Shown here piece after piece: positions 1-64,000 of a stretch of 64,000 nucleotides of DNA (positions within the stretch are counted from its first letter, which is position 1; the number at the start of each line of letters is the position of its first letter). A model generated the notes under the pieces. The model did no database searches, was not told the origin of the DNA, and saw nothing but the letters and a program-made list of their open reading frames with translations. Origin of the DNA: Myxococcales bacterium UBA1238 (GTDB lineage: Bacteria; Myxococcota_A; Bradymonadia; UBA7976; UBA1532); the NCBI GenBank assembly GCA_002309015.1, contig DBWM01000010.1, positions 62,501 through 126,500 on the forward strand, given 5' to 3'. The position numbers were made by a program, and so were the translations under genes.

Positions 1-492
1 CGACAGGCATTTGAAACTCCACAGGTTAAAGGTGAATGGACAACAGACTCAAAACGCATTATATGGATTCAAACCGCCTGAGCAAGCGATTTAATCCACA
101 AAAGGGAGCCTTTTTTAAATTTTTTGAACCCGCAGAATCGGACTCTGGATGGATCGCAGGCCAGACTACTCCTGATTTGTATGGAGATTACAAAAACCTG
201 GGGAGCCCCAATGGGTGATACCTTAACGGAGAAAGAAAATGGAGGAGCTGATGCGGAGGCGATTCGGGTGCGGGTTCAGGAAGGATTGGGGTGCGATCAC
301 TGGGAGCTTCTTTTGAGCGATCTGAAAGCCTCCTTTACGCTGCAAGCGAACCATTGCGGGCGCTCTGCAAGGGTTCCTTAACCACGATTTAAAACTTCCT
401 TTGAGCCGTAAGCGAGCATCCTTTGCCGCGATAAGGATCATCCCTTTCGGCCATTGAAATCTTTGAACTGCATCGATTGAATTTTAAACTGA

Positions 493-3027
493 ATGCGTAA
501 ACAAATGCTGCCATTGCTGTTTAAGAGCCTTCTTTCGGCCATCGGATCGGTTTTCATTCTGGCGTTTGTCGAATGGCTTTACGCTTACCGGTCCTGCGGT
601 TTCTGGAGTTTGTTCTCTTCCATCGCGCTCTGCAGTTACCTTTTGCCGCTGTTTTGCATCGTCTCTGTCGAGATCGCGCTCTTTTTCAAATGCCCGCTGA
701 TCAAAAAGGCGCTTGAGACTCCAAAACGCGCATATGCAGGGGCGATCGCGCTCTTTTGCGCTTTAAGTCTCTTTGCTTTCGCGGTTGCACCGCTTTATGA
801 ATGGGGCTCGAATCAGTTAAAACAGCAAACACTCCTGCCGCTGGTGCTCTCGCTCTTTCTGACAGGCCTCCTCTTTGCAATTTCGCTCTCTGTCATCGCC
901 CTCTGGCCCATTTTGGAGCGGATCGGTTCAAAGCGCGCTCTGGCGATTCCGGTAACTGTGCTCAGTTTCGTGCTGCTCCTCTTTGCGATCTTTAAACCTT
1001 TTATCGCGATCACGGCTAATCTGAACGATCTTCAGCGCTTATGCCTCATCCTGATCCCTTTGCTGCCGATCCTCTGTCTATGCGGTACAGCGCTCCTCAA
1101 ACCAAAGCCCATCGTGACCGCGATCGCTTCAGGGGCCTTTTTGATCGCAGCGGTCGTCGGATTCGGTATCGCCCATCGGCATGTAGAACATGTCGCTCAG
1201 TTTGAAACGCAGCATGCGGTGGCCGCTTTCGGTCTCTCGGCGATCCATCTTCTGGATGATCGCGACAGCGACGGCTATGGTCGCTTTGTGGGTCCCATCG
1301 ACTGCAATGATCAGGATCAGGAGATCAACCCCCTCGCCATCGATCTGCCGGATAACGGCATAGACGAGAACTGCGACGGTCAGGACAACCCCCTCGATAC
1401 GGGATCCAAACCGGTCATGGAGCAGTTTGCGCCGCTCCCTGAAGCGCTCAAAAAACGGTGGAATTTCCTCATCATCTCGATCGATGCGATCCGGGCCGAT
1501 CACTGCTCATACTTAGGCTATGAGCGAAACACGACGCCTCATATCGATGCGCTTTCAATGCATGGCCTGGTCTTTAAGCAGGCTTACACCGCCGCCAATT
1601 CCACGCAATACGCGATCCACAGCCTCTTTACCGGATGCCCCTACAGCGATCTTGAGATCGATCGAAACGGCCGCTTTGCCATTTTAAATGCCGATACGCC
1701 CACCCTGATGACGCGCTTAAAGCAGGCCGGATACCACACAGAGGCCCATCTGGCGGCACAGATGACGGGTGAGAGCTTCCTCGGACTGGCTGCTGGCTTC
1801 GATCTCTTTAAAGGTTACCCGGCCATCACTTTCAAGGGGCCTTCCGTGCCAACGCTGACACCCATTGTGCAGGACAGACTGCGGTTTTTGAGCAGGAAGA
1901 ATCTGCCTTTCGCCCTCTGGCTCCATTACATGGAACCCCACGAACGCTACGATGCGCATACAGAGTTCGATTTTGGTGATGAACCGATCGATTACTATGA
2001 CGGTGAGATTGCTGCCACCGACGCCGCCATCGGGCAACTGATGGCCGCATTAAAAGAAAATCATCTGAGCGAAAACACGGTGGTGGTGATCTTAGGCGAT
2101 CACGGCGAGGAGTTTAAAGAGCACGGTCGCAAATTTCACGGCAACCAGCTCTATGAAGAGAGCATCCGCGTCCCCATGATCATCCATATTCCAGGCTACG
2201 ATCGCATTGAGATCGATTCACCCGCCGTCACGATGGATCTGACGCCCACATTGGCCCATCTCGCAGGCCTCGAACCGATCGTTACATGCCCCTCGGTGAG
2301 CCATTTCAATCCGATCATCCAAGGCAAAAAGAAGCCCTCTGATCGCATCATTTACGTCGAGATGATCAGAAACAGCCTCAAACCCAAAGCGAGGCAGATG
2401 GCCCAAATTTCATGGCCTTACAAGCTCATCTACGATCCCCAGACCACATCCCGATGGCTCTTTAACTTAAAAGAAGATCCCAAGGAGCACCATAACCTGG
2501 CTTTCGAAGATCCCGACCGATGCTTCAAAATGGTGCAGCAGACCGAAACCCGCATGAACACGCAGCTTTACAGGCAGTCCAGCGCATTGATCGAGCGCTC
2601 GGTTCAAAAGCATGCAGCCGATCACATCCCCAAACCTTCAAAGCGCGCCGTCGAATTGACCCCCGGCCTTTGGTTAAACCACCACGAGATCTCGGACTAT
2701 GAGATGGCCGGCCGCAAATTCCCCATATTGAACCTGCAGTTGCTCGCAACCAAAGCCCCGCTGCCGAACATTCAGTTTAAACTCGAGGCCTTTGACGCCA
2801 AAGATCCCGCCGTTGCCATCAAACCTGTCCAAACCTGGACCCCGCTCTCCGGCTTCTATCCCACCGACCAATGGAATCCCGGCGATCTCGTCAGCGATCA
2901 CTTCTGGCTCAGCTTCCACACCCATAAAGGCCGCTTCCTGCTCAAGCTCTCCGTCTTAAAAGACGGCCAGGAGATCTATGGCCCGATCTCTTTAGGTGAA
3001 CTGGAATACAACAACCGCGCAAAGTGA
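493..3027 (+). CDS. Membrane-anchored sulfatase-family (alkaline-phosphatase superfamily, LtaS/arylsulfatase-like) protein. It has a polytopic N-terminal domain and a periplasmic catalytic domain.
   Basis: 844 aa. The N-terminal ~230 aa form several hydrophobic helices. A linker CNDQDQEINPLAIDLPDNGIDENCDGQD resembles the myxobacterial Cys/Asp metal-binding motif. Sulfatase-like motifs follow: ISIDAIRADHCSYLGYERNTTPHIDAL, then GDHGEEF. Confidence 0.65.
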   Translation: MRKQMLPLLFKSLLSAIGSVFILAFVEWLYAYRSCGFWSLFSSIALCSYLLPLFCIVSVEIALFFKCPLIKKALETPKRAYAGAIALFCALSLFAFAVAPLYEWGSNQLKQQTLLPLVLSLFLTGLLFAISLSVIALWPILERIGSKRALAIPVTVLSFVLLLFAIFKPFIAITANLNDLQRLCLILIPLLPILCLCGTALLKPKPIVTAIASGAFLIAAVVGFGIAHRHVEHVAQFETQHAVAAFGLSAIHLLDDRDSDGYGRFVGPIDCNDQDQEINPLAIDLPDNGIDENCDGQDNPLDTGSKPVMEQFAPLPEALKKRWNFLIISIDAIRADHCSYLGYERNTTPHIDALSMHGLVFKQAYTAANSTQYAIHSLFTGCPYSDLEIDRNGRFAILNADTPTLMTRLKQAGYHTEAHLAAQMTGESFLGLAAGFDLFKGYPAITFKGPSVPTLTPIVQDRLRFLSRKNLPFALWLHYMEPHERYDAHTEFDFGDEPIDYYDGEIAATDAAIGQLMAALKENHLSENTVVVILGDHGEEFKEHGRKFHGNQLYEESIRVPMIIHIPGYDRIEIDSPAVTMDLTPTLAHLAGLEPIVTCPSVSHFNPIIQGKKKPSDRIIYVEMIRNSLKPKARQMAQISWPYKLIYDPQTTSRWLFNLKEDPKEHHNLAFEDPDRCFKMVQQTETRMNTQLYRQSSALIERSVQKHAADHIPKPSKRAVELTPGLWLNHHEISDYEMAGRKFPILNLQLLATKAPLPNIQFKLEAFDAKDPAVAIKPVQTWTPLSGFYPTDQWNPGDLVSDHFWLSFHTHKGRFLLKLSVLKDGQEIYGPISLGELEYNNRAK

Positions 3028-3217
3028 TCAGGTAAGTGGGGCGCTGGATCCGATCGAAGCCGCGTCTGAATCCATTTCAGCCGAACAAAGCGATGCCTTC
3101 AAAGGCGCAATGAGAGCATCCAATAGCGGCTTTAAATGGAAACGGATGGGGGATTGAATGGGAACGGATGGGGGATTGAAAGGCAGGCTTTCAAGGAGGG
3201 CGAGGCTTTCTAACCTC

Positions 3218-5434
3218 TTACTTGAACAGGCTCATAGAGACGGTGACACCCGCCGTAACGATGGCGACCATGCTCATCAGCTTGATCAGGATGTTCAGAG
3301 AAGGACCAGAGGTATCCTTGAAGGGGTCGCCAACGGTATCGCCAACGACGGTCGCCTTGTGGCAGTCAGATCCTTTGCCACCAAAGTTGCCCTCTTCAAC
3401 ATATTTCTTGGCGTTGTCCCATGCACCACCGGAGTTCGCCATAAAGACGGCCAGAACGAAGCCGCAGGAGAGACCACCAATCAGCACGCCGAGCACGCCA
3501 GCCACGCCCAGGACCACACCGGTAATGACCGGAACCAGGATCGCGAGGATGGAAGGGAGCAACATTTCGCGCTGAGCGCCACGAGTGGAAATGCCTACGC
3601 AACGGGCGTAGTCGGGGGTACCCTTGCCTTCAAGGATGCCAGGGATCTCTTTGAACTGACGGCGGACTTCCTCCACCATCTTCTGTGCAGCACGGCCAAC
3701 CGCGTTCATGGTGAGTCCGCAGAACACGAATGCCATCATCGCGCCGACGAATACACCGACCAGCAACATCGGGTTCATCAGGTTGACGTTGTAGTTATTC
3801 ATGAAGTCGATAAGGGTCATGCTCTTGATCTGGGCGAGCGTAGCCTCAGCATTGCCCACCACGATCTTGGCCGCTTCACCCGCCTGCTCGGCCATACGCA
3901 CGAGGGCAATCTTAATCTCTTCAACGTAGGAAGCGAGCAATGCAAGGGCCGTAAGGGCGGCAGAGCCGATGGCAAAGCCTTTGCCCGTAGCGGCGGTAGT
4001 GTTGCCCAAAGCGTCCAATGCGTCGGTGCGCTTGCGGACTTCCGGTTCCAGACCGCTCATCTCAGCGTTGCCGCCTGCGTTGTCAGCGATCGGTCCGTAT
4101 GCGTCGGTCGCAAGGGTGATGCCCAGGGTAGAGAGCATGCCGACTGCGGCGATGCCGATGCCGTAAAGGCCGGTAGAGAGGTTTGCAGCCGTGAATTCAA
4201 CATGGAAGCCATTGGCGCAGAGATACGACAAAACGATCGCAATACCGACCGTAACGACCGGAATGGCGGTAGAAATCATGCCCAAACCGAGGCCCGAAAT
4301 GATGACTGTGGCGGGTCCGGTCAGTGAACTCTCAGCAACCTTTTGCGTGGGCTTGTAGGTCTGGGAAGTGTAAAACTCGGTCGCCTTACCGATGATGACA
4401 CCGGCTACGAGGCCCGAAATGACCGAGCAGGAGAGGCCAACGGCGTTCGGGATATCGAGCAGCTTAAAGATGCCAAAGGTGGCAAGGGCGATCAAAAACG
4501 CGGCGGTATTGGTTCCGCGTGCGAGGGCCTTGAGCAGTTCTTTCATGCCCGCGCCTTCTTTGGTGCGGACCAAAAAGATACCGATGAGCGAGAGGACGAC
4601 GCCCACAGAGGCGATCATCATCGGGGCTATGACCGCTTTCATTTGCAGCGCACTGTTGGCTGCAAAGGCCGAAGCGCCCAAAGCCATGGTGGCAAGGATG
4701 GATCCCGCATAGGACTCATAGAGATCAGCGCCCATGCCAGCCACGTCACCCACGTTGTCGCCGACGTTGTCTGCGATCGTTGCAGGGTTGCGGGGGTCAT
4801 CTTCGGGAATGTTGTATTCGGTCTTTCCAACGAGGTCAGCGCCCACGTCGGCCGCCTTGGTGTAAATGCCGCCGCCCACGCGTGCAAACAACGCCTGCGT
4901 CGAAGCGCCCATTCCGAAGGTCAGCATCGTGGTGGTGATGGCGACCAAATCCCAGTCGGTCACCTGCGTTAAGACCAGGTACCATACGGAGACATCGAGC
5001 AATGCAAGGCCGACAACGACCAGACCCATAACGGCGCCCGAACGGAAGGCCACCTGCAAACCGTTGTTTAATGACTTCTGAGCCGCAGCAGCGGTACGGG
5101 CGGAAGCGTAGGTTGCAGTCTTCATCCCAAAGAATCCGGCAAGACCTGAGAAAAAGCCGCCGGTGAGGAATGCGAACCACACAATCTTGTTTTGAAGCCC
5201 AAGGAGAGACATGACGAAAAAGAACGCGGCGAGCACAGCAAAGACGATCAGCACGATCTTGTACTGTTGCTTCAGGTAGGCCATTGCCCCCTTGCGGACG
5301 TGGGCGGCGATTTCTTTCATCAAATCGGTGCCTTCGTCCTTCTTTTTCATCGATTTATAGAAGTAGAAAGCGAGGCTTAGAGCCACAATGGAGGCTGCAG
5401 GTACAGCCCAGAAAGCAGGTATTATATCACGCAT
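3218..5434 (-). CDS. hppA: Membrane-bound proton/sodium-translocating pyrophosphatase (V-type H+-PPase)
   Basis: 738 aa polytopic protein carrying the signature motifs [17 protein letters not shown] and DNVGDNVGD(V)AGMGADL. Confidence 0.93.
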
Positions 5435-5667
5435 TGAGATTCTCCTGCGCCGGGCGGGCGCGTGAACAAAACGCGGCCATTTTTAAATGATTTATTGCAG
5501 TTGGCAAGACTTCGTTGCGTTCGGGCATATTTTTGCGGGCATTTCATTTGCATTGGCTCAAAAGGGCGGGCTGGAGTATGAAGCGTCACTTTTTTTTGAA
5601 GGGGCTGCAGCGCTTTTGGAGCGCTTTTTGGGGATTGCAGAACGAAAGCGTTTTTGAATAGGGGCTT

Positions 5668-8600
5668 TTGATGTCGCTGAAGGTGATCGGGAGCAATCAG
5701 GTTTTCCATCTGGTCGATCGTCTGGCCGAGGATCTCGCGCAGGATCCGCCGGACTGGCACGACGAGGCGTTCGTGGTGGTGGAGGGGATCGGTCAGGGCG
5801 AGATGGCGAGGCGCGGGCTGGTGACGAAGATGGGGCTTTGCGCGGGGGTGAGGTTTCCGCTGCTGCGCGTGGCGATGAATCGCATCTGCGAGGCGGTGCT
5901 GCAATCGAAGCCGCTCACGTTTCCCAAGATTGTGGACTACGATCCCTGGTGCAGGCAGGGGATCACCTTCGCGCTGATGGAGGCGCTGCTGGATCTGACG
6001 CGCGATCCCAGGTTTCAGAAGCTTCGGTATTATTTGAGATCGGACGATCTGAACGTTTTGATCGGCGATCAGGCGCGGCCGCTGGGCGATCGAAAGCTGA
6101 TGCGGCTTGCGATGGAGATGACGCGGCTCTTTCAAAATGCGTCGATCTACCGGCCCGGGCTTTTGGAGGAATGGTCGCAGGGTAAAAACATGGGGCCGAG
6201 CGATGCGGAGGGGCATCAGACGACGCTGAACTCCGAGTTGCAGCGGTTGCAGCCCATTTTATGGCGCATGCTCAATGATCTGATTCAGGGGACGAATCCC
6301 GCAAAGCGTTTTGAGGAGGCGATCGCGTGTTTGCAGCGGGGTCAGCATCAGTTGGGCATCGATCGGATCGCGTTTTTTGCAATCTCAAACCTTTCGCCGC
6401 TTTACGCGTCGCTCATTCAGGCGCTTTCAAGAACGATCGACACGCATCTTTATTTATGGCTGCCGAGTCAGGAATATTGGGGCGATCTCTCGATGAAGAC
6501 GCTGAAGGAGCAGCGGCGTCTGGACGATGCGCATGTCAACGGGCTGCTTGCGGGATTGGGGCAGGAGGCGCGGAATTTTCAGAACGTGCGCATGGAACAG
6601 CTTTCGGACGGGGATGAGGACGAAGCGTTCATCGAGCCCAAAGGATTTGGATTGCTGGCTCACCTGCAGAGATCGGTGCTCCATTGCGAGACGAGGGCGA
6701 TCCCTTACGAGAGCGAAGACGATTCGGTGCAGTTTTTGTCTTGCTACGGCGATTTGCGGCAGGTGGAGGCGCTTCGCGACAGCTTATACCGGCTGTTTTC
6801 GAAGGATCAGACGCTGCAGCCGCGCGATGTGCTGGTGCTGACGCCGGATCTCGACACGTTTGGTCCCTTGTGTCAGTCGGTGTTTTCGCAGCCGATGACT
6901 TTGAGCGACGGGCGGAAGCTGAATTCGATGCCGTTTCGGGTGATCGGTCGCAGGATGGCGGCGCAGAATCAGATCGCGGAGACCTTGATCCGGCTATTTT
7001 TGCTGGCTTCGGATCGCGTAAAGGCTTCGGACGTGCTGCAGCTGCTGACGCTGGAGCCCGTGCAGCAAAAGTTTCACATCGATCCCGAGCAGCTTTCGAA
7101 GATTCGCGAATGGGTGGAGGCGTCGGGGGCGCGGTTTGGCATCGATGCGGCGCACCGCGAGCAGCTTCAGGCGGGATCGCGCGATGAATTCACGTGGAAG
7201 TTTGGGCTTCAGCGGATGGCGCTCGGTCTTTTGATGGAGTCGCCGCAGGGGGGCGCAGGGTTCTGTCACCGGATGCCTTTGAACGGCCCGCAGGTGGATC
7301 GGCCGCTCGCGCTTCATTTTTTGGCGTTCTGCGATCAGCTGTTTTTTGTGCTCTCAAATCTTCAGACGCCGCGCCGCTGGCACGATTGGGCGGAGTTTTT
7401 GCTGGGGAAGCAGGATGCGGAGGCAGAGGAGGGGGATTCAAACGAAAAAGGCGTGCTTGCAAGGCTTTGCGAGGTGACTTCAAAGACGCGCGAGCAGCTG
7501 ACCGACGTGTACGATCTTCTGATGCCGCTTTATGCAGAGCCGGGCGATCTGCTGATCGACAAGGGCGCGGTCTGGGCCTGGCTTGAGGAGCGGTTTGGTC
7601 ACGCGCCGAGTTATCGTATCGCGTCGCAGGCGATGCTGATCTCGGATTTTCAATCGCTTCGGGGCGTGAGCCGCAGGGTGATCGCGCTGCTCGGGATGGA
7701 TGAGGGCCGCTTCCCCAGAAAAGATCGTGCCGTGCATTTCGATTTGATGGCCGCGTATCCGAAGGTGGGGGATCCTTCGCCGCGTTCGGAGGATCGGTTT
7801 TCGTTTTTGCAGGCGATCCTTTCGGCGGGCGATCACCTGATCGTGATCTATTCGGGGCATCACATCGTGGATCGCTCGGTGCTGTTTCCGGCGCAGCCCG
7901 TTCGCATGCTGTTTTCGGAGATCGATCGCGCGCTGCAATGCGATGAAACCGATGAGCCTCACCAGAAGCTGATTCAGGAGCAGAGGCTGCACGCGTTTTC
8001 GACGGGGCATTTTCTGGAGTCGGATCCCCAGAGACAAAGCTTTGATGCGCAGATGCTCAAGGGGGCAAAGGCGCTTTTGCAGAGCAAGCGGCAGCCGCAA
8101 AAGAAGCTCTTTCAAAATCCGCTGCCGCCATATCTTTCGGACGAGCAGCGGCATCTCGGGGCAAACGGTCTTTCGGTTCCGCTGTTGGTTGACGCCCTTT
8201 GCCATCCGCAGCGCCGGCTTTTGAGCGATCGGCTGGGGATAGAGCTTTTGAGCAGCAAGGAAGGGGCGCCGATCGCCGATGAAGATCGCTCGAAGCTGAA
8301 CAAACTCGAAGAATGGACGGTGGGGCAGGATTTGGTGCAGCAGATCTGGCAGGAGGCGGAGCGGGAATCTGAAGAGGAGAGGCGATCGCAGGCGGTGCGC
8401 GAAGAGCCGGAGCAGATCGATCTCTTTGGCATGATGGATGCGGGCGGATTCAACGAGGCCGACGAGAAAGACAAGGCCGAAGCAGGCCAGCTTCAGGAAG
8501 GAAAACGGGCGAAAAACATCGATCGCGCCTACGAGCGCAATCTGGGATCGGGTCGCGTGCCCGCAGGCATGCCCGGAAAAGTGATCGTAAGGGATCTCTA

Positions 8601-9354
8601 CGACTGCGCAGAGCAGATTTGCCTTCGCGGAAGGGCCCATGTGACTCAGGCGCTCTGCGATCTGAAAAAACTGAATCTCCAGAAAGAGCTGGGGCCCTGG
8701 AGGCTTTACGACGAGATCGATCGCGTCTCGTGCAGGCAGCTCAACGAAACGCTTTCTCGGGAGGAGCGATCCTGGGCGCGGTTTCATGCGAGCGATTTGG
8801 ACGACGAGGTGAGCGACAGTGCGGTGCGCGTCGATTATGGAAGCCTTCGGGGAAAGCGCCTGCTGCGGCCCTGGATTCAGTTGTTGATCTGGACGGCGCA
8901 GTCGGGCGGTCTCAGGCGCAAAATGAACGTCGTGGTGGGGCGGTTGCTGAGCGATCGATTCGGTGATTTTGAAGACATCGAGATCGCGGTGCCGGGTGAA
9001 ACGGTCGAGGATCGCTACCGCTTTGCGATGCAGGCGCTCGAAGATCTGTTGCAGGTTTACGAGGCGGCGATGCAGCGTCCGGTGATGCTCTTTGAAGGGG
9101 CGTCCTTTGCGTATGCTCAGGCTTTATTTTTAGGGAAGCCGGATCCTTTGAAGGAAGCAGAGAAGCAGTTTTCAGATACGACCTTTGGCCTGGCCGAAAG
9201 TCAGCTGCCCGAAATGGAATTATGCTTTGGCAAGCTCGAGGGGCTGAAGAGTGAAAACGGTTTGGGCGGGCAGGATGAATCGGAGTTTAAAGATCTGGCC
9301 GAAAAAGTCTGGCTGCCACTGCTACAGGCGATGCGATCGGGTGGTACAAACTGA
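5668..9354 (+). CDS. recC: Exodeoxyribonuclease V gamma subunit RecC
   Basis: 1228 aa with a RecC-like N-terminus (VVVEGIGQGEMARRGL, ...FPKI). It sits in the same cluster as clear recB and recD, and its size fits RecC. Confidence 0.7.
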   Translation: MMSLKVIGSNQVFHLVDRLAEDLAQDPPDWHDEAFVVVEGIGQGEMARRGLVTKMGLCAGVRFPLLRVAMNRICEAVLQSKPLTFPKIVDYDPWCRQGITFALMEALLDLTRDPRFQKLRYYLRSDDLNVLIGDQARPLGDRKLMRLAMEMTRLFQNASIYRPGLLEEWSQGKNMGPSDAEGHQTTLNSELQRLQPILWRMLNDLIQGTNPAKRFEEAIACLQRGQHQLGIDRIAFFAISNLSPLYASLIQALSRTIDTHLYLWLPSQEYWGDLSMKTLKEQRRLDDAHVNGLLAGLGQEARNFQNVRMEQLSDGDEDEAFIEPKGFGLLAHLQRSVLHCETRAIPYESEDDSVQFLSCYGDLRQVEALRDSLYRLFSKDQTLQPRDVLVLTPDLDTFGPLCQSVFSQPMTLSDGRKLNSMPFRVIGRRMAAQNQIAETLIRLFLLASDRVKASDVLQLLTLEPVQQKFHIDPEQLSKIREWVEASGARFGIDAAHREQLQAGSRDEFTWKFGLQRMALGLLMESPQGGAGFCHRMPLNGPQVDRPLALHFLAFCDQLFFVLSNLQTPRRWHDWAEFLLGKQDAEAEEGDSNEKGVLARLCEVTSKTREQLTDVYDLLMPLYAEPGDLLIDKGAVWAWLEERFGHAPSYRIASQAMLISDFQSLRGVSRRVIALLGMDEGRFPRKDRAVHFDLMAAYPKVGDPSPRSEDRFSFLQAILSAGDHLIVIYSGHHIVDRSVLFPAQPVRMLFSEIDRALQCDETDEPHQKLIQEQRLHAFSTGHFLESDPQRQSFDAQMLKGAKALLQSKRQPQKKLFQNPLPPYLSDEQRHLGANGLSVPLLVDALCHPQRRLLSDRLGIELLSSKEGAPIADEDRSKLNKLEEWTVGQDLVQQIWQEAERESEEERRSQAVREEPEQIDLFGMMDAGGFNEADEKDKAEAGQLQEGKRAKNIDRAYERNLGSGRVPAGMPGKVIVRDLYDCAEQICLRGRAHVTQALCDLKKLNLQKELGPWRLYDEIDRVSCRQLNETLSREERSWARFHASDLDDEVSDSAVRVDYGSLRGKRLLRPWIQLLIWTAQSGGLRRKMNVVVGRLLSDRFGDFEDIEIAVPGETVEDRYRFAMQALEDLLQVYEAAMQRPVMLFEGASFAYAQALFLGKPDPLKEAEKQFSDTTFGLAESQLPEMELCFGKLEGLKSENGLGGQDESEFKDLAEKVWLPLLQAMRSGGTN

Positions 9355-9434
9355 ACATTAAAATGGAGATTTTCTCTTTTAAAATCGATTTGAATCGATT
9401 ATGGGTGCTTTACCTTGTTTGAAGGAGACATGCG

Positions 9435-10280
9435 ATGAAGCAAAAGCGTGTGCTGACGATTCAAGATATTTCTTGCGTGGGCCAATGCTCGCTTACGGTC
9501 GCCTTACCCATTTTGTCAGCAATGGGTCACGAGACGGCGATCTTGCCTTCGGCTGTGCTTTCAACACATACCGGCGGCTTTAAAGGGTTCACGTTCCGCG
9601 ATTTAACGGACGACATCGATCCGATCATGGATCACTGGCAAAAAGAGAACCTGCAGTTCGATGCGCTCTATACCGGTTATCTGGGCAGTCCCCGGCAGAT
9701 CTCTCTGATTGTCAACCATTGGGATCGTTTGAAGGCGCCGGGTGCGGTCACGGTCATCGATCCGGTGCTGGGCGACAAGGGAAAGCTTTACCCGGGATTC
9801 TCTTCGGAATTCCCCGATCTGATGGCCAGGTTCTGCGCAAACGCCGATGTGATTTTGCCGAACCTGACTGAAGCGTCGTTCATGCTTCACGAGGAATATA
9901 TTGAGGATCACCATACGCCCGAATATATCGAGCGCATTTTGAAGAAGCTCGTCGGACTGGGTTGCAAGCACGCATTATTGACGGGCGTCTCTTTCGAAGA
10001 GGGCAAGCTCGGCGTCGCAACGCTGAACGGCGACAACCAAAAGGTGAGCTACTACTTCAGAGATTTTATCGGCGGTGCCTTCCACGGAACCGGCGACGTC
10101 TTTGCAAGTTCGTTCACCGGCGCTTACGTGAACGGCAAGTCGCTTGAGGATTCCGCAAAGATCGCCGTCGATTTCACGGTCAAATCCATCGAATGCACCG
10201 TCGACGACAAGAGCCACTGGTACGGCGTCAAGTTTGAACAGGCTTTACCTTACCTTTGCAAGCTCTGCGGAACGATTTGA
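9435..10280 (+). CDS. pdxK: Pyridoxal/pyridoxamine kinase (PdxK/PdxY family, ribokinase-like)
   Basis: 281 aa. VLTIQDISCVGQCSLTVALPIL...YTGYLGS...VIDPVLGD...ILPNLTEASFML...GTGDVFASSF align motif-for-motif with E. coli PdxY. Confidence 0.75.
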   Translation: MKQKRVLTIQDISCVGQCSLTVALPILSAMGHETAILPSAVLSTHTGGFKGFTFRDLTDDIDPIMDHWQKENLQFDALYTGYLGSPRQISLIVNHWDRLKAPGAVTVIDPVLGDKGKLYPGFSSEFPDLMARFCANADVILPNLTEASFMLHEEYIEDHHTPEYIERILKKLVGLGCKHALLTGVSFEEGKLGVATLNGDNQKVSYYFRDFIGGAFHGTGDVFASSFTGAYVNGKSLEDSAKIAVDFTVKSIECTVDDKSHWYGVKFEQALPYLCKLCGTI

Positions 10281-10389
10281 TCGATCATAAAATCCAAAAA
10301 GCCGCATCTTCCTTTTGATTTGATTCGGCTTTGATTTATACTCGCAAATGAGCTCTTTGAAATTTGAGAGACGACCGCAACGAAGGTCA

Positions 10390-10735
10390 GCGAGCAAAAT
10401 CGATTGGAAGCATGGGCTGCGCGCTTCAGCAGCCCGTTCAAATTCGTTTGAAGACCCACCTCATCTCCATTGCAACCGCTCAAAATCGTTTTGAAGTGCC
10501 GGATCACCTGAAAGCAATCCATTCAAAATCTTTTGAGCGGCGATCCATTGAAAATGGATCCTCCTTAAAATCGTTCCCGCTCGCTGGCTATTGACTGTGC
10601 CGGTGCATCAAATCGATTTGAAGAAGCGGCATTTTGTAGAGCTGGTTCATAAAATCGATTTGAACAGCCAGCTATTGACAAGGCTGGTTCATCAAAATGA
10701 TTTGAACAGCCAGCATCACCAGAAACAGCAGCTTG
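10390..10735. repeat. Phased array (~43 bp period, >=7 copies) of a palindromic motif. Consensus is T(T)CAAAATCGATTTTGAA-like. Perfect copy: TCAAATCGATTTGA. Putative multi-site operator or iteron-like array.
   Basis: Copies centred near 10400, 10445, 10488, 10530, 10614, 10657 and 10700. The last three units are near-identical 43-bp tandem repeats (ctggttcat[c/a]aaatcgatttgaacagccagc). An extra isolated copy, ttcaaattcttttgaa, lies at ~11707-11722, 60 bp upstream of recB. Confidence 0.6.
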
Positions 10736-10848
10736 AACGCCATTTTGAGCGTTTTTTTGGCTTGAAACTTGCGTGTTTAAGTCAATTTAACTCCAAACTC
10801 TGTGAATCACCGCGCGAATCTGCGCATTTTTTGCAAAGGAGCTCCACG

Positions 10849-11631
10849 ATGAGCAAGGTCTTGAGTGTTAAGGGATCGGGTTTACGCAACGATGAGTTGC
10901 GAGGGTACTTTAATCGCTTGATGGCGATCCTCATCGCCTTCAACGCTCTGCGCGGTTCGAGAGGACAAAAACTCAAGGCGGCGCACGACGCTTACGTTCA
11001 GGCCATCGATGGATCGAGCGCATCCAAGCTTTCGATCCGCGAATTTGATTCGCCCTGCGATTTGGCCTGGCGTTCACTCAAAGCACAAGTCCGTGCCGAC
11101 TTGTTGCATCACAGCGAAACACGGCGCAGAGCAGGCGAGCAGATCGATGGCTTGCTCTCCCCATTGGGCAATCCCACCAACCTGAACTACGATCAGGCCT
11201 ACGGCTTGATTCAAAGGGCGATCTCGACGCTGGACGGACTCGATCCACAGATTTTAGTGGATGCCCATATCGACGACATCTTCGCCCATTTGCATGCCTG
11301 CTACGACAAATTTGTTGCAGCCCAGGCCTCAGAGATGGCCCGTCGCGCCAATCGTCCGAAGGGGGCCGTTCGTGAAGCCCGACTCGCCCTGCTCAAGGCC
11401 TGGTCGGGTTATGTGCCCGCTTTGGAGATGATTGCTGAAGATGAGCCCGAGGCTCAAAAGGCGATCGACCAGATCAACGCATTGGTGGCTGAGTCCAATG
11501 CAAAGATCGCCCAGCGAAAAGCGAACGATGACGACGATGAAAACGAAAAGAAATCGAAGGCTGAAGGCAAGACCGAGTCTCCGAAAGCCGAAGATCCCGT
11601 AGTCGACGTCGAAGTGATCGAAGAAGACTGA
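10849..11631 (+). CDS. Hypothetical protein with a strongly acidic C-terminal tail (DDDDENEKK...EDPVVDVEVIEED)
   Basis: The ORF track reports 10591..11631 from a TTG. Its N-terminal 86 codons are the translated palindromic repeat array (HQIDLKK...LVHKIDLNSQ), so the likely real start is the in-frame ATG near 10849 (MSKVLSVKGSG). No recognisable domain. Confidence 0.45.
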   Translation: MSKVLSVKGSGLRNDELRGYFNRLMAILIAFNALRGSRGQKLKAAHDAYVQAIDGSSASKLSIREFDSPCDLAWRSLKAQVRADLLHHSETRRRAGEQIDGLLSPLGNPTNLNYDQAYGLIQRAISTLDGLDPQILVDAHIDDIFAHLHACYDKFVAAQASEMARRANRPKGAVREARLALLKAWSGYVPALEMIAEDEPEAQKAIDQINALVAESNAKIAQRKANDDDDENEKKSKAEGKTESPKAEDPVVDVEVIEED

Positions 11632-11782
11632 ATTTAAGGTTCAGCCGTTGCGGCCGCCCTCTCAGATTTTAAAACTGAGCGCAGAGTTCAAAGCTCAGGC
11701 GGCCGTTCAAATTCTTTTGAAGCCTTTAATGTCTTTCAGTCAGATGCTCCAAACACCGAACGTTTAAAGAGATGGCCCAACG

Positions 11783-14700
11783 ATGACCGATCGAGAGATG
11801 CAAAATTACAGCGGTCAGGAAGAGATCGTCGATCAAACCACCTTGATCGAGGCGAGCGCGGGCACGGGAAAGACCTATAACATTACGGAGCTCGTGCTTC
11901 GGCTGCTGCTGGAGCGCCATTTTAAACTGGAGAAGATGCTCGTGGTCACCTTTACCAGGGCGGCCACAGCGGAGCTTAAGGAACGCATCGACGCAAGGCT
12001 TCAAAAGAGTCTGATCCTGCTGCAACAGCACAAGCAAGGGATCAATCTGGAAGAGAACAAGGAGTTTCAGCAGCTGCAGGCGAGCATCCAAAAAGGGGAG
12101 CTTCAGATCGATGAGGCGATCACCTGTCTTCAGGATGCGCAGGACGCGCTCGATATGGGATCGATCTCTACCATTCACGGCTTCTGCCAGCGCATCCTGA
12201 CTTCGTTCGGTTTCGAGACCGATATAGAGTTTGAATCCGAGCTGCAAAACAATGTGGACGATCTGATGGACGAGATCATCCACGACTATACGCGCCAAAT
12301 CTATGAGACCGACGATCCCGAATGGTATCTCTTCCTTTCGTCGCTCAACATCTTCGAGCCGAGCGATCCCTATTCGCGTCAAACGCTAAAGGACGCCGTA
12401 AAACAGCTCGTGCGCGATCCTCAGCTGGTTTTGGATCCCAAGCCTTTATCATGGTCGGCCATCAAAGAGCATTTCGACCGGCTGATGGTGCAGAAGGAAG
12501 AGACCCAAAAACAATTGCGCGCCCTCCGCGATCTCTACCTCAGCGATCCTCCGGTTTTTGAAAAGTCAGCGCCCACAGAAGCGCAGAGTCAGTCGTTCAA
12601 AAACCTGCTGATGTGCGATCCGGTCTTCTCACTCGATGCGTTTTTATCGCTCATCACCATGGGACAGGTGATCGATCAGTATTCGGGAGAGACCCTGCCT
12701 TGCTCGCTTTCAAGCCTTCCGGGCTGGTCCGGATTGCCGCCTTTTCGCAAATACACCCGCTTCGCATTTCAGTATGATCGCTGCAAAACCCCAAAGCAGG
12801 TCGATCATTTGCCAAAGATTGTGGAGCTGTTCGAAGATCTGGTCGTTCAGCTCGCGCGAAAGACCGATCCACCGTATTTTCCTGAGCTCCAGGACTGCGC
12901 GATCGCTACGGCCACAAAAGAGGTGTACGACCGGCTGATTTTAAAGAAGCAGCAAAAGGGTGTGATGACCTTCGACGATCTTTTGACGCGCTTGTCTGCC
13001 GCATTGTCGTCCGATCAGGGGCCTGAGCTCTGCCGGATGATCCGCGAGCAATACGACGCCGCGCTCATCGATGAGTTTCAGGACACCGATGACACCCAAT
13101 GGAAAATCTTTAGCCAGATCTTTCAGGGCAAACCCCTCTATTTAATCGGCGATCCCAAGCAGTCGATCTACGCGTTCCGAGGCGCAAACATCCACACGTA
13201 TCTCGCTGCCAAGCAGTCTGCCGGATCAAGACAGTTTACGATGCAGACCAACTGGCGATCAGATAAACCGCTCATCTGTGGCATGAACCAGCTCTTTGCC
13301 AATCCAAAGGCTTTCGGCGCTGAGGGCATCGATTACGTGCAGGTGCAGGCGTCCGAAAAACATTTGGAGAGTGGCTACGCTCAGGAGATCGGGGTTCAGG
13401 AAAAGCCGATTCAGATCCGTTATTTTGATGACGCGATTCAAAACGGATCGAGCGGCGATCCGATCTCGGGATCGGGTCAGCAATTGCCGCAGATCCTCTC
13501 GAAGGTGGTCGCGCAGGACATCCTCAGATTTTTGGAGACCCGGCCTTATTTAAAGTCGGACGATCCGCAAAAGATCGAGCGCGTGCATCCGGGGCATCTG
13601 GCCGTTCTGGTCAGTACCAACAACGAAGCGCTCGAAATGCAAAAAGCTCTCTTTCAGGTCAACATCCCTGCTGTGCTTTCGGGCATGGGATCGGTTTACG
13701 ATTCACAGGCGGCCATCGATTTACTCTATTGGATCGACGCCTGTTTAACGACCAACAACAGCAAAAAGCTCTGCACCTTCGCCTCAACCCCTCTCTGCAA
13801 CCTCTTCGAGGCACGCGATCTCGCGCTTTTAAATCAGCCTGAAGATGTTGAAGACGCGGATCAAATACAGGTGGAAGAGCGCTTTGAAACCCTGCGCAAC
13901 CGCTTGATCGAATGGCGAAAGCTGATCGAATCCCACGGCTTCCTCTTCACCTTCCATCAGATGATCGAGCAAATGGAGCTGCTCGAACGTCTGCTCTCTT
14001 TGACCGACGGTGAGCGCTACGTGACCGATCTCTTTCAGCTGGGCGAGCTCCTGTTCTGCGCCGAGCACGAGCAACATCTCAATCTGGATCAGCTGCGCGA
14101 ACATCTGGCGGCCGAAATCGCCAAAAAAAAGGACGATCTCGAAGGCAAGCCCGACATTCGGCAGCTTGAGAGCGACGATCACGCCGTCCAGATCATGACC
14201 GTCCATAAAAGCAAGGGCCTGCAGTTCCCCTTTGTATGGATTCCCTTTTTACTGAAGGGCGCATCCTTTCAAAAATCGTTCAGCGTCACCGATTTGAAGG
14301 AAGGATCGAAAGAAAAGAAGCTCTGCCTTCACAAATTCGATACCGAGCATGGCCAGGAGGCCGCAGTTAAAGAGCAAACCGATCTCGAGCAGGAGATGAT
14401 GCGCAAGCTCTACGTCGCATTGACGCGCCCGCAGCACCGCGTGACCGTCTATTTGGGCCAGATGAAGTCCGAGCAGTCCGAGCGGGCACCGTTAAAACGC
14501 CTGCTGAACATCCAGCCTCAGGAAAAGCCGTCCAAAAAAACGCCGAAAGACGCAGAAGCATTGGCGAAATGCAAGAGCCTGTTCGATGCGCTGCAGGCGA
14601 TCTCTTCGGAGTTCATCGAGATTTCGGCCTGTCAGCCTCCGATCGAAGGCGCATTCTGGCAGGATCCGTTTTTGGAAGCGCCGGAACTCTGCGCAGCCGA

Positions 14701-15712
14701 GTATTCGCGTCAAAACTGGGACCGAAGGTTTGCTACGAGAAGCTATTCGAGACTCGCAGAAGGCTGCCCTGAATCGCCGGTCGCCCATCCAATCCCCATC
14801 GATGGCCCGCCTCTGATCGATGGCGATGAGTCCAATGCGACAGAGGATCCGGAACTCGATTCAGACATCGAACAAAATGGAGAAGATGAGCCGGATATCG
14901 CGGAAGAAAGCGGCCTCCTTTTCAACGGACTCCCAAGAAACCGGCAGTTCGGCTCCGCAATTCACTGCCTCTTTGAAAACATCGACTTCTGCAACTACGT
15001 CAAACCCGGTTTTTGCGACAGCCCCGAGATGCGCCAGATCTCGCAGCTCTGTTTAAGGCGCGAAGGCCTCGTGCTCTCGGCCGAGGATCACCAGTCGGTG
15101 CGCCACGACGTCAAAACGCTGCTCGAAGCGCCGCTTTTGATCCCCGAGTTTCCGCATCTCTCGCTCTCTCAAATTTCAAACGACCGCCGCCGCTGCGAAT
15201 TTGAATTCGATCTCAGCGTTTGCAAGGGCGCTCTCTGGCGCATGGGCAGGGCTTGCAAGATCGAACGCTTCGCAGACATCATGGCAGCCGATCATTTTTG
15301 GGAAGAAGACTACCTGCCCAAATTAAAAGGTGTGCTCGCCACATGGGATGAGATCGCCGGCTATCTGACAGGCAGCATCGATCTCGTCTTTACATGCCCC
15401 GGCCAGACCATCGATCGCTACGTGATCGTGGATTACAAGACCAACAGCCTTGCAAGCTACCAGCCCAAAGATTTAAGGGCCGCCATGGCCTCTCACCATT
15501 ACTTCCTTCAGGGCTATATTTATATGGTCGCCCTCCACCGCTTCTTAAAGCAACGGCTTTTAACGTACGACTACGATCGGAACATGGTGGGCATCGAAAA
15601 TTTGTTCCTGCGCGGCATGGGCAGGGCAGGCGAGGGTTGCTATTTTTATAAGCCGTCCAAAGCGGTGATCGAGCAGCTCGACGCCCTTTTAGAGGGAGAG
15701 GATGCGGCATGA
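11783..15712 (+). CDS. recB: Exodeoxyribonuclease V beta subunit RecB (UvrD-type SF1 helicase plus C-terminal PD-(D/E)xK nuclease)
   Basis: 1309 aa. Walker A TLIEASAGTGKTYNITE, the SF1 helicase motif series, and the C-terminal nuclease motif IDLVF...VIVDYKTNSL. Confidence 0.88.
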   Translation: MTDREMQNYSGQEEIVDQTTLIEASAGTGKTYNITELVLRLLLERHFKLEKMLVVTFTRAATAELKERIDARLQKSLILLQQHKQGINLEENKEFQQLQASIQKGELQIDEAITCLQDAQDALDMGSISTIHGFCQRILTSFGFETDIEFESELQNNVDDLMDEIIHDYTRQIYETDDPEWYLFLSSLNIFEPSDPYSRQTLKDAVKQLVRDPQLVLDPKPLSWSAIKEHFDRLMVQKEETQKQLRALRDLYLSDPPVFEKSAPTEAQSQSFKNLLMCDPVFSLDAFLSLITMGQVIDQYSGETLPCSLSSLPGWSGLPPFRKYTRFAFQYDRCKTPKQVDHLPKIVELFEDLVVQLARKTDPPYFPELQDCAIATATKEVYDRLILKKQQKGVMTFDDLLTRLSAALSSDQGPELCRMIREQYDAALIDEFQDTDDTQWKIFSQIFQGKPLYLIGDPKQSIYAFRGANIHTYLAAKQSAGSRQFTMQTNWRSDKPLICGMNQLFANPKAFGAEGIDYVQVQASEKHLESGYAQEIGVQEKPIQIRYFDDAIQNGSSGDPISGSGQQLPQILSKVVAQDILRFLETRPYLKSDDPQKIERVHPGHLAVLVSTNNEALEMQKALFQVNIPAVLSGMGSVYDSQAAIDLLYWIDACLTTNNSKKLCTFASTPLCNLFEARDLALLNQPEDVEDADQIQVEERFETLRNRLIEWRKLIESHGFLFTFHQMIEQMELLERLLSLTDGERYVTDLFQLGELLFCAEHEQHLNLDQLREHLAAEIAKKKDDLEGKPDIRQLESDDHAVQIMTVHKSKGLQFPFVWIPFLLKGASFQKSFSVTDLKEGSKEKKLCLHKFDTEHGQEAAVKEQTDLEQEMMRKLYVALTRPQHRVTVYLGQMKSEQSERAPLKRLLNIQPQEKPSKKTPKDAEALAKCKSLFDALQAISSEFIEISACQPPIEGAFWQDPFLEAPELCAAEYSRQNWDRRFATRSYSRLAEGCPESPVAHPIPIDGPPLIDGDESNATEDPELDSDIEQNGEDEPDIAEESGLLFNGLPRNRQFGSAIHCLFENIDFCNYVKPGFCDSPEMRQISQLCLRREGLVLSAEDHQSVRHDVKTLLEAPLLIPEFPHLSLSQISNDRRRCEFEFDLSVCKGALWRMGRACKIERFADIMAADHFWEEDYLPKLKGVLATWDEIAGYLTGSIDLVFTCPGQTIDRYVIVDYKTNSLASYQPKDLRAAMASHHYFLQGYIYMVALHRFLKQRLLTYDYDRNMVGIENLFLRGMGRAGEGCYFYKPSKAVIEQLDALLEGEDAA

Positions 15713-17751
15713 AGCCCTCATTTGGAAATTCACCCGCAAGCCAGGAGCTCGACCGGCGCGCCGAACCCTTTTTAAAGGCCGGCGTCGTTCAGGATGGGCA
15801 TCTCTCGGCGATTAAACTCTTAAGCGATCTCTCCGGCGAGCAGCGCTACGAAACTTTATTGCTTTGCCTGCTCACGCTGGCTGCCCTCGATCGCGGCGAC
15901 GTCTGCTTCGATCTTTTGCAACCCGAGTCTCCGCTTCAGATTGAGTTGAAGAACGGCGTCACGTTTGAAGCGTTAAAAGCCTTTTTGCCCACGCATGCCT
16001 TTAAAGATCGCTCGCCCTTTTTGATGAGCCCCCTGATCGAGCGCTATGGTGAGCGATCACATTCAGATGAACGGCTGACAGCAGGCGAGGGGAGCGGGCC
16101 AAAAACGTTGGGTGCACCTGCATATCACATCGATCGCCCCTTCGTTCTGGATGGCCATCGCCTCTACCGGCAGAGATCGTACATCGAAGAGCGCCAGGTC
16201 TGCGATCGCTTAAACCAGCTGGCCCTTCAGACGCGCGAGACGGGCAGCCGCCTGATCGATGCCACCGCTTTAAACCGGGGACTCGACGCGATCTTCGGCA
16301 AAGCGAGCGATCAACCCGGAAGAAAAGCGGTCTTAGGCAGCTTTGACAGCGCCTTAACCGTCATTACCGGCGGCCCTGGCACCGGCAAGACCTGGACCGT
16401 CCGCAATTTGATCACCCTGCATTACATTCAGCGCGAGCTCGAACGCCTGAAGGATCCGCAGCTGCCCGAACTTTCGGTCGCCCTAGCGGCCCCCACCGGC
16501 AAAGCGGCCATGCGGATGGTCGAATCTCTGCAAAAGGATCTCGATCGCTTCATTGCGGAAACCGTTCCCAGACTTTTGGAGGGCCTGCCCTTAAAACCGG
16601 AAGGTCTTCAATTCTTTTTGGAGCATCTGCAGGCCTCCACACTGCACCGCCTTCTGGGCGTCCGCCGCTTCGATCCCGGATCCTTCGTCCATCACGCCCA
16701 AAACCCCCTCTGCCTCGATCTTCTGGTGGTCGATGAAGCCTCGATGATCGATCTCGCCCTCATGCGATCGCTGCTCCTCGCGGTTTCGGATCGCTCGCGC
16801 CTGATCCTGCTCGGCGATCCCAATCAGCTGGCCTCGGTGGAAGCGGGCAATGTTCTGGGCGATATCGTTTCAACAGAGCTCGATGCCTGCGCGGTCGGCC
16901 GTCAAATCTTCAGACTCACGGTGAACCACCGCGCAAAAGATGCTCCAAAACTCGCCGAATTCTCGGCCTTATGCTGCAACATCGACGCTGAGCAGGATGA
17001 ACAGGCGGCTGTAGAAAAAGTCGTCGGCTGCCTTCAAAACGAAGGTCAGATCCGCCTCTTAAGCTGGCCCTCCGAAACCTGCGCGATCCCCGACTCGATT
17101 CTAAGCGAGATCGTCGAACAATATTCGAGCTACATCGACTGCCTCTGCAAAGGCCCCGATCCCGATGAAAGCGAAGAGGATCATTTAAGCCGCGCCTTCA
17201 AACTGTTTTTAAGGTTCCGCGTCCTCTGCGCCCACCGCGACGGCCCCTTTGGGGTCTCCGGCTTAAACGCCGCCATCCTCTCCAAACTGCGTTTAAGATA
17301 CGGCATCCCCTTCAACCGCGAGCTCATCGGCCGTCCGATCCTCATCCTGCAAAACGATCCCCAAACGGGCCTCTTTAACGGCGACATCGGTCTCTGCGTC
17401 CAGCACGCCCAAAGCTTAAGGGTCGCCTTCCAAAGCCCCAGCCCGTCGCGCCCCTTCATGTGGTTCAGTCCCGCTCAGCTTCCCGATCACCAGACAGCCT
17501 TTGCGATGACGATCCATAAGAGCCAGGGATCCGAATTCGACCACAGCTTCGTCATCCTCCCGCCGAAGAAGAGCCCCATTCTGACGCGGGAACTCGTCTA
17601 CACCGCCGCCACCCGCGCCAAAACGCAATTAACCGTGGTCAGCGACAAAAACATCCTGACCGAAGCCTTAAAACAACGCGTCCTCCGCGCCTCAGGCCTC
17701 TCGGAACGCCTGATGATCTGCAAACAGCAGAAGGGGAGCCTGAACAAATGA
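15709..17751 (+). CDS. recD: Exodeoxyribonuclease V alpha subunit RecD
   Basis: 680 aa. Walker A TVITGGPGTGKTWTV and the C-terminal motif MTIHKSQGSEFDHSFVIL. Its start overlaps the recB stop (ATGA). Confidence 0.88.
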   Translation: MKPSFGNSPASQELDRRAEPFLKAGVVQDGHLSAIKLLSDLSGEQRYETLLLCLLTLAALDRGDVCFDLLQPESPLQIELKNGVTFEALKAFLPTHAFKDRSPFLMSPLIERYGERSHSDERLTAGEGSGPKTLGAPAYHIDRPFVLDGHRLYRQRSYIEERQVCDRLNQLALQTRETGSRLIDATALNRGLDAIFGKASDQPGRKAVLGSFDSALTVITGGPGTGKTWTVRNLITLHYIQRELERLKDPQLPELSVALAAPTGKAAMRMVESLQKDLDRFIAETVPRLLEGLPLKPEGLQFFLEHLQASTLHRLLGVRRFDPGSFVHHAQNPLCLDLLVVDEASMIDLALMRSLLLAVSDRSRLILLGDPNQLASVEAGNVLGDIVSTELDACAVGRQIFRLTVNHRAKDAPKLAEFSALCCNIDAEQDEQAAVEKVVGCLQNEGQIRLLSWPSETCAIPDSILSEIVEQYSSYIDCLCKGPDPDESEEDHLSRAFKLFLRFRVLCAHRDGPFGVSGLNAAILSKLRLRYGIPFNRELIGRPILILQNDPQTGLFNGDIGLCVQHAQSLRVAFQSPSPSRPFMWFSPAQLPDHQTAFAMTIHKSQGSEFDHSFVILPPKKSPILTRELVYTAATRAKTQLTVVSDKNILTEALKQRVLRASGLSERLMICKQQKGSLNK

Positions 17752-17822
17752 CGCTGATGCCTGAAACGCTGCGGTTGCTGGCGCTTCGATTCCGTTTAGA
17801 CCGCTGATCTGAGGAAGAGACG

Positions 17823-19373
17823 ATGGCTCATTCTCAAAAGATGGTGCGATGGGGACTCACTGCAGGGATCCTCATCGTTCTGGCGCTCACGTTCTGGGTG
17901 AAGCTCTCGATCGAAAAGAAAAAGAACGCCCAACAGCTCGAGCGGGAAGAGGATCCCGAACACCAGGCCGCCCTTGCGATCTCGAAAGCCGATGAAGCGC
18001 TGCTTCAAAATCACCCCGATCTGGCGCTGGCCGAGTTTCAAAATGCGATCGATCTCTGGGAAAAGATGGAAGGCGAGACGCCCAAATGGAATGCGCTCGC
18101 AACCCGCGATCGCGCATTGCAGCTGCTCAAAACTTTAGGCCGCAACTCCGAGGCGCGCCAATGGGCCGAAACCGTTTTCACTCAAAGCCGCGCGCTGTTT
18201 CAGGCAGCTCCCACGGAATCGAGAAGGCAGAAAGCGTATCTCTCGGCTGCAAAAAACGTTTCGAATCTGGAAGATCCCCTGCATCGCCGCCACCAGCCCG
18301 CAACCGCAGAGGCTGCATTGGCAGTAGATGCCACTGCAAACATCGCTCCTTTGGAAGCGATCGTTCTGGGTGAGCTCTCCAATTGCTTTCTCGATGCGGC
18401 CAAACGCTATGCCGAAGCTTCTGCAACCGAAGACGCGATCGCTCTGCTCGAGAAAGCGACTTCAAACGCCAAAAAAGCGGCGCCACTTCGCGAGGATCCC
18501 TCTGAAGCCCTGATGGCTCAGGAACGCATCGCCACTGAAGCCATGCAAATCGCCGAAATGCTGGCCGATCGACAGCGAAGCAGGGAAGGGAAAACGGGAT
18601 CCGGTGCGAAAGCGAACGCGGAGACGGCGGATCCAAAAGATGCGGATGTGGGATCGCTGAAGCCGCTGGCTGATCTCAATGCGCTTGCGGATCGCTATGG
18701 CCGCATGGCCCTCGATGCCCTCGATTTGGAGCTCGAGTTTGCCCCGGAGGCGCGCCTTTTAAAACAACGCCAGGCTGCGCTCTACCTGCGGCTGGCCGAT
18801 CGCGGCGCAAAAAACGGCGGAATCCTGGATGCGGTGACGGCTGACTACGCTGCGGCTGTGCGCCTTCGCCGAGCGCTCCGCGATGCCGGTGATGTGAAGG
18901 AACAGCGAAACCTGGTGCGCGCCCTCGAAGCCTTTGGCATCTGGAAATCACGCCAGGGGCAGGGCATTGAAATCTTAAAGGAGGCCGCAACGGAAGCCCA
19001 AGCGCTGGATAAAAAGGATTTGGACATCGCAGCATCGGTTTACGGGCAGCTTGCAAAAGCGCTGAGCGATCAAAAAAAGTTTGTGGAAGCGCGTTCATTT
19101 GCAAAAGAGGCCTACGATGCGGCAACGGAGTTTGCTCAAAAACAAGGAAAGACCGGTGAAAAGGAATGGGCGATCGCTGCCCTGCGTTACGCCCGCCTGC
19201 TCCGCATGAAGCCGAATCCTCAAAGAGCGCAGGCTCTGGAGATCGCGCAAAAAGCGAAGGAGCGCCTCAAAAATGAAGGATCTGCGCCTGTAAAGGGAGG
19301 AACATCGAAGGAAATGGAACCGCTGATCCGCGCTCTGGATGCGCTCATCGATGAATTAAAATCTGTAAAATAG
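17823..19373 (+). CDS. Hypothetical membrane-anchored alpha-helical/TPR-like protein
   Basis: 516 aa. A good SD (aggaag) precedes the ATG. One N-terminal TM helix (LTAGILIVLALTFWV), then an Ala/Glu/Arg-rich helical region with TPR-like repeats. Confidence 0.5.
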   Translation: MAHSQKMVRWGLTAGILIVLALTFWVKLSIEKKKNAQQLEREEDPEHQAALAISKADEALLQNHPDLALAEFQNAIDLWEKMEGETPKWNALATRDRALQLLKTLGRNSEARQWAETVFTQSRALFQAAPTESRRQKAYLSAAKNVSNLEDPLHRRHQPATAEAALAVDATANIAPLEAIVLGELSNCFLDAAKRYAEASATEDAIALLEKATSNAKKAAPLREDPSEALMAQERIATEAMQIAEMLADRQRSREGKTGSGAKANAETADPKDADVGSLKPLADLNALADRYGRMALDALDLELEFAPEARLLKQRQAALYLRLADRGAKNGGILDAVTADYAAAVRLRRALRDAGDVKEQRNLVRALEAFGIWKSRQGQGIEILKEAATEAQALDKKDLDIAASVYGQLAKALSDQKKFVEARSFAKEAYDAATEFAQKQGKTGEKEWAIAALRYARLLRMKPNPQRAQALEIAQKAKERLKNEGSAPVKGGTSKEMEPLIRALDALIDELKSVK

Positions 19374-19782
19374 ATGCAAGCGGGCGGTTCAACGGAAGAG
19401 CGCGCGATGGTTTTGGCGTATGGTCGTGGTGGTTGTAGGGATATGCGGAAGGCTGATGCGAGCGGTGGTGGGGAAAAAAGCTTTGAGGAAGAGAAAGACC
19501 GGGCAGCTGGGCGATGAAAATGATTTGGATGGTGTGCTGGTTTTGATGCCTATGCGTTAAATATTTATGATGCGCTGGCTTTTAAAAACGGCGTATGGAC
19601 GGGCCTGGAGGGCGTTTTGAGGCGGACATGGCATCGGGCAGCTGATGGGCTTCAGAATGGGGTAAAAGAAAAGGCCGGGAGCATGTGTGGTTTGGGGGCA
19701 ACTATGGGTAAAAAAACAACTTTTTGAATGAGTCGCGTTTTCTCTACTCGACATCCGGTTTGGTTTTCGGTAAATTTATAAG

Positions 19783-22700
19783 TTGAAAATGCGGAACTTA
19801 AACTTGACACAGGAGTCAATTTTGAAAGCTAAAATTCAATACTTCTTGCTAACGATTGTTGGAGGGCTGCTGTGGTCAGGTGGAGCCTTTGCCCAGGAGA
19901 AGGTGGGGACACCGGTCGCCGGGCCGCAGGCAGTGGGTGAGGAACCGGCGGTTTCTTTCATGCCTATGGACAAGGCTGAGTTTTATAAGGCCTATAAAAG
20001 CTCTGGGTATAAAGCAGCAGATGATGAAACAACTTTTTCACTCCAAACGCCAGGTTCATGTCCTGCTCAGGTAGGTTATGTGGATTTGATTGTGGGGCGT
20101 ACAGGGGCTTACGGTTCTCACACAGAGGGGGCGTTAACAAAATATGCGCCTCCAGAACAGGAAAAGAAAAGCGCTGTTTACGATGGAATGGCTTTTTTAT
20201 GTACTAAGCAAGATAACAAAACTCGCGGACGCTGGCTGTCAGAAAGCCTGGCGAATTTAGAGTATTACAATGGCTCGTTGGATTTTGCATTTGACGACGA
20301 TTCAGTGAAAAAAGACGGGAATGGGATTGCGGTAGAGTTTGATGTTCGGGCATGTGATTGCAATATAGTAATAACAGATCAAACGTATTGTGCAAGCGGT
20401 TATTATGATTGGTGGGGTAACTTGGTCTGTGAGAGGACTAGGAATTATCGTAACTGGAAGTGTAACCACTGCAAACCCCATGTGCATGTGAAATCATCAT
20501 ATAAGTTAGAGTGTAATGTATTGAAACATTGCTATGAAGTTACCAATGACTCAGGTGAGCGCATTGATACGGTAGCCGTGACTCCTTATATTGATGGTGA
20601 TTTGTATTTTAGAGGTGAATACAGCAATGACTACGCTGCGACTTCTAAAGGATCGCCAAAACTGCTTTGGGAATTTGATGAGGGTGATAATGCTTATAAT
20701 CCAACTACTTATGTAGGTTTGGTTGCATCTAATGATCCGAAAGATGAGCATTTGAATTCGTGGGAGATCAATCAATATCCCAATACTTTAAATAAGCTCA
20801 TGGCTTCTCCCACGAAGGGTTGCGTTGTCCTGGAAGACTCTATTCTGAAAAGGAAAAAAACAAATTATTCCTTGGGCCCGTCTTATGCTTCGGATGCAAC
20901 GTTGGCATCAGATCTCGACCAAAATTTAGTAACAGATGATGGTTATGATGTCACTCTTGCCATCCGTTATGACTTAGGACCTCTGAATGCAGGTGCTTCA
21001 GGTCAAATCTGTTATGAGACCCGCTTTGGTGTAGGTTTGCCTTGCTCTGATGAAGATGGTGATAATTTATGTGCAGAGGATGATAACTGCCCTACTGAAA
21101 ACAACCCCGATCAAACGGATAGCGATGGCGACGGTGTTGGCGACGCCTGCGATAACTGCCCCAATGATTTTAATGTCGATCAGGCGGATGGTGACGAAGA
21201 TGGCATCGGCGACATTTGCGACCCTGTATCTCTGCCCGTTGCGAAGTTTACCCAGGCCACCAATCCTGCGCACATCAATCGGGAGTCAGGCTTTGCGAGC
21301 GTGAACCTCGATGCTTCCGGAAGCTATGCGACGACTCCCGGTGCGACGATTACGGGCTATGAGTGGGATTTCTCTGGTGATTGCACCAACTTTAGAGACG
21401 GAAGCGATGTTACGGTCACATATGATTATACGTTTAACCCAATCCCTGACGTGAATAGCGACAGGGAACGCATCGTTTGTTTGCGCGTGACCGATTCCAA
21501 TCGGCTACAGAATACAACCAAGCACGCGGTGCGATTCAGGGCAAGCGATACGATTCCGCCGTCTGCAGACGCAGGTTCGGGCTATCACATTGTGGTGAAT
21601 TCCACTCAGGGCGTAACCTTTGACGGATCGGCGAGCTATGATCCCCAGCAGCCTGATGACTGCCCAAAGATCTTTGAATGGGATATCAATTATCGCCCAG
21701 CGGCTGGATTTGTGCGCGATAATAATCTTGCTGCTTCAACGCGAAGGTCTTGTGACCCGAATTCTCAAGGTTATCAGGCTGCTGCAAAATTTACGGTCAC
21801 CTGGGATCAATTGGTGAGCATGAATGCTCACTATGTTGGAACCTACGATGTCGTTTTGCATGTGACCGATGGTGAAGGCAATGTCAGCGAAGCGTTTACA
21901 ACTTTGACCGTTCACGAGGCGAAGCCTATGGCGGTGTTGGAGGTGAGCGGGCAAATCTGCGGTGAAAACACTTTGCTGGATGGGCGGAAATCGGATCATC
22001 CGGATCCCAATATCACGATTCAGAAATGGGAGTGGGATCTCGATAACAGCGGCAATTATGTTGAACTGCCGACCCGCGATACTGCGAATGTCGTTTATGA
22101 TCACTTCTCCATTGATCCCGATGAAAAGGTGACCGTAGGTCTCAAGGTGACCGATTCTCAGGGTAAAGAAGCTGAGACGCATGTCTCCTTTAAGGTCACC
22201 GGGAATCACGAGCCTGTGGCTGAAGCCAACGGCGATTATTCTATCATTACCAGCCTCAATTCGGCCGAAGCGTTGAATGAAACGATCACTTTGTCGGCCC
22301 TGAATTCGCATCCGGGTGTGGGTGCAGCGCGCTCTGATGCCGACTGCGGCGACGAGATCGTTTCTGCGGTGTGGACTTACAATGGGCTGGAGCTTACAGG
22401 AACGTCGGTTTCTGCCTCTGGTGAGCCCGAGTGGTTATCGACCGAAGTCACCTGGCAGACCTTAAAGGCTGCGGGCATTGAAGCAGAAGGGGAGTATACC
22501 CTCACGCTGACCGTTACGGATAAGTTCGGACAGACTGCGACCGATACTGCAGTGCTGAACGTGATCGATGCTCAGCCCAAGGCGGTGATTGCGCTTGCAC
22601 AGACCGCCCTTGATTGTGGTGAAACGATTCAGCTGAATGGTCTTCAGAGCCGTCCCGGTGTCCAAAATGATCCAAATTATGAGATCGTTAGCTATCACTG

Positions 22701-25700
22701 GGTGATTAAAGCTGGGAATGTGGAGCTTTTGACAAGCGATGAGTCTATGTTTGATTATCAGGCCAATCTGCTCCATGACGCGGCGCCCGATGTTTCACTC
22801 ACGATTGAACTGACGGTCACCGATAAGCAGAATCGCACAGATAAAGCGACCAAAGAGTTGCGTTTGGAATATAACACAACCTCTAATACTCCACCGACGC
22901 CAGTTCCTGGTGGCGATTATCACACCGCGTTTAAGACTACAGGCGGTCTATTCTCTGCAATCATAGATGGCAGTCGGTCTTTCGAATCTGATCCTTGTGA
23001 TGAGATTATCTCATATGAATGGACGATTAAGAAGACGGATGGAGCAGAAAATGCTCAGGTCATTTCGACCGCAAAGTCATTTGATATTGCAGAAAAAGCA
23101 TCGTTTATTTCCTTTGAAGGCGAAAAAGCGACATATGAGCTCATTCTGAAGGTTTGCGATACCTTTGGTGACTGTGATTCGGGTTCTGCCATTTTGACGG
23201 TCGATGATAAAGCGCCGCCCGTCATCGTTGTCGATGATGCCTATATCAATCTGGAAGGCAGCAATGGTTGCTTTGGCGCTCAAATAGAGGGTGAAGCGAC
23301 CAAAGAAACAGTGAGCATCAAATTCCAGGCAGCGGATCCCAACGCTTCTGTACTGACCATTACACCGCGTTTGGAGAGTGCTTCTCAAAATTACGTTTTA
23401 ACGACGATTGAGACTGCATTGTCCACTCCTACTGATGGCTCTATGACAGAATGGCAGTTTGCGACTGTGAATTTAACGAAGGATGCAGGTGGCAATGATG
23501 TTAAGGATGGCGTTTACTCGCTTATTCTTTCGGCTGCAACCAATGCTGCGACGCCTGTCACTGCGAATTCCAGTCCTGTGGGACCGATTACAATCGATCG
23601 TACGGCACCTGTGATTACGATTTCGAGCAGATCTAATATTTGCTACGTGAATGAGGACATCGCGCCTTCATATGTAGTTACCGATAACATCGACAACAAT
23701 CCTTATCGTGCGGTCTCTATGGCAACAGGTGAGAGCTGTCTGCGGACGCTGACGATCACTGCGCGCGATGCCTGCGGTAATACTGCAGCTCAGGACTGGG
23801 GCTTCAGGTTGGCTCAGCCTGTTTCGTTTACCCTGGATGCTCCCGAAGAAAATGCATTGGTGCCCAGCGCGACGATTAAGTGGACTTTAGACATGCACGA
23901 GGGTTGCTTTGACGACGGGTTTGAAGCCAAGTATCAACGAAACGATGGGGCAGAGCTCGATTATGTTCCAGAGAGTGTGCTGAGCATTCCCGGCAATTAC
24001 ACGGTAAGGGTTTCTGCAAGTAACTGTGCTCAGCAAGGCACTTATACGGTGATCCGGCATTTCAGAGTGAATGAGAAGCCGACAGCGGTCGCCATGCCCG
24101 AGCTTCACGGTCAGGTGGTTGATGGACATTATCAAATTCAACAAGGTGGAACGCTGATCTTGAACGGCAGCAGCTCCAGGCCTCCTGAACTTGATGATGA
24201 AATTAAAACCTATGAATGGACTTTAACTTCGTCTGATGACACCGTGATCGGTACGTATACAGGCGTCGAACCCTCCGTCACACTTCCTGACAGCGGAACC
24301 GTTAAGGGTCAGTTGAAGGTGACCGATTCCTTTGGACTTGAAGGCGTCACCGATTTTGAAATTGAAGTCACCGATGTGGATCCCATTCCGAACCCCGGCG
24401 GTCCTTACATTGTGCATCGGGGGGATGTCGCGACTTTCGACGGTTCGCTGAGCACTCCGGGAAGTGCAAATGAACCGATTGTCAAGTATTTATGGGTCTT
24501 TGGCGAAACTCCCGCTACTGTGACAACACCGATTTTAGATGCACTGGGCGCTTCGCCAGCAATCTCTTCGCCTGACGAGATTTACGAGACCCATGTTTTT
24601 GATGAAGAGGGCACTTATTATGCGACATTGTTCGTTTGCGACAAGGATTCTTGTGCATCGGCATCCGTGAAAGTGACCGTTCTGGATTGTTCTCCGCGGA
24701 TTGGCCAGGCGACTCTGCCTGAGCATCCGCATGAAATTGTGCCCTTTGATTTGACGTTTGATATTTCAGCTTGTTCAGATTCCGATCCCCTCAAATCTGT
24801 TGAGTGGGAATTTGATGACCATGCAGTTGCGTGGGATTTTGATAACGCTGATGACGAGAGGAAGAAAACCGTCGACTGTGATTCGCGTTCGGATTGCAAC
24901 CGGAAGACCTTCCAGTTCCGTACTGCTGGTCAGTACGCGGTGCGTGTGACGGCATATGATACGAATTCTTCTACGACCCAGTTGCTGATGGTGAACGTGG
25001 AAGAAATCACGCTGCCTCAATTGATCGATTACCTTGGAGACAGGCTGCGTGCGCATCTTAGGAAAGTGGAAGCCGGTGTCGCTAATTTGGTCGGTGGCGT
25101 GCTCAATATGACGTATAACTCGTCGGGGGCGGGTCGAGAGGGCCTCATCAAAGCAGTGCTGACGTACAATGACAAGGCCGCCTGGGGTGAGCGTCATGGT
25201 TTCCGTGGAAATACGTTGGAAGCGCTCGATAAAGTCGGGGTCACGTTGAATGACCTGATGGAAGATTTGACGAAAGCGAATCCCAGTTCCAGGAAGTATG
25301 TGCTGGAGCTTTGGGCTTTAGCGCGTCAGCTTGAACGCGAAGTGACCCGGCTTGAGGCGAAACGTTTGGCTGATGGTGTTGAAGCAGATCACCCCAGCAT
25401 GCTGGCGGCGCGCGAATCGATCAATGCGGTGGTTTCACGCTTCACGAATGATGGAAGTGATGCATCGGGTGACAGTTTTGAAGCCGTGCTGCAGAGCAAG
25501 CCGTTGGTTATCGATCAGCTTTGGCATGATACCTATAACGCTTATTACTGGCTGATGGATGCGGTCGACGCCTGCAATCAGTACGATGACTTCATGATGG
25601 ATGAGGTTACTTATGCGGATCCTTTGGCTCGCGTAGAAAACTCGGGATCTGTGGTCAACGAGGATCTGATCGAAGCGCTGGAGGATTTGGCGGCTGAAAT

Positions 25701-26259
25701 CGATGCCTATGCGAAAGCGGGTGCAGATACGGATGATTACGGCCCTGCCCACGAAGATGCAGAGGAAGCGTTGGCGATTCTGAACAACATTCGCCAGTAT
25801 CAGTCTCTGCCCATTCCTCTCGTTTGCCCCGAAGGTCAGACCTGCATTACAGACCGCGAGGCTTTGGAACTGGAGTTGAATCTCATTAAGCTGGCAAGCC
25901 TGCTGCAGTCGATGTCTTCGGCCTATGTTTACACGCGCAACTGGCAGAATTGTCTGGTTCTGGCCACCCAATTCCGTATCGAGGTTTCGATCCTTCGCGT
26001 CGGTTACGTTTGCGGTGAAAACATGGGTGACTACTTGCGTGCTCGCGCAGCTCAACGCGCAGGCCTTGCGAAGCTGAAGGACGGTGATTTTAATGCCAAC
26101 CTCGATGCTTTGAAGTACTACAGTATGATTGATCAGCAATGCCTGATGATCGATATTTACAATAAGTGTCTGTGCTCCAATGTGATGGGCCTGAACGAAA
26201 TCAATACACCTTATGAGGTGCCTGCGGCATGCATCCATGATGACCTCTCGGATGAGTAA
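19783..26259 (+). CDS. Giant secreted adhesin-like protein. Signal peptide, thrombospondin type-3 Ca-binding repeats, ~10 PKD/Ig-like domains, and a non-repetitive ~430-aa C-terminal domain.
   Basis: 2158 aa. Signal peptide [21 protein letters not shown]3 repeats [58 protein letters not shown]. Recurrent PKD signatures ([42 protein letters not shown]). GC is visibly lower than the flanking genes. Confidence 0.75.
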
Positions 26260-26611
26260 ACTTCCTGTCCGCTTCTCCCCGCCTTAAACGCCCTCTCTTT
26301 TGATGCTCCATTTCAATCCAAGCTTTGATTTCAATCCAACCTTGGCCGCTGGCTGGTGACGCTTCCATCGATTGCAATTCCATCTTGCGAGTGATGCAGT
26401 CTCATGCCAGGGAATGGGGAGAGCGCATCTTTAATTCAGCTCACCCGCAGCTTGCAGGGGGAGAAGTCCTGCCTTCACTCCAGACATCTTTTACCTTTAC
26501 GCCACAGCACCTGAAACCTGATGCCTCGTTATCGTTGAGTTGAGGGCATAAAGGCCCCACCTGCCGGGCGTGCAGTGCGCCATTGGAAGGTTTGCAGGTT
26601 GCAATTGGAGG

Positions 26612-27211
26612 CTATCTCGAGGGTTGCGGGGAGGCGAGGAAGGCGGTGACGGTGCGATCTTCGATGGAGACGAGTTTGATCCCCGGGAGGGTGAGATCGC
26701 TGGGATGCTCGATCACGAGGCATTCTGCGAAGGGCGTGGTCTGCCAGATCGAGAGGATCCGATCGAGTTTGCGGGAGTGGTAGGGTGGATCGGCGAAGGC
26801 GTAGTCATAGGCGTGGGCGGAGAGGGCGGCGGAGAAGGGGATCGCGTCGCGCTTGAACAACCGGGCCGCCTGGTGTTTACCGGAGGGTCGTGTGCCTTTG
26901 GCGAGCGGTGCGAGTCTGCGGGCCGCGATGTTCGCCTTGAGGGCATGGAGTGCGGGGGGACCATCTTCGACAAAGTCGCAGCAGGCAGCCCCACGTGACA
27001 GCGCCTCGAGTCCCAGGGATCCGGTCCCTGCAAAGAGATCGAGGACTTTTGCATCCGTAAGGGGCGGCCATGGATCGCGCGCATTGCGAAGGGGTGAGTC
27101 GCTTGTGAGGGCTGCAAAGAGCGCTTCACGGAGATCTTCTCTCGATGGGCGGACGGGGCCTCCCGGTGATACGAGGGGCGCTCCACGCCATTTTCCACCT
27201 ACAATTCGCAT
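26612..27211 (-). CDS. rsmD: 16S rRNA (guanine966-N2)-methyltransferase RsmD
   Basis: 199 aa. MRIVGGKWRG..., SAM-binding motif VLDLFAGTGSLGLEALSRGA, DPPY-like motif FADPPY. Confidence 0.8.
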   Translation of the reverse strand: MRIVGGKWRGAPLVSPGGPVRPSREDLREALFAALTSDSPLRNARDPWPPLTDAKVLDLFAGTGSLGLEALSRGAACCDFVEDGPPALHALKANIAARRLAPLAKGTRPSGKHQAARLFKRDAIPFSAALSAHAYDYAFADPPYHSRKLDRILSIWQTTPFAECLVIEHPSDLTLPGIKLVSIEDRTVTAFLASPQPSR

Positions 27212-27402
27212 CGGTCGTCTTTATGCTCCAATGAAGAGGGAAGGAAACTGCGCGAGATGCGCATAAGGGGGACGATCAGGTGAAGATGAATCTCAGCCTG
27301 CATCGACGTGATGCGGCGAGATATGGTTGTTGGACTTGCCATTTCGGAATCTGTTCAATATATTTGCAATATTAAAGATATGATTTCAAGTAATTAATAA
27401 AA

Positions 27403-27882
27403 ATGAAACAAGACATCATTGAAGTGATTAATTTACTAGCAAACGAATCAGATGATTTCTTTGCAAAAGGTGAAGTTGAATCTTCAAAAATCGCTCAAGC
27501 GGAAGAAACTTTAGGAGTCCATTTTTCTAAAGACTTTTGGGAATATACTCAGAAATTTGGATACATAGAAGCTGATGGAATGGAATTATGCGGAGTGGTG
27601 GATTCTCGACATGTATCTACCGTTATCCGAACGCAGTATATGCGTGACAATTTTTCAGATTTCCCGAAGGATTGCTATGTGATTGAGTCCGTTGGAATTG
27701 ACAACGCAGTAATCATGCAGAAATCCGATGGAAAAGTCTATCAATTTTTGCATAATCATAAATTGATGCTTTTTGCAAATTCCTTGAATGAATATCTGCT
27801 TGGCAAAAAAATGAAGCCCGAGACAAACGCAGTGAATATTGGAAGTCACGAGCGAATGATTGATAACCAAGGATATCAGTAG
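27403..27882 (+). CDS. SMI1/KNR4 (SUKH-1) family protein, a putative orphan polymorphic-toxin immunity protein
   Basis: 159 aa, strongly AT-rich (~37% GC) in a ~60% GC background. N-terminal pattern IAQAEETLGVHFSKDFWEYTQKFGYIE matches the SUKH-1 signature 'i..aE..LG..fP.dY..F...yNG'. Confidence 0.55.
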   Translation: MKQDIIEVINLLANESDDFFAKGEVESSKIAQAEETLGVHFSKDFWEYTQKFGYIEADGMELCGVVDSRHVSTVIRTQYMRDNFSDFPKDCYVIESVGIDNAVIMQKSDGKVYQFLHNHKLMLFANSLNEYLLGKKMKPETNAVNIGSHERMIDNQGYQ

Positions 27883-28344
27883 AGGCGAAATTTTTCCACC
27901 CTTATATCATATATAAAGTCATCATCAAGCTCCGCCGCCTTTTGGTTTCTTCCAATGTGGGGCTGCCTTCAGCAAGAAGGCTTTATATGTTCTCCAGTAG
28001 CCACAACATCAGCGCGCAATCCGGCAGATGCCCCCAAGAGGATCGATCATGGACTGCAAGCCTGCCGTATATTCTGTGCGGGATGTATCCCAACGATACA
28101 GGGAAACAGGTTCAGAATCTACAGCTGAATGGATGATCTTCTACATGCGCGTTGTAGATCATGATCGACATCGACGATGATCAGATCCGATGAGCACGCC
28201 AGAGCGCTTCGCTTCGATCGATCCATGATATCACGTGCATGAATTTCATGATCCACACGCACGCCTTTGATCTCCGTATGCGGTGTACCTTAAAGGCGTA
28301 CGTGATGGGGATTGTGGAAGATCGATCCGCCGAATGGCTACAGC

Positions 28345-30159
28345 TTAGGCGTCCCGGTTCTCGGGTTCGGGGGGCTGGATCAGCGCGATGTTCGCCTCGA
28401 TGAGCTGCTGGGGGTTGGCCACCGAGGGGGCACCGGTCATGAGGCAGGACGCAGAGGTCGTCTTGGGGAAGGCGATCACGTCGCGGATGTTGTCGGTTCC
28501 GGTGAGGAGCATCATCAAGCGATCCATACCGATGGCCAGGCCGCCGTGCGGAGGTGTGCCGTAGGTGAGGGCATCGAGGAGGAACCCAAAGCGGGTACGG
28601 GACTCCTCTTCGGTGAGGCCCAGGAGCTTAAAGACGCGCTTCTGCACCGATTGATCGTGGATACGGATCGACCCACCACCGAGTTCATAGCCGTTGAGGA
28701 CGACGTCGTAGGCCTGTGCGAGCACAGATCCAGGGTCACTTTCGAGGCGATCCAGGTCGTCGGGACGGGGTGAGGTGAACGGGTGGTGCATAGCGAACCA
28801 TCGACCGGCTTCCTGATCATATTCGAACATGGGGAAGTCGGTGACCCACAGGAACGCATACTTGCTGTTGTCGATCAGCCCCAGATCGCGACCGAGTTGA
28901 AGACGGAGGGCGCCCAGTGCGGCACAGGTGGTCGTGAAGTTGTCGGCCACAATAAAGGCAACGGAACCCGGTTTGACGCCCAGCTTGGCGGTGAGGGTCG
29001 CATGCTCCGCATCCGAGATGAACTTGCCGAAGGGTGCCTGCCAGCTGCCATCGTCCTTGACCTTCAACCAGGCCATACCCTTGGCGCCATACAGCTTGCA
29101 AAGGCTGGTGAGCTTGTCGAGGCGGCCACGCCCAAAGTCGCCCTTGGAGGCTTCCTCGGGGGAGAGAACGATCGCCTTGATGACGCCTCCATTGTTCGCC
29201 GTATCGTGGAAGACCGAGAACCCGGACGACTTGCCTTCTTCTGTGAGGTCAACAAATTCCAGGCCGAAGCGAACATCGGGTTTGTCGGAGCCGTACCTGT
29301 TCATCGCGTCGTGCCAGGTGATATGCGGGAACTTGGCGGGGATATCTACGCCCTTGGCTTCCTTGAACACCGCACCGAGCATATGCTCGACCACATCCTG
29401 GATGATCTCGGGTGTGGTGAACGACATCTCCATGTCTATCTGGGTGAACTCGGGTTGGCGATCGGCGCGGAGATCTTCGTCGCGGAAGCAGTGACAGATC
29501 TGGAAGTAACGGTCGAAGCCAGACACCATGAGCAGCTGCTTGAACAGCTGGGGGCTTTGTGGGAGGGCGTAGAAGCAGCCGGGGTGGATCCGGCTGGGCA
29601 CCAGGTAATCGCGGGCACCTTCGGGGCTGGTGTTGGCGAGCACGGGGGTCTCGATCTCGAGGAACCCACGTTCACTGAGGGAGCGGCGGACGATCTGGTT
29701 GACCTGGGAGCGGAGGATCAGCTTTTGCTGCAAGGGGGCACGCCGCAGATCCAGGAAGCGATAGCGCAGCTTGAGCTCTTCTGCGGTGTCGATGTCGTCT
29801 CTGATGTGGAAGGGCGGCAACTGTGCGGCATTGAAGATTTGAATCTGTTTGACGAGCACCTCGATCTCGCCCGTCGGCATGTTCGGGTTCCGGTTCTCAC
29901 CCCGGTCCTCCACCACGCCGCGAACCGCGACCACATACTCGTTGCGCACCTGGGATCCGATCCCGAAGGCCTCGGGTTCGGCATTCTGGTCGAACTTGAG
30001 CTGGGTCAGGCCGTAGCGGTCACGCAGTACGACAAAGATGCAGGCGCCCATATCGCGGCGGTTCTGCACCCATCCCATCAACACGACTTCCTGGCCGATG
30101 TGAGCGGCCCGCAGTTCCCCACAGTTGTGGGTCCTCTGTAACTCGCGTAGAAATTCCAT
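28345..30159 (-). CDS. aspS: Aspartate--tRNA ligase (class II)
   Basis: 604 aa. N-terminal OB fold (ELRAAHIGQEVVLMGWVQNRRDMG), class-II motifs FRDEDLRADRQPEFTQIDMEMSF and GGGSIRIHD. Confidence 0.93.
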   Translation of the reverse strand: MEFLRELQRTHNCGELRAAHIGQEVVLMGWVQNRRDMGACIFVVLRDRYGLTQLKFDQNAEPEAFGIGSQVRNEYVVAVRGVVEDRGENRNPNMPTGEIEVLVKQIQIFNAAQLPPFHIRDDIDTAEELKLRYRFLDLRRAPLQQKLILRSQVNQIVRRSLSERGFLEIETPVLANTSPEGARDYLVPSRIHPGCFYALPQSPQLFKQLLMVSGFDRYFQICHCFRDEDLRADRQPEFTQIDMEMSFTTPEIIQDVVEHMLGAVFKEAKGVDIPAKFPHITWHDAMNRYGSDKPDVRFGLEFVDLTEEGKSSGFSVFHDTANNGGVIKAIVLSPEEASKGDFGRGRLDKLTSLCKLYGAKGMAWLKVKDDGSWQAPFGKFISDAEHATLTAKLGVKPGSVAFIVADNFTTTCAALGALRLQLGRDLGLIDNSKYAFLWVTDFPMFEYDQEAGRWFAMHHPFTSPRPDDLDRLESDPGSVLAQAYDVVLNGYELGGGSIRIHDQSVQKRVFKLLGLTEEESRTRFGFLLDALTYGTPPHGGLAIGMDRLMMLLTGTDNIRDVIAFPKTTSASCLMTGAPSVANPQQLIEANIALIQPPEPENRDA

Positions 30160-30296
30160 GGCGACTCCTGTGCAAAAAGCGCGTCATGTTATGGATCCTG
30201 CGTTGCGATGGCAAGGGCCTCGTGAGCTCATGATACCCTTGCGAATCATGGCGGGTTTTGGTAGGCCATGCCGTTTTACTCAAGGGAGATCAGCGA

Positions 30297-33040
30297 TGAA
30301 GCTGGAAGAAGTAGCCGCAAAGTTGGCGACAGAAGATCGCGCGCAGGACCGCATGATGCCGGCGTTGCGCGCAGCGATGGCGGTGGTTCGGGAGCGGACG
30401 GCAGCGAAGGCCGATGTGGCCGAGGACGATTTGCTGTTTGCATTGTCGGAGAAGGGGGCGGATTGCCTCGCGGGTGGCGACCCTCAGGTGCTCGAGGATG
30501 CGCTCTATCAGGCGAAGCCCGATTCCCCGCTGGCCGAGGAGACCCTGCGTTTTGCCTGGCTGGCACTGGTCGATGATCTGGCGCGATCGGGTGGAAAGCC
30601 CCCGTTCGGCGGATCCGGTGCAGCTGAGACCTGGGCCTTTACGGCGCGATCAAGGCATTGGCCCTTCGTCGATATGGCCGGACAGGTACGCCAGGTGGCG
30701 AGTCTGTTTGGCGATGGATTGAAGGTGGTGGTCGTTCGGGGGCCTGGTACCTCCAGCTTCCTCGCAGCCGTTCGTCGTGCGTTGCTGGGTGCACATCCGG
30801 ATGCGATCATTCCGCCCGTCGTGAGCGCGGCCTGTGACTCCGTGGGTGGCGTACTTAAACCCTACGTGAAGCGGGGTGAATTGCCGGATGAGTTGAAGAA
30901 TGCCCTCGATCGCCTCGGCTATGGTGAAGACATGGTGGGCCTCTTGGGGCGCATCGGCGATAAGCAGCCCATCGCGTTCATCGTAGATGATGCTCACCTG
31001 GAAGCGCGATCGATGTTGCTGGGATCGGCGTTGTTCCTCGAGCCTGCCCCGGAGCGTAAGGCCCTGTTGGTGCTCGGTGGTCCGGATGATGCGGCTCAGG
31101 ATGGCTCCATGGGCGAGATCCTTGAGGATGCCAGGGGCAGAGGTTGTTTGACCGAGATTCGTTTGCCGGCGTTTACCCCGGAGTTTGCCGGCGCCTTGTT
31201 GCTGGCGCGCTTCGGTGAGGTGCCTAAGGGGTTGGCGGCAGCGTTGTATGATGCAGTCGATCATGTGGGCGAGCGGACCGAGGTGGAGCGCCTTCGGATC
31301 GCGCAGGCATGGCTCAGCGACATCGCGACTGGCGACGAAGTGAAGGCGGATGCAGCGGAGATCCTGGCCGCAGGTTACGACGTCAATGCTCGCCTGCCGG
31401 AACATCAGGGTGCGGTGCGGGTGCTCTCGATCGCCGCATTGGAGGGTGAACGGTTCCATGCCCTGGCGGTAGGGAAGCTGCTCGGTGAGGATGAGGACTA
31501 CGTTGAGGACTTGTTGCATGACGACGAGTTCGAACTCGATGGTCGCCTGGTGGGCACCTGTGACAAGGCCATACCGCCTGCAAGGACCGTGTGGGCCAAG
31601 ATGGCAGATGACGTGCACCCGGCCTATGACTTCGCCGATCCGCGCATCTCGTCCGATCTCCGCAGGCGTCTGACCGATGAAGAGCGCAAGAACCATGCGA
31701 ACGGGCTGATGAACCAGCTCCTTGAAGGCTACCAGATGGAAGGCTTCTGGCAGGTTGCACCTTCGCTGTACGCGCTCTCCCAGATCGCCGATCGCAAGAT
31801 CGAGATCCCCCAGCGTCTGCTTGCGAGCAACGATCCCCCGAGGATCGAGGCCGGGTTCCGTCGACTCCTGCCTGTGCTGATGTCGAAGGCGCCCTTCCGT
31901 CTGGCCCTCTCCCGCCTGTTCGGTGCATCGATGGAGATCGGCGCCCTGGCCAGCGCGATGGGTAAGATCCCACTGGCCGATCAGGCGTTCCAGGCGGCGG
32001 CAGCCTCCGCAGATCGCCTGGGTCGTCCTGGAGCTGCGGGCGAAGCATTGGCGAGGTTAGGGGAGATCCGCCTCGCTCTGGCCTTACCTGAACCCGCCCA
32101 GCAGGCCCTCATGTTGTCGGGTCAGTTGCTTGAGAAGGCCGGTCACATCCAGAGTGCACTCCGCGTGATGCTGCTCCTGGCCGAGGTGGATGTGCTCCAG
32201 GGGGACCTCGATGCCGCCATCAAACGTCTCCGTGAGACTCTCAAGGCCCTGCGCGAGTCGGGGGATCACGGCCATACCGCCCTGGGTCAGGTACGGCTTG
32301 GTCGTATCTTGTATGAGCGCGGGGACTATGAGACCGCGATCCTGTCGCTGGACGATGCCATGAGGGAGGCCGAGCAGAGCCACGATCCTCGACCTGTATC
32401 TGCGGCCTGCATGGCCCGTGCCTTCGTTCATGCCGAGAAGGGTGAGCTCCAGCCGGCGTTCCAGTTGTTGCAGAAGGCGGCTGTAGCCTTCCAGGCAGCC
32501 CATATGCCACCTCACATCCTCGAGGTCTCTGCTGCGGGTCTGCAGCGTCGCGATGGCAACCCCGCCGCCTCCCTGGATCGCTTAAAGCCCATCGAAGAGG
32601 CGTACAAGAAGGCGGGCGCCACCGTGCAATGGGCCGAGGTTCAGCAGGAGATGGGCCGATGCTACCTGGGCATGAAGCAGTACACCGACGCGGTCAACGT
32701 ACTGAACGAGTCGCTCAAGGTGCGCAAGCAGGCCCACGATCGCTTCGCCCTGATCCGTCTCTATGAGGATCTGGGGGACGCCCAGCTCGGACAAGGGGAT
32801 CGCCCCGGGGCTGCAGGATCCATCGCCCGCGCGCTCAACATCGCCGAGCGCCTCAAGCTGCAGGGCCATATGGATCGCCTGAACAAGAAGATGAGCGAGA
32901 TGATCATCGCCCTCGACGGGACCAACACCGACGTTCCGGCGTTAAAGGAAGCCGCCGTAGCCGACATCGATGCCCTCGAAGCGCTGTGGAAGGCCCCGCC
33001 CCAACCGCCTCAGGCCCCCGAAGAGCAGAAGATCCAGTAA
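30297..33040 (+). CDS. Large TPR-repeat protein with an N-terminal degenerate NTPase-like region (STAND-like architecture?)
   Basis: The ORF track starts at 30125, which overlaps the aspS 5' end on the opposite strand. The in-frame ATG at 30297 (MKLEEVAAKL) is more plausible. The C-terminal half has clear TPR repeats (ALRVMLLLAEVDVLQGDLDAAIKRL...). KVVVVRGPGTSSF is P-loop-like but lacks the Lys. Confidence 0.5.
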
Positions 33041-33091
33041 CCCCCTCCCTGAACCCCACCTCCGAATCTCCCGTCCTTAAACTGTCCCTTT

Positions 33092-33287
33092 AGCGAGATC
33101 GAAAGCCGTCCCCCCCGGGGAAGTTGTCGCCGCATGCGCCGGAAGGGGAGCTGTAAATCAAAGTCAGTCTTCGATCGGAGCGAAATCAAAAGCCGTCCCC
33201 CCCGGGGAAGGTGGCCGCGTAGCGGCCGGAAGGGGACGAGTAAATCAAAGTCAGTCTGGGATCGGAGCGAGATCAAAGACCGATCCA
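33092..33287. repeat. Tandem ~87-bp structured repeat (2.2 copies) with nested hairpins, in a convergent intergenic region. REP-like element, bidirectional terminator or small RNA candidate.
   Basis: Unit: agcga[g/a]atca[a]aagccgtcccccccggggaag-[inner hairpin]-ccggaagggga-gtaaatcaaagtcagtct-gatcgg. The inner hairpin is GCGCATGCGC in copy 1 and GGCCGCgtaGCGGCC in copy 2, so sequence differs while pairing is kept. Outer stem: cccccccgggg/ggaagggga. Confidence 0.6.
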
Positions 33288-33366
33288 TCCGAAGATGATG
33301 ATCGCGCAGGTTGCCAGCAGGGTAGGGTGGTGTCGATGTCGTTTGTAAGGCGGGATTGCGGGCAGA

Positions 33367-33855
33367 TCAGGCTTCTTCTTTGTCGTCTTCAGCCACTTCT
33401 TTGTTGCTGTGGCGTGAGGACTTGGCCATGAAGTCGACGACGGGTTTCATGCGGACAGCCAGATTCGGATCGCTTTGGGCCATGGCATTGAGGACGCGGT
33501 AGTAGCTCAAAAAGCCGTTCCAATATTCGCTGCCGGCGGTGAGCAGGGTATCGCTGGCGAGCTGATGGAGAGAATCAAGGCGGTGGATAATCGCGGGCAG
33601 CTGGTTGCGCAGCTTTTGATCCACCTCGATCTGGTTGGCGCTATAGGAGGGCAGACGAATGCCGTTCTCGCGCGCAATGTTCATGGTGAGCGACACGAAA
33701 TGCTCGCATCCCTTGCGCGGTTTGAGCGCCTCCAGGCGTTCCTGGGTCTGCAAAGGCGTGCCGATGGTGCGGAAAATCTGCTCCATTTGATTGAGCGCGT
33801 CCTCTAATTGCACCAGCTTGGCATCATCGATGGTCTGATCGGCTTTGTCTTCCAT
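33367..33855 (-). CDS. Conserved hypothetical protein (paralog A of the 60644..61144 gene)
   Basis: 162 aa. Shares PRKG...LP.Y...QIE...QL...SDTLL...W.GFL.YYRVL.AMAQ...KP...FMA with the 60644..61144 ORF. Acidic C-terminus. Confidence 0.55.
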   Translation of the reverse strand: MEDKADQTIDDAKLVQLEDALNQMEQIFRTIGTPLQTQERLEALKPRKGCEHFVSLTMNIARENGIRLPSYSANQIEVDQKLRNQLPAIIHRLDSLHQLASDTLLTAGSEYWNGFLSYYRVLNAMAQSDPNLAVRMKPVVDFMAKSSRHSNKEVAEDDKEEA

Positions 33856-33970
33856 GGGATCCTCGCTTCTGCGTAAAAGCTTCTAATGTTAAACGAAACA
33901 ACCGACAATCAGGACTTTAACAGCCCATTGAGAATTTTCAAGGACAAAACTTCTTTTTTTTAAAGAGAGT

Positions 33971-35614
33971 TTACTGAATGGCGCCAAAGAGCATTCCGAG
34001 CAGCACAACCACGACCAGAACGGGGGCAATATAGCGCACCAGAACCCTGAAGAGCGGGAATGGGAACCATTTACAATGCGCCTCAGGCAGTTCTTCCCGC
34101 TGGTCTTTTTTGGTGAAGACGAATCCAACGAACAGGGAAAGCATCAACCCGCCGATGGGCATGAACCAGTTGCTGCAGAGGAAGTCGGCAAAATCGATCC
34201 ATGTTTTGCCCATAATGGTCACGTTTGACATCAGGTTATAACTGAGGGCAGCCGGGATTCCGAGTACAAAAGTCACCGCTGAGATGATGTAAACGGCCTT
34301 CTTACGGGACCATTTGAACTCATCAACAAAGGTGGCCACCACCGCTTCGAGCATCGAAATGGCCGAGGTCAGCGCTGCGAAGATGACGAGTATATAGAAC
34401 GCAGCACATAATAAGATACCTCCTGGCAGCTTCATAAAGATGACGGGCATGGCGGTAAACAGGTTGCCTGTGCCGCCGTCCTTCATAACCAGGTTGTAAG
34501 AAAAGATGGCCGAGAAGATGATAACCGATGCGATAAGTGCAATCAGGGTATCCATAATCACCACTGAATAGGAGGATGAGACCAGGTTATCCTCCTTCTT
34601 CATGTAACTTCCGTAAGTGATTAACACACCCATACCGAGCGATAAGCTGAAGAAAGCCTGACCCATGGCATTCAATACAGTGCTTGCAGTCACCATCTCG
34701 AAGCTTGGCCGGAACAAAAACGAGAGCGCCTTTCCTGCACCATCGAGCATCAACATGCGCCCAAGGAGCACGATCAGCAGCACAAACAGCGCAGGCATCA
34801 GGATCTTGGACCACCGCTCGATCCCTTTTGAGACCCCTCCAATCACAACACCCACGGTCATCGCCAAAAACACGAAGGCCCACAACACCTGCTTCCATGG
34901 GTGCGCGATGAACTCCGAAAATAGCTTTTGCGGATATAGAGTCTTCTTTAATTCCGACAGCTTCGCTTGTCCCTCTTCATTTTGTTGCAGGCGTTTCCAT
35001 TCCTGATCGGTCACTACCTGCTTCAATGTATTGAGTTTGGGATCCGTCAAAGCCTTGCTTAACGACTCAGGCTTCTGTCCAAGTTCAATGATGAGGGCTG
35101 CTTCACCTTCACTGGAATACACAAAGTCGTGCCATAGCTGCTCGCGAACCATCTCTTCGGAGACGGCCTGATCATAATTTGAAAACTCCGAGGTAACCGA
35201 TTTAACCGTATATTCTACCGTCCATCCAGCGATTACGCTGTAATAACTGAGCAGCAAGAACCCTGTTATCACGCATAAAGTGCCCACATGCTTCCATAAA
35301 GAATGCGGCCTGACCGATTCAAATGCACCAATAGGGGTGGTTTGAGTCCGCTTTCCAAGCATCATTTCTGCGATCATGATGGGGAGACCCAGCACCAAAA
35401 CCGCCAGCAAGTAGATCAATACGAAGCCCCCAGCACCCTGCTGATCCCCTGCACCTCCGCCATTGGAATAGGCCAGATACGGAAACTTCCACAGATTGCC
35501 CAAACCAACCGCACTTCCACCCGCCGCCAGTATAAATCCCAGTTTGCTTCCCCAATTGCCGCGCGAAGAAGCTGCGCTGCTACAGGGATCCTTCGATGAG
35601 CTCATTTGCTGCAT
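33971..35614 (-). CDS. Sodium-dependent transporter, neurotransmitter:sodium symporter (NSS/SNF) family
   Basis: 547 aa. N-terminus GFILAAGGSAVGLGNLWKFPYLAYSNGGGA is the NSS signature. Polytopic, with a large extracellular insertion. Confidence 0.88.
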   Translation of the reverse strand: MQQMSSSKDPCSSAASSRGNWGSKLGFILAAGGSAVGLGNLWKFPYLAYSNGGGAGDQQGAGGFVLIYLLAVLVLGLPIMIAEMMLGKRTQTTPIGAFESVRPHSLWKHVGTLCVITGFLLLSYYSVIAGWTVEYTVKSVTSEFSNYDQAVSEEMVREQLWHDFVYSSEGEAALIIELGQKPESLSKALTDPKLNTLKQVVTDQEWKRLQQNEEGQAKLSELKKTLYPQKLFSEFIAHPWKQVLWAFVFLAMTVGVVIGGVSKGIERWSKILMPALFVLLIVLLGRMLMLDGAGKALSFLFRPSFEMVTASTVLNAMGQAFFSLSLGMGVLITYGSYMKKEDNLVSSSYSVVIMDTLIALIASVIIFSAIFSYNLVMKDGGTGNLFTAMPVIFMKLPGGILLCAAFYILVIFAALTSAISMLEAVVATFVDEFKWSRKKAVYIISAVTFVLGIPAALSYNLMSNVTIMGKTWIDFADFLCSNWFMPIGGLMLSLFVGFVFTKKDQREELPEAHCKWFPFPLFRVLVRYIAPVLVVVVLLGMLFGAIQ

Positions 35615-36181
35615 CCTCCAAGCCGCAAAATCGACAACAAAGTACCCTTATAATGCATCCTTCAGCAGAAAGCGAGATTTAAACGGAGGATCATTGCATT
35701 AAACTGCAGATGCTTTTGAATGAGGCTTGAATGCTGCTTACAGGCATCAGGACAAGAGGCCGATTGAACTATCATCCTTGCAGGTTGATCCTGCAACCGT
35801 TGCAAGTGCAACCAAGCATCTTTCAAGGAAACGACTCGAAAAACTCCAGTGCGAAACTGCAAGCTTTACAATCTAAAGTCTGAAAGCGCGCAAGATTGTT
35901 CTATATGCCTCATAGCCTGCATCTTGAATGGCTGCATATGATTACAGCTGGCTTCTGAAGATCCTCTTCTATGGGCTGCTGTCCCCATCTATATATGAGG
36001 TCACATTTAAAAATCAGCTTTAAAGATGAAGGCTTGAACCGATATTGGATGTTGCAGAAAAGCTTTTAAAATGAATTGCGGTTTGGTGGGTATAAAATTT
36101 TTTTAAGCATGGGTTTTTTCTTGGCTTTTTGCAGATCCCAATGTGATAGGATAAGCCGGTTTTTGCGATCTGGGGAGATCA

Positions 36182-39100
36182 ATGTCCAACATCAAGCGAA
36201 TTTTATGGCCCATGCTCCTTTTGGTGGGCGCGTTGGGTTGCGATGACGACGATAACAACGATCCTTTAGATATGGGATCCTCTGATGGGACTGTAGAAGG
36301 GGATTCGGGCCAACAAGGCGGCTGGCATGCCTCGACAGACGGCTCCACAAGCGACGGCTCTTTGGACGACGGCTCTTTGGACGACGGCTCTCAAAGTGAT
36401 GGTTCTCCGGAAGACGGCTCCACAAGCGATGGTTCCCCGGAAGATGGCTCTCAAAGCGATGGTTCCCCGGAAGATGGCTCCACAAGCGATGGCTCCCAAA
36501 GCGATGGTTCCACAAGCGATGGCTCCCCGGAAGACGGCTCGATTCACGTGCCCAGATGCGGCGACGGCATCATCGACGACGGCGATGACTCCCAACCGAA
36601 TCACAGCAGCAAGGATCTTGGGGAAGAATGTGATGACGGCAATCGCATCAATGGCGACGGCTGCAACTATACATGCAAACTGGAACCCGAAGATCCGCTC
36701 ATTTATGTGAAACCTGCTCAGGATAACTGCCAGGGTGCTTTTGATCTGCCTTTCGATCGCACAAAGAAGAATGTGTCGGTCTTATATGGCAACGAAGAAG
36801 GTGAGTCTCACTGGTTTAAGTTTAAACTTGAAGAACCCGCCACCGTCATGATTCACACCACTGCGCCTGAAGTGGTCGATCTGACCGCGCCTTCAGCTTC
36901 TGATGCGGCGGATGCCGGTTCTGTGGATGATTTGCTCTTTTGCTACGGTGATACGCTCTTACAACTCTATTCGGGCGCCTATTGCACCACAGTGGAAGCT
37001 GAAAACGATGACCGCGGGATGACGGGCGACGTTGAAAACAAATGCTCCGCAATTTACAAAAGCCTCAATAAGGGGGTTTGGCATATTAAAGCCTCTGCTC
37101 ACGGAGCGACCACCGATGCTGCGGGCAATCCTCAGAAGAACCTGCTGATGGTTCAAATCATCGATCCTGTGGAAGAGGGCGGTGATTGCAGCGCAGACCG
37201 GCCTTTCCCCATCCCCTGCGCTTTCAACGCTTATTGCGACAAAGCGACCAAACAATGTAAAAACAATAAATGCGGCGATTTCGTGATTGCGGGCGATGAG
37301 CAATGCGATGACGGTTCAGAGCAGGGTATTTTGGATGCAGATACAGGCAGCTATTATGGTTGCCATGGTTGCCGCATCAACCCCATTCCGGAAGGCAAGC
37401 CCTGCAAAGATCTGGATTATTCCTGCGGGGTGACTCCTGATGGAGTGAACCTGGTTTGCGATGCAGCGAAGGATAAATGCATACGAAAAAGCTGCGGCGA
37501 CCGAATGGTTTCTGCAGGGGAACAATGCGACGACGGCAATCAGATTGCGACCGATGGCTGCCATGAATGTCAGTTTACGCCTTATAATGGCACAGAGACG
37601 GGCTCTGCTCATCCATTCCAATTGAATTTGTCGGCAGATGGACATGCGGAAGTCGTTTTTTCGCTCGATTGGCCGAACGAAGAAGACTGGTTTAAGTTCG
37701 AAGTCCCTGAAACCGGTCTGTATACGATTTACACTATGTCTTTAAATGAGAAAGACTGTGCGGGTGATACCGAGCTGTTTCTCTATAATGCAGGCAAAGG
37801 ACAGATCTCTTACAACGATAACGGCGGCAACCACGGTAAATGCTCCGAGATCAAGTCTGTGCTCTTAACGCCCGGCCTGTATTATGTCAGCGTGCGCGAC
37901 TATTTTGGAAAGCTGATCCTCGAAGGCGACTGGCTGGTGATTCAAAAAGACAAGGCCCTGGAAAAGGGAGACAGCTGCTCGACCGACCCCCGCAGTCCTG
38001 CCTGCAATTACAATTTATGGTGCAGCGAAACGACCCATAAATGTGTTGAAAACACGTGCGGTGACTTTCACGTGGCTGGCGATGAAGAATGCGATGACGG
38101 CGCTCAGGATGAAGATCCCGAGGATGGTTGCAACGCCTGCAAGATGACCGGCATCCCTGTTGGCAAGAGTTGCATCGTCAATGGTCCGATTGAATGTGTA
38201 TTCAATGCCTATTGCGGCGAAAGTGGCATCTGCGTTGAACATGGTTGCGGCGATGACCGTTTGGGGCCTCTTGAAGATTGCGATTTCAGCATCAGCGGCA
38301 CTGTCAGATGCAATGAGCAATGTGTGACCGACGATGTGACCGCACGCTTTAATGCGACTGTTCGACCCGATGGCCGTATCGATGCCCTCTATCCGCGCGG
38401 TGGCCACAATGACTTTGAAATGACGCTCGATCAGGATGCCTATGTTACGCTCGATACGGGTGATCCCTCTTGCTCAGCTGATACGGTGATGACCCTGTCG
38501 AAGATCGATCAAGGCCGCATTTTAATTGCAGAAAATGATGATAAACCGGGCAGTACCTGTTCGCGCATCGAGGTCTTTCTGGAAGCAGGGGTGTACCGCA
38601 TTTGGGTGCGTAACTATTCGGAATATCTATCAAATCCGGGCTATGAATTCGTGTATCACGCGAAAACTCTGGCGGCTGCGGGCGCTTCCTGCACGAGCAA
38701 TGACAACTGCCTTTCGGCCGATAACGCTTGTTGCGAATCGGGTTATTACTGCAGGAATCTGGTTTGCAGACAACATACCTGCGGTGACGGTGTGATTTCA
38801 TCTGTTCCCAATGACGAAAGAAAGATCGAGGAATGCGATGACGGTCAGAGTGAAGCACATGATGTTGAGACCGATGGCTGCTATCACTGCAAGCTGAGAC
38901 CCATTCCCGATGATTATCCCTGCGTGGCTGACAGTATTTATTCCTGTGAAGCTGAATCCTATTGCGATGAAGGCGCTGGGAAATGCAAACCCCATGTTTG
39001 TGGCGATGGCATTGTGGGAGGAGTGAGTGAACAATGTGACAATGGGCAGAATACGGCGGACGATGATCTGAGCGATGGCTGTGCGAGCTGTGTCTTCCAG

Positions 39101-41458
39101 CCTTACAAAGGAGATCAGGTTTCATCCACAGCTTATGCGCTTACGTTCGACGAAAATGACTTCGCGCGCGTGGTTTTCACGACCGATATTCCCGGTGAGG
39201 TCGATCATTTTTCGTTTGAGATCACTGAAACGACGAATGTGCTCATTTACACAGAAGGTCTCTATAAGAATGTGGAAGGGAGCCGTTATCGTCAGAGTCC
39301 TTACAGCAAGGATAACGGCAATTGCAGCGGTGATACAGTCCTCGAGCTCTATCGGGACGGTGATTTTGATTACCTGGGCAGCAACGACAACGTCAGCCTC
39401 TTTAGGGAGACCTTAAATTACTGTTCTCGCCTGGGCGAAGATAATTTCCTGCCGATGGCCAAGTTGCCGGCGGGTAAATACCGCATTGATGTGTATCAGG
39501 CTGACACCGATATCGTGGAACGGATGGGAAACTGGCTGGTTGTGCGTAAGATTCACAAACTGGAGCCAGGAGATTTATGCATGCGCGACGATGAAGATCA
39601 GCCTTGCCCTTATGGCTATGCCTGTAATGGCTCTTGTATGGCAGTGAGATGCGGCGATGGCGTGGTGAGCCAAGAACTAGGAGAAGAATGCGAGCCTCCA
39701 AACAGCGCGACTTGTTCGGATACCTGCCACATCAAACCCCGGGCGACCATCAAACATACGTCCTCTGAAGATGTAGACAGCATCACCCTGATTCCTGGGA
39801 CCGATACATATGTCACATCGGGAAGTGTCAGTAGCATAGTATCCATCGAAGGTGGTCATAAAGTGTTCATCAATGCCATCTCGGGCGCAGCTGATGATGA
39901 TCAGATCTATTACAATCTGTCGCTGGCAGAGGAGCGCTATGTGGTCATCAAATTGGGACGCAAGGATCCGAGCAATAGTGAGCAACCCACATGTGCATTT
40001 AATAGTGAGATCGATGGCAGCTTTATCATTTCTCAATTGAAAGGCGAACCACCGGCTCAGGGTTACTTTGAATACCAGGAAGTCGATGTTTATGTAGATG
40101 CTTGCGAGACGTTTAGGGGTCATTTGCCGGCAGGAGAATGGCGCATTAATGTCCGAAATGTGGCAAACGATGAATTACCCGCGTTCAGCGATTTCACGCT
40201 GCTGGTGGTGATTGGGCAGGAGTTGACGCCTGATCAATCTTGTGAAGATAAAGATGCGAGCGATAAAATCATCGATACCGAGGCGATCCCTTGCGCCGTA
40301 ACCGAAGGTAAGAGCTATTTCTGTGGCAGTAACTCTCACAAATGCGTAGTAGACTGGTGCGGTAGTGGTTATCAGGGCTTGGCAGAAGAATGCGATTATG
40401 GAGACGCGAATGGTAAAGAAGGCAGCAGCTGTTCTTCCACTTGTACATACCGCTATTCCGGGAACGTCTTTACGGCGTCCGGAGTTTCATCACAGACAGG
40501 GAATGTAGAGGCGAAGGGCGTTTATGAGTATTGGAAGCTGTCATTGACGGGGCCTGCGCTCGTTTCCATGGAAACAGTCACAAACGATTGTTCTGCATAT
40601 GCAGTGGGTGACACCTACATGCATCTCTATAGTGCGGCTCTGGGGCAGATCGACGACAAGGAAAGTCAGCCAACGTTTGATGATATCATATATAATGTAA
40701 ATTTCTGCTCCCGCCTGGATAATCTTTTGCTCGATGCGGGAGACTACGCGGTTGCTGTATCAGGTTATAAGACGGGCAGTTATCTCTTAAAGATAAAAAT
40801 ACATTACTTTATTGACAATGATGTGGCATGTGATCGCAAATTCTTCCATGATGTTTACACGGGCGATATCTGTAATCCAAATCAACATCTCATTTGCTGG
40901 ATGCAGACTAACGAAAGTGCAGGGATTTGTTCGCAGTATGGCAGCGATCAACTTTATGATGAGGTCGATACCAGCGAGCAGGACAATGATTCACTGGCAG
41001 CGCTCGAATCGAGTACGCAGACCGTTGCTTCGGTCAATTCAGGCTTTAAGGCTTACATGAACGGTGCTGCCGATACGGATGTCTTTAAGCTCGAATTGGC
41101 GGATTCGACCGAACTTTGGGTTTACACCAGCGATGGTGGGCAGGGTTGTCCCGGCGATACGATCTTAAGGCATAATGGCTCCGGGGCTCAAAATGACGAT
41201 GTGCCCGGTACCAGCAATCGATGCAGCCAGTTTGTGGAGACCTTTGGTGCGGGCACCCATGCCTTTACAGTCACCAACGGTGCCGATCGCGCGCTCAATG
41301 CCAAGTTTGATTACGTGATCCGCTTTAAAGAGACGCTGCCTGAGAACGCTCCCTGCGATCCCGATATGGTCTCAGCCTTCCCGCAAAACCGGTGCCAGAG
41401 TGGGACGACCTGTATCGACAGCGACAAAGACGGTAACGGTATCTGCGTAGCGAACTGA
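36182..41458 (+). CDS. Giant lipoprotein. It has a DGS-hexapeptide repeat region and ~7 modules of Myxococcales-type Cys-rich repeats (TIGR02232-like) alternating with PPC-like (pre-peptidase C-terminal) beta-sandwich domains.
   Basis: 1758 aa. Lipobox LLLVGALGCDDD. The DGSxxD hexapeptide is repeated ~11x (nt 36338..36541). Repeated CGDGxxxxxEECDDGNxxxGDGCxxxC units. Repeated PPC-like units (DWFKFEV...YTIYTMS...DTELFLYNAGKGQISYNDNGG...LTPGLYYVSVRDY). Confidence 0.7.
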   Translation: MSNIKRILWPMLLLVGALGCDDDDNNDPLDMGSSDGTVEGDSGQQGGWHASTDGSTSDGSLDDGSLDDGSQSDGSPEDGSTSDGSPEDGSQSDGSPEDGSTSDGSQSDGSTSDGSPEDGSIHVPRCGDGIIDDGDDSQPNHSSKDLGEECDDGNRINGDGCNYTCKLEPEDPLIYVKPAQDNCQGAFDLPFDRTKKNVSVLYGNEEGESHWFKFKLEEPATVMIHTTAPEVVDLTAPSASDAADAGSVDDLLFCYGDTLLQLYSGAYCTTVEAENDDRGMTGDVENKCSAIYKSLNKGVWHIKASAHGATTDAAGNPQKNLLMVQIIDPVEEGGDCSADRPFPIPCAFNAYCDKATKQCKNNKCGDFVIAGDEQCDDGSEQGILDADTGSYYGCHGCRINPIPEGKPCKDLDYSCGVTPDGVNLVCDAAKDKCIRKSCGDRMVSAGEQCDDGNQIATDGCHECQFTPYNGTETGSAHPFQLNLSADGHAEVVFSLDWPNEEDWFKFEVPETGLYTIYTMSLNEKDCAGDTELFLYNAGKGQISYNDNGGNHGKCSEIKSVLLTPGLYYVSVRDYFGKLILEGDWLVIQKDKALEKGDSCSTDPRSPACNYNLWCSETTHKCVENTCGDFHVAGDEECDDGAQDEDPEDGCNACKMTGIPVGKSCIVNGPIECVFNAYCGESGICVEHGCGDDRLGPLEDCDFSISGTVRCNEQCVTDDVTARFNATVRPDGRIDALYPRGGHNDFEMTLDQDAYVTLDTGDPSCSADTVMTLSKIDQGRILIAENDDKPGSTCSRIEVFLEAGVYRIWVRNYSEYLSNPGYEFVYHAKTLAAAGASCTSNDNCLSADNACCESGYYCRNLVCRQHTCGDGVISSVPNDERKIEECDDGQSEAHDVETDGCYHCKLRPIPDDYPCVADSIYSCEAESYCDEGAGKCKPHVCGDGIVGGVSEQCDNGQNTADDDLSDGCASCVFQPYKGDQVSSTAYALTFDENDFARVVFTTDIPGEVDHFSFEITETTNVLIYTEGLYKNVEGSRYRQSPYSKDNGNCSGDTVLELYRDGDFDYLGSNDNVSLFRETLNYCSRLGEDNFLPMAKLPAGKYRIDVYQADTDIVERMGNWLVVRKIHKLEPGDLCMRDDEDQPCPYGYACNGSCMAVRCGDGVVSQELGEECEPPNSATCSDTCHIKPRATIKHTSSEDVDSITLIPGTDTYVTSGSVSSIVSIEGGHKVFINAISGAADDDQIYYNLSLAEERYVVIKLGRKDPSNSEQPTCAFNSEIDGSFIISQLKGEPPAQGYFEYQEVDVYVDACETFRGHLPAGEWRINVRNVANDELPAFSDFTLLVVIGQELTPDQSCEDKDASDKIIDTEAIPCAVTEGKSYFCGSNSHKCVVDWCGSGYQGLAEECDYGDANGKEGSSCSSTCTYRYSGNVFTASGVSSQTGNVEAKGVYEYWKLSLTGPALVSMETVTNDCSAYAVGDTYMHLYSAALGQIDDKESQPTFDDIIYNVNFCSRLDNLLLDAGDYAVAVSGYKTGSYLLKIKIHYFIDNDVACDRKFFHDVYTGDICNPNQHLICWMQTNESAGICSQYGSDQLYDEVDTSEQDNDSLAALESSTQTVASVNSGFKAYMNGAADTDVFKLELADSTELWVYTSDGGQGCPGDTILRHNGSGAQNDDVPGTSNRCSQFVETFGAGTHAFTVTNGADRALNAKFDYVIRFKETLPENAPCDPDMVSAFPQNRCQSGTTCIDSDKDGNGICVAN

Positions 41459-41559
41459 TCCCGCCAGAGCTTTCCTTTCCTCCATCCTCTCCATACATTT
41501 TCACTCTTTTTTTAAATCATCCTTTGCGGTAACACGCGCCTCTCTTTTTTGGGGAGGGC

Positions 41560-42111
41560 GTGTTGAGTTATTGGACGAAAATAAAGGCCGCAGTTCAGCA
41601 GGCCTGGCATTCGCTGGTGCATCTGGATGACACTCCGCATCGGATCGCCTGGGGATCTGCACTGGGCATGTTTGTGGCTTTTTTGCCCATTGTGGGCATC
41701 CAGATGGCCACTTCTGCTTTGCTGGCCAAGATTTTTCGTGGAAATGTGACCGCCAGTTTGCCCTGGGCCTGGATCACCAATCCGATCACCATTCCACCGA
41801 TTTACTATGGCACTTTTAAGTTGGGTGCTTTGTTTACGGGTGATGAAATCACTTTTGACGCCATTTCAACCAAATTCACCACCATCGGCGATATGGGGTT
41901 TTGGCGCAGTATTTATGAAGGCTATCGCGTCATTCTCGACATCTTCGGACCGATGGTGATCGGCGGCGTGATCGCGGGTGCTTTCTTTGGAGCCATTACC
42001 TATTTTTCGGTCAAAACGGTGGTCATTCGCCTGCGCAGGGACTCTTCTGCTAAACAAGCCGGCATCACATCTCCCTCCGAAGATCCTTCGATCTCTACTT
42101 CCTCTCATTGA
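41560..42111 (+). CDS. DUF2062-family membrane protein
   Basis: 183 aa with a GTG start. HRIAWGSALGMFVAFLPIVGIQMATSALLAKIFRGN...PWAWITNPITIPPIYY is typical of DUF2062. Confidence 0.65.
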   Translation: MLSYWTKIKAAVQQAWHSLVHLDDTPHRIAWGSALGMFVAFLPIVGIQMATSALLAKIFRGNVTASLPWAWITNPITIPPIYYGTFKLGALFTGDEITFDAISTKFTTIGDMGFWRSIYEGYRVILDIFGPMVIGGVIAGAFFGAITYFSVKTVVIRLRRDSSAKQAGITSPSEDPSISTSSH

Positions 42112-42276
42112 TGAGCTGAGCCTTTGAACTCATTTTCCGGTATTCCTTGAATCGGGAACCGGGAAACGGGAAATCCATTGAACTTACAATGGAAGATCAT
42201 TGTTTAAGGTTTCGGGATCCTTTCCCGGGTCTGTGGGTTATTCATCTGCTGCGGGCCGTGATCCAATCCTTGTTCA

Positions 42277-42423
42277 GGCAACATTGAATCACGGCGCGGG
42301 CAACATTGAATCACGGCGCAGGCAACATTGAATCACGGCGCGGGCAACAATGTATCACGGCGCGGGCAACATTGGATCACGGCGCAGGCAACAATGGATC
42401 ACGGCGCGGGCAACAATGGATCC
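42277..42423. repeat. Perfect-phase 22-bp tandem repeat, 6.7 copies (ggcaacattgaatcacggcgcg)
   Basis: Units at 42277, 42299, 42321, 42343, 42365, 42387 and a partial at 42409, with point variants (attgaa/aatgta/attgga/aatgga; gcg/gca). No spacers. Convergent intergenic region. Confidence 0.85.
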
Positions 42424-42504
42424 TGCTTTGAGGAAGAATTTATCCTGAAAGAGGGATCATCAGAAGAAGGGAAGGCGGGCTTTTAAAGATCCTGAAGGCG
42501 GGAT

Positions 42505-42963
42505 TTAATGGGCTTCAATGTGAATGGCTGCGTCTTTGTCTTCGGTGGAGCTGTCTTCAGTTTGTTCGGTGCTTTCTGCATCCTGGTCGGGTACGGAGGC
42601 GTCGCCTGAGGCTTGTTGTGAGTCGTCGCGTTTATTGGATTTTTGGCCCACGAAACAAGCAGCGCCCTTCCATTTGGTGTGGTAAAGCTCGCAGGCGGCA
42701 TTGCAGCTGTCCTTGGCTGAAATGCATCTGCCTACGCTTTCACATTCACCGTCCTCGCCGCATACAAGCTCACAATGTCCATAGCGTACAGTTTGTCCGT
42801 CTGCGCAATCGCATTCCATGTCGCATTCGATATTGGAAACACAGGTGAGTTTGGCGGGTTCCTGTCCGTCGCATTTATCTTCTTCGCAACCCCAGAATCC
42901 GAAGCCCAGGGCGAGGAGCGCCAGGGCGGCAAAGGGGGATCGTGAGTTCAATCGGGTCAGCAT
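42505..42963 (-). CDS. Small Cys-rich secreted lipoprotein with an acidic C-terminal tail
   Basis: The ORF track runs to 43083, but the plausible start is the Met at 42963 (MLTRLNSRSPFAALALLALGFGFWGCEEDKC), giving a signal peptide plus lipobox. 14 Cys in ~80 aa. Confidence 0.5.
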   Translation of the reverse strand: MLTRLNSRSPFAALALLALGFGFWGCEEDKCDGQEPAKLTCVSNIECDMECDCADGQTVRYGHCELVCGEDGECESVGRCISAKDSCNAACELYHTKWKGAACFVGQKSNKRDDSQQASGDASVPDQDAESTEQTEDSSTEDKDAAIHIEAH

Positions 42964-43068
42964 CGTTTCAAATGGGCCTCCATCTTGAGTCAATTGATTT
43001 TTCTTATACCAGTCGCGCGCGGTATCGCCTATAGAGCGGCAGCATTTTCTTTCAGAAAAGAGGGCTCG

Positions 43069-43365
43069 ATGTTTCATTGGCAAGGGATTCTGGTGGGGTT
43101 AGGCTGCTTTTTGATGATCGGCCTGCTGCATCCGGTGGTGATTTGGGGCGAATATTACTTTGGAAAGCGCATCTGGCCGATTTTTTTGCTGCTGGGCATC
43201 GGCTGCGTGATCTTCTCCGGCTTGACTTCAAGCCTCGTCGCGTCGAGTCTGATTGCGGTCTTGGGCTTTTGCTTTTTTTGGTGCATTCTAGAGCTCTTTC
43301 ATCAGGAACGGCGTGTGCAGAAGGGCTGGTTTCCCAAAAATCCGAAGCGAACGTACAAAGAGTGA
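43069..43365 (+). CDS. Small 3-TM membrane protein (DUF4491-like)
   Basis: MFHWQGILVGLGCFLMIGLLHPVVIWGEYYFGKRIWPIFLLLGIGCVIF... The internal Met is chosen over the ORF-track start at 42985. Confidence 0.45.
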   Translation: MFHWQGILVGLGCFLMIGLLHPVVIWGEYYFGKRIWPIFLLLGIGCVIFSGLTSSLVASSLIAVLGFCFFWCILELFHQERRVQKGWFPKNPKRTYKE

Positions 43366-43388
43366 CGCGCGATCCGAAGGAGTTTTAA

Positions 43389-44933
43389 GTGAAAAAGGCG
43401 TTTTATCTTGCAGGACTTGCGGCTTTGGCTTTGGGCTGCTCGACTCATGAAGATGCGGCAAAGCCTTTAAAATCACATACGCAAGCGATCTATCACGGTT
43501 CGCGCACGCCGACGGTGGTCTCGATGACGGACGGACAACTGCTGGCTCTGGGGTGGCTGCACAGCCTGTCGCGACCTGTCAGCTCCTATTGTTCGGGCAC
43601 CATCATTGCGCCCCGCCTGGTGGCGACTGCAAAGCATTGCTTTGACGAAAACTCCCGCGCGGTGAGCATCGGATTCAGCGTGGGCCAATTGCGCGAGGAA
43701 CCCGTACATACCTTTACGCTCAATACTTTTTTGCTTCACGAAACCCGCGATGTGGCGCTTTTGGTGCTCGCGGAAGATGCGACCGAGGTTGTGCCCGGGC
43801 TTACGCCGATCCCGTTTAACCGAACCGCGATGACGAGGGCCGATGAAGGGCGCATGGTGCAGGCTGCAGGTTATGGCCGGACCGACAACGGCGCTACGGG
43901 TCGATTCTTTGCCGAGGTCAAGCTCACCGGGGTGACGGACGAGATGATCATCGTAGACGGCATGGGGCGTCAGGGCATCTGCAGCGGCGATTCCGGGGGA
44001 CCTGCGCTCCTCATGCAGTCGGGAGAATTGGCGGTTGTGGCTGTCGAGACCGAGGGCAGCAGCACCTGCGTGGGTCAGGACAGCATGACGCGCCTAGATC
44101 AGGTGGCCGAATGGATCGACTCCGTGGATCCCGAAAATGTGATACTGACCGACTGCGAGGCGATCGGTCCCAAAGGCCGTTGCGTGGGCAATGTGGCTTT
44201 ATGGTGCGAAACCACTGGCGTGATGCCCTATCGTTGCGCCGACTGGGGACAAATCTGCGGCTACGACGAGCGAAAGGATCGCTATTACTGCATCGATAAA
44301 CCCAACAACTGCGGCGATGTGCCCGAAGAAGGCCGTTGCAGCGAGACGGGCGTCGAATGGTGCGAAGATGGCGAGGTGATGACCGAAAACTGCGCGGAGA
44401 GCGAGCTGGTCTGCCATTTCGACGAGCAACTGGGCTATTACTGCGCCATGCCTTGCAGCGAAGAAGAATCCGTTTGTGAAGATCTGATTTGGCGCAGCTG
44501 CAAAGAGGGCTTTTGGACTTCGCAGGATTGCGCCGCGAGCGAAAAACTCTGCCTGGCCGACATGGGTTGCGTCACAGAAGAAGAATATGAAGATGCGGCT
44601 CTTGCGGACGCCCTGGTGCCGGATGCGGAGTTGGAGGACGCCGATTCAGAGGACGCCGATTCAGAAGACGCCGAGTTGCTGGATGCAGATTTGGAAGACG
44701 CGGAACCTGTGGAAGATGCTGAGCTTTTGCAGGATGCGGCGAAGCAGGATGCAGCGGTTGTCCCCGATGCGGCGAAACAGGATGCAGCGGTTGTCCCCGA
44801 TGCGTCAACGGATTCGGATTCCGGCGGATCCGATGGATGCAGCGCTTTACCGCAATCTGGCGGCCCTGCATGGCTTTGGGCTGGTTTAGGTCTTTTGGCG
44901 ATCGCTCCAGGAAGGCGTTTGCGAAAAAAATGA
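43389..44933 (+). CDS. Lipoprotein trypsin-like serine protease (S1 family) with C-terminal 6-Cys repeat modules, an acidic repeat region and a MYXO-CTERM-like tail
   Basis: 514 aa. Lipobox LALGCSTHED. Catalytic triad motifs TAKHC / DVALLVL / GICSGDSGGPAL. Four ~40-aa modules (C..G.C.GNVALWCETTG...CADWGQICGYDE..DRYYC). C-terminus GCSALPQSGGPAWLWAGLGLLAIAPGRRLRKK. Confidence 0.8.
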   Translation: MKKAFYLAGLAALALGCSTHEDAAKPLKSHTQAIYHGSRTPTVVSMTDGQLLALGWLHSLSRPVSSYCSGTIIAPRLVATAKHCFDENSRAVSIGFSVGQLREEPVHTFTLNTFLLHETRDVALLVLAEDATEVVPGLTPIPFNRTAMTRADEGRMVQAAGYGRTDNGATGRFFAEVKLTGVTDEMIIVDGMGRQGICSGDSGGPALLMQSGELAVVAVETEGSSTCVGQDSMTRLDQVAEWIDSVDPENVILTDCEAIGPKGRCVGNVALWCETTGVMPYRCADWGQICGYDERKDRYYCIDKPNNCGDVPEEGRCSETGVEWCEDGEVMTENCAESELVCHFDEQLGYYCAMPCSEEESVCEDLIWRSCKEGFWTSQDCAASEKLCLADMGCVTEEEYEDAALADALVPDAELEDADSEDADSEDAELLDADLEDAEPVEDAELLQDAAKQDAAVVPDAAKQDAAVVPDASTDSDSGGSDGCSALPQSGGPAWLWAGLGLLAIAPGRRLRKK

Positions 44934-44951
44934 TGCAGGAGAAGATCTGAA

Positions 44952-46049
44952 ATGTTGCGCAATGCCTTGGTTTTATGGAGTGCGTTTTCACTTGTGGCCT
45001 GCCAGGCACCGGAAGATGCGCCGCAAGTGGCGACTGTAAATCGAGCGATCGTCAATGGATCCCGAACGCATCACAGCGAGATTGTGCCGTTGAGCGAGGG
45101 GCAGCTGAAAGCCTTTGGATATCTTCACAAATCGGGCCAGGAAACGCGCATGTTTTGTACGGGTACCCTCATCGGACCGCGTCTGGTGGTGACCGCCCGG
45201 CATTGCGTGCATGACGATGAGCATTGTGTGGACAAAGAGGAGAGGGTCACCTGTACCGATGGTGATTTAAAGCCGCAGCAGGTTCAGTTTTCGATCGGTC
45301 AATTGAACGCAGAACCGGATCACACGTTTCCGGTATCAAAGATTCACTACCGTACAGATGCAGATCTCGCGGTCTTAATCCTTTCGCAGGACGCCACAGT
45401 GGTGGTGCCCGGACTGACGCCGCTCTCCTGGAATCGCAACGCTTCGCTTTCGGAGTTTGTGGAGCAGAAGATCGAGGTGGTGGGTTATGGCAATAACGCG
45501 CCCAACGGCGGCAAGGATTATTTTAATGGCCGCTTTTTTGCGGATTTAAAGTTTGCCAAACTCGACGATCGCTATGTCTGGGTGGACGGTGAGGGTGAGA
45601 AGGGGCTTTGCGATGGCGATTCCGGAGGGCCCGCATTGCTGACGATCGATGGGGAAGCGGTTGTGGTCGCGGTGGAATCTTTGGGCGAGGAAACCTGCCT
45701 GGGACTGGATAAGATGACTCGCCTCGACGGGTTTGCCGAATGGATTGAAGACCTCGATTCCGACGTTGAGACTTCGGATTGCGGGGGGGTGGATTACGCG
45801 GGCTATTGCGAAGACAGCAGGGTCATTTGGTGTGAAGACGGTCAGCTTTGGCATTACGACTGCGACAGTGATGGCCTGAGATGCGGCTACGATGGGGAGG
45901 GATACAACTGCCTCGATGAGGGGAGTGAATGGCTTTGGGGTGAAGGTGAGGATGGCTGCGGAATGATGCCGCATCGCGGTGGGATCAGTCTGTTTTGGCT
46001 TTGTGTCTTGGGCGTTTCCGCCGTAAGAATCCATCGTCGCAAACGGTGA
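44952..46049 (+). CDS. Lipoprotein trypsin-like serine protease (S1), paralog 2, with Cys modules and a MYXO-CTERM-like tail
   Basis: 365 aa. Lipobox SLVACQAPED. TARHCVHDDEHC / DADLAVLIL / CDGDSGGPALL. C-terminus DGCGMMPHRGGISLFWLCVLGVSAVRIHRRKR. Confidence 0.8.
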   Translation: MLRNALVLWSAFSLVACQAPEDAPQVATVNRAIVNGSRTHHSEIVPLSEGQLKAFGYLHKSGQETRMFCTGTLIGPRLVVTARHCVHDDEHCVDKEERVTCTDGDLKPQQVQFSIGQLNAEPDHTFPVSKIHYRTDADLAVLILSQDATVVVPGLTPLSWNRNASLSEFVEQKIEVVGYGNNAPNGGKDYFNGRFFADLKFAKLDDRYVWVDGEGEKGLCDGDSGGPALLTIDGEAVVVAVESLGEETCLGLDKMTRLDGFAEWIEDLDSDVETSDCGGVDYAGYCEDSRVIWCEDGQLWHYDCDSDGLRCGYDGEGYNCLDEGSEWLWGEGEDGCGMMPHRGGISLFWLCVLGVSAVRIHRRKR

Positions 46050-46283
46050 TTCGACGCGCTCTTCGGATTCATCGGGGCAATCTTTCGCCCTTTGACGGTC
46101 TTCACCGCATTTTTTTGAAATCCACCCGATTTATCTCTTCTTTCACCCTCAAAACGGTTGTACGTTAACGGCGTTTGGTGCCTAACGGGCGATCGTGTTT
46201 CACTTTTGGGTCGCCAGTTTGACTTGAGAAGCCGATCTTTCATTGGGCAATGACCTTTGGCTTTACCTTCATAAGGAGATGAC

Positions 46284-47474
46284 ATGCGAATTTCTCACGT
46301 GGCTGCAGCGCTCGCCTGCGTTTCGCTTTGTGCCTGCACCGAAGAGGAGAGGGAACAAATCCGTTCTTCCGACGAATCTTTCGAGTGGGTCCAAAGCCCC
46401 ATCGTCAACGGATCCCGCACACATGACTCCAGCATCGTCGATTTAACCGACGGGCAATTGAAGGCTTTCGGGTATCTTCACCGCTACGGCTCCAATCGAA
46501 CCATGTTCTGTTCGGGGACCATCATCGCTCCGCGCGTTGTGGCGACCGCCCGTCACTGCGTGCACGACGAGGATTCACCGTCCAGCGATACACGCCCGGG
46601 TGACATCCAGTTCTCCATCGGCATGTTCAATTCCAGCCCGGAATACACCTTTAACGTCTCTGAAATTCACTACAACCAGAATGTGGACGCCGCCATCCTG
46701 GTGTTGTCCGAGGATGCCACGGCGGCAGTGGACGGTCTGACGCCCATTCCCATGAACCGATCCGGGGCGCTTTCGGGCTTCGTAGGCAAGAAGGTGCAGG
46801 TTGCAGGGTATGGGAACACCGTGGGCAACGGTGGATCGGGTTATTACAAGGGGCGTTATTTCGCCGAAGTGCGTTTGGCTTCGGTCGATAACACCATGAT
46901 CAATGTTGACGGTGAAGGGCTTGAAGGCATTTGCGACGGGGATTCCGGCGGTCCCGCACTTTTGACCGTCAATGACCAGGTGGTGGTGGTCGCGGTCGAA
47001 TCGAACGGCGCCATGTCCTGCGTCGACGTGGATCATATGACGCGCCTCGATCGAATTGCCTCCTGGATCGACAGCTTCGATCCCGACGCGGATTCGAATG
47101 AGAACCCCTGTGGTAATGTGTCGTACGTCGGTTACTGCGATGGAAACGTTGCCGTGTGGTGCAACACCGAAGATGGCGTTTCCGCGATCGCACGCCGTGA
47201 CTGCGCTGCTGAAAACAAAGTTTGCGGCTATAGCACCTCGTATGGCTACTATTGCATCGATGGTAACGGGGGATCTACCGGCGGTAACGGTGGCTCTGGC
47301 AGCGGTGGATCGGGTGGATCCTCCGGAGTGACAGGCACCAACGGATCGGGTGGAAGCTCTGTCCCCACCAATACTACGCGCGGTTGCTCTTCGATGCCCG
47401 GTCAGTCCCAGGGTATCTGGGGCTTCTTGCCGGTGATTGGCCTCCTGGCCCTCCGTCGTCGTCGCAACGCGTAA
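46284..47474 (+). CDS. Lipoprotein trypsin-like serine protease (S1), paralog 3, with Cys modules, a Gly/Ser linker and a MYXO-CTERM-like tail
   Basis: 396 aa. VSLCACTEEE. TARHCVHDED / VDAAILVL / CDGDSGGPALL. C-terminus RGCSSMPGQSQGIWGFLPVIGLLALRRRRNA. Confidence 0.8.
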   Translation: MRISHVAAALACVSLCACTEEEREQIRSSDESFEWVQSPIVNGSRTHDSSIVDLTDGQLKAFGYLHRYGSNRTMFCSGTIIAPRVVATARHCVHDEDSPSSDTRPGDIQFSIGMFNSSPEYTFNVSEIHYNQNVDAAILVLSEDATAAVDGLTPIPMNRSGALSGFVGKKVQVAGYGNTVGNGGSGYYKGRYFAEVRLASVDNTMINVDGEGLEGICDGDSGGPALLTVNDQVVVVAVESNGAMSCVDVDHMTRLDRIASWIDSFDPDADSNENPCGNVSYVGYCDGNVAVWCNTEDGVSAIARRDCAAENKVCGYSTSYGYYCIDGNGGSTGGNGGSGSGGSGGSSGVTGTNGSGGSSVPTNTTRGCSSMPGQSQGIWGFLPVIGLLALRRRRNA

Positions 47475-47680
47475 CGCTTTCTCCATCTATCCCCCCGGTA
47501 TCACCCTCCTTCCCTTTCGCTCAACACCGATCACCCCCTGTAAGCAACGCGTTGCCCGGAATGTTTGGGGCATGTTCCCGGCCAGTAGTCCCTTTTTGCG
47601 GTGCAAATCAATGCCCTTTTTCTGGGTGTATTTTACTGTAACCTCTTTGTATTTTTTTTTGAATCACAAGTGAGAGCATC

Positions 47681-49660
47681 ATGCGTAAAGCTGTTTTTCT
47701 GTTTGCCGCCCTGTGTCTGGCCGCCTGCCAGGATGAAGAAATCGTCGATCGAGGGGGGATGACGTCGCAAGCCGACTTCAATCTCTCAATGTCCGAGAGG
47801 CTGTCCGTCGATGTAAGCCGTAAAAGCGCCATCAACCCGGGGGATGCGGAGCTTTTGCGCAAGAGCACCCACCGCACCAAGGCGTCCTGTGGCGACGTCA
47901 CGACTGAAGGTCGATGCAATGGCACCACGGCAGAATGGTGCTCGGATGGTGAACTCAAATCATTCGACTGCGGCAACGTCGATATGGGTTGCGGCTACGT
48001 CAACAATGACCTGGGGTATTACTGCACCTGCGACGTATCGACTTACAATGCGGGGTGCATCGGCAGTTTCGCCGTTTGGTGCGAGACGCCTTCTTCGGGG
48101 GGAAACCCAACGCTTGCAATGTATAACTGCTCTGACAATGACCTCACCTGCGGAATCAGTGATGGCTCATTAACCTGCGTAGAATCCTCGGGAGAAGGTT
48201 GCGGCAACGTCACCTACGAGGGGTATTGCGACGGTGATGTGGCTTATTGGTGCAAATATGCGGGGACCGCATCGGAAACCATTGCGCATTACGACTGCTC
48301 CCAGGAGGGTAAAACCTGCGGGCTCACTTCAGATGGCGATTATTACTGCGTAGAACCCTCGGGAGGTGGTTGCGGCAGCGTCACCTACGAGGGGTATTGC
48401 GACGGTAATGTTTTGTATTGGTGCGATAACCCGGGGACCGCATCGGAAACCATTGCGCGTCAGGATTGCTCCGCGAGTGATAAAGTCTGCGGAGATGATG
48501 GTGATGGCAATTATTACTGCAAAGAATCCTCGGGTGGCAATTGCGGCAACATCACATCCCAGGGGACATGCGACGGCGACGTATTGACGTATTGCAATGA
48601 CGGCGAATTAAAGACGATCAACTGCCGTTCTGCCTATGCTGTCGCGGGGAGGCAGACGGAATACACCTGTGATTGGTCCAGCAACTACAACAGTTACTCT
48701 TGCGTCATCGATGATGATACCGGAGCCTCCTGCGGTACAGTCAGTTCTGCTGGACGCTGTGCTGGCAATAACCTCGAATATTGTTACCAGAATACTCTGC
48801 ATCGCCTTTATTGCGCCGAGTTCGGCTACGTTTGCGGCGAGGATGAGGTCAATGGCGGCTATAACTGCATCGAATCCAGCTCTGTAACCGATGGTGGTAC
48901 CGATGGTGGATCTGCGGATTCAGGATTGATCGATAGCGGTACCGACGGTGGATCTACAGATTCAGGCGTAAACGACAGCGGTACCGACGGAGGATCTGCG
49001 GATTCAGGATTGATCGATAGCGGTACCGACGGTGGATCTGCGGATTCAGGCGTCAATCAGGACAGCTCCATCGGTGAGGACAGCGGAAGCAGTGATGGAG
49101 GCAGCGTGGTCACCGATGGTGGAACGTCGGATTCCGGTGGTGGCGACCCTTGTAACGGGGTGTCTTATGAAGGTAAATGCAGTGAAGATGGTCGATCCTA
49201 CAGTTATTGCGAGAATGGTCACCTTTACACCAATCCTTGCCCGGAGGGTAAGATCTGCGGCTTCGTGCAGACCAGCGGCATGTACACCTGTGTAAAGGCT
49301 CAAACCACAGATGCAGGCGAGCCTCAGGACAGTGGAACTGTAACGGATGCAAGTGGTGAAACCACCGATTCCGGCAGTACAACTGTGGATGCAAGCGATG
49401 ATGCAAGCTCATCCCAGGGGGATGCCAGCGAATCCAACGATTCAGGCAACGTAAGCACCCAGGATGCAGCTTCTTCCGATGCCTCCAATGGAAACAATCA
49501 CGGCGGTAATGGCGGATCCAATCAGGGCAGATTGCGCGATGCCGACGTAGATGACTCCTCTACAGTTTCTGCAGCGGGCTGTCACTCCCTGCCTGGGCAT
49601 TCATCCACGCCGTTTTGGGCGCTCATACCCCTGTTGGCATTCTTGCGCCGCCGCCGTTAA
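47681..49660 (+). CDS. Protease-less paralog. Lipoprotein with ~9 tandem 6-Cys modules (CGNVTYEGYCDG.V.YWC...GTASETIA..DCS...K.CG...DG.YYC), Gly/Ser/Asp repeats and a MYXO-CTERM-like tail.
   Basis: 659 aa. Lipobox LCLAACQDEE. The module is the same one found at the C-termini of the three proteases. A 60-nt near-perfect coding tandem repeat lies at ~48893..49062. C-terminus AAGCHSLPGHSSTPFWALIPLLAFLRRRR. Confidence 0.7.
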   Translation: MRKAVFLFAALCLAACQDEEIVDRGGMTSQADFNLSMSERLSVDVSRKSAINPGDAELLRKSTHRTKASCGDVTTEGRCNGTTAEWCSDGELKSFDCGNVDMGCGYVNNDLGYYCTCDVSTYNAGCIGSFAVWCETPSSGGNPTLAMYNCSDNDLTCGISDGSLTCVESSGEGCGNVTYEGYCDGDVAYWCKYAGTASETIAHYDCSQEGKTCGLTSDGDYYCVEPSGGGCGSVTYEGYCDGNVLYWCDNPGTASETIARQDCSASDKVCGDDGDGNYYCKESSGGNCGNITSQGTCDGDVLTYCNDGELKTINCRSAYAVAGRQTEYTCDWSSNYNSYSCVIDDDTGASCGTVSSAGRCAGNNLEYCYQNTLHRLYCAEFGYVCGEDEVNGGYNCIESSSVTDGGTDGGSADSGLIDSGTDGGSTDSGVNDSGTDGGSADSGLIDSGTDGGSADSGVNQDSSIGEDSGSSDGGSVVTDGGTSDSGGGDPCNGVSYEGKCSEDGRSYSYCENGHLYTNPCPEGKICGFVQTSGMYTCVKAQTTDAGEPQDSGTVTDASGETTDSGSTTVDASDDASSSQGDASESNDSGNVSTQDAASSDASNGNNHGGNGGSNQGRLRDADVDDSSTVSAAGCHSLPGHSSTPFWALIPLLAFLRRRR

Positions 49661-49776
49661 TTCCTCTCTCACATCTTTCTCGCCTTCATCCCTCGTTGTC
49701 ATTGCCGCTCATGCCCTGATTTGATACAAGGCGCCGTTTTTTTGATGACCCAGATTCCGCAGGGGTTGAAAAAGCG

Positions 49777-50853
49777 ATGTCGCGTAAAAAGAAGAACGCC
49801 GATCGGTCAGAGAATCGCGGACGTTCTGCAAAGCTGCCTCCGGAGGCACCGAGCGATGATCTTTTTTGGGTGGAAGAGGATGAGCAGGAGGAGGAGACCC
49901 GGCCTCCCAAAGAGGAGCCGCCTCTGTTTGACGCGATCCCCTGGAACGACGATCACGCGGGACCTCTGTGCATCGCCATCGCGGGTGGAAAAGGGGGATC
50001 GGGGCGCAGTCTCCTGACGGCCAACATCGGGCTCTATCTTTCGAGGCTCGGTCGCGACGTGGTGGTGGCCGATTTGGATCCCGGCGGTGCCAATCTCCAC
50101 ACGTATCTGGGGCTTCAGCCGCTTTTGCCGAGCGCCGGTGCCCTGTTGCGCGATCCCGGGCCGCCTTTGGTGGAATCGATCCCCGGGATGACGCTGCGCC
50201 TTTGCCGATCGCCGATGCCGGGTTGTTCGGGGGCCAATGATCCGCTGCGCCTGGCCACGATGGAGACCGCCAAGGGGTTAGGGGCCGACGTGCTTTTGAT
50301 GGATTTGGGCACCCAGCTCGATCCTCTCACGCTGGAGGCGTTTTTGCAGGCCGATGCGGGGGTTGTGGTGGTGGTGCCCGAACCTGCGAGCTTTGAGCGC
50401 GCCTATGTGTTTTTGCGGGCGGCGCTCTATCGAAGGCTGCATCAGGGGGATGACGAACCTGCGGTTGTGGCGCGGGCGCTGCTTGCGGCGGATCAGATGG
50501 GTCAGCTCGATTCTCCGGCGGATCTGATCGCGACGCTGTCGGGCGTTCACGCCAATGCGGCCGAAGCTTTAAGGGCGCGGGTGCTCGCGTTTAACCCCAA
50601 GATTCTGATGAACCGCTGCCGTTCGAGAACCGAACGCGAGATGGAGGCGGGCATGGTGTCGGCGTTAAAACGGCGTTTTGGCATGCTGGCCGAGGGGTTA
50701 GGCGGCGTGGCTCTGGACGATACGGCGATGGAAGCGGCGCGCAGAAGGCGGAATGTGATGCTTGAATATCCGGGATCGAGCCTGGGCAGCGACATTGAGC
50801 GCGTGGCCAGGCGTCTGCTCGCTTCAACCTTTGTGAGGGACGCGCGCGTATGA
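49777..50853 (+). CDS. ParA/MinD-family P-loop ATPase with a charged N-terminal extension and an atypical Walker A (Lys->Arg)
   Basis: 358 aa. CIAIAGGKGGSGRSLLTANIGLYLSRLGRDVVVADLDPGG. The deviant Walker A 'KGG..GK[ST]' reads KGGSGRS here, so the signature Lys is kept and the P-loop Lys is replaced by Arg. Confidence 0.65.
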   Translation: MSRKKKNADRSENRGRSAKLPPEAPSDDLFWVEEDEQEEETRPPKEEPPLFDAIPWNDDHAGPLCIAIAGGKGGSGRSLLTANIGLYLSRLGRDVVVADLDPGGANLHTYLGLQPLLPSAGALLRDPGPPLVESIPGMTLRLCRSPMPGCSGANDPLRLATMETAKGLGADVLLMDLGTQLDPLTLEAFLQADAGVVVVVPEPASFERAYVFLRAALYRRLHQGDDEPAVVARALLAADQMGQLDSPADLIATLSGVHANAAEALRARVLAFNPKILMNRCRSRTEREMEAGMVSALKRRFGMLAEGLGGVALDDTAMEAARRRRNVMLEYPGSSLGSDIERVARRLLASTFVRDARV

Positions 50854-51476
50854 CCGATCCCAAACAGATGAACCTCTATGCGGTCCTCGAAGTCGAACCC
50901 GGGGCCACCGACGACGAGATCCGCCGCGCGCACAAGCGCCTGATACAACTCTTCGATCCCGCAGGGATGGTGGTTTACGGGCTCTATCGTGAAAGCGATG
51001 CCAAACGGTTGCTGGAGCGATTAAAAGAAGCCTACGAGACGCTGATGGATCCCGAGAAGCGGCGCCTTTACGATTTAAACCTCTTCCCCAAGGGACATCC
51101 CAGCCTGCGGCGTGCGGACGAGCGCGTGGCGATGACACCTCCGAGGCGGATGGAGATCGTGGGCGATCCCTTTAAAGCCCTGAATCTTGGGGCTGAAGAC
51201 CTGTTGTCGGGGGATGCCTTAAGGCAACTGCGGGAACTCTGTGGGATCTCCCTGCAAGAGATAGCGGATCGCACCAAGATCAGCCTGTTTGCTCTGCGCA
51301 GCATCGAGAATGAGCAGTTCAGCGACCTGCCTGCGCCCGTCTACCTGACCGGGTTCTTAAAGCAAATCGCGCAGTTTCTGCATATCGATCCCGCGAGGCT
51401 GGTGCACGACTATATGGCGAGGCTCAGCGCCTGGCGCGCATCGGCGCTCCCCGAAGATGAACAGACGAAGGCTTGA
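50850..51476 (+). CDS. J-domain-like plus helix-turn-helix (RodZ/XRE-like) protein, translationally coupled to the upstream ParA-like gene
   Basis: 208 aa. Its start overlaps the upstream stop (ATGA). The N-terminus LYAVLEVEPGATDDEIRRAHKRLIQLFDP...LKEAYETLMDPEKRRLYD aligns to the DnaJ J-domain, but HPD is replaced by FDP. The C-terminus LRQLRELCGISLQEIADRTKISLFALRSIE is an HTH. Confidence 0.6.
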   Translation: MTDPKQMNLYAVLEVEPGATDDEIRRAHKRLIQLFDPAGMVVYGLYRESDAKRLLERLKEAYETLMDPEKRRLYDLNLFPKGHPSLRRADERVAMTPPRRMEIVGDPFKALNLGAEDLLSGDALRQLRELCGISLQEIADRTKISLFALRSIENEQFSDLPAPVYLTGFLKQIAQFLHIDPARLVHDYMARLSAWRASALPEDEQTKA

Positions 51477-51537
51477 CGCATGTAGGATAGTGTTTTAGCG
51501 TGCGTACAGATTTGGCAACAGAGAGGGAGAGCTGCCC

Positions 51538-51807
51538 ATGCCCGTCGACATTAAAACCCCGCAGAAAGCGCAAAGGTTAGCCCGCGTCATCGCCTCCGAT
51601 ATCCTGGGTTACAACGCCAAAGACATCGCAGAGGGCTTAAAGAACGACGATCTCTTCGAACGTCTGGAGCAGGAGATCGTTGAAGCGCGCAAGCAGTATA
51701 ACGAGCGCGTGGACGAATCGATCCGCAATCAATACAACTTCCTCGAAAGAGCTCTGGTCGACGTGCTGATCAACAAGTCGGCCCATTTGCCCACCCGCAT
51801 CTGGTAA
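51538..51807 (+). CDS. Small hypothetical protein (89 aa)
   Basis: A strong SD (gagagggagag) lies 7 nt upstream of the ATG. No recognisable domain. Confidence 0.45.
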   Translation: MPVDIKTPQKAQRLARVIASDILGYNAKDIAEGLKNDDLFERLEQEIVEARKQYNERVDESIRNQYNFLERALVDVLINKSAHLPTRIW

Positions 51808-51817
51808 AGCGTCCGCG

Positions 51818-52837
51818 TTGCGCCTTTTTGTCGTCTCAGAAGATTCCGCAGGGGGCCGTCTGGATCGCTTTTTAGCGACCATGGCCGCCGAAGAAGGCGC
51901 ATCCGCATGGAGCCGAAGCCGCATTGCATCCTGGATTCGGGAAGGTCGGGTCTGCGTTGAAGGGCGTCAGGTATGCAAGCCGAGCGCAGTTGTACTTGAA
52001 GGCCAGCGCATCGAGCTCGACGTCCCACCGCCGCCTCCCATCGATCTCATCCCCGAAGATCTTCAGTTTCAGGTCCTTTATGTGGACGATCATCTGGTGG
52101 TGGTCGACAAGCCGGCCGGTCTGGTGGTTCATCCAGGGGCTGGGCACAGTTCGGGGACGTTGGTGAATGGGTTGCTTGCACGCGTCTCTCTTTCGCCCAT
52201 CGGGCTACCCTTAAGGCCGGGGATCGTGCATCGCATCGACCGTGGAACCTCGGGGATCCTTACGGTAGCGCGGAGTGAGCAGGCGCATCTGGGGCTGGTG
52301 AAGCTGTTTGCAGCGCATGATCTCGACCGCAGATACAGAGCTCTGGTTTGGGATCATCGACTCCCGGATTCGGGTACAGCGAAGACTCCCTACGGCAGGC
52401 ACCCCACGGATCGCGTTAAATTCACGGGACGACTCAAGCTCACCGAAGCAGAAGGCCGCATCGCCGTCACCCACTGGCACGTGATGCAGAGATGTTCTCC
52501 GTTCGCATTGGTGGAGTTCCGCCTTGAGACCGGCAGGACACATCAGATTCGCGTGCATATGAGCGAGCTCGGAAGCCCTTTGGTGGGCGATCCCCTCTAT
52601 GGACAAAAGCGACGGATGGAGGGGCCCCTGCGGCCGTTGGGGTTCGAGCTGGGCCTTGAGCGTCAGGCGCTCCATGCGGGCTACCTGAGTTTCAGGCACC
52701 CGGTGACCGGCGATCTTCTGCGGTTTTCGTCGCCCTGGCCGGAGGATTTAATGAAGGCTTACCGCGCGGTGGGCTTTTCGCCCTTTCAGGATTGGCCTGC
52801 AGCCTGTGCGGAGCTGGCGGAGCCGCAAATCGCGTGA
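51818..52837 (+). CDS. rluD: RluA-family 23S rRNA pseudouridine synthase (RluD-like) with an N-terminal S4 domain
   Basis: 339 aa. S4-like N-terminus (GRLDRFLA...). Catalytic motif VHRIDRGTSGILTVARS (HRLD..TSG). Confidence 0.8.
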   Translation: MRLFVVSEDSAGGRLDRFLATMAAEEGASAWSRSRIASWIREGRVCVEGRQVCKPSAVVLEGQRIELDVPPPPPIDLIPEDLQFQVLYVDDHLVVVDKPAGLVVHPGAGHSSGTLVNGLLARVSLSPIGLPLRPGIVHRIDRGTSGILTVARSEQAHLGLVKLFAAHDLDRRYRALVWDHRLPDSGTAKTPYGRHPTDRVKFTGRLKLTEAEGRIAVTHWHVMQRCSPFALVEFRLETGRTHQIRVHMSELGSPLVGDPLYGQKRRMEGPLRPLGFELGLERQALHAGYLSFRHPVTGDLLRFSSPWPEDLMKAYRAVGFSPFQDWPAACAELAEPQIA

Positions 52838-52975
52838 TGGTGGGCTTTCATCCGACCTCGGTTTGCAGCAAAAACCATTGGGAGGACAACCAGGTTCAGG
52901 TTCTTCACGAGAGCACTTTCATCTTTTCAAAACTGTGATACATTTACGGCGACTTTCATTTTTTGAGCGCGCCAC

Positions 52976-54850
52976 ATGAGCAGCGATTTTCAGTACAAGA
53001 TTAAGCGTCCAGAGCGGGAATATCCGGTCCCCGATGTGGAGCATCTTCGCGAATGGGCTCGTCGGGGCAACGTGGGGCCCAATGACATCATTTATGTGAC
53101 GAGCCTTCAGGCTTATTATCGGGCGATCCAGCTTCAGGAACTGAAGGACATCTTTGCCTCGCAGCCCGTAGCAGAGCCGCAATATCGTTCGATCCATGCG
53201 CCGTTCTACATCAACCAGGCAGGCAAGCAGTCCCCGGTGGAACGCCTCGAAGACCTGCAGGAGATGGCGGCGGCCGGGCGGTTGACCCCCGACGACAGCG
53301 TCTACCATCCGAGCTTTGGGCGATGGCGCAGGGCGCGGGATGTGGCGCAGCTGGCCCCTTATTTTGCACCGCGTTCGGGCGCGCATTCGATCACTCTGCC
53401 GCAGCAGGGGGCACCCCGAAGCAGCATCGACCAGATCAATGCGAACTTGCAGTCGAGGGACTTCAATCGCCCGCCGGGTGCTCACACCAATGGCGCAGCA
53501 CCGGTTCGATCGGCAGAATTCGCAAGGCCGGTAGAGGCGTCTTTGGGGGACGGTGCAGTCGAGAGTGCGGATTCCACGGCGCGAACCGTGATGGACTTCC
53601 AGGCGGCCGATGTGGCGCGCGCATTGCGTCGCTTGCAGGAATCGGGGCAGAAGCCCTCCGGAATGGACGAGGTTCCCCGCGCTTCCATCGACCGGTTGAA
53701 CGACCTGATGCTGAACAAGCTGCGCGATGTATCCGGATCGCCCATCCGCACGCATCAGGGTCCCGATCTGACCATGAAGACCCCACCGCCCACCGGAACG
53801 GCTGCGGGAGCCAAACTGATGGCTGCACCGAAGCTTGGGGGTCAGGGTGCACCTGCGGGGGCAGCGGCCCTGCGTCAGGGTAAACCGCTCCCCACAGTCC
53901 GCAGGCCCACAGCAGAGTTCCTGCAGGCGGGACTCGTTAAGCCGCCCATGAGTGCGTTGGGGTTGACCAATCGCGTCAGTTCCAATGGACCCAGTCGACC
54001 CAGTGTGGTGAGTTCAAGGCCTCAGAACCCCGCTGTGCCCAGCAGTCCGGCCTTTAACCCGGGACTTCCACCTTTGAGCAATGCGAAGAAGTCCCCCTCC
54101 AATGGGCCGGTTATGGTCGAGGCCCCGCAGGAAGCATCTGCGGATGCCCTGGAGACCAGGGTCGATATGAACGCCATGCCCATGCTCATGGGCGAGATGG
54201 TGGCAGCCAAGGCGCGGAACCAGGAGCACGTCCCGGGGGATTCCTCCATCAACTGGGCCGCAGTAGAGACTTCATCCAAGCGACCCTCCCTGCAGGAACG
54301 CATAGCGGCGGCCATCCCCTCACAGGCACCTGCACCTCAACCGAAGTCAACCCCTCCTTTGGTGGAGTTGTCGGAAGTGCAGGTCGAAGCGGATGAGCCC
54401 CTCGATGAGGACGCCCATTTTACCGATACCAACGGCATCTTCAGGCTCTTCTACGACATCGCACGTACGTTCATGGTGACCAAGGAGCTCCGTCCGGGCG
54501 AACAACTGGAGACCGAATGTCGACTCCAGTCTACGGGTGACAGCTTCAAGGGGGTCGATAAGCGCGTCATCTACAAGACCATCGCGCAGAGGATCGACGA
54601 GCATCTGAACGGTCCCTTGTTCGCAGCACCCGTATCACCAGAGAACCAGGCGGGCTTCCGCTTGCTGGTGCATCGAACCCGCGAGTTGCTCGACATCATC
54701 CGTAAGGCCGATGAGGTCATCGGACTGATGCCCCCTGAGCGGGTAGTGATCGGCAATGTGGGGCGTCCCAAGATGCATCCCGACGAAGAGAAGGCCATGT
54801 TGCGCATCGATGCGGCATTGCGCGGGTTGATTGCTGTTCGCGCGCGTTAG
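52976..54850 (+). CDS. Hypothetical protein with two N-terminal GYF-like (DUF4339-type) domains, a long Pro-rich disordered region and a conserved C-terminal domain
   Basis: 624 aa. Two repeats of the pattern '...W..G..GP...e.L..l...G.l..d..V......W...' (YKIKRPEREYPVPDVEHLREWARRGNVGPNDIIYV / YINQAGKQSPVERLEDLQEMAAAGRLTPDDSVYH). Confidence 0.45.
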   Translation: MSSDFQYKIKRPEREYPVPDVEHLREWARRGNVGPNDIIYVTSLQAYYRAIQLQELKDIFASQPVAEPQYRSIHAPFYINQAGKQSPVERLEDLQEMAAAGRLTPDDSVYHPSFGRWRRARDVAQLAPYFAPRSGAHSITLPQQGAPRSSIDQINANLQSRDFNRPPGAHTNGAAPVRSAEFARPVEASLGDGAVESADSTARTVMDFQAADVARALRRLQESGQKPSGMDEVPRASIDRLNDLMLNKLRDVSGSPIRTHQGPDLTMKTPPPTGTAAGAKLMAAPKLGGQGAPAGAAALRQGKPLPTVRRPTAEFLQAGLVKPPMSALGLTNRVSSNGPSRPSVVSSRPQNPAVPSSPAFNPGLPPLSNAKKSPSNGPVMVEAPQEASADALETRVDMNAMPMLMGEMVAAKARNQEHVPGDSSINWAAVETSSKRPSLQERIAAAIPSQAPAPQPKSTPPLVELSEVQVEADEPLDEDAHFTDTNGIFRLFYDIARTFMVTKELRPGEQLETECRLQSTGDSFKGVDKRVIYKTIAQRIDEHLNGPLFAAPVSPENQAGFRLLVHRTRELLDIIRKADEVIGLMPPERVVIGNVGRPKMHPDEEKAMLRIDAALRGLIAVRAR

Positions 54851-54910
54851 GCAGAGCTTTTACAGTTCCCTCCAACCACGCTTTCGTAGGTCGCGCCCAA
54901 CATAGTCGTC

Positions 54911-56122
54911 ATGATCGAATCCTCACCGCCCTCCAACCGAACCTCATCTCCGTACGATCAGCTGCACAGTTCGTTCTTAACGCTCAGGCCGCTGCTGTTA
55001 GCGCAGTTGCAGGCCAATGCGGCCGCACGAGCTCTGGGGCCCATGGTGTATGACTTGTTCGCAGAATGGGCCATGCAGGGCGAGGGGACCGTAGGACTTC
55101 TGCAGGTACAGCGGGTTGCCGAGCGGTATCACCTGCAGGCAGAGTTGAGTGAGCCCTTATTGCCGGTTGGGTTTGCGGGCCAGGATCATTTGCCTCATCT
55201 GCTGGAGATCCTCCTCAGTAAGAAGCCTGCATGGATGGGGTTGTTCCTGGTCGAGGCGCTCTATGCGCAGGGGTTGCTCCAGAGGCTCAGATCCCTTCAT
55301 GAACCCGAGCGGGGGCCCGAGTTGATCAGGGCGGCTCAGACCGTCGTGGCTTGCGAACGTTTGGGGTCCTATGCGCTCTATCGCTTTATGGATGTGGTGT
55401 GTGCGCCCCGCGAGGCGATCGCCTTCTGGAGGGCGTGGCGTGAGGCCTGGGGGTCGCAGGATCCGCCCCGAAGGGACGTTTCGTTCTGTAAACTCCTGTC
55501 GCGCGAACTGAAGAACTTAATCGAGCTCTGGGGATTTGATGAGCCTGTAAGGCAGACTTCAGAGGCGGGACCAGGGGAGAGCATCGTCGGGATGAGCGGC
55601 CTGCTGGGGAGCATGGAGGTCAGCCAGGCATCGATCCCCGTGACCGAGACCGGCATCTTCAGGGCCTTTTGCAGCGCACCGACCACAGAAACGGGATCCT
55701 TTGCAGGGATCACCGATGCCATCAGGGCGCAGATGGCAAAGAAAGAATCGGAGTCCGACTTCGCGTCCGTTGTAGTGACACCGCCACCGCCGCCACAACC
55801 ATTTACCCCCGCGATGGAGGCCGCCTTAAAGCAAACGGCGAGAGAGAGAGAGCGGATCGATGCCCAGGCTCGCGAGCATCAGCGACCGAGGCCGGTTTCA
55901 CAAAAGAAGGCTTCAGCCAAACCGCAGAGGATCCCCGTCAAAAAGGACTGGCGGATCCCCGGTGCCCGTGGACTTTCGTGGTTGGTGTGGGGATTCTGTG
56001 CCCTCTGGGCGGGGTACGGCATCTTCAAGGGGATCAGCGGGCAGGCCGACATCTGGACGGGCGTCGGCCTTTTCGCGGCCGGTGGAGCCCTTTGGGCGAT
56101 CTTCGAGTCGTCGGCAAGATAG
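54911..56122 (+). CDS. Hypothetical protein with a C-terminal 2-TM anchor
   Basis: 403 aa. C-terminus GLSWLVWGFCALWAGYGIFKGISGQADIWTGVGLFAAGGALWAIF. No recognised domain. Confidence 0.4.
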   Translation: MIESSPPSNRTSSPYDQLHSSFLTLRPLLLAQLQANAAARALGPMVYDLFAEWAMQGEGTVGLLQVQRVAERYHLQAELSEPLLPVGFAGQDHLPHLLEILLSKKPAWMGLFLVEALYAQGLLQRLRSLHEPERGPELIRAAQTVVACERLGSYALYRFMDVVCAPREAIAFWRAWREAWGSQDPPRRDVSFCKLLSRELKNLIELWGFDEPVRQTSEAGPGESIVGMSGLLGSMEVSQASIPVTETGIFRAFCSAPTTETGSFAGITDAIRAQMAKKESESDFASVVVTPPPPPQPFTPAMEAALKQTARERERIDAQAREHQRPRPVSQKKASAKPQRIPVKKDWRIPGARGLSWLVWGFCALWAGYGIFKGISGQADIWTGVGLFAAGGALWAIFESSAR

Positions 56123-56300
56123 ATCGGGTTCGCTTGCAGGGCGGATCGGGTTCGCTGTCAGGGTAGCTCAGGCTCGCTTGCAGGGCGGATCAGGTTCGCT
56201 GTCAGGGCAGCTCAGATTCGCTGGCAGTGTAGAGCGGGTTCGCTGGAGGGGCAGATGAGGTTCGCTGGCGGGGCAGAGGATCGTCGGCAGGCAGGCTGAT
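56121..56300. repeat. Degenerate ~22-bp tandem repeat, ~8 copies (ggttcgctg.cagggcag..ca), starting at the stop codon of the upstream gene
   Basis: Units: atcgggttcgcttgcagggcgg / atcgggttcgctgtcagggtagctc / aggctcgcttgcagggcgg / atcaggttcgctgtcagggcagctc / agattcgctggcagtgtagagc / gggttcgctggaggggcagatg / aggttcgctggcggggcagagg. Confidence 0.7.
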
Positions 56301-56355
56301 CGGAGGCGTAAGGAGGGGAGATGAGAGTCGCTGGCGTTGGCGGGCATCTACGCCG

Positions 56356-57852
56356 TTACCATTGCCATTCGATCTCGCCTACGAGTTTGGGGAGCGGTCT
56401 TTTGCCATAGGTCTCCGTGATCGCGGATCCCGGGAGCAGGATGCCCGTCTGGATGCCCGCTGTGAACTGACCTGCGGTGGAGAGGCTCCAGCTGTGGTGG
56501 ATCGAGGCCATGTACTCGGTACCATAAAAGCGGTCGGCCTTTAAGCCGAGATGGTTGCGGGGGCTGCCCCCTGCAAAGAAGGTCTCGGTGGGATCGGTGA
56601 GGGGTGTATCGGCCCAGGCGACGAGGGCAGCGAGCGTGAGCTTCCAGTTGCCGGGTCGCCAGGTGACCCCAGGGAAGAAGTAGATGGCGTTCTGCACAGC
56701 CCCGTCTGTCGGGAGTTCTTCAAGGCCTGCGGGGGGTACAGCGTTGAGGGTGGTGTCGGCCTGGCGCTCGGCACTGCGGAGGGAGATCAACCGGAGCGCA
56801 TCGGAGAAGAGGATGAAGCCTACCCGATGGTCGGGATCAAAGCGGAACTGGCGCATCTGACTGTCGTCGGGATCCCCGTCACCGGAGGCGTACCCCATCT
56901 CGATCCCCAAATGGATGCGAGGGCATCGCCAGGCGATCTCGGCACGGGCGACCCCGCCAATCCCCAAAAGGTCGACCTCCTCCGGGTGGGACGCATTGCG
57001 CCATCGATCACTGTGACCCAGCACTAAGGCCGCCTCGCCCTCAAGGTGCAAATCAGCGCCGATGGTATACAGAGGGCGGTCCCATCGGGCATAGAGATCG
57101 GTGGTCCAGCTGTCGAGGAAGTCGCCATCGCGATCCGTCTGGGTCCTGTAGGTGAATTGACCCCCAAGGCTCAGTTCTTCGCCCCGGTAGTTCACGGCCC
57201 CGTAGAGGCGCCAGGCACTGTCGTTATCGAACCAGGTGGCAAGGTCGTCCTGGTAAATATGATCGCCGCCGATGGCGATCTCCAGATCCGCCAAAGCGCC
57301 CAGGCTGTTCATGCGGAACGGACGTAAGGCCAGCTCAAAGCGCTGAAGGAGGTCGCCAGCACGGCGTCGGTTGAACCGTTCAAATAGGCGATCATCGTCC
57401 TCGGGGCGATCAAAGCCGTCGGCATCGACGAGGCCCAAACCGAACTGAGCGCCCACCTGACCCGCAGTGATCGCGATCCAATCGAAGTCGAGCTCAGCCC
57501 AGCCCAGGCGGGGTTCGACGGTGGTCCACCCGATGGTCGAGTTCTCAGGGTCACCATATCGACGTTCCACGTAGTCGGCACCGATGCTGTTGGTCTGTCC
57601 AAAGATCTGTCCGGTCAGTACGTCGATCTGGACTTCGACCTTGAGGCGGCCCGCTTCAAAAATGGGATCGATGCGCAGGCGGTGCATGCCGTAGAAGTTC
57701 TGCCCGGTTTCGGTGTCGTCGGAGTCCAGCCGAAGATCGCCTAAGGCGACGGTTTGGAGGCGGTAGCTCCCCGGGGTGACCCAGCGGACGCGGGCCTGAG
57801 CGGTTTGAAGGCTGCAAAGGGCAAGTAAAGTGATCAAAGAGGCGCGCAACAT
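56356..57852 (-). CDS. Putative outer-membrane beta-barrel protein
   Basis: The ORF track extends to 58191, but the likely start is the Met at 57852 (MLRASLITLLALCSLQTAQA, a signal peptide). The body has alternating amphipathic beta-strand character. The C-terminus ends ...GEIEWQW, an aromatic terminal residue typical of OMPs. Confidence 0.5.
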   Translation of the reverse strand: MLRASLITLLALCSLQTAQARVRWVTPGSYRLQTVALGDLRLDSDDTETGQNFYGMHRLRIDPIFEAGRLKVEVQIDVLTGQIFGQTNSIGADYVERRYGDPENSTIGWTTVEPRLGWAELDFDWIAITAGQVGAQFGLGLVDADGFDRPEDDDRLFERFNRRRAGDLLQRFELALRPFRMNSLGALADLEIAIGGDHIYQDDLATWFDNDSAWRLYGAVNYRGEELSLGGQFTYRTQTDRDGDFLDSWTTDLYARWDRPLYTIGADLHLEGEAALVLGHSDRWRNASHPEEVDLLGIGGVARAEIAWRCPRIHLGIEMGYASGDGDPDDSQMRQFRFDPDHRVGFILFSDALRLISLRSAERQADTTLNAVPPAGLEELPTDGAVQNAIYFFPGVTWRPGNWKLTLAALVAWADTPLTDPTETFFAGGSPRNHLGLKADRFYGTEYMASIHHSWSLSTAGQFTAGIQTGILLPGSAITETYGKRPLPKLVGEIEWQW

Positions 57853-58100
57853 CGTCAACTTCCAGAACGCGTGAGGCTGTGCAATATAGCAAAGCTCAGC
57901 GCGTGAGGCTTGTATTTGTTTTCGCAGATACAAAAGAATGCATCGGCTGGGTCGAAAGGGGCGTCTGGGGCGCCCGATGCGGTTTGTCGCAAGTCTTGTG
58001 CGTAAAATAAGGGCTTTTTTGGGGCAAATGGCGTTATATTGGCGCATTCTTTTCGCTGCGGACGCGGTGTCAAAAAGAAGAGAAGGCAGGAGGCTATCCC

Positions 58101-60365
58101 TTGATTTGTTTTCGTTGTGGCGCAGAAGTGGATGAGGGGCAGGCGGCATGCCCCAACTGTGGTCAGGCATTGGGGCCTTTGAAGAAGTCATTTACGGCCA
58201 CCAGCTCCCAACTGAAGGCATTGGAACGTCGACGTAAGCGGGCACAAGAGGCGTCGAGTGGGCTGGCCTATGCCGTAGGAGACGTCGTTGCAGGGCGTTA
58301 TCAGCTGCAGGATTTGTTGGGCATTGGGGCCTTTGGAGCCACGTTCCGCGCATATGATCAGGAGATCGATCAGTCTTTAGCTTTCAAGGTGGTGCACGAT
58401 CACCTGCTCCAAACGGACGAGGAACGCGACCGGTTCGTGGATGTAGCCCGCAACCTGCGGAAATTGTCGCAGCAGAACATCGTGCGTTACTACGATGCCG
58501 ACGTCCATGATGGGCATGCTTACTTTACAGAGCAGCTGCTCGATGGGTTGTCGCTCCGCAAGGTGATCGCACTCCGTCTCGATCGCGATGGCCGGTTTTC
58601 TCCGAGCGAGGTGGAGCCCATCTTCAGTCAGCTCGCACTGGCGCTTTCATATGTGCATAAAACATCGGTGCACGGATCGATCAAGCTGAACAACATCATC
58701 CTGATGCCCGATCAACTGAAGCTGACCGACTTTGCGTGGCACGAGCTGATCCCCTTCGATCGCTATGCTGAGATTCTTCGGGCTTATCGGGATGCAGGTG
58801 CGCCAGAGTTGTGGGAGGAGGACAGCTCCATCAGAGATCTGACGCCTCAGTCCGATATTTACAGTCTGGGGGTTATCCTCTACCAACTTTGCACAGGTCG
58901 ACCCTACGATGCGGATTCACCGCTGGTCAGCGACTTTTTAGGGAACGATGAATACGCTCAGGTCGGCAATCTGGACGAGATCATCCGCAGAGCAACTTCG
59001 CCGGATCCGAAGGAGCGCTACGAGAATGCGATGGAGTTCTCCGAAGCGTTGTCGATCATGGTCGACTCCGACGAACTGATGGTGGCAGAGGTTCAGGAAG
59101 AAGGTCCGTGGCCATCGGATGTCACGCGCCAGATTCAGGCCCCTGACGAGCTGCTCGATGAACCATCGGATCAGGAGGAGGGCAGTGAGGAGACGGTCGA
59201 AACGGATGGGACGCGCGTCGAAAAGGTCTATAGCCTCGATCCAGACATCACACCGTTGCCTGAGTTAGATAACATGGTGCCGGCAGAAGCGGCCTCACAG
59301 GGCGAGCTGAACGGCGATCAGGATCACGATTTGCAACAGGATGGATCGGTGGAGTTTGCGGAATCTGCCGACATCATCCCCGATGATGAGCTGCTCGAGG
59401 CACAAGGTGCGGCGAGTCAGCAAAGTCATTTGCCGCACCAACCGGGGCTCAGGGGCATTCCCATCAATCAAACGCCCGCTAATGTGAAGGTCAATCCTCG
59501 CCTCACGGGTGAACTGCCTGTCCTGAATGTGCAGAAGCCCTACGATCCCCTCGACGATATGCCCACAACCCGGCCGCAGTCGATCCCCTATGCCAGCGAT
59601 GCCTATGATCCCTGGCAGCAGGAAGACATGTCGACCAATGCGTTGCCTTCCGTCGCCGAGCGGTTAGGCGATAAGCGCCCTGAAGAGGATGAGATCCCCA
59701 CATCGGCCATGCCGGTGGTCGCTCATGATGACGATATTGTACGCTTAAGCGTACAGTCGACACGCCTTCCCGACAAACAGGGTTTGCTTGCATCGCAGCA
59801 TAACCGCCCTGCTGCTCAGGTGAGATCTCCAGAACCGCGCAGTACAGAGGAAGCGCGGCCGCAGAATATGAACGTTCGGGCCGTAGAACCTGCGCATCAA
59901 GTCACCGAGGCTATGCCCAAGGTGGTGATCCCCGCAGCCGTGCATCGGAAGAGGAAGGGCATTTTAAGCTCGAACCTGGGCTTTGCCCTCTGCATCATCC
60001 TGTCGGTGAGCGTGGTGATCGGTATCACGTTGTTCCTCTTTAGTCGTGAAAAGCAGCGCAGGAGGGAGGCCGAGATCGAGAGGCTGAATGCCGCTGCGAT
60101 CGCAGATGCACAAAAGAATCGGCCAGCAGCTGATCCGGTCAGGCCGAACGTGAATCCCCCAGATGCCGGACTCGTTCCCCTGCCAATAGCAGCGCCTGTA
60201 CCGGCAGTCCCGCCTTCGGCAGACGCATCGATCGTTGAGCCACAGCCCATCAAGGTTGAAGCTTTACCGATCCCCGCGCAGCCTAAGAACGATCCACCGT
60301 CCCAGGAGCCCGCCAAAGAGCAACCCAAGCCCGATCAGCCCGTACCTGCTGATGCGCCTAAGTGA
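58101..60365 (+). CDS. Zinc-ribbon / Ser-Thr protein kinase-like (predicted pseudokinase) membrane protein with Pro-rich tails
   Basis: 754 aa. N-terminal CxxC...CxxC (MICFRCGAEVDEGQAACPNCGQ). Kinase fold with a Gly loop LGIGAFGATF, the VAIK Lys (LAFKVV) and APE (GAPELW). The catalytic loop reads HGSIKLNN where HRDxKxxN is expected, and DFA replaces DFG. One TM helix (LGFALCIILSVSVVIGITLFLF) is followed by a Pro-rich C-terminus. Confidence 0.65.
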   Translation: MICFRCGAEVDEGQAACPNCGQALGPLKKSFTATSSQLKALERRRKRAQEASSGLAYAVGDVVAGRYQLQDLLGIGAFGATFRAYDQEIDQSLAFKVVHDHLLQTDEERDRFVDVARNLRKLSQQNIVRYYDADVHDGHAYFTEQLLDGLSLRKVIALRLDRDGRFSPSEVEPIFSQLALALSYVHKTSVHGSIKLNNIILMPDQLKLTDFAWHELIPFDRYAEILRAYRDAGAPELWEEDSSIRDLTPQSDIYSLGVILYQLCTGRPYDADSPLVSDFLGNDEYAQVGNLDEIIRRATSPDPKERYENAMEFSEALSIMVDSDELMVAEVQEEGPWPSDVTRQIQAPDELLDEPSDQEEGSEETVETDGTRVEKVYSLDPDITPLPELDNMVPAEAASQGELNGDQDHDLQQDGSVEFAESADIIPDDELLEAQGAASQQSHLPHQPGLRGIPINQTPANVKVNPRLTGELPVLNVQKPYDPLDDMPTTRPQSIPYASDAYDPWQQEDMSTNALPSVAERLGDKRPEEDEIPTSAMPVVAHDDDIVRLSVQSTRLPDKQGLLASQHNRPAAQVRSPEPRSTEEARPQNMNVRAVEPAHQVTEAMPKVVIPAAVHRKRKGILSSNLGFALCIILSVSVVIGITLFLFSREKQRRREAEIERLNAAAIADAQKNRPAADPVRPNVNPPDAGLVPLPIAAPVPAVPPSADASIVEPQPIKVEALPIPAQPKNDPPSQEPAKEQPKPDQPVPADAPK

Positions 60366-60643
60366 TCCCATTCTCCCTTCCTCTCGTATCTGATCATCGC
60401 CTCTCTCTTTAAAAAGAACGTATCTGTCGAAGTCATTCATCGATGGGAGCGGAGCTTAAGACCGTTCTCGTCGGTGCGGGTGATCGCGCAGCTGTGGTGA
60501 AGGGGACGCATCCCTCGATATAGATCTGCGATAGAGGCGAACCTTAAAGGCGTTCTTATAGAGGGAGGCTGGCGCTGTATGCGACGGAGGGAGGCAGGTG
60601 AGGGGCGGTGAATGCGCGATCTGCGCGCCTTCAATCTCCGCGA

Positions 60644-61144
60644 TCAGTTGTTATCGTCGTTGTCAGAAGCGTTCGAGGAACTGTCGTTCTTGGCAGACTT
60701 CTTCGAGCCGACCGCCATGAATTCCTTGAAGGGCTTTAACTTGATGTCGATCTCGGCGCGGCCCTGGGCCATGGCGCTCAGCACGCGGTAGTAGTTGAGG
60801 AAGCCATCCCAGGCGATGCCGTTGACCACCAGCAGCGTGTCGCTCAGGATCTTTTCGGTGGCGCGCAGGCGAGCGGTCAGATCCTGCAGCTGGGAGACCA
60901 GCGCCTGTGCCCGCTCGATTTGGTCCAGATCGTAACCTGGCAGGGCGAAGTTCATGGATCGGGCCATCGAGATCATCTTCTTCTGGATCTGCTCGCTGCC
61001 CTTGCGGGGACGCAGGGGTTCGTTGCGGTCGGTGGCCTTCAGGGGCATGGAGATGCCTTTGAGGTTGTTCTCGAGCGTTTCGAGCGCGTTCTTGTTTTGA
61101 TCGAGCTGTTCTTCACTCAAGAGGGGGATGTTGATGTCGGGCAT
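60644..61144 (-). CDS. Conserved hypothetical protein (paralog B of the 33367..33855 gene)
   Basis: 166 aa. Shares the ...PRKGSE...LPGYDLDQIE...SDTLLVVNGIAWDGFLNYYRVLSAMAQ...KPFKEFMA core with paralog A. Ser/Asp/Asn-rich C-terminus. Confidence 0.55.
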   Translation of the reverse strand: MPDINIPLLSEEQLDQNKNALETLENNLKGISMPLKATDRNEPLRPRKGSEQIQKKMISMARSMNFALPGYDLDQIERAQALVSQLQDLTARLRATEKILSDTLLVVNGIAWDGFLNYYRVLSAMAQGRAEIDIKLKPFKEFMAVGSKKSAKNDSSSNASDNDDNN

Positions 61145-61486
61145 CGGGATCGACTCCTATAGATCGATGGGTTGAGGAACAATGTCAGGATTTGCAGTAT
61201 GCCGGAAGCCCTTGATCGGAGTCTAGAGAAAAATGCACCGAACCCCAAAAAAGATCGAGCGAACCTCTGATCCCCTCCGATCGCAGGATCGATTCGGGCA
61301 GAGGGCGATGCCTGGCCCAGCGATTCGACCCTGACATTGACCGGTATGGACGGAGGACTGCGATTCGATCGAAGGGATGGAAAGGCAGAGAGGGCAGTGG
61401 GATTCGGCGAAGGCGAAGATGCGTCAGGGGCAGAGGGAATCTGTTGCATCCGGTTGGGGGCTTGCCTGGGCCAAAGGAACAGGGGA

Positions 61487-63937
61487 TCAGAACGTGCCGC
61501 TTGCAGAAAGGCCCTGCTGGTGCAGCTCGCGCTCTACGGTTGAAAGGGCGGCGATCAGGTCACGGGTGACCACTGCATTTTGAGTGGACTGCTCTGCTGC
61601 TTTGTCACCCGCTAAGGCATGCCACACAACCCCCGCCCAGGCTGCACGCTCAGCCTGAACACCTCGTGCCAGCAATGCGGCGATGATCCCCGCTAAAACG
61701 TCTCCCATACCCGCTGTAGCCATACCTGGATTCCCAAAGGGACAAACCCGGATCCCGCTTGGTCCGCAAATCAGGGTGTTTGCGCCCTTCAGCACCACGA
61801 CTGCATTGGTGGTTTGGTACAGCTTATAGGCCGCAAGGGTTCGATGGGTTTGAATGTCGGAAGGGGAGCAACCGAGAAGTCGGGCCGCTTCACCGGGGTG
61901 AGGAGTCAGCACGCGCGGACCTCCCCGGCCCAAAAGCCCAAGCACCGCATAGCCTTCATCGGGGATCCGTTCGGCTACAGCGTTCAATGCCTCAGCATCG
62001 ATGACCGCAGGTGCCAGAATATTGGGCAGAATGGCGCGCAACAGAGGAGCATAACGGTGGTCGAACCCGGGGCCAATGGCCAGTGCTGTGAACTGATTGA
62101 GATGCCGAATGAGCAGATTCTTGTCGGTGGCCTCGTTTAAGATGGGCTCACTCATCAACTCATAGAGCTGAGCCGATAAAGGTCCAAAGGCCTCAAAAGT
62201 GGTCCCTAAGGTCGCAAGGCCCGCACCTGCTTTGAGCGCTGCATGGCCACAGAGCCTGATGCAACCGGTGCGCCCCTGCGATCCGCCCAGCACATAGACG
62301 TGACCCTGGCTGCCTTTATGGGCGTTCATGTTGCGATCCTTAAACGCGATCAACGCGTCCTCTTCGGTCAGGATGCGCCTCGATTGCCAGAGGGGCAGCA
62401 GATCACAGTTGATGGCCCTGGGGGGATCGGACGGGAGGAGCTGATGCTCTTCCTGATCAATGGGATAAGAGAAGGCGTCGATCGCGCTGGCGCTTACGTT
62501 CATCTGGATGATCGGGTGCGGATCCTCCGACTTGGGCTCCGGCTTTTTGGGCTCCTCGGCCGGTTGGGAGCGCGCTTTCTCCAGGAACTCCTTGCTGGTG
62601 GGGCCCATCTTATCGAACCGGTTCGGCAGGGATCGCTTCCTCATCTGGCGCGATCGGGGCATCCGCTTCTTCGGCTTTTTGCCGGTATCCTGCGCCGCCT
62701 TCGCATGGGCTTCTTCAATGGCTAGAAGCAAGGGGAGCTCTTCACCGTCTGCCTGGTCGCCAGAAGCGTCCTCATGATCCGCTTTTTCGGATTCTTTGGA
62801 CGCATCGCCTGAGGCGTCCTGCGCTTTCATCTGGGATTCAGATGCAGCCGCATCGGCCTCATTCGTCGCCTGGCTCGGAGACAAAGCGCCCTCTTCCTGA
62901 ACCTGAGATCCGGCGTCATCGCCCTTCATCTGCGCATCGTTTGCCTCTTTTTGACCCTCGCTTTGCAGATCTGCCTGCCCATCGGTGACATCTCTGACCG
63001 GCATGGGCGCCAGGCTAAACAGATTGAACTGCCGATCATCATCGAAGAGATCGACGGACTCCTCCGGCTTGACTGGCGCCTTATGCGCCTTGGAGGGGGT
63101 TTTCGCTGCAGGCTTTTCGGCCACGGTCTTCGCAGGGGCGGCCTTAGGCTTCGCAGGGGCCGTCTTGGGCTTCGCAGGGGCCGTCTTGGGCTTCGCGGGT
63201 GTGGTCTTAGGCTTTGCGGTCTTCTCGGCGATGGGCTTCGCGGGTGCGGTCCTGGGCTTCGCGGGTGCGGTCCTGGGCTTCGCGGGCGCGGTCCTGGGCT
63301 TCGCAGTCTTCGGTGAAATGGGTTCCGGTTTGGGCTCCGGCTCTGCGATTGGAGGCTCCGGCCTGGCCACAGCTTCGACGGAGGGCTCCGTTACCTGCGC
63401 CAAAAGGGGATCGGAAGCAGGCGCATCGGATTCGCTCTCATCGACCTGGGGGAACGCCTGAACCGCCATGCTGTTCTCTGTGGTAAAGAAGTTCCAGACG
63501 GGCTTCGTAGGTTCCTTCTTCGGCTTCGCGGGCGCAGGCTCCGGTTGAACGGTCTCCCGCTTCGGATGCGCCGTCTTTCGCCTGGGCTCTGAGGTCGGTT
63601 TCACCTTGATCTCAGGGGCAGGCTCAGCCGCTTTTTGGGCAGGGGCAGGTTCCTTTGAAGGGACCTTCTCTTCGATCGATTCGGACTGCTTCTGCGCTTT
63701 GGGGGCAGGCTCAGCCGCTTTGGGGGCAGGGGCTGGCGCAGGCTTCGCAGATTTCTTTTGCTTTGAACGTTTCGGCCTGGCCTCGGTATCGGCCTCTTTT
63801 GCCGTTGCAGCGGTGTCTTTTGCCGTTGCAACGGTGCCTTTGGCTGTTTCAGCTGTGCCTTTGGCCGTTTCGGCGGTTTCAGTGGTCGAAGGCTTGGGCT
63901 CTGCAAACAGATCGATTTGAGGTTCCGGTTCGCTCAT
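61487..63937 (-). CDS. nnrD: ADP-dependent NAD(P)H-hydrate dehydratase (YjeF C-terminal/Nnr domain) fused to a long disordered Lys/Pro/Ala-rich N-terminal region with AKP(K/R)TAP repeats
   Basis: 816 aa. C-terminal ~300 aa: HKGSQGHVYVLGGSQGRTGCIRLCGHAALKAGAG...AIGPGFD...VVVLKGANTLICGPSG...GNPGMATAGMGDVLAGIIAAL (YjeF_C). N-terminal region: PAKPRTAPAKPRTAPAKPRTAPAKP...AKPKTAPAKPKTAPAKPKAAPAK, encoded by a 21-nt tandem repeat at ~63100..63320. Confidence 0.7.
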   Translation of the reverse strand: MSEPEPQIDLFAEPKPSTTETAETAKGTAETAKGTVATAKDTAATAKEADTEARPKRSKQKKSAKPAPAPAPKAAEPAPKAQKQSESIEEKVPSKEPAPAQKAAEPAPEIKVKPTSEPRRKTAHPKRETVQPEPAPAKPKKEPTKPVWNFFTTENSMAVQAFPQVDESESDAPASDPLLAQVTEPSVEAVARPEPPIAEPEPKPEPISPKTAKPRTAPAKPRTAPAKPRTAPAKPIAEKTAKPKTTPAKPKTAPAKPKTAPAKPKAAPAKTVAEKPAAKTPSKAHKAPVKPEESVDLFDDDRQFNLFSLAPMPVRDVTDGQADLQSEGQKEANDAQMKGDDAGSQVQEEGALSPSQATNEADAAASESQMKAQDASGDASKESEKADHEDASGDQADGEELPLLLAIEEAHAKAAQDTGKKPKKRMPRSRQMRKRSLPNRFDKMGPTSKEFLEKARSQPAEEPKKPEPKSEDPHPIIQMNVSASAIDAFSYPIDQEEHQLLPSDPPRAINCDLLPLWQSRRILTEEDALIAFKDRNMNAHKGSQGHVYVLGGSQGRTGCIRLCGHAALKAGAGLATLGTTFEAFGPLSAQLYELMSEPILNEATDKNLLIRHLNQFTALAIGPGFDHRYAPLLRAILPNILAPAVIDAEALNAVAERIPDEGYAVLGLLGRGGPRVLTPHPGEAARLLGCSPSDIQTHRTLAAYKLYQTTNAVVVLKGANTLICGPSGIRVCPFGNPGMATAGMGDVLAGIIAALLARGVQAERAAWAGVVWHALAGDKAAEQSTQNAVVTRDLIAALSTVERELHQQGLSASGTF

Positions 63938-64000
63938 TGGGGATTCCGGAGGCAGCAGTGCGAATTCAAGATTCGCCTGATCGGGCTCATTTGACGCAGG

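What the first reader, a model, noticed from the sequence alone, without database searches (positions are those of the whole stretch)
10390..11725. Phased palindromic site array (43-bp period) embedded in the recBCD cluster
At least seven copies of a 14-16 bp perfect or near-perfect palindrome (TCAAATCGATTTGA, TCAAAATCGTTTTGAA, TTCAAATTCGTTTGAA, ...) are spaced every ~42-43 bp, about four helical turns, over ~350 bp. The last three units are 43-bp tandem duplicates. A second unrelated palindrome, GATCCATTgaaAATGGATC, sits in the middle at ~10545. One further copy (ttcaaattcttttgaa, ~11707) lies 60 bp upstream of the recB start. Such same-face phasing of dyad-symmetric sites is typical of cooperative operator arrays or iterons, not of random sequence. 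It lies immediately upstream of an unknown acidic-tailed gene, between recC/pdxK and recBD. The motif may therefore also regulate recBD expression.
Basis: seen in the sequence. Interest (0 to 1): 0.72.

Follow-up and report, generated by a model that had tools for sequence, protein, structure and literature searches.

The report
Phased repeat array partnered with DUF6261
The array is real: eight copies of a 16-bp palindrome sit four DNA turns apart, and they belong to the unknown gene just downstream (family DUF6261) rather than to recBCD, because DUF6261 genes in two bacterial phyla almost always carry their own 41-43-bp repeat array, a pairing I found described nowhere.

Summary
Eight 16-bp cores (consensus TTCAAAATCGATTTGAA) lie at 10394-10706, spaced 43,43,42,43,42,42,42 bp. 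The strict motif occurs 6 times in 64 kb against 0.24 expected, all in this locus.

The gene downstream (10849-11631) belongs to Pfam DUF6261. In 30 of 36 distinct DUF6261 loci with enough upstream DNA, from Myxococcota-like gut MAGs and Bacteroidales, a 41-43-bp-period array lies directly upstream. Control loci gave 5 marginal signals in 455 kb. Array sequences differ between loci; period and position are conserved.

A DNA-level role fits best:
- Phase is kept while spacers decay (cores 66%, spacers 33-36% identical).
- Mismatches in the palindromes show no strand bias (G-U 38, A-C 39).
- Promoter-like sites mostly lie between array and gene.

Most likely this is a phased, cooperative binding-site array controlling the DUF6261 promoter. 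The binder is unknown and may be DUF6261 itself, although that protein is acidic, all-helical and has no recognisable DNA-binding fold. A type III toxin-antitoxin-like RNA array is the main rival. A general link to recBCD is not supported. I found no description of this gene-array pairing in the literature.

The parts
5668..9354 (+). recC (context gene)
   Evidence: Pfam Exonuc_V_gamma E 1.9e-44 and RecC_C E 6.5e-22
9379..9394 (.). Isolated copy of the core palindrome, TTAAAATCGATTTGAA, 41 bp upstream of the pdxK-like ATG
   Evidence: Fuzzy motif search and sequence. 14 of 16 positions are self-complementary. 15 of 16 positions match unit 7.
9435..10280 (+). pdxK-like PfkB-family kinase (context gene)
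   Evidence: Pfam Phos_pyr_kin E 5.7e-19 and PfkB E 3.3e-08
10315..10342 (+). Weak sigma-70-like promoter match upstream of the array (TTGATT-16-TATACT, 9 of 12)
   Evidence: Consensus scan. The number of such matches in the region equals the shuffle expectation, so this carries little weight.
10394..10706 (.). Phased array of eight 16-bp cores (u1-u8) with 26-27-bp spacers, period 42-43 bp
   Evidence: Sequence, motif statistics, register and spacing. Cores are 66% and spacers 33-36% identical pairwise. The array is identical in two other metagenome assemblies apart from a cluster of changes in units 1-2 in one of them.
10542..10560 (.). Unrelated palindrome GATCCATT-GAA-AATGGATC in the spacer between units 4 and 5
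   Evidence: Read from the sequence. Arms of 8 bp, two GATC sites. Function not examined.
10735..10764 (+). Terminator-like hairpin (GAACGC...GCGTTT) followed by a T-run, just after the array
   Evidence: Consensus scan. The number of such sites in the region is near the shuffle expectation.
10758..10773 (+). Sigma-54-like -24/-12 match TGGCTTGAAACTTGCG (8 of 11, GG-N10-GC)
   Evidence: Own scan. Found only in this species' locus, at none of the other DUF6261 genes' promoter regions. Weak lead.
10812..10835 (+). Short GC hairpin GCGCGAATCTGCGC plus T-run in the leader, just before the ribosome-binding site
   Evidence: Comparable short hairpins precede the ribosome-binding site in most related loci.
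10835..10841 (+). Ribosome-binding site AAAGGAG, 7 nt before the ATG
   Evidence: Sequence. The same AAAGGAG/GGAGG feature occurs in homologous loci.
10849..11631 (+). DUF6261-family gene (260 aa; helical core, acidic C-terminal tail)
   Evidence: Pfam PF19775 E 3.6e-12. 167 relatives among 50%-identity cluster representatives. AF2 model pLDDT 92.9, nine helices. No significant solved-structure relative.
11706..11721 (.). Isolated copy of the core palindrome, TTCAAATTCTTTTGAA, 62 bp upstream of the recB ATG
   Evidence: The 28-nt stretch 11695-11722 is 86% identical to unit 2 with its flank (family D2).
11783..15712 (+). recB (context gene)
   Evidence: Pfam UvrD-helicase E 2.1e-50, UvrD_C, PDDEXK_1
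15709..17751 (+). recD (context gene)
   Evidence: Pfam AAA_19, AAA_30, UvrD_C_2, RecD_N

Best explanation
The array is a cis-acting DNA element belonging to the DUF6261 gene downstream. It consists of eight dyad-symmetric sites (6-bp arms, 3-4-bp centre) set four helical turns apart, so all sites face one side of the helix. A dimeric sequence-specific protein binds them cooperatively. The resulting nucleoprotein complex sits just upstream of the DUF6261 core promoter and sets that gene's expression. Each DUF6261 paralogue carries its own array sequence, and DUF6261 is the only gene always next to the array. The most economical reading is that DUF6261 itself recognises its own array, as an autoregulatory or self-nucleating protein-site pair, much as SopB pairs with sopC or ParR with parC. 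In this genome the two extra single sites, before pdxK and before recB, would let the same complex touch the neighbouring promoters.

Shown: the array, its phasing, its family-wide association with DUF6261, and the DNA-type rather than RNA-type pattern of variation.

Inferred: protein binding, cooperativity, the direction of regulation, and the identity of the binder. I put DUF6261 as the binder at about 0.3.
For: (1) Association. 30 of 36 distinct DUF6261 loci with at least 250 nt of upstream DNA have a 41-43-bp-period array within 800 nt upstream, and one more has it downstream only. 69 control loci (455 kb) gave 5 marginal signals of 0.50-0.52 (first seen). The loci come from Myxococcota-labelled gut and rumen MAGs and from Bacteroidales.
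(2) Period. It is 42 bp in most arrays, 41 bp in the Bacteroidales clade and L023, and 42/43 bp in L024 and the window, while unit sequences are unrelated between loci. This equals 4 turns at 10.25-10.75 bp per turn.
(3) Phase. In old arrays the phase is kept while the spacers decay. In the window, cores are 66% and spacers 33-36% identical with every gap 42-43 bp. In L004, 11 of 12 tracked units are exactly 42 bp apart at 43-69% unit identity.
(4) No RNA signal. In the main inverted repeat of 19 arrays, G-U type mismatches number 38 and A-C type 39. The arrays show no consistent strand skew relative to the gene.
(5) Promoters. Sigma-70-like promoters with at least 9 of 12 matches lie between array and ATG, at -84 to -104, in 6 of 22 loci and upstream of the array in 2 of 22. 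A Bacteroides-type TTTG/TATCTTTG promoter lies between array and ATG in L111 (read from the sequence).
(6) Site geometry. 6-bp arms with a 3-4-bp centre put half-site centres about one turn apart, as for dimeric DNA binders.
(7) No other gene is conserved next to the array.
Confidence: 0.5

Rival explanations
1. Type III toxin-antitoxin-like RNA module. The array is transcribed from a promoter upstream of it. A terminator hairpin limits read-through into the DUF6261 gene. The ~42-nt RNA repeats bind and neutralise the DUF6261 protein, which would then be a new non-ToxN toxin or effector, possibly for phage defence.
For: The layout of array, then hairpin, then gene matches the published criteria for type III loci (PMC3401426). 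In the window a promoter-like site precedes the array, and two terminator-like hairpins with T-runs lie between array and gene. Short hairpins precede the ribosome-binding site in most homologous loci. A repeat length conserved within a family while the sequence diverges is also seen in toxIN, cptIN and tenpIN; cptIN repeats are 40-48 nt. From my reading of the translations, some neighbours look like restriction-modification or methylase genes; Pfam-confirmed examples are RE_HindVP, DNA_methylase and Vsr in L111. One published type III locus also has its repeats downstream.
Against: G-U against A-C mismatches are 38:39, so there is no sign of selection on an RNA hairpin in the sense strand. 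There is no strand skew. Promoter-like sites are mostly between array and gene. The window's spacers are unconstrained at 33-36% identity while the spacing is kept, whereas a ToxI-type unit is structured throughout. Copy numbers of 4-19 exceed the 1.9-5.6 of known families. The period range of 41-43 is far narrower than in known families, which span 31-62, 40-48 and 39-57. DUF6261 is acidic and all-helical, unlike the ToxN, CptN and TenpN endoribonucleases. It matches no PADLOC model apart from one weak SIR2 match for one homologue, P0039 (E 0.0029).
Confidence: 0.15
2. Sequence-independent structural or contingency element. Repeating any unit every four helical turns adds up its small intrinsic bend into curved DNA that modulates the adjacent promoter. 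Alternatively, gain and loss of units tunes or phase-varies DUF6261 expression. No dedicated site-specific binder is needed.
For: Array sequences are unrelated between paralogues, yet the period is fixed near 4 x 10.5 bp. Copy number differs between strains carrying the same gene: L110 has 2 units and L111 has 4. Some arrays lack a clear palindrome.
Against: In old arrays the core is selectively conserved in sequence while the spacers decay (L004). That points to site recognition rather than bending alone. The window array has the same unit number in three assemblies. Isolated single cores at 9379 and 11706 make no sense for a curvature element.
Confidence: 0.12
3. Centromere-like or chromosome-organising site, not primarily transcriptional. 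The array nucleates a large protein assembly, as sopC/SopB or parS/ParB do, for segregation, anchoring or local compaction.
For: The anatomy matches F-plasmid sopC closely: 12 direct repeats of 43 bp, each with a 16-bp inverted repeat bound by SopB (PMC3177203 abstract). The array can lie upstream or downstream of the partner gene.
Against: No ParA/SopA or ParB/SopB domain occurs in or next to the DUF6261 gene. A genome carries 3-4 such modules in chromosomal housekeeping contexts. The array DNA matches nothing in the plasmid or phage collections.
Confidence: 0.08
4. One reading: operators of a regulon that controls recBD (and pdxK), with the array incidental to the unknown gene.
For: Single high-quality sites lie 62 bp before recB and 41 bp before the pdxK-like gene.
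Against: The multi-site array itself goes with DUF6261 across two phyla, and none of the 39 other distinct DUF6261 loci examined shows recBCD beside the gene. No further motif copies occur in the other 60 kb of the window. The rest of the genome could not be searched.
Confidence: 0.05

Closest known systems
F-plasmid sopC centromere with SopB (type Ia ParABS)
   Same: Direct repeats of 43 bp, each carrying a 16-bp inverted repeat that a dimeric protein binds, next to the gene of the binding protein (PMC3177203). The window array has a 42-43-bp period and 16-bp cores.
   Different: There is no ParA/SopA ATPase and no ParB-type HTH or CTPase domain. The context is chromosomal with several modules per genome. 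The array usually abuts a promoter. There is no sequence similarity to plasmid records.
Promoter-embedded iteron arrays of small centromere-binding repressors (ParR-parC of plasmid R1, omega heptad arrays of pSM19035); recalled from my own knowledge, not checked here
   Same: Many tandem sites at or just upstream of the promoter of the operon that encodes the binder. Binding is cooperative and serves both autoregulation and complex assembly.
   Different: Those units are 7-11 bp and the binders are small ribbon-helix-helix proteins. Here the units are 41-43 bp and the candidate binder is a 230-260-aa acidic helical-bundle protein with no RHH detected.
Type III toxin-antitoxin loci (toxIN, cptIN, tenpIN, AbiQ)
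   Same: A tandem nucleotide-repeat array immediately upstream of a protein gene, with a short palindromic hairpin between them and a family-typical repeat length (PMC3401426).
   Different: The protein is not a ToxN-like endoribonuclease. There are far more repeats. The variation pattern is DNA-like (G-U:A-C 38:39). Promoter-like sites lie between array and gene.
NtrC-type enhancer (UAS) upstream of sigma-54 promoters; recalled from my own knowledge, not checked here
   Same: Dyad-symmetric sites roughly 60-400 bp upstream of a -24/-12 element. The window has a TGGC-N7-TTGC match at 10758-10773.
   Different: The sigma-54-like match is 8 of 11 and absent from all other DUF6261 loci, which show sigma-70 or Bacteroides-type promoter matches. 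No enhancer-binding-protein gene is adjacent.
REP/BIME palindromic intergenic elements and CRISPR arrays
   Same: Palindromic units repeated at a regular interval in intergenic DNA.
   Different: REP/BIME elements are dispersed in hundreds of copies sharing one consensus. Here each array has a private sequence, and the motif is confined to one locus within 64 kb. CRISPR arrays need unique spacers, a longer period and, usually, nearby cas genes. Here most arrays repeat the whole unit, and Pfam names no Cas domain among the eight ORFs scanned from 3218 to 19373.

Membership tests
Pfam PF19775 (DUF6261), for the gene 10849-11631 | Score above the curated gathering threshold over most of the profile | tested here: met
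   46.9 bits against a cut-off of 27, E 3.6e-12, profile positions 4-154 of 154. 167 relatives among representatives at E<=1e-3.
Phased cooperative operator array | Three or more similar sites spaced by an integral number of helical turns | tested here: met
   Eight sites with gaps of 42-43 bp, i.e. 4.0 turns. Period 41-43 bp in 30 further loci.
Phased cooperative operator array | Sites conserved under selection while the intervening DNA is free to vary | tested here: met
   Cores 66% against spacers 33-36% pairwise identity, with phase intact.
Phased cooperative operator array | Position at or just upstream of the regulated promoter | tested here: inconclusive
   Consensus promoters lie between array and ATG in 6 of 22 relatives and in L111. 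In the window there are only weak matches, including a sigma-54-like 8 of 11. No transcript data are available.
Phased cooperative operator array | An identified cognate DNA-binding protein | tested here: inconclusive
   DUF6261 is the only gene always adjacent. It is acidic and has no recognisable DNA-binding fold. Binding cannot be tested in silico here.
sopC-type plasmid centromere (ParABS type Ia) | ~43-bp direct repeats each with a 16-bp inverted repeat | tested here: met
sopC-type plasmid centromere (ParABS type Ia) | Adjacent parA/sopA and parB/sopB genes | tested here: not met
   The neighbours are recC, a PfkB kinase, DUF6261, recB and recD. No Par domains appear in the gene lists of the other loci.
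Type III toxin-antitoxin locus | Tandem nucleotide repeats directly upstream of the protein gene | tested here: met
   Criterion taken from PMC3401426.
Type III toxin-antitoxin locus | Palindromic terminator between repeats and gene, with the promoter upstream of the repeats | tested here: inconclusive
   In the window, terminator-like sites lie at 10735-10764 and 10812-10835, and a 9-of-12 promoter match at 10315-10342. In relatives the promoter-like sites mostly lie after the array.
Type III toxin-antitoxin locus | Toxin of the ToxN/AbiQ, CptN or TenpN endoribonuclease kind | tested here: not met
   Only DUF6261 in Pfam. No PADLOC model matches the window protein. The fold is all-helical with no significant PDB relative.
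Type III toxin-antitoxin locus | Repeat units constrained as structured RNA on the sense strand | tested here: not met
   G-U 38 against A-C 39 mismatches in 19 arrays. No strand skew. No Rfam match.
CRISPR array | Conserved repeats separated by unique spacers, usually with cas genes nearby | tested here: not met
   The period is only 42 bp. In most arrays the whole unit is repeated. Pfam names no Cas domain among the eight ORFs scanned from 3218 to 19373.
REP/BIME-type dispersed palindromic elements | Many copies of one consensus spread over intergenic regions of the genome | tested here: not met
   Within 64 kb the motif occurs only in three adjacent intergenic regions. Each related array has a private sequence. 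The whole genome was not available.
Replication-origin iterons | Adjacent initiator (rep) gene | tested here: not met
   No Rep domain among the neighbours. The 42-bp period is also about twice the ~20-bp iteron spacing I recall from my own knowledge. I did not look for DnaA boxes or an AT-rich unwinding region.
Sigma-54 enhancer (UAS) | A -24/-12 promoter downstream of the sites, and an enhancer-binding protein | tested here: inconclusive
   TGGCTTGAAACTTGCG at 10758-10773 scores 8 of 11. No comparable match lies in the promoter region of any other DUF6261 gene. No enhancer-binding-protein gene is adjacent.

The most novel reading that the evidence does not exclude
DUF6261 plus its 41-43-bp array is a previously unrecognised, self-contained two-part genetic module found in Bacteroidota and Myxococcota-like gut bacteria. 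An all-helical protein of a fold not known to bind nucleic acids specifically recognises its own private array, as phased DNA or as repeat RNA. Paralogous modules co-diversify like cognate pairs. This would amount to a new class of sequence-specific nucleic-acid-binding protein, or a new RNA/DNA-protein addiction or defence system.
Probability: 0.3. Interest if true: 0.85.

Novelty: new variant of a known kind. Interest (0 to 1): 0.68.

Why it matters
A protein family with no known function turns out to have a fixed non-coding partner. The family has 167 relatives among 50%-identity cluster representatives and several copies per genome in gut and rumen bacteria. Its members include named Parabacteroides, Phocaeicola and Paludibacter proteins. 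The partner's only conserved properties are its position and a period of four DNA helical turns.

That gives a concrete handle for finding out what DUF6261 does, because protein and array can be tested against each other directly. It also offers a natural set of dozens of orthogonal site-protein pairs if the protein is the binder. Finally, it shows that tandem arrays next to genes, which Tandem Repeats Finder misses once the spacers have diverged, can be found by lag-identity scans anchored on a gene family.

Tried and rejected
(1) True orthologous recC-recB regions. I therefore could not compare the same intergenic region across species, and used a hand-built degenerate pattern for the DUF6261 motif NPTxLxYxxEYG instead.

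(2) The search for homologous proteins with the window protein or the family alignment returned almost only the query itself. The exhaustive representative search was needed.

(3) Rfam found nothing relevant in the window region or in ten related loci.

(4) The array DNA has no match in the plasmid or phage collections. None of the 4 viral-contig pattern hits was a true DUF6261 gene.

(5) The RNA fold z-scores of the intergenic region are -5.4 and -3.5 on the two strands. I set them aside as uninformative, because any palindrome-rich DNA scores this way on both strands.

(6) Sigma-54 enhancer idea. The -24/-12 match is confined to the window species.

(7) Fixed distance from the last site to the promoter. 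The distances vary from 70 to 121 bp, with no common register.

(8) Ribbon-helix-helix idea for the amphipathic N-terminal strand. The N-terminus is modelled with pLDDT 94 in the monomer, packed on the bundle, and nothing in Pfam or the PDB supports an RHH. I left it as speculation.

(9) Co-variation of protein and array. Unit similarity rises above background only for orthologues of at least 75% identity, which shared descent explains equally well.

(10) Outlying single sites in other loci. None was found, so the pdxK and recB copies are particular to this genome.

(11) Literature. Searches for DUF6261, 41-bp or 42-bp repeats and phased intergenic repeats found nothing on this pairing.
Full report
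**1. The observation**

The stretch 10394-10706 contains eight copies of a 16-bp core related to TTCAAAATCGATTTGAA.
- Their starts are 43, 43, 42, 43, 42, 42 and 42 bp apart.
- Six cores are clear inverted repeats. Unit 1 is weakened and unit 5 keeps only one half-site.
- The strict pattern TCAAA-N4-6-TTTGA occurs 6 times in the 64-kb window, all between 10438 and 11720. The expected count is 0.24, and no shuffle out of 100 reached 6.
- It also confirms the copy at 11706-11721, 62 bp before recB. That copy is 86% identical to unit 2 over 28 nt.
- The last three units are 42 bp apart, not 43, and only 65-76% identical.
- Tandem Repeats Finder does not report the array, because the 26-27-bp spacers are only 33-36% identical pairwise while the cores are 66% identical.
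- The same array occurs in two other metagenome assemblies. One of them differs only by a cluster of substitutions in units 1-2.

**2. The surroundings**

Pfam confirms the neighbouring genes:
- recC at 5668-9354
- a PfkB/Phos_pyr_kin kinase at 9435-10280
- recB at 11783-15712
- recD at 15709-17751

The gene right after the array (ATG 10849, ribosome-binding site AAAGGAG 7 nt before it) is a 260-aa member of Pfam DUF6261. It scores 46.9 bits against a cut-off of 27.

The window also encodes a DUF4215 (myxococcal cysteine-rich repeat) protein. The identical DUF6261 protein occurs in three metagenome assemblies and a 99%-identical one in the NCBI MAG GCA_016648615.1. From my own knowledge, one of those runs (SRR094437) is a cow-rumen metagenome.

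**3. The key result: the array goes with the gene family, not with recBCD**

An exhaustive search found 167 relatives of the protein among 50%-identity cluster representatives. The first two homologous loci I could fetch already showed arrays of unrelated sequence but the same period:
- L006 has 6.9 copies of a 42-bp unit just upstream of the gene.
- L004/L005 have a degenerate 42-bp-periodic stretch downstream of the gene.

I then searched for the conserved peptide NPTxLxYxxEYG as a degenerate DNA pattern.
- In one-genome-per-species contigs this gave 43 loci. Nineteen are true DUF6261 genes by hmmsearch and 24 are chance hits, which serve as controls.
- In metagenome contigs it gave 53 loci, of which 12 are true and 41 are controls.
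- A third sample came from the Bacteroidales clade around P0045. Members of that clade carry source names from Parabacteroides johnsonii, Phocaeicola oris and Paludibacter.

I applied one uniform criterion: at least 50% identity at lag 41-43 over 105 nt, within 800 nt upstream of the ATG.
- 30 of 36 distinct DUF6261 loci with at least 250 nt of upstream DNA have an array there.
- One locus has an array only downstream.
- Five have none. One of these, L110, still has two units.
- 69 control loci (455 kb) gave 5 marginal signals of 0.50-0.52.

Arrays hold 4 to 19 units. The period is 42 bp in most, 41 bp in the Bacteroidales clade and L023, and 42/43 bp in L024 and the window. Unit sequences are unrelated between paralogues and become similar only between orthologues of at least 75% protein identity.

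MAGs labelled 'Proteobacteria bacterium RGIG...' or 'Myxococcota bacterium' carry 3-4 such gene-array modules each. The neighbouring genes differ from locus to locus, and recBCD was seen only in the window.

**4. DNA element or RNA element?**

The layout of array, hairpin, then gene recalls type III toxin-antitoxin loci. Their published criteria are tandem repeats, then a palindromic terminator, then the toxin gene. Their repeats are 31-62, 40-48 or 39-57 nt long in 1.9-5.6 copies (PMC3401426). The window even has a weak promoter match before the array and two terminator-like hairpins after it.

Four tests argue for DNA instead:
- **Strand bias.** In the main inverted repeat of 19 arrays, transition mismatches split 38 G-U type against 39 A-C type. 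An RNA hairpin on the sense strand should favour G-U.
- **Composition.** The arrays show no consistent A/T or G/C skew relative to the gene.
- **Promoters.** Sigma-70-like promoters with at least 9 of 12 matches lie between array and ATG, at -84 to -104, in 6 of 22 loci, and upstream of the array in only 2. In L111 a Bacteroides-type TTTG...TATCTTTG promoter lies between array and gene.
- **Phase.** Phase survives where sequence does not. The window keeps 42-43-bp gaps although its spacers are near random. L004 keeps exactly 42 bp over eleven consecutive gaps at 43-69% unit identity.

A period held at 41-43 bp across two phyla equals four turns of B-DNA. It is much tighter than the length ranges within type III families. 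No Rfam family matches.

**5. The protein**

- The AlphaFold2 model is confident (pLDDT 92.9) and consists of nine helices with a disordered acidic tail.
- Foldseek against the PDB finds nothing below E 0.07.
- A profile search of PDB sequences finds nothing meaningful.
- NCBIfam gives only sub-threshold matches, PHROGs gives none, and PADLOC gives none for the window protein, only a weak SIR2 match for one homologue.
- Family members are acidic, with a median pI of 5.3.

There is therefore no positive evidence that DUF6261 binds nucleic acid. The case for it as the binder rests on two points: it is the only constant neighbour of the array, and each paralogue has its own array sequence.

**6. 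Most likely mechanism**

The array is a phased set of dyad-symmetric DNA sites. Each has 6-bp arms and a 3-4-bp centre, so half-site centres lie about one turn apart. All sites face one side of the helix and sit immediately upstream of the DUF6261 promoter. A dimeric protein binds them cooperatively, and the resulting higher-order complex sets DUF6261 expression.

The two isolated sites before pdxK and recB could tie the neighbouring promoters to the same complex in this genome. That is a local peculiarity, because no outlying sites were found in other loci.

My confidence in the DNA-level cooperative-array reading is about 0.5, and in DUF6261 as the binder about 0.3. The rivals are a type III-like RNA module (0.15), a sequence-independent curvature or copy-number element (0.12), a centromere-like organising site (0.08) and a recBD-centred regulon (0.05).

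**7. Comparison with known systems**

- The closest anatomical match is F-plasmid sopC, which has 12 direct repeats of 43 bp, each with a 16-bp inverted repeat bound by SopB (PMC3177203). Membership fails because there are no ParA or ParB genes and the context is not a plasmid.
- Type III toxin-antitoxin membership fails on the toxin fold and on the RNA-constraint test.
- CRISPR, REP/BIME and replication iterons each fail a defining feature (see the membership table).
- Literature searches for DUF6261 and for 41-bp or 42-bp repeat arrays found no description of this pairing.

**8. Verdict**

What matters is a conserved and apparently undescribed partnership between an uncharacterised protein family and a four-helical-turn repeat array.

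I rate it as a new variant of a known kind (phased binding-site arrays), with a real chance that it is something new in kind.

Limits:
- Everything here is computational.
- Promoters are consensus matches only.
- The sampling covers one motif-defined subfamily plus one Bacteroidales clade.
- The rest of this organism's genome could not be scanned.

Noticed in passing
window 42277-42422 and 56121-56277: Two further intergenic tandem arrays with a 22-bp period (two helical turns): 6.6 copies of GGCAACATTGAATCACGGCGCG and 7.1 copies of AGATCAGGTTCGCTGGCAGGGC. Each lies between convergent ORFs. One neighbour is DUF2062; the other three ORFs scanned have no Pfam match.
   Followed up: partly
window 33092-33277: 2.1 copies of an 87-bp repeat in the gap between a TPR protein gene (30125-33040) and an unannotated ORF on the minus strand.
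   Followed up: no
window 48889-49050, 36352-36540 and 63128-63306: Tandem repeats with periods of 42, 15/30/60 and 21 bp inside long ORFs. All periods are multiples of three, so these are probably coding repeats and distinct from the intergenic array.
   Followed up: no
L080 10780-11020: A 42-bp-period array with core TTCGGGTGGCACCCGAA lies between two convergent genes (a repeat protein and a transketolase-like gene by my reading of its translation). It is 3.3 kb from the locus's DUF6261 gene and differs in sequence from that gene's own array. Such arrays can therefore occur without an adjacent DUF6261 gene.
   Followed up: partly
L110 2350 versus L111 2264-2430: The same Bacteroidales DUF6261 gene and downstream region (99.5% identical) sit behind different upstream genes: aldo-keto reductases in L110, and a HindVP restriction enzyme, DNA methylase and Vsr in L111. 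Homology begins inside the array, which has 2 units in one and 4 in the other. The distal edge of the array is thus a rearrangement breakpoint, and copy number varies between strains.
   Followed up: partly
L031, L044, L023, L046, L111 (flanks of DUF6261 genes): Several DUF6261 modules appear to lie next to restriction-modification or DNA-methylase genes. By my reading of the translations these are HsdM-like, type IIG-like and MT-A70-like genes. Pfam confirms RE_HindVP and DNA_methylase in L111. In Parabacteroides johnsonii a frameshifted DUF6261 copy lies in a VgrG/PAAR/gp25 (type VI secretion) locus. I did not test this for enrichment.
   Followed up: no
L044 1-316: A close paralogue of the L027 and L031 proteins (near-identical over the first 20 residues) has four copies of a 79-bp long-palindrome unit upstream instead of a 42-bp array.
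   Followed up: no
Leaders of most DUF6261 loci, e.g. window 10812-10825, L015, L034, L040: A short GC hairpin (for example GGCA-NNNN-TGCC) sits 10-20 nt before a strong AAAGGAG/GGAGG ribosome-binding site in most loci. It could be an mRNA 5'-end stabiliser or an attenuator.
   Followed up: no
Array cores in window, L024, L027/L031, L080, L107, L108, L114: About a third of the independent arrays have inverted repeats whose outer bases are TTC...GAA, for example TTCAAA..TTTGAA, TTCACA..TGTGAA, TTCGGAA.TTCCGAA and TTCGGG..CCCGAA. This may hint at a shared recognition element across the family. I did not test it statistically.
   Followed up: no
L002 versus window, alignment columns 126-166 (window ~10406-10446): All but four of the differences between two assemblies of the same species fall in units 1-2 of the array. 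They include a change in each core (GATTGGAA to GATTTCAA; AATTCGTTT to AATTTTTTT). This looks like local conversion or relaxed constraint at the distal end.
   Followed up: no
window 10758-10773: A sigma-54-like -24/-12 match, TGGCTTGAAACTTGCG, sits where homologous loci have sigma-70-like promoters. It is present only in this species.
   Followed up: partly

Follow-up and report, generated by a model that had tools for sequence, protein, structure and literature searches.

A low-GC islet in the spacer between aspS and rsmD of an uncultured rumen bacterium carries a single SUKH gene, and we put at roughly 0.6 the probability that this is an orphan immunity gene acquired across phyla, probably one directed against an LHH nuclease and presumably active in its present host. 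A single-gene fragment of ~600 bp was probably copied from a rumen Bacteroidales into the aspS-rsmD spacer of a Myxococcota/Bradymonadia-like bacterium of the cow rumen. In the donors, its place as an immunity gene is in a type VI secretion system (T6SS) effector/immunity region, where in most cases it comes right after a cassette for an LHH (HNH/EndoVII-fold) nuclease. What reached the recipient was this gene together with a putative Bacteroidetes-type promoter box but without a toxin, so that it would be an orphan there. Its likeliest role would be acquired defense, an LHH-type DNase that neighboring Bacteroidales inject being bound and inhibited by the SUKH domain.

Composition, borders and host of the islet

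The islet was analyzed within a 64-kb window (the whole stretch of DNA under study, 64,000 nt), and the coordinates of its features are collected in Table 1. GC content drops to 0.37-0.39 over 27250-27999, compared with 0.60-0.65 in the flanking rsmD and aspS genes (300-bp windows), and is 0.354 across 27358-27960. The lowest 600-bp value of the entire window (0.35 at 27321; mean 0.553, sd 0.051, z = -4.0) falls here. GC3 is 0.35 in the SUKH ORF vs. 0.68 in rsmD and 0.79 in aspS, and the codon usage of the ORF is far from that of the host. An earlier note on this DNA had claimed an AT-rich islet, which is both real and extreme; its genome background of ~60% GC has to be lowered to a window mean of 55%. 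The note had also described an AT-rich stretch of ~440 bp downstream of the gene (27900..28340), but the AT-rich tract stops near 27960-27985, only the first ~80-100 bp of 27883-28345 being AT-rich and 27985-28345 having 51% GC. The second-lowest GC of the window (0.40) is found at the 5′ end of the gene for a 2158-aa PKD surface protein (19921-21250); no Pfam domain was detected there and GC is low, so that a mosaic or foreign origin of the N-terminal region of this protein is possible. GC is also low (0.42) in the intergenic region 35501-36330, upstream of the gene for a 1758-aa DUF4215/PPC protein.

Table 1. Features of the islet and its borders (positions in the window; a dot marks features without strand)
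Feature	Position	Strand	Evidence and remarks
rsmD (16S rRNA m2G966 methyltransferase family), left border gene	26612..27211	-	PF03602 93.4 bits; TIGR00095 82.7 bits, below the cut-off of 117.5
Left flank, host-type intergenic, upstream of rsmD, 51% GC	27212..27357	.	No donor similarity
Sigma-70-like promoter candidate TTGCCA, 17 nt, TATATT (10/12 matches)	27336..27364	+	Consensus scan; lies across the host/insert junction
Donor-derived Bacteroidales-like fragment, ~600 bp, 35% GC	27358..27960	+	blastn, alignment, GC; in the aspS-rsmD spacer, antisense to both genes
TATATTTG, candidate Bacteroidetes -7 promoter box (motif TAnnTTTG), imported along with the gene	27359..27366	+	Conserved in contigs L005/L006 at the same distance to the ATG; overlaps the sigma-70-like -10 hexamer
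SUKH_5 immunity-type ORF, 159 aa, domain at about residues 7-133	27403..27882	+	Pfam, AlphaFold2, Foldseek
A7 homopolymer, +2 frameshift vs. donor A5; codons 135-159 out of the ancestral frame	27805..27811	+	DNA alignment with contig L001
Terminator-like hairpin with T-rich tail at the insert's right edge	27965..27981	+	Consensus scan
Right flank, non-coding, 51% GC, GATC-dense	27985..28344	.	No donor similarity, no domain relic, stops in all six frames
aspS (aspartyl-tRNA synthetase), right border gene	28345..30159	-	Pfam tRNA-synt_2 405 bits, GAD and OB domains

The genes around the islet are ordinary chromosomal genes. The window encodes a sulfatase, an H+-pyrophosphatase, recC, recB-like and recD-like genes, the 2158-aa PKD protein, rsmD, aspS, TPR proteins, an SNF transporter, a DUF4215 protein, three trypsin-like proteases and a Ser/Thr kinase. 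As the earlier note had described, rsmD (93 bits to PF03602) lies on the opposite strand and the gene for the 2158-aa protein ends at 26259. Pfam scans of the window genes revealed no toxin, secretion-system/T6SS, mobile-element, recombinase or integrase gene, and the 64-kb window contains no tRNA gene. Among the classical features of genomic islands, the islet displays the compositional deviation, and integrase, tRNA and direct-repeat features were not found.

The statement that no toxin gene is adjacent was borne out: the upstream neighbor is rsmD on the other strand, and no toxin domain was found in the window genes scanned. Searches with the LHH, DUF4280, DUF6985 and other donor neighbors against the 64-kb window (tblastn) returned only noise (E at least 0.19). 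The earlier note had further considered a displaced toxin/immunity cassette, with degraded remains in 27900-28340. No such remains were detected: comparison of 27100-28400 with the donor contigs (tblastx) yielded nothing outside the SUKH gene (E at least 0.03), the ten longest stretches in a six-frame translation of 27883-28345, a region with stops in all six frames, had no Pfam match, and donor similarity ends near the gene. The 2158-aa surface protein was considered as the missing toxin and rejected; its domains are all of PKD/REJ type, and none is a toxin domain. An RNA element in the spacer was likewise rejected, with no Rfam match at E up to 1 and with folding of 27883-28010 not significantly more stable than that of shuffled sequences (z = -1.5).

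The non-coding spacer downstream of aspS also holds the densest GATC cluster of the window (28041-28324), with 13 sites in 284 bp (mean 4.2 per 360 bp, 99th percentile 11). The cluster includes the near-palindrome TGTAGATCATGATCGACA at 28153-28170 and similar copies at 28043-28059 and 28237-28257. A replication origin was discarded as its explanation: DnaA boxes are at the expected number (7 vs. 7.6), and the cumulative GC skew rises steadily without a turn. The cluster could be an operator array or decayed host coding sequence. The window-wide GATC excess (11.7 per kb) is explained by trinucleotide composition (observed/expected 1.10). CTAG is strongly depleted in the window, with 8 sites observed vs. 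33 expected from trinucleotides.

Among named organisms, RsmD and AspS have their best matches (52-61% identity) in metagenome-assembled genomes of Bradymonadia, Myxococcales or Myxococcota; a further pointer to the host is the presence of DUF4215 and MopE motifs in proteins of the window. Beyond the same species, the nearest relatives share 64% identity in AspS and 59-67% in RsmD; for AspS in genome contigs identity was at most 56% among the matches listed, and for RsmD in metagenome contigs at most 57%. At this locus the SUKH gene was found in one species-level lineage only. The sampled relatives' loci with readable flanks had no SUKH gene and no synteny, which is a weak test, given their distance (RsmD 55-59%, AspS 63% identical), of the refutation that the earlier note had proposed, a segment syntenic in all relatives, and no empty insertion site was found among the contigs of sampled RsmD/AspS relatives. 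Within the species, the locus was recovered three more times. One 1.4-kb contig (L013) is 100% identical to the window and derives from SRR094926, the cow-rumen data set of Hess et al. (2011); two others (L011 and L012) are 99% identical, carry SNPs of their own and have the same order rsmD-SUKH-aspS and the same junctions.

The SUKH protein, its tail and its expression signals

The ORF at 27403-27882 passed the Pfam gathering thresholds of SUKH_5 (PF14567; 47.5 bits, E 2e-12, cut-off 27), SUKH_6 (30.5 bits, cut-off 27) and SMI1_KNR4 (PF09346; 27.3 bits, cut-off 25.4), and had no match in NCBIfam. With three SUKH models above threshold, the SUKH/SMI1-KNR4 assignment proposed earlier holds, but its SUKH-1 subfamily label does not, the best model being SUKH_5 and SMI1_KNR4 (SUKH-1) only barely exceeding its cut-off. 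The AlphaFold2 model of the 159-aa protein has a mean pLDDT of 84, with residues 1-137 predicted confidently. Foldseek retrieved as top PDB matches Lin2918 (2ICG; E 6e-7, TM 0.74) and Bacillus subtilis YobK (2PRV; TM 0.72), which we take to be an immunity protein, followed by BF1740 (3D5P) and yeast Knr4 (TM 0.57-0.62); all are SUKH proteins. Sequence identity to these solved structures is only ~18%, and a PDB sequence search gave just a marginal match to 2ICG (E 0.96), so that the structure-based search was needed. Both the Pfam and the AlphaFold2/Foldseek results place the protein in the SUKH superfamily, with the alpha/beta SUKH fold.

The C-terminal end of the protein departs from that of its homologues by a frameshift in a homopolymer. 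Removal of two A residues from the A7 run restores the tail NEARDKRSEYWKSRAND and its stop, identical to that of homologue P0002, and the tail motif R-x-x-R-x-x-Y/F-W-x-x-R/Q is present in 24 of the 24 aligned homologues. The P0002 tail is predicted, with low confidence, to be a helix; the tail of the window protein consists of 25 unrelated residues with a pLDDT of about 30. The lesion is shared by the other assemblies: the A7 run is also found in L011, the frameshifted protein (P0001) is also encoded on L012, and L013 is identical to the window here. The 134 codons of the SUKH domain are intact, with no stop and no further indel, and the Pfam domain does not extend into the frameshifted tail. 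Loss of the conserved tail may weaken or abolish SUKH function.

TAnnTTTG is the -7 promoter motif of Bacteroidetes, in which a missing Shine-Dalgarno sequence is usual. A match to this motif stands upstream of the SUKH ORF, and no Shine-Dalgarno sequence or ribosome-binding site was found before the ORF. Sigma-70-like promoter candidates are not enriched (2 found vs. 2.5 expected).

Donor DNA, direction of transfer and gene context

Among the 79 detectable homologues of the SUKH protein, one is 99% identical and belongs to the same species; the rest range from 89% to about 58% identity, and those outside the species are typically 151-153 aa long. At the DNA level, 27400-27915 is 90.3% identical to contigs L001-L004 and 27358-27743 is 90.4% identical to contigs L005-L010, all of them gut-metagenome contigs of about 40% GC. 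Within the 80%-identity cluster, the members bearing organism names are Paludibacteraceae, and more distant named homologues are Bacteroidales. Donor similarity begins ~45 bp 5′ of the SUKH ATG, fades between 27915 and ~27960 (~35-80 bp past the stop codon) and is absent from the flanks (27212-27357 and 27985-28345).

Substitutions on the window branch comprise 9 AT-to-GC and 11 GC-to-AT changes, and thus reveal no drift toward GC. The recent horizontal acquisition suggested in the earlier note is corroborated by this lack of AT-to-GC bias, by the GC3 of 0.35 and by the 90% DNA identity to low-GC contigs. The same DNA identity to 40%-GC contigs, the named Bacteroidales homologues, the un-ameliorated GC3, the shared TAnnTTTG box and the lack of a Shine-Dalgarno sequence make a transfer from Bacteroidales to the Myxococcota-like host, and its relative recency, appear well supported on comparative grounds. 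No DNA similar to the islet was found in plasmid and phage collections, and the repeats flanking the insert are at chance level (the best is an 11-mer with one mismatch), with no significant direct or inverted repeat. With no integrase, no significant flanking repeat and no plasmid or phage match found, the most parsimonious explanation would be that a short piece of foreign DNA entered the spacer by illegitimate recombination.

In the donors, the gene has company. An LHH nuclease gene (PF14411, 79.8 bits) is located directly upstream of the SUKH gene in L005-L010 and in L179. In these six contigs, which encode the 81%-identical homologue P0003, and in L179 (P0006), the upstream protein is 169-227 aa long and carries the LHH domain at its end, in the L005 protein as residues 112-187 (C-terminal ~80 residues); in L006 a weak match to the PAAR-like DUF4280 precedes the LHH gene. 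The 61-kb contig L178 has the order tssC, vgrG, Tle1-like, DUF2931, DUF4280, SUKH_5, Colicin-DNase/WHH, DUF6985, SUKH_5, SUKH_5, and this region is a variable effector/immunity region of a T6SS locus. The gene for the 89%-identical P0002 follows DUF6985 genes and has no nuclease nearby. Toxin-less copies therefore occur in the donors too, and the lack of an LHH neighbor for P0002 makes it uncertain which toxin is the partner of this particular SUKH variant. The position expected of an immunity gene, downstream of a toxin gene and co-oriented with it, is not seen in the window and is seen for the closest homologues (L005-L010 and L179).

Linkage between SUKH and LHH genes has been described (PMC3113570), and orphan SUKH proteins of Bacteroidales neutralize a WHH nuclease effector by tight binding, for which one SUKH domain suffices (PMC12247911). 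The earlier reading of an orphan immunity-type SUKH gene gains support from donor homologues that follow LHH genes in T6SS effector/immunity regions. The 90% DNA identity to gut contigs, the Paludibacteraceae relatives and the LHH/T6SS context of the donors are new relative to that note.

Two further observations concern the donor genes themselves. The donor SUKH_5 family is a mosaic (alignment of P0002-P0077), its C-terminal half being almost invariant and its N-terminal half occurring in a few block-wise variants; P0003 and P0002 swap relationship at codon 113, and three SUKH_5 paralogues are present within one T6SS region (L178 7708-11062). This pattern points to probable recombination among donor immunity genes. 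Proteins with DUF6985 recur beside SUKH_5 genes and nuclease cassettes (L001, L005, L006, L178), and may represent another uncharacterized immunity or effector-associated family.

Strain variation, alternative explanations and known systems

The SUKH gene has a dN/dS of about 0.2 relative to the donors, and on the window branch codons 1-113 accumulated 12.5 synonymous vs. 8.5 nonsynonymous changes. Between the window and L011, the number of SNPs per kb is 15 in rsmD, 21 in the left spacer, 17 in the right spacer, 13 in the frameshifted tail and 1.2 in aspS, and 0 in the SUKH domain codons (402 bp). The local rate predicts about 5-6 SNPs for the domain (Poisson P about 0.004; ~0.03 when each cluster of SNPs is scored as one event). 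Their absence fits constraint on the SUKH domain. Since the synonymous sites are invariant too, it could equally well reflect a recent sweep or an insert that arrived later. In the right spacer, five strain SNPs (window vs. L011/L012) lie within 31 bp (28069-28099), a cluster that hints at either one multi-nucleotide event or a small patch of recombination.

Could the fragment be functionless passenger DNA, taken up by chance (e.g., from lysed Bacteroidales) and starting to decay, with the A-tract frameshift as its first lesion? We regard this as possible, if on balance unlikely. A tail conserved in every aligned homologue is lost, GC3 remains un-ameliorated, no Shine-Dalgarno sequence precedes the ORF, the promoter match is at chance level, the gene is confined to one species-level lineage, and the recombinase or array context known from acquired-defense clusters is missing, all of which would be expected of such DNA. 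Chance decay accords poorly, however, with an intact 134-codon domain in which no SNP has accumulated, and the part that has been lost lies outside the Pfam domain.

Other explanations have much less in their favor. Linkage of SUKH genes to a variety of toxins has been described (PMC3113570) and the genome was inspected over 64 kb only, so a cognate toxin might lie in another part of it, after either a separate acquisition or a rearrangement, in which case the gene would not be an orphan. We consider this improbable: the fragment ends 45 bp upstream of the ATG, which implies that no toxin came along, and neither a toxin domain (LHH, WHH or other) nor a secretion-system gene was found within the 64 kb. 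Recruitment of the protein to a non-immunity role, as a protein-binding adaptor or regulator like Smi1/Knr4 in yeast, is slightly more improbable still. Versatile protein binding is typical of the SUKH fold, and Knr4 is among the structural matches, but the best of these are the bacterial single-domain SUKH proteins Lin2918 and YobK, and 90% DNA identity to T6SS-linked immunity genes leaves little time for a change of function. The sharp compositional break in metagenome-derived sequence is a typical signature of chimeras, here a join of Bacteroidales reads into a high-GC contig during assembly or binning. Such an artifact is hardly credible, because L011, L012 and L013, assembled from different samples, share both junctions.

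The recipient may be a Bradymonadia-like rumen predator that captured, from its Bacteroidales prey or neighbors, an antidote to a contact-dependent LHH nuclease, a doubtful proposal that, if true, would amount to cross-phylum acquired interbacterial defense by bare single-gene insertion, without mobile elements or recombinase arrays. As a variant of this proposal, the A7 tract may be a slippery or phase-variable site; a -1 ribosomal or a +1 transcriptional slip at A7 would then restore the conserved tail exactly (GKK-NEARDKRSEYWKSRAND).

An orphan SUKH immunity gene acquired across phyla, the reading that we prefer, has its nearest parallel in the acquired interbacterial defense systems (AID/rAID) of Bacteroidales, which comprise orphan SUKH immunity genes (Ross et al., 2019, bioRxiv 10.1101/471110; Azhieh et al., 2025, PMC12247911). 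As in those systems, a SUKH immunity homologue, here with no cognate T6SS effector found in the 64 kb, related to an HNH-superfamily nuclease effector, has been acquired horizontally, and the donors of the islet are Bacteroidales with T6SS effector/immunity regions. In contrast to AID/rAID, with their immunity-gene arrays on a mobile element or beside a recombinase, the islet is a single gene between housekeeping genes, with no array, integrative conjugative element or recombinase, and its recipient belongs to another phylum. The window protein has a single SUKH_5 domain rather than the dual-SUKH architecture of I2, its likely partner is LHH rather than WHH, and its tail is frameshifted.

The SUKH proteins of polymorphic toxin systems (Zhang, Iyer and Aravind, 2011, PMC3113570; e.g., YobK, 2PRV) share fold and superfamily with the window protein, and the donor homologues lie directly 3′ of LHH cassettes, as described in that work; the window gene differs in having no adjacent toxin, and its product in being only ~18% identical to the solved proteins. 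Orphan immunity genes at T6SS/CDI loci within one species (Vibrio cholerae, PMC8189183) are likewise immunity genes without an effector. Those orphans usually stay at the effector locus after displacement of the cassette, whereas the islet has no such locus, no relic and no nearby secretion system. Measured against these systems, the islet is a clear but fairly ordinary case of horizontally acquired orphan immunity, a phenomenon already known; its only unusual traits are a recipient from another phylum and the insertion of a bare single gene.

Orphan immunity genes shape survival in contact-dependent warfare among gut Bacteroidales, and the locus described here would extend this idea to another phylum in the rumen. 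It also indicates that a bare 600-bp fragment can deliver an immunity gene without any mobile element. The LHH domain of the donor contigs and the window SUKH protein, with or without the frameshifted tail, make a testable toxin/antidote pair.

Elsewhere in the window, RecC, RecB-like and RecD-like genes are encoded at 5668-17751, with two unrelated genes, for a Phos_pyr_kin-family (PfkB-type) kinase and a DUF6261 protein, separating recC from recB. The ORF for a 971-aa TPR protein, read from its first TTG, overlaps the start of aspS by 35 bp on the opposite strand (30125-30159), and its true start is probably further downstream. Three consecutive genes on one strand (43389-47474) encode trypsin-like serine proteases of 514, 365 and 396 aa, a trio that fits a proteolytic or predatory lifestyle.

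Follow-up and report, generated by a model that had tools for sequence, protein, structure and literature searches.

We have found that one open reading frame of the 64,000-nucleotide stretch analyzed here (the window) encodes a 1758-aa protein built of seven beta modules with Cys-rich blocks in between, and that this protein is an ordinary member of a large, named and poorly understood family, with thousands of similar proteins in myxobacteria-like predators. Its domains include Myxo-type Cys-rich repeats and PPC-like beta modules, one of which (B2) has the fold of the PPC and collagen-binding domains of collagenases.

Gene and modular architecture

The gene is a single ATG-to-stop frame (36182..41458, + strand), as it had been read in the first-pass annotation, with a GGAG Shine-Dalgarno-like motif immediately 5' of the ATG. 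A scan for promoters and terminators around it was uninformative, the consensus matches being rarer than in shuffled sequences. The mature protein contains 94 Cys, an even count that fits full disulfide pairing, and is strongly acidic (pI about 4.2, D+E = 304 versus K+R = 121). The GC content of the gene is 0.508 (GC3 0.536) and that of the window 0.553. The earlier statement that GC is below that of the neighboring genes is right for most of them, with GC3 values of 0.6–0.79, but low values are also seen for the symporter gene next to it, for the DUF2062 gene and for that of the PKD giant. The features of the gene are collected in Table 1.

Table 1. Features along the gene of the 1758-aa protein, in window coordinates.
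Feature	Position	Strand	Evidence
Signal peptide with lipobox, aa 1-20, predicted lipidated Cys20	36182..36241	+	PROSITE-style lipobox pattern
Acidic low-complexity stalk, aa 21-125, with DGSxx x14 array	36242..36556	+	Composition
DGSxx x14 pentapeptide array, aa 53-122	36338..36547	+	TRF; 15-nt units read directly; repeat family D1
M1, Myxo-type Cys-rich acidic repeat, aa 126-165	36557..36676	+	Best TIGR02232 stretch aa 124-169; CGDG..EECDDGN..DGC..C regex
B1, PPC-like beta module, aa 166-335, long insertion	36677..37186	+	Family-only HMM E 1.2e-12; PPC weak, E 0.15
Cys-rich block K1-M2-K2-M3, aa 336-463	37187..37570	+	Cys spacing, motifs; best DUF4215 stretch aa 425-464
B2, PPC domain, aa 464-598	37571..37975	+	PF04151 37.8 bits; AF2 model; Foldseek
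Cys-rich block K3-M4-K4-M5, aa 599-714	37976..38323	+	Motifs; K3-M4 model; K-M profile matches PAPP-A/PAPP-A2
B3, PPC-like beta module, aa 715-836	38324..38689	+	Family-only HMM E 9.1e-21; NF038127 E 0.003
Cys-rich block K5-M6-K6-M7, aa 837-970	38690..39091	+	Cys spacing/motifs
B4, PPC-like beta module, aa 971-1132, insertions	39092..39577	+	Family-only HMM E 6.7e-16; phmmer vs B2 7e-11
Cys-rich block K7-M8, aa 1133-1182, M8 degenerate	39578..39727	+	
B5, beta-type module by its position, aa 1183-1353, unconfirmed (too divergent)	39728..40240	+	Aligned; Cys pair and LPAGEWRINVRNV in common
Cys-rich block K8-M9, aa 1354-1421, M9 degenerate	40241..40444	+	
B6, PPC-like beta module, aa 1422-1549	40445..40828	+	Family-only HMM E 3.8e-16; best NF038127 stretch aa 1422-1531
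K9, 4-Cys mini-module, aa 1550-1583, no Myxo repeat after	40829..40930	+	
B7, PPC-like beta module, aa 1584-1724	40931..41353	+	Family-only HMM E 1.3e-14; PPC weak, E 0.042
K10, C-terminal 4-Cys mini-module and stop codon, without C-terminal sorting tail	41354..41458	+	

The N-terminal sequence MSNIKRILWPMLLLVGALGC (aa 1-20) conforms to a PROSITE-style pattern for lipoboxes, with Cys20 as its Cys, and the N-termini of homologues are similar ([GA]C[DG][DE]). It is this single pattern that backs the earlier call of a bacterial lipoprotein, i.e., a predicted substrate of signal peptidase II. Surface exposure is an assumption here, because in E. coli an Asp at positions +2 to +5 relative to the Cys of the lipobox leads to retention in the inner membrane, and by that rule it would do so in this case. 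The stalk that follows is rich in Asp (24), Ser (25) and Gly (20), with no Lys and one Arg. The array inside it had been described as a DGSxxD hexapeptide encoded by 18-nt units (36338..36541); it is actually a pentapeptide, DGSxx, repeated 14 times in frame as 15-nt units over 210 bp (36338..36547), and TRF gives periods of 15, 30 and 60. At the other end of the protein the HMM of the MYXO-CTERM anchor (TIGR03901) found no match, and neither a hydrophobic helix nor an Arg tail is present at the C-terminus, which reads ...SDKDGNGICVAN, i.e., ...DGNGICVAN followed by the stop codon.

The body of the protein had been described as about seven iterations of one to three Myxo repeats followed by a PPC-like beta sandwich of about 110 aa. 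Seven beta modules do alternate with Cys-rich blocks, but they are 122–171 aa long, the Myxo repeats ahead of successive modules number 1, 2, 2, 2, 1, 1 and 0, never three, and one of the seven iterations depends on B5, which the HMM built from the family leaves unconfirmed. The modules are 17–31% identical to one another and carry an extra conserved Cys pair (module positions C63 and C91). Over the whole protein, the Pfam model of PPC (PF04151) scored 40.2 bits against a gathering cut-off of 25.9. Module by module, B2 alone was above it with 37.8 bits, B1 (13.4) and B7 (15.2) were below, and B3 to B6 searched singly gave no match to this model. An HMM made exclusively from the modules of other proteins recovered B1–B4, B6 and B7 (E 1e-12 to 2e-25), while B5 was not recovered by it (E 0.88 and 91) nor by Pfam or NCBIfam. 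Judged by these profiles, six of the seven beta modules are independently supported as homologous to one another and to modules of the family, and B5 is too divergent to confirm.

Structure prediction agrees with the PPC-like beta sandwiches that had been proposed on the basis of the letters. The AF2 model of B2-K3-M4 had a mean pLDDT of 82, with B2 at about 90 and folded in nine beta strands. The top PDB match found by Foldseek for the B2 model was the PPC domain of Bacillus anthracis collagenase (5sv5, E 1.5e-6, TMt 0.73), followed by the collagen-binding domains ColG s3b and ColH s3 and then by the claudin-binding C-CPE; 1nqj_A also had a TMt of 0.73. Among further structural neighbors were PliG, which inhibits lysozyme, and a protease of the subtilisin type together with its propeptide. 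The sequence profile matches ColG s3a-s3b too (5iku, E 3.8e-5). The model thus predicts for B2, the one beta module modelled, the fold of PPC and collagen-binding domains.

Regarding the Cys-rich blocks, the identification of Myxo-type repeats was borne out by two curated models, NCBIfam TIGR02232 (75.9 bits versus a cut-off of 20.8, seven stretches) and Pfam PF13948 or DUF4215 (97.2 bits versus 27, six stretches). There are nine such repeats with four Cys each and the motif CGDG..EECDDGN..DGC..C, six canonical and three degenerate, the latter (M5, M8 and M9) being copies without the CDDGN core. A second element, missed in the first-pass annotation, is a mini-module also with four Cys, which we call K and which is present in 10 copies, after each beta module and between Myxo repeats. 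None of the 10 copies matched a Pfam model, and Foldseek gave no match to the K fold at E<=0.001, the best being spider toxins of the inhibitor-cystine-knot type, aligned along some 33 residues. A model of K3-M4 had a pLDDT of 81, and where the models cover Myxo repeats the confidence is only moderate (pLDDT 53–75). The repeating unit consists of a beta module, a K mini-module and a Myxo repeat, with K apparently a previously undescribed element, absent from Pfam.

A large family in Myxococcota and Bradymonadia

The combination at such a scale had been taken for an undescribed protein type, a view that our searches do not support. The NCBIfam model NF038127 (DVUA0089 family protein) scored 49.2 bits versus a cut-off of 29 (E 7e-13, four stretches), with 18–24 bits for each of B2, B3, B4 and B6 taken singly. 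When we searched with a profile of the beta-K-Myxo unit, 33,545 cluster representatives were found with a threshold of E<=1e-3, and the stricter E<=1e-30 gave 2,177; many of the matching proteins have 5–13 beta modules. At least five beta modules together with at least three Myxo repeats were present in 37 of the 195 proteins retrieved. Family members are often proteins of 1,000–6,000 residues from Myxococcota/Bradymonadia, to which the named relatives belong, and NCBI names for the same architecture already exist. The host of the gene described here also resembles Bradymonadia.

Homologues with the same alternation mostly have a lipobox-like start followed by an acidic or glycine-rich low-complexity stretch. 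The same composite build is found in the NF038127 proteins or JGI 'cysteine-rich repeat protein' of Myxococcota (MGC4115112.1, MCK6547814.1), which share with ours the lipobox-type start, the low-complexity stalk and the PPC-like modules alternating with DUF4215/TIGR02232 repeats. What distinguishes the protein described here is the K mini-module after each beta module and its own stalk of 14 DGSxx units. No close relative or other strain was found in a collection of 5.8 billion proteins, where the best match had 30% identity over 38% of the length, and a scan of GTDB genomes for relatives gave one distant locus only. Searches of the literature returned no experimental study of the function of the DVUA0089/DUF4215 family, no demonstrated ligand or function and no papers on TIGR02232; DUF4215 appeared as a passing mention and DVUA0089 in a regulon listing. 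The protein alone matters little, and it is the family, with tens of thousands of clusters, that merits attention.

Proposed function and alternatives

We propose, with slightly better than even confidence, that this is an exported, lipid-anchored, multivalent binding protein (an adhesin or matrix protein) stiffened by Ca2+ and disulfides. Cleavage by signal peptidase II would leave the lipid on Cys20, and the disordered acidic stalk (about 105 residues, including the 14 DGSxx units) would hold the body off the membrane. In the body, seven beta-sandwich modules with the fold of PPC and collagenase collagen-binding domains would be spaced by small disulfide-locked modules, the Cys-rich and probably Ca2+-loaded K and Myxo modules serving as stiff spacers. 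Each of the divergent beta modules may present a binding face, giving a multivalent adhesin or matrix protein, and the ligands that we infer would be polymeric or located at cell surfaces, e.g., prey envelope, extracellular matrix or substratum. In favor of this proposal are also the listing of the family namesake DVUA0089 in an exopolysaccharide/biofilm regulon (PMC4641369), the 12 DUF4215 repeats of a diatom adhesive-trail protein (bioRxiv 10.1101/2023.03.06.531300) and the other exported proteins encoded nearby.

As an alternative, the protein could have a purely structural role in a coat or matrix, as a disulfide-rich filler that binds Ca2+ and in which the repeats provide length, rigidity and charge but not recognition. 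The extreme acidity of the protein, the match of the Myxo repeat to the region of PAPP-A reported as the Ca2+-binding M3 and the loss of the collagenase-type Ca2+ clasp from the beta modules speak for it, together with the regulon of DVUA0089 and the diatom protein just mentioned. We consider it unlikely, however, given that the beta modules have their fold in common with domains devoted to binding (collagen-binding domains, C-CPE, PliG), that their divergence is easier to reconcile with a diversification of binding faces than with plain spacers and that a lipid anchor favors a cell-attached protein over a released one. An association with proteases is very doubtful. In that case the protein would act on proteases that are secreted or lipoproteins, for instance the three trypsin-like lipoproteins encoded in tandem 2 kb downstream (43389..47474), either docking them as a scaffold or restraining them as a multi-headed inhibitor. 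PPC domains are indeed typical appendages of secreted peptidases (Pfam PF04151 definition), and the structural neighbors include PliG and the subtilisin-type protease with propeptide. However, no peptidase domain is detected by Pfam or NCBIfam in the 1758 aa, the DUF2062 gene and an opposite-strand ORF intervene, and a search of the downstream proteases for B and M modules found none in common. The genes at 43389..49660 have MYXO-CTERM-type tails, unlike the protein studied here. Besides the trypsin-like lipoproteins, exported products of nearby genes include a 45-Cys repeat protein and the PKD giant. When the neighborhoods of relatives P0005 and P0003 were compared with the window, nothing was in common and no trypsin genes were found; a second family member adjoins P0005. 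The genomic context gives no functional support, because it is not conserved among relatives.

We have also considered whether the regular architecture could be an artefact of assembly, or the frame a decaying pseudogene. The source is a metagenome-type assembly, and in the DGS array, made of near-identical units, the copy number could be misjudged by short reads. Nevertheless, the frame stays open over 5.3 kb with all the invariant Cys positions kept, and a repeat search of the DNA located no long repeat inside the gene outside the 210-bp array. The collapse on reassembly that had been named as a sign of artefact did not occur either: in a Logan assembly of run SRR5324856, made independently, the encoded protein is identical. 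An assembly artefact is rejected on the strength of this assembly, of the low identity between modules and of the absence of long DNA repeats beyond the array; taken together with decay, the whole reading is already largely refuted and we give it next to no credence.

Comparison with known systems

The beta sandwich of the lipoprotein is that of the clostridial collagenase domains ColG s3a/s3b and ColH s3 and of the B. anthracis PPC (5sv5, 1nqd, 1nqj, 4hpk, 3jqw, 5iku), with target-normalised TM of about 0.7 and Foldseek E of 1e-6 to 1e-5, and in both cases the domains occur in tandem. In contrast to the collagenases, here there is no peptidase domain and the modules have the additional Cys pair. 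The Ca2+ ligands of ColG are in the N-terminal linker and we take them to be E899, E901, N903 and D904, a numbering consistent with the sequence of the 5iku match; none of the seven beta modules has a counterpart of them. A scan for ExExND or EP[ND]x found it in none of the seven, and the DxD-aromatic motif is present in one (B7). In other family members, 106 of 454 modules have ExExND/EP[ND]x, about a quarter, and 175 of 454 have DxD-aromatic. By these motifs the beta modules of the family fall into two kinds, one that has the collagenase-type ExExND clasp and one that does not, and those described here are of the second kind, lacking the double Ca2+ site (ExExND linker plus S..D.RD-aromatic loop) of a ColG s3b-type collagen-binding domain. 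The Ca2+-switched collagen binding of ColG is not simply transferable to this protein, because the canonical double clasp is absent from its modules, and collagen binding is not expected.

The Cys-rich part has its own counterparts in animal proteases. The K-M profile matches residues 878-912 of PAPP-A2 (E 4.4e-5), 865-896 of PAPP-A (5.4e-4) and, weakly and at the C-terminal boundary, ADAM17 (0.011). Numbered along the full-length protein (8hgg_C), the segment matched in PAPP-A covers residues 946-977, inside M3 (S944-G995), a small coil-and-strand domain for which a cryo-EM study reports two Ca2+; according to that structure paper, sequence similarity had not been reported for the M domains (PMC9579167). 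A paper on the evolution of PAPP-A does not mention the bacterial repeat. The Myxo consensus CGDG..(E)EECDDGN..GDGC...C aligns with the M3 region of PAPP-A and PAPP-A2, and the disintegrin-like start of ADAM proteins reads CGNG..GEECD; the motif is found once in the animal proteases, whereas here there are nine copies interleaved with other modules. By analogy with M3, we infer that the bacterial repeat may bind Ca2+.

Eukaryotic mosaics such as CUB-EGF (MAp19) and CUB-LDLa (Neto2) have a common design logic with the unit described here, a binding beta sandwich and then a small disulfide/Ca2+ module. The similarity is one of analogy only, with Foldseek alignments of 167–199 columns (ranks 40, 44, 46 and 49) at TM 0.26–0.33 and no sequence kinship. 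Myxococcota/Bradymonadia include bacterial predators. A broader and rather improbable reading along these lines is that beta-K-Myxo units could make up a large class of mosaic receptors at bacterial surfaces, so far unstudied and akin to the animal CUB-EGF/LDLa proteins. In these receptors the Myxo repeat, loaded with Ca2+, common to PAPP-A and like the start of the ADAM disintegrin region, would rigidify arrays of diversified PPC-type binding modules, which predatory Myxococcota would use in the recognition of prey surfaces. If true, the protein described here would be a lineage-specific variant, with beta modules devoid of the collagenase-type Ca2+ clasp and with the K mini-module as an integral part of the unit.

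Architecture of the modular lipoprotein

The cysteine-rich lipoprotein is encoded by a single uninterrupted ORF (1758 codons plus stop) with a GGAG motif directly 5' of its ATG. Its N-terminus, MSNIKRILWPMLLLVGALGC, matches the lipobox pattern with Cys20. Of the residues of the mature chain, 94 are cysteines, 304 are acidic and 121 basic, and its pI is about 4.2. Frame, lipobox and composition therefore indicate that the coordinates, length and general description in the first-pass annotation were correct. After the signal peptide and lipobox, some 105 residues form an acidic stalk (D24, S25, G20, Lys 0). The N-terminal array, described before as a DGSxxD hexapeptide coded by 18-nt units, consists of 14 DGSxx pentapeptides (aa 53-122): Tandem Repeats Finder gave periods of 15, 30 and 60, and in-frame reading confirmed units of 15 nt.

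Coordinates of the features in the window
Feature	Coordinates	Strand	Product
recC / recB-like / recD-like series	5668..17751	+	1228, 1309, 680 aa
PKD protein	19783..26259	+	2158 aa, 49 Cys
Modular lipoprotein	36182..41458	+	1758 aa
DGS array	36338..36547	+	14 pentapeptides
Small Cys-rich ORF	42505..43083	-	192 aa, 15 Cys
Three tandem trypsin-like proteases	43389..47474	+	514, 365, 396 aa
Six-Cys repeat protein	47681..49660	+	659 aa, 45 Cys

We derived the module order from motif searches and self-alignment. Three module types follow the stalk: nine Myxo-type repeats (M, CGDG..EECDDGN..DGC..C; M5, M8 and M9 degenerate), seven beta modules (B, 122-171 aa) and ten copies of a four-Cys mini-module (K, consensus G(D/E)xC-x(5-10)-C-xxGxxC-x(3-9)-C), the last missed by the first reading. 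The order is M1, B1; K1-M2-K2-M3, B2; K3-M4-K4-M5, B3; K5-M6-K6-M7, B4; K7-M8, B5; K8-M9, B6; K9, B7; K10, so that K sits after every B and before every M, M1 excepted. The alternating build is as originally proposed, but not the one to three M repeats per iteration: 1, 2, 2, 2, 1, 1 and 0 precede the successive B modules, never three.

Curated models back both the Myxo-type and the PPC assignments: DUF4215 (97.2 bits, cut-off 27, six stretches) and PPC (40.2, cut-off 25.9) of Pfam, and TIGR02232 of NCBIfam (75.9, cut-off 20.8, seven stretches). NF038127, 'DVUA0089 family protein', matches as well (49.2, cut-off 29, four stretches). When modules were scanned singly, only B2 passed the PPC threshold (37.8 bits), with B1 and B7 weak, and B2, B3, B4 and B6 matched NF038127 below threshold. 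Within the protein, phmmer comparisons of the B modules ranged from 7e-11 (B2 versus B4) to non-significant; they are old, divergent copies. To avoid circularity we trained a family-only HMM on 150 modules, all of them from other proteins. It retrieved B1, B2, B3, B4, B6 and B7 at E 1e-12 to 2e-25. B5 was not retrieved by it (E 0.88 and 91) and is statistically unconfirmed as a beta module; its position is equivalent, and it retains both the Cys pair and the strand LPAGxWRIxV.

An assembly artefact is highly improbable as the source of this architecture. The identical protein is encoded on a 9.1-kb contig of a separate Logan assembly (SRR5324856), and at the protein level the copies of a module are no more than 17-31% identical. 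The sole DNA repeat longer than 30 nt in the gene is the 210-bp DGS array, and only for its copy number is misassembly plausible. Overall, the feature is real and its domain calls hold; the repeat period and module counts had to be corrected.

Relatives and genomic setting

Among 5.8 billion proteins the identical sequence was found once (NCBI and Logan), the nearest others having at most 30% identity. The same search gave 54 relatives, at least 20 of which alternate B and M modules (e.g., P0003, with 10 B modules, P0029 and P0006); in most of these a lipobox opens the protein and a stretch rich in acidic residues or Gly comes next. At NCBI such proteins carry the names 'DVUA0089 family protein' or 'DUF4215 domain-containing protein' and are assigned to Myxococcales, Myxococcota and Bradymonadia; JGI uses 'cysteine-rich repeat protein'. 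When 1.84 billion cluster representatives were screened with a B-K-M profile, 33,545 proteins passed E<=1e-3, 12,321 passed 1e-10 and 2,177 passed 1e-30; many of them matched over 10-40 stretches. Among 195 retrieved proteins, 37 had at least five B plus at least three M modules and 30 the B-K-M order; P0055 (3080 aa, 13 B) and P0056 (3417 aa, 12 B and 21 M) are larger than the protein studied here. The earlier impression that the combination is undescribed at this scale is thus not borne out. The protein joins, as a new and lineage-specific member, a family that is abundant and already has a name but is experimentally unstudied. Family genes can occur in tandem, since in a Bradymonadia MAG (GCA_046290225.1, contig JBKAGE010000060.1, 16061..20272) the relative P0005 (1956 aa) is directly followed by a second member (1403 aa, PPC/DUF4215). 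Upstream of P0005 is the gene of a 1755-aa protein that weakly matches MopE (copper-binding).

The recBCD-like genes, aspS and TPR proteins mark the window as chromosomal. The best named relatives of its AspRS were Bradymonadia and Myxococcota MAGs (59-61% identity; Bradymonas sediminis 56%), suggesting a deep, Bradymonadia-like Myxococcota host. The lipoprotein gene is flanked by a sodium:neurotransmitter symporter (opposite strand) and a DUF2062 membrane protein, with the proteases and the 45-Cys protein further downstream. None of these neighbors was found around P0005 or P0003, so a conserved partner is absent. Gene GC (0.508; GC3 0.536) is, as noted earlier, below the window mean (0.553) and most neighbors, but adjacent small genes and the PKD protein gene are also low, so this is not specific to the lipoprotein gene.

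The PKD protein gene has the lowest GC3 of the window (0.50); its product carries PKD, K319L-like PKD and REJ-like regions and scores 50.6 bits, far under cut-off, against NF047638 (MtsC cell-cohesion MYXO-CTERM protein, thrombospondin-type-3-like part). The paralogous proteases show a curious pairing of N-terminal lipobox-like signals (e.g., ALALGC, SLVAC, SLCAC) with a sorting tail, each having a Cys-rich C-terminal extension and a MYXO-CTERM-like tail (GC..P...hydrophobic...RRR; TIGR03901 17.9 bits, cut-off 20, third gene only). The 659-aa protein, without Pfam match, repeats a six-Cys unit of about 45 aa (CG.VTYEGYCDG.V..WC...(12-20)...DC....K.CG......YYC) that may be an undescribed repeat family; the proteases at 44952 and 46284 each carry a single copy of this unit C-terminally. 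The 659-aa protein further contains an acidic low-complexity stretch (DSG/DGG) and, matching NF045523 weakly, a MYXO-CTERM-like tail. The 192-aa ORF has a possible internal signal/lipobox (LALGFGFWGCEEDKC), an acidic tail and no Pfam or NCBIfam match, and translation may in fact begin downstream of the TTG given as its start.

The cysteine-rich modules

A profile of 53 K-M units searched against the PDB matched human PAPP-A2 (residues 878-912, E 4.4e-5) and PAPP-A (865-896 in mature, 946-977 in full-length numbering, E 5.4e-4), the Myxo repeat aligning nearly motif for motif. In the PAPP-A cryo-EM structure the matched segment lies within that protein's own domain M3 (S944-G995), reported with two Ca2+, and sequence similarity for its domains M1-M6 was described as previously unreported (PMC9579167). 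On the strength of this match, the Myxo repeat of the bacterial proteins is probably a small module that disulfides lock and Ca2+ stabilises. A weak match to the C-terminal edge of an ADAM17 catalytic-domain construct (E 0.011) suggests a link with the CGNG..GEECD start of disintegrin-like domains. The K-M structure model (mean pLDDT 81, K about 90) had no significant fold match, the best being inhibitor-cystine-knot toxins over about 33 residues, and no Pfam model matched any K copy; K remains a hitherto undescribed mini-module.

Beta modules and proposed role

We modeled B2-K3-M4 (aa 464-660) with AlphaFold2 from 21 aligned module sequences (mean pLDDT 82, pTM 0.75). B2, a nine-stranded sandwich, reached about 90, K3 87-94 and M4 a weaker 53-69. 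The PPC-like fold proposed initially was borne out for B2: among PDB entries, Foldseek placed first the PPC domain of Bacillus anthracis collagenase (5sv5, E 1.5e-6, target-normalised TM 0.73), alongside the ColG s3b and ColH s3 collagen-binding domains, with the claudin-binding C-terminal domain of C. perfringens enterotoxin, the lysozyme inhibitor PliG and GOLD domains lower. The module sequence profile also matches ColG s3a-s3b (5iku, 3.8e-5), and together these matches indicate that B is probably a binding module of the PPC/collagen-binding-domain type.

The most economical reading is that of a multivalent adhesin or matrix protein. The lipid anchor would hold it on the extracytoplasmic side, where seven diversified PPC-type binding modules would be displayed on a semi-rigid rod of Ca2+/disulfide mini-modules, itself borne by an acidic, disordered stalk. 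Indirect support comes from the binding domains among the structural relatives of B, from the listing of DVUA0089 in a biofilm/EPS regulon (PMC4641369) and from DUF4215 repeats in a diatom adhesive-trail protein (bioRxiv 10.1101/2023.03.06.531300). The adhesin role should not be over-read: the collagenase calcium clasp is missing, and model confidence is only moderate over the M repeats. By the E. coli rule, Asp at +2 of the lipobox Cys would also keep the protein in the inner membrane, but this rule is known not to transfer to all phyla. Of the rival readings, we consider a passive structural or matrix role rather unlikely and a protease scaffold or inhibitor improbable.

Useful by-products are the recognition of K within the repeating unit, the sequence match of the Myxo repeat to the M3 region of PAPP-A and the split of the beta modules by the ExExND clasp. 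Family-wide, PPC-like modules are of two kinds, with or without ExExND/EPND. Among 454 modules of other members this collagenase-type motif is kept in 106, about a quarter (e.g., P0007, P0008, P0013, P0030), and DxD-aromatic occurs in 175; EEPD[SA], an intermediate form, is seen in P0002 and P0005, and all modules of P0003, as of the window protein, are without ExExND/EPND. The double calcium site of ColG is formed by the ExExND linker (E899, E901, N903, D904, a numbering in accord with the ColG sequence of the profile match) and the S..D.RD-aromatic loop. None of the seven B modules of the window protein has ExExND or EPND, and only B7 has DxD-aromatic; common to the family modules is a conserved Cys pair (C.GDT ... 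NDD....CS).

Follow-up and report, generated by a model that had tools for sequence, protein, structure and literature searches.

A widespread six-cysteine domain shared by three predicted S1A proteases and a protease-less paralog in a tandem array with MYXO-CTERM-like tails

The S1 protease VesB of Vibrio cholerae carries a GlyGly-CTERM signal that is processed by rhombosortase, a rhomboid, and its accessory domain is Ig-like rather than a 6-Cys knot; to our knowledge, VesB has no lipobox. The combination of a protease with a MYXO-CTERM signal is already known as well. In the model proposed for this signal, the Cys residue is lipidated, the helix is removed by the myxosortase MrtX and the protein is brought to the surface by the T2SS (PMC11980579). 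The list of M. xanthus proteins with a MYXO-CTERM signal counts trypsin-like serine proteases, a MurNAc-LAA amidase and enzymes of the thermolysin type among its members, and their N-termini are given as signal peptides with nothing more specific stated (PMC11980579). As published, the canonical signal frequently has a GCGC motif and its helix is free of charged and Pro residues. The curators of the corresponding model, TIGR03901, describe it as short, divergent, lineage-sensitive and in need of manual review, and they report that Bradymonadales have abundant MYXO-CTERM proteins together with their own myxosortase, MrtP.

Within the 64,000-nucleotide stretch of DNA analyzed here (hereafter the window), four co-directional open reading frames on the + strand form an array at positions 43389-49660, comprising three predicted S1A proteases (P1-P3) and one protease-less paralog (P4). 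P1 (43389-44933, + strand, 514 aa) begins with a signal peptide and lipobox at residues 1-17 (Cys17) and a short pro-region (18-33), followed by the S1A protease (34-245), three modules with six Cys residues (256-303, 308-354 and 356-396, the last degenerate), an acidic D/E/A repeat linker (397-482) and a Cys/hydrophobic/basic tail (483-514). The P1 modules are encoded at 44154-44297, 44310-44450 and 44454-44576 of the + strand (overall span 44154-44576) and were detected with domain E-values from 2e-20 to 1.7e-12 by a profile derived from the window copies. P2 (44952-46049, + strand, 365 aa) has its lipobox Cys at position 17, a pro-region (18-32), an S1A protease (33-267) with an additional Cys-containing insertion beyond the catalytic His, a single module (277-322, nucleotides 45780-45917) and a divergent tail (335-365). 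Similarly, P3 (46284-47474, + strand, 396 aa) consists of a lipobox with Cys18, a pro-region (19-39), an S1A protease that begins with IVNG (40-264), one module (276-326, nucleotides 47109-47261), a Gly/Ser linker (327-366) and a tail (367-396). The last gene, P4 (47681-49660, + strand, 659 aa), encodes a lipobox with Cys16, an N-region of 53 aa, six tandem modules (70-398, nucleotides 47888-48874), Gly/Ser/Asp repeats that correspond to a 42-bp DNA repeat (399-488), a seventh module (491-539, nucleotides 49151-49297), a Ser/Asp-rich linker and a tail (633-659). Since the genes on either side are housekeeping genes, the locus is a small paralog array and not a dedicated island; the predatory or defensive secretome proposed in the preliminary description is plausible. 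The nearest named relatives of the AspRS are Bradymonadia, Myxococcales and Myxococcota MAGs, homolog loci that bear the module support this lineage as well, and the host is best explained, judging from its sequence, as an uncultured, deeply branching Myxococcota/Bradymonadia-like bacterium.

The three proteases matched Pfam Trypsin (PF00089) with 68.9, 62.9 and 68.6 bits for P1, P2 and P3 respectively, at a cutoff of 20.6, and each contains the triad motifs TA[KR]HC, D[VLA]A[LVI]L[VI]L and GDSGGP. The catalytic His, Asp and Ser (H91, D135 and S221 in P3 numbering) are invariant in an alignment of 13 homologs, and so are the equivalents of the Cys42-58 and Cys191-220 pairs as well as I40 and G43 (P3 numbering) of the mature start, which reads IVNG or IYHG. 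The Asp of GDSGGP, which has the role of Asp194 in accepting the zymogen Ile16, is likewise conserved, and the domains have the double beta-barrel fold of chymotrypsin. On this sequence evidence P1-P3 are catalytically intact peptidases of family S1A (the chymotrypsin family), in agreement with the preliminary description of this DNA, which had listed three intact trypsin-like proteases. That description had also denied the fourth gene a protease domain, and P4 scanned as a whole protein indeed matched no Pfam family, Trypsin included. Trypsin-type specificity (Asp189) was considered for P1-P3 and rejected, as alignment with elastase places a Gly six positions ahead of the catalytic Ser (S1-pocket stretches EGICDGDS, QGICSGDS and KGLCDGDS). 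Because of this Gly at the Asp189 position, cleavage after Lys or Arg is probably not to be expected.

All four proteins start with a lipobox-type sequence, as had been claimed, namely ALGC in P1, LVAC in P2, LCAC in P3 and LAAC in P4 by pattern reading. The last three fit [LVI][ASTVIC][GAS]-C and the A-L-G-C of P1 fits a looser pattern only; the Cys is invariant in the alignment of 13 sequences. The motif follows a positively charged n-region and a hydrophobic h-region, as in bacterial lipoproteins cut by signal peptidase II. P1-P4 may thus be lipidated at this N-terminal residue, whereas the MYXO-CTERM proteins of M. xanthus are described simply as having signal peptides (PMC11980579). We found no precedent in the literature for a protein that has a lipobox at its N-terminus and a lipid anchor at its C-terminus. 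At the opposite end, all four tails read GC-x2-[LM]-P followed by a hydrophobic stretch and an R/K-rich end, and among the other open reading frames of the window that reach 100 aa or more, none ends in a comparable tail. The pattern noted earlier therefore stands in all four, except that two residues and not one separate GC from [LM]P. Attribution of the tails to MYXO-CTERM held in part. TIGR03901 was the best match for P1, P3 and P4 (20.4, 24.3 and 15.5 bits, cutoff 20) when the tails were scanned alone, so that two of the four reach the cutoff; the P2 tail had no NCBIfam match at E<=10, and in whole-protein scans only P3 appeared, at 17.9 bits and below the same cutoff of 20. A canonical MYXO-CTERM helix and motif can be rejected for these tails, as Pro lies inside the hydrophobic stretch of P1 (IAPG), P3 (FLPVIG) and P4 (LIPLL) and none has GCGC, with P2 reading GCG; in these respects they differ from the GCGC-type logo. 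On the other hand, the tails of close homologs score up to 28.6 bits, and the same layout of lipobox, protease, module and tail recurs in homologs from other Myxococcota MAGs. No myxosortase or CPBP-family gene was found in the 64-kb window. Overall, P1-P3 resemble the M. xanthus MrtX substrates in uniting an N-terminal export signal, a hydrolase and a C-terminal Cys, hydrophobic helix and Arg cluster (PMC11980579), and they differ from VesB in both the sorting signal and the sorting enzyme.

The new element of the locus is the module itself, a real, widespread and previously undescribed domain family. Its 12 window copies have six invariant Cys residues in about 47 aa (range 41-56), somewhat more than the 40 or so first estimated. 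Counts were also lower than the one to four copies per protease and approximately nine in the fourth gene that had been put forward: P1 has three, P2 and P3 one each, and P4 seven, six of them in tandem and one beyond the Gly/Ser/Asp repeat. The profile built from these copies found no module in window open reading frames other than P1-P4, consistent with a module common to all four genes, the module-only paralog among them. Searched against the database, the same profile retrieved 2391 representatives (50% identity) at E<=1e-3 and 791 at E<=1e-10, with 1 to 20 copies per carrier. The named carriers are Myxococcota MAGs, and the carrier proteins looked up by name are annotated as 'hypothetical protein' or by their catalytic domain only. 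HMM searches of Pfam, NCBIfam and PDB sequences assigned the module, which the preliminary description could not place from sequence alone, to no family, with the exception of one CBM_19 match in P4. The AF2 model of the module has a pLDDT of 95.1 and its secondary-structure pattern is repeated in the full-length P3 model; a compact, five-stranded domain with three disulfides, approximately 47 aa in size, is the best explanation of these predictions. Over 613 modules, G8, G12 and D27 are conserved, together with aromatic residues at positions 17 (89%), 37 (66%) and 44 (73%).

Two known types of Cys-rich domain were compared with the module. The seventh module of P4 matched CBM_19 with 20.8 bits (cutoff 20.1) and CBM_14 with 14.1 bits (cutoff 22.1), but neither family (PF03427 and PF01607, respectively) was matched by the remaining 11 of the 12 window modules or by modules from other proteins (17 in A2 and 97 in A5). 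Foldseek detected nothing between the module and the CBM14/19 chitin-binding modules, the Cys spacing of peritrophin-A (CBM14) differs, and CBM14/19 are mostly eukaryotic whereas the named module carriers are bacterial. Membership in CBM14 or CBM19 by HMM score was rejected, given that a single module passes a cutoff and all others tested gave nothing; the likeness of fold and HMM is weak. The second candidate was the myxobacterial cysteine-rich acidic repeat (TIGR02232 / DUF4215), present in a 1758-aa neighbour protein 2 kb upstream in the window. Like the module it is a Cys-rich tandem repeat of secreted Myxococcota proteins, but it has 4 Cys in about 30-38 aa against 6 Cys in about 47 aa. 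P1-P4 gave no HMM match to TIGR02232 / DUF4215, an hhalign comparison of one repeat with the other yielded a probability of 0.4%, and their identity was likewise rejected.

We then consider the company the module keeps. Across the family it is mostly found outside protease contexts, and many module-only proteins occur in other genomic contexts. In 77 carriers that have large regions outside the module, the associated domains were Trypsin (35), M4 (5), Amidase_2 (4), M23 (4), S8 (2), M64 (2), SLT (2) and VanY (1), the usual position of the module being C-terminal to secreted hydrolases. For example, P0061 consists of SLT, Amidase_2 and three modules, and peptidoglycan hydrolases such as P0061, P0012 and P0086 have no non-catalytic domain other than the modules, which lie at the C-terminal side, the usual position of cell-wall-binding domains. 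These architectures lend indirect support to the ligand- or carbohydrate-binding repeat suggested in the preliminary description, a plausible role. The enzyme classes listed for M. xanthus MYXO-CTERM proteins (PMC11980579) are those that bear the module elsewhere, and the domain abbreviations in the Table S1 legend of that study do not include a 6-Cys module (PMC11980579).

With these observations in mind, we lean, at a little less than an even chance, toward P1-P3 being surface-displayed predatory or lytic enzymes that the module targets to substrate or cell wall, with P4 as a multivalent adhesin or lectin. The proteins would be exported by Sec and lipidated at the lipobox Cys. P1-P3 would then be S1A zymogens in which a pro-segment of 15-21 aa separates the lipid-bearing Cys from I-[VY]-[NH]-G, the equivalent of chymotrypsin Ile16-Gly19, and an activating cut before the Ile would free the enzyme from its N-terminal lipid. 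Provided that the variant tails are processed canonically, the mature enzyme would be kept on the cell by its MYXO-CTERM-type C-terminal signal. The module, flanked by the catalytic domain and by an extended linker predicted to be disordered, would keep its enzyme bound to the substrate, for which a polymer of the prey or of the cell envelope, for instance peptidoglycan or a different glycan, is the likeliest candidate, and the module-only P4 could act through the same module as a multivalent surface adhesin or lectin. A broader proposal seems doubtful: that the module founds a family of bacterial carbohydrate- or cell-wall-binding targeting domains, possibly a remote CBM14/19 branch, added to the lytic S1, M4, M23, M64, S8, amidase, SLT and VanY toolkit of predators, with a two-ended lipid tether at this locus whose N-terminal anchor is lost on activation and whose C-terminal anchor is kept.

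The same arrangement could be read without any ligand. A rigid, disulfide-stabilised spacer or stalk would project the catalytic domain and resist the producer's own proteases, P4 being a surface filler or headless stalk; we regard this as unlikely. It is consistent with the placement of the module between catalytic domain and anchor, with the copy number of 1 to 20, with the Cys-rich LDLa, Somatomedin_B and Dicty_CTDC domains that some carriers also have, and with sequence and fold searches that returned no convincing ligand-binding homolog. TraA, itself a MYXO-CTERM protein, has a stalk of Cys-rich repeats. However, the module forms the C-terminal end of 88 of the 152 top matches, with no anchor behind it, and a spacer would therefore have nothing to hold off, while in the window proteins the disordered linker already provides spacing. 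A spacer also leaves the strong conservation of G8, G12, D27 and the three aromatics unexplained, although in a domain of 47 aa the aromatics may just build the core.

Alternatively, the module could regulate or inhibit, quieting the tethered proteases on the producer, with P4 as a multi-headed inhibitor for self-protection. Known families of serine-protease inhibitors are small and disulfide-rich, as is the module, S1 domains are found in nearly half of the 77 carriers, and the module-only gene lies directly downstream of three protease genes. A weak Pfam match to the arthropod clip domain (E 0.035) points the same way, but it is one in 108 and at chance level, and no inhibitor family was matched. 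Fusion of the module to the mechanistically unrelated M4, M23, M64, Amidase_2, SLT and VanY enzymes, besides its occurrence in many module-only proteins, poorly fits a class-specific inhibitor, and this role appears very improbable. A further reading concerns the tails, which might be plain membrane anchors or substrates of other Cys-dependent sorting, leaving the proteins at the inner membrane or in the periplasm for envelope maintenance. The unmatched P2 tail, the P4 score under the cutoff, the whole-protein scans, the Pro residues that go against the published logo description and the window without a CPBP gene all speak for it. Nevertheless, no sorting model outscores MYXO-CTERM on three of the four tails, its scores are higher still in close homologs, its lineage sensitivity and the MrtP of Bradymonadales are on record, and a sortase missing from 64 kb tells little about a whole genome. 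We consider plain anchoring improbable.

Coming back to targeting by the module, what it would mean depends on the part that the module plays. Should it serve for spacing and nothing else, what remains is an ordinary array of surface-protease paralogs. A domain present in more than two thousand protein clusters has had no entry in Pfam, NCBIfam or the PDB. If both ends of the proteins are processed, lipobox and MYXO-CTERM together would make a surface zymogen that swaps its anchor upon activation. Finally, if prey envelopes are what the module targets, it would flag the secreted lytic enzymes of predatory Myxococcota and Bradymonadia in metagenomes, and protein engineering would gain a small binding scaffold stabilised by disulfides.

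The array consists of four neighbouring genes on the + strand, P1 (43389-44933, 514 aa), P2 (44952-46049, 365 aa), P3 (46284-47474, 396 aa) and P4 (47681-49660, 659 aa). The four-gene family of the preliminary description is real and was portrayed largely accurately: P1-P3 match the Pfam Trypsin family at 63-69 bits (cutoff 20.6), and all four proteins share a six-Cys module and a similar C-terminal tail. No Pfam family was matched by P4, the protease-less paralog. Six residues ahead of the catalytic Ser, at the base of the S1 pocket, P1-P3 have Gly instead of Asp; these S1A proteases are therefore probably not trypsin-like in specificity. The array's paralogs, 40-49% identical, are old. A comparable tandem pair is present at locus L010 of another Myxococcota MAG. 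Directly after its catalytic His, P2 carries an insertion (aa 91-113, window 45222-45290) with two additional Cys (C92 and C101), possibly an additional disulfide loop close to the active-site entrance; a similar insertion is found in homologs P0120 and P0155 and is absent from P1 and P3.

With a profile derived from the copies in the window we delimited 12 modules: seven are in P4, P2 and P3 have a single one each, and P1 has three, of which the last is degenerate. The numbers first reported, one to four per protease and about nine in P4, were thus both slight overcounts. Outside P1-P4, no profile match was obtained among all six-frame ORFs of the window. The six Cys of the module are invariant, and 613 copies from database proteins yield the consensus C-G-x-[VIL]-x-x-x-G-x-C-[DE]-G-x-x-x-x-[WYF]-C-x2-G-x-[LVI]-x3-D-C-x6-C-G-[WYF]-x(5-7)-[YF]-x-C, with G8 kept in 99% of the copies and three positions aromatic in 66-89%. 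The AlphaFold model of a single module (pLDDT 95.1) comprises one helical turn and five short strands, a secondary-structure pattern repeated in the full-length P3 model. P4 modules 3 and 4, which are 67% identical and coincide with a 171-bp DNA repeat (window 48175-48576, 2.4 copies, 79% matches), stem from a more recent duplication. The Gly/Ser/Asp linker of P4 is encoded by a 42-bp tandem repeat (window 48889-49050, 3.9 copies); the P4 ortholog P0001, 97% identical, is 14 aa (one linker unit) shorter, and linker copy number therefore varies between strains.

The preliminary description could assign the module to no known domain from sequence alone, and sequence and structure searches agree. 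P4 and the module regions of P1-P3 were unmatched in Pfam and NCBIfam even at E<=1, profile searches of PDB sequences with module alignments A1 and A5 gave nothing better than E=0.36, and Foldseek found no match in the PDB below E=1. Seemingly strong phmmer matches of module 7 to designed 'Cake' propeller proteins were rejected as artefacts, since their scores are sums of roughly 4-bit repeats, each with E >600. Kinship with the DUF4215/TIGR02232 Cys repeat of a neighbouring 1758-aa protein was likewise rejected (hhalign probability 0.4%). Scanned alone against Pfam, P4 module 7 reached 20.8 bits for CBM_19 (cutoff 20.1) and E=0.053 for CBM_14; neither family was found in the remaining 11 window modules or in the modules scanned from other proteins (17 of the 28 modules in alignment A2 and 97 of the 108 in A5). 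The CBM14/19 resemblance, limited to P4 module 7, is therefore a lead and not a sign of membership. When the literature was searched for this domain in Bradymonadales, only unrelated venom papers came up.

A word-indexed search with P4 matched just four proteins, among them two proteases, one with six modules and a similar tail and the other tailless with four modules, and a tailless ten-module protein, and the module seemed almost unique. An exhaustive profile search, covering 1.84 billion representatives, overturned this impression: 2391 proteins passed E<=1e-3 and 791 the stricter E<=1e-10. Among 152 carriers taken from the top matches of that search, the module forms the C-terminal end in 88, a Cys/hydrophobic/basic tail is present in 29 and GDSGGP in 33. 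Pfam scans of the 77 carriers with large non-module regions identified Trypsin as the most frequent partner (35/77), followed by M4 thermolysin and LDL-receptor class A (5 each), Amidase_2 and M23 (4 each), S8, M64, CAP, SLT and Somatomedin_B (2 each), and VanY, M10/M12 and others (1 each). For example, P0061, named "N-acetylmuramoyl-L-alanine amidase [Myxococcota bacterium]" at NCBI, combines SLT and Amidase_2 with three C-terminal modules. Similarly, modules accompany Amidase_2 in P0012 and P0086, VanY in P0055 and M64 in P0057/P0080. Further named carriers are each a "hypothetical protein" of Myxococcales or Proteobacteria MAGs. P0005 (locus L090, 3001-9144) is a 2047-aa lipobox protein with 20 modules and no further Pfam domain, which shows the module also making up giant module-only proteins; its gene adjoins a metallo-beta-lactamase-fold gene in a Lys/Asn-rich metagenomic organism of apparently lower G+C. 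Across a collection with one genome per species, in which the best match was 53% identical, module-bearing S1 homologs came from MAGs assigned to Myxococcota, Myxococcales, Nannocystaceae, Bradymonadia, Polyangiaceae and Sandaracinaceae and from three unclassified MAGs; module-less, more distant homologs came from many phyla. Because the genome ranking favours P3 relatives, these results set no bound on the range of the module family.

Each of the four proteins terminates in GC-x2-[LM]P followed, after about 5-6 residues, by a hydrophobic stretch and then a cluster of R/K; no comparable tail was found among the other window ORFs of >=100 aa. The MYXO-CTERM likeness proposed for these tails holds for the Cys/hydrophobic/basic layout in all four, but only the tails of P1 (20.4 bits) and P3 (24.3 bits), scanned alone, reached the 20-bit cutoff for TIGR03901, the MYXO-CTERM model. 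The P4 tail alone scored 15.5 bits and that of P2 gave no match; scanned as whole proteins, P3 scored 17.9 bits and P1, P2 and P4 were unmatched. Tails of close homologs reach up to 28.6 bits. The curators of TIGR03901 describe the model as short, divergent and lineage-sensitive, the canonical helix as free of Pro and charge and the GCGC motif as frequent; they also note that MYXO-CTERM proteins are abundant in Bradymonadales, which have their own myxosortase, MrtP. In contrast to the canonical form, the window tails contain Pro in the helix and lack GCGC, and we therefore call them a MYXO-CTERM-type variant rather than proven members. No CPBP-family (myxosortase) gene was found among the large ORFs of the 64-kb window, a result that bears little on the remainder of the genome. 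The N-termini are lipobox-like (ALGC in P1; LVAC, LCAC and LAAC in P2-P4), with the lipobox Cys kept in 13/13 aligned homologs.

GCA_016648615.1 and two assemblies from read archives carry near-identical genes. Among 5.8 billion clustered proteins, the one closest to the AspRS of the window (28345-30159, -) shares just 64% identity with it, which places the source in a deeply branching, poorly sampled lineage; the nearest named matches of this AspRS, at 60-61% identity, belong to MAGs of Bradymonadia, Myxococcales and Myxococcota. Flanking genes encode RecBCD, an H+-PPase, AspRS, an RluD-type synthase, a ParA-like ATPase, a Ser/Thr kinase and DUF2062 and DUF4491 membrane proteins. As for the secretome locus envisaged earlier, the flanks are housekeeping or unrelated, and the locus is a small array of paralogs rather than a dedicated island.

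Several neighbours merit description. About 2 kb upstream of the array (36182-41458, +), the 1758-aa lipobox protein carries 6-7 DUF4215/TIGR02232 myxobacterial Cys-rich acidic repeats, a PPC pre-peptidase C-terminal domain, DVUA0089-family regions and an N-terminal DGS repeat tract, without a C-terminal sorting tail. A small Cys-rich putative lipoprotein (42505-42963, -; LALGFGFWGC, many Cys, acidic C-terminus) had no significant Pfam or NCBIfam match; its ORF is listed as 42505-43083 with a TTG start overlapping the DUF4491 gene, an overlap avoided by an internal Met at ~42963. Directly 3' of the array (49777-51476, +), a ParA/MinD-like ATPase, extended N-terminally by a long charged stretch, and a protein with DnaJ and HTH_25 domains are encoded with overlapping stop and start codons, and the ParA-like gene likewise adjoins the P4 ortholog in GCA_016648615.1. 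A 159-aa protein of the SUKH-5 / SMI1-KNR4 family, whose members are often immunity proteins of polymorphic toxin systems, is encoded alone between a methyltransferase-like gene and AspRS (27403-27882, +). The gene for a 2158-aa secreted protein with PKD, K319L-like PKD and REJ domains (19783-26259, +) falls in the lowest G+C of the window (0.47-0.52 vs 0.55-0.62 elsewhere) and might be of foreign origin.

Upon activation of S1A zymogens, the new N-terminal Ile16 inserts beside Asp194. In P1-P3 a conserved I-[VY]-[NH]-G is situated 15-21 residues past the lipobox Cys, a position from which activation before the Ile would release the enzyme from its N-terminal lipid. The MYXO-CTERM model runs from Sec export through Cys lipidation and MrtX cleavage to T2SS transfer to the surface (PMC11980579); this route would keep the mature enzyme tethered by its C-terminus via a long flexible linker. 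MYXO-CTERM proteins of M. xanthus include trypsin-like proteases, a MurNAc-LAA amidase and thermolysin-type enzymes (PMC11980579), and the protease-plus-anchor combination is thus already known.

As for the module itself, it may be a spacer or stalk, and P4 may have an inhibitory role. We favour a role in targeting or binding because the module is attached to many secreted hydrolases of unrelated mechanism, takes the place of the usual cell-wall-binding domain in peptidoglycan hydrolases, is often terminal and multi-copy, forms module-only proteins and weakly resembles CBM14-type folds. Overall, neither the proteases nor the type of anchor is unusual for Myxococcota. What is new here is an undescribed yet widespread six-Cys domain family, together with the combination of a lipobox and a C-terminal Cys anchor.
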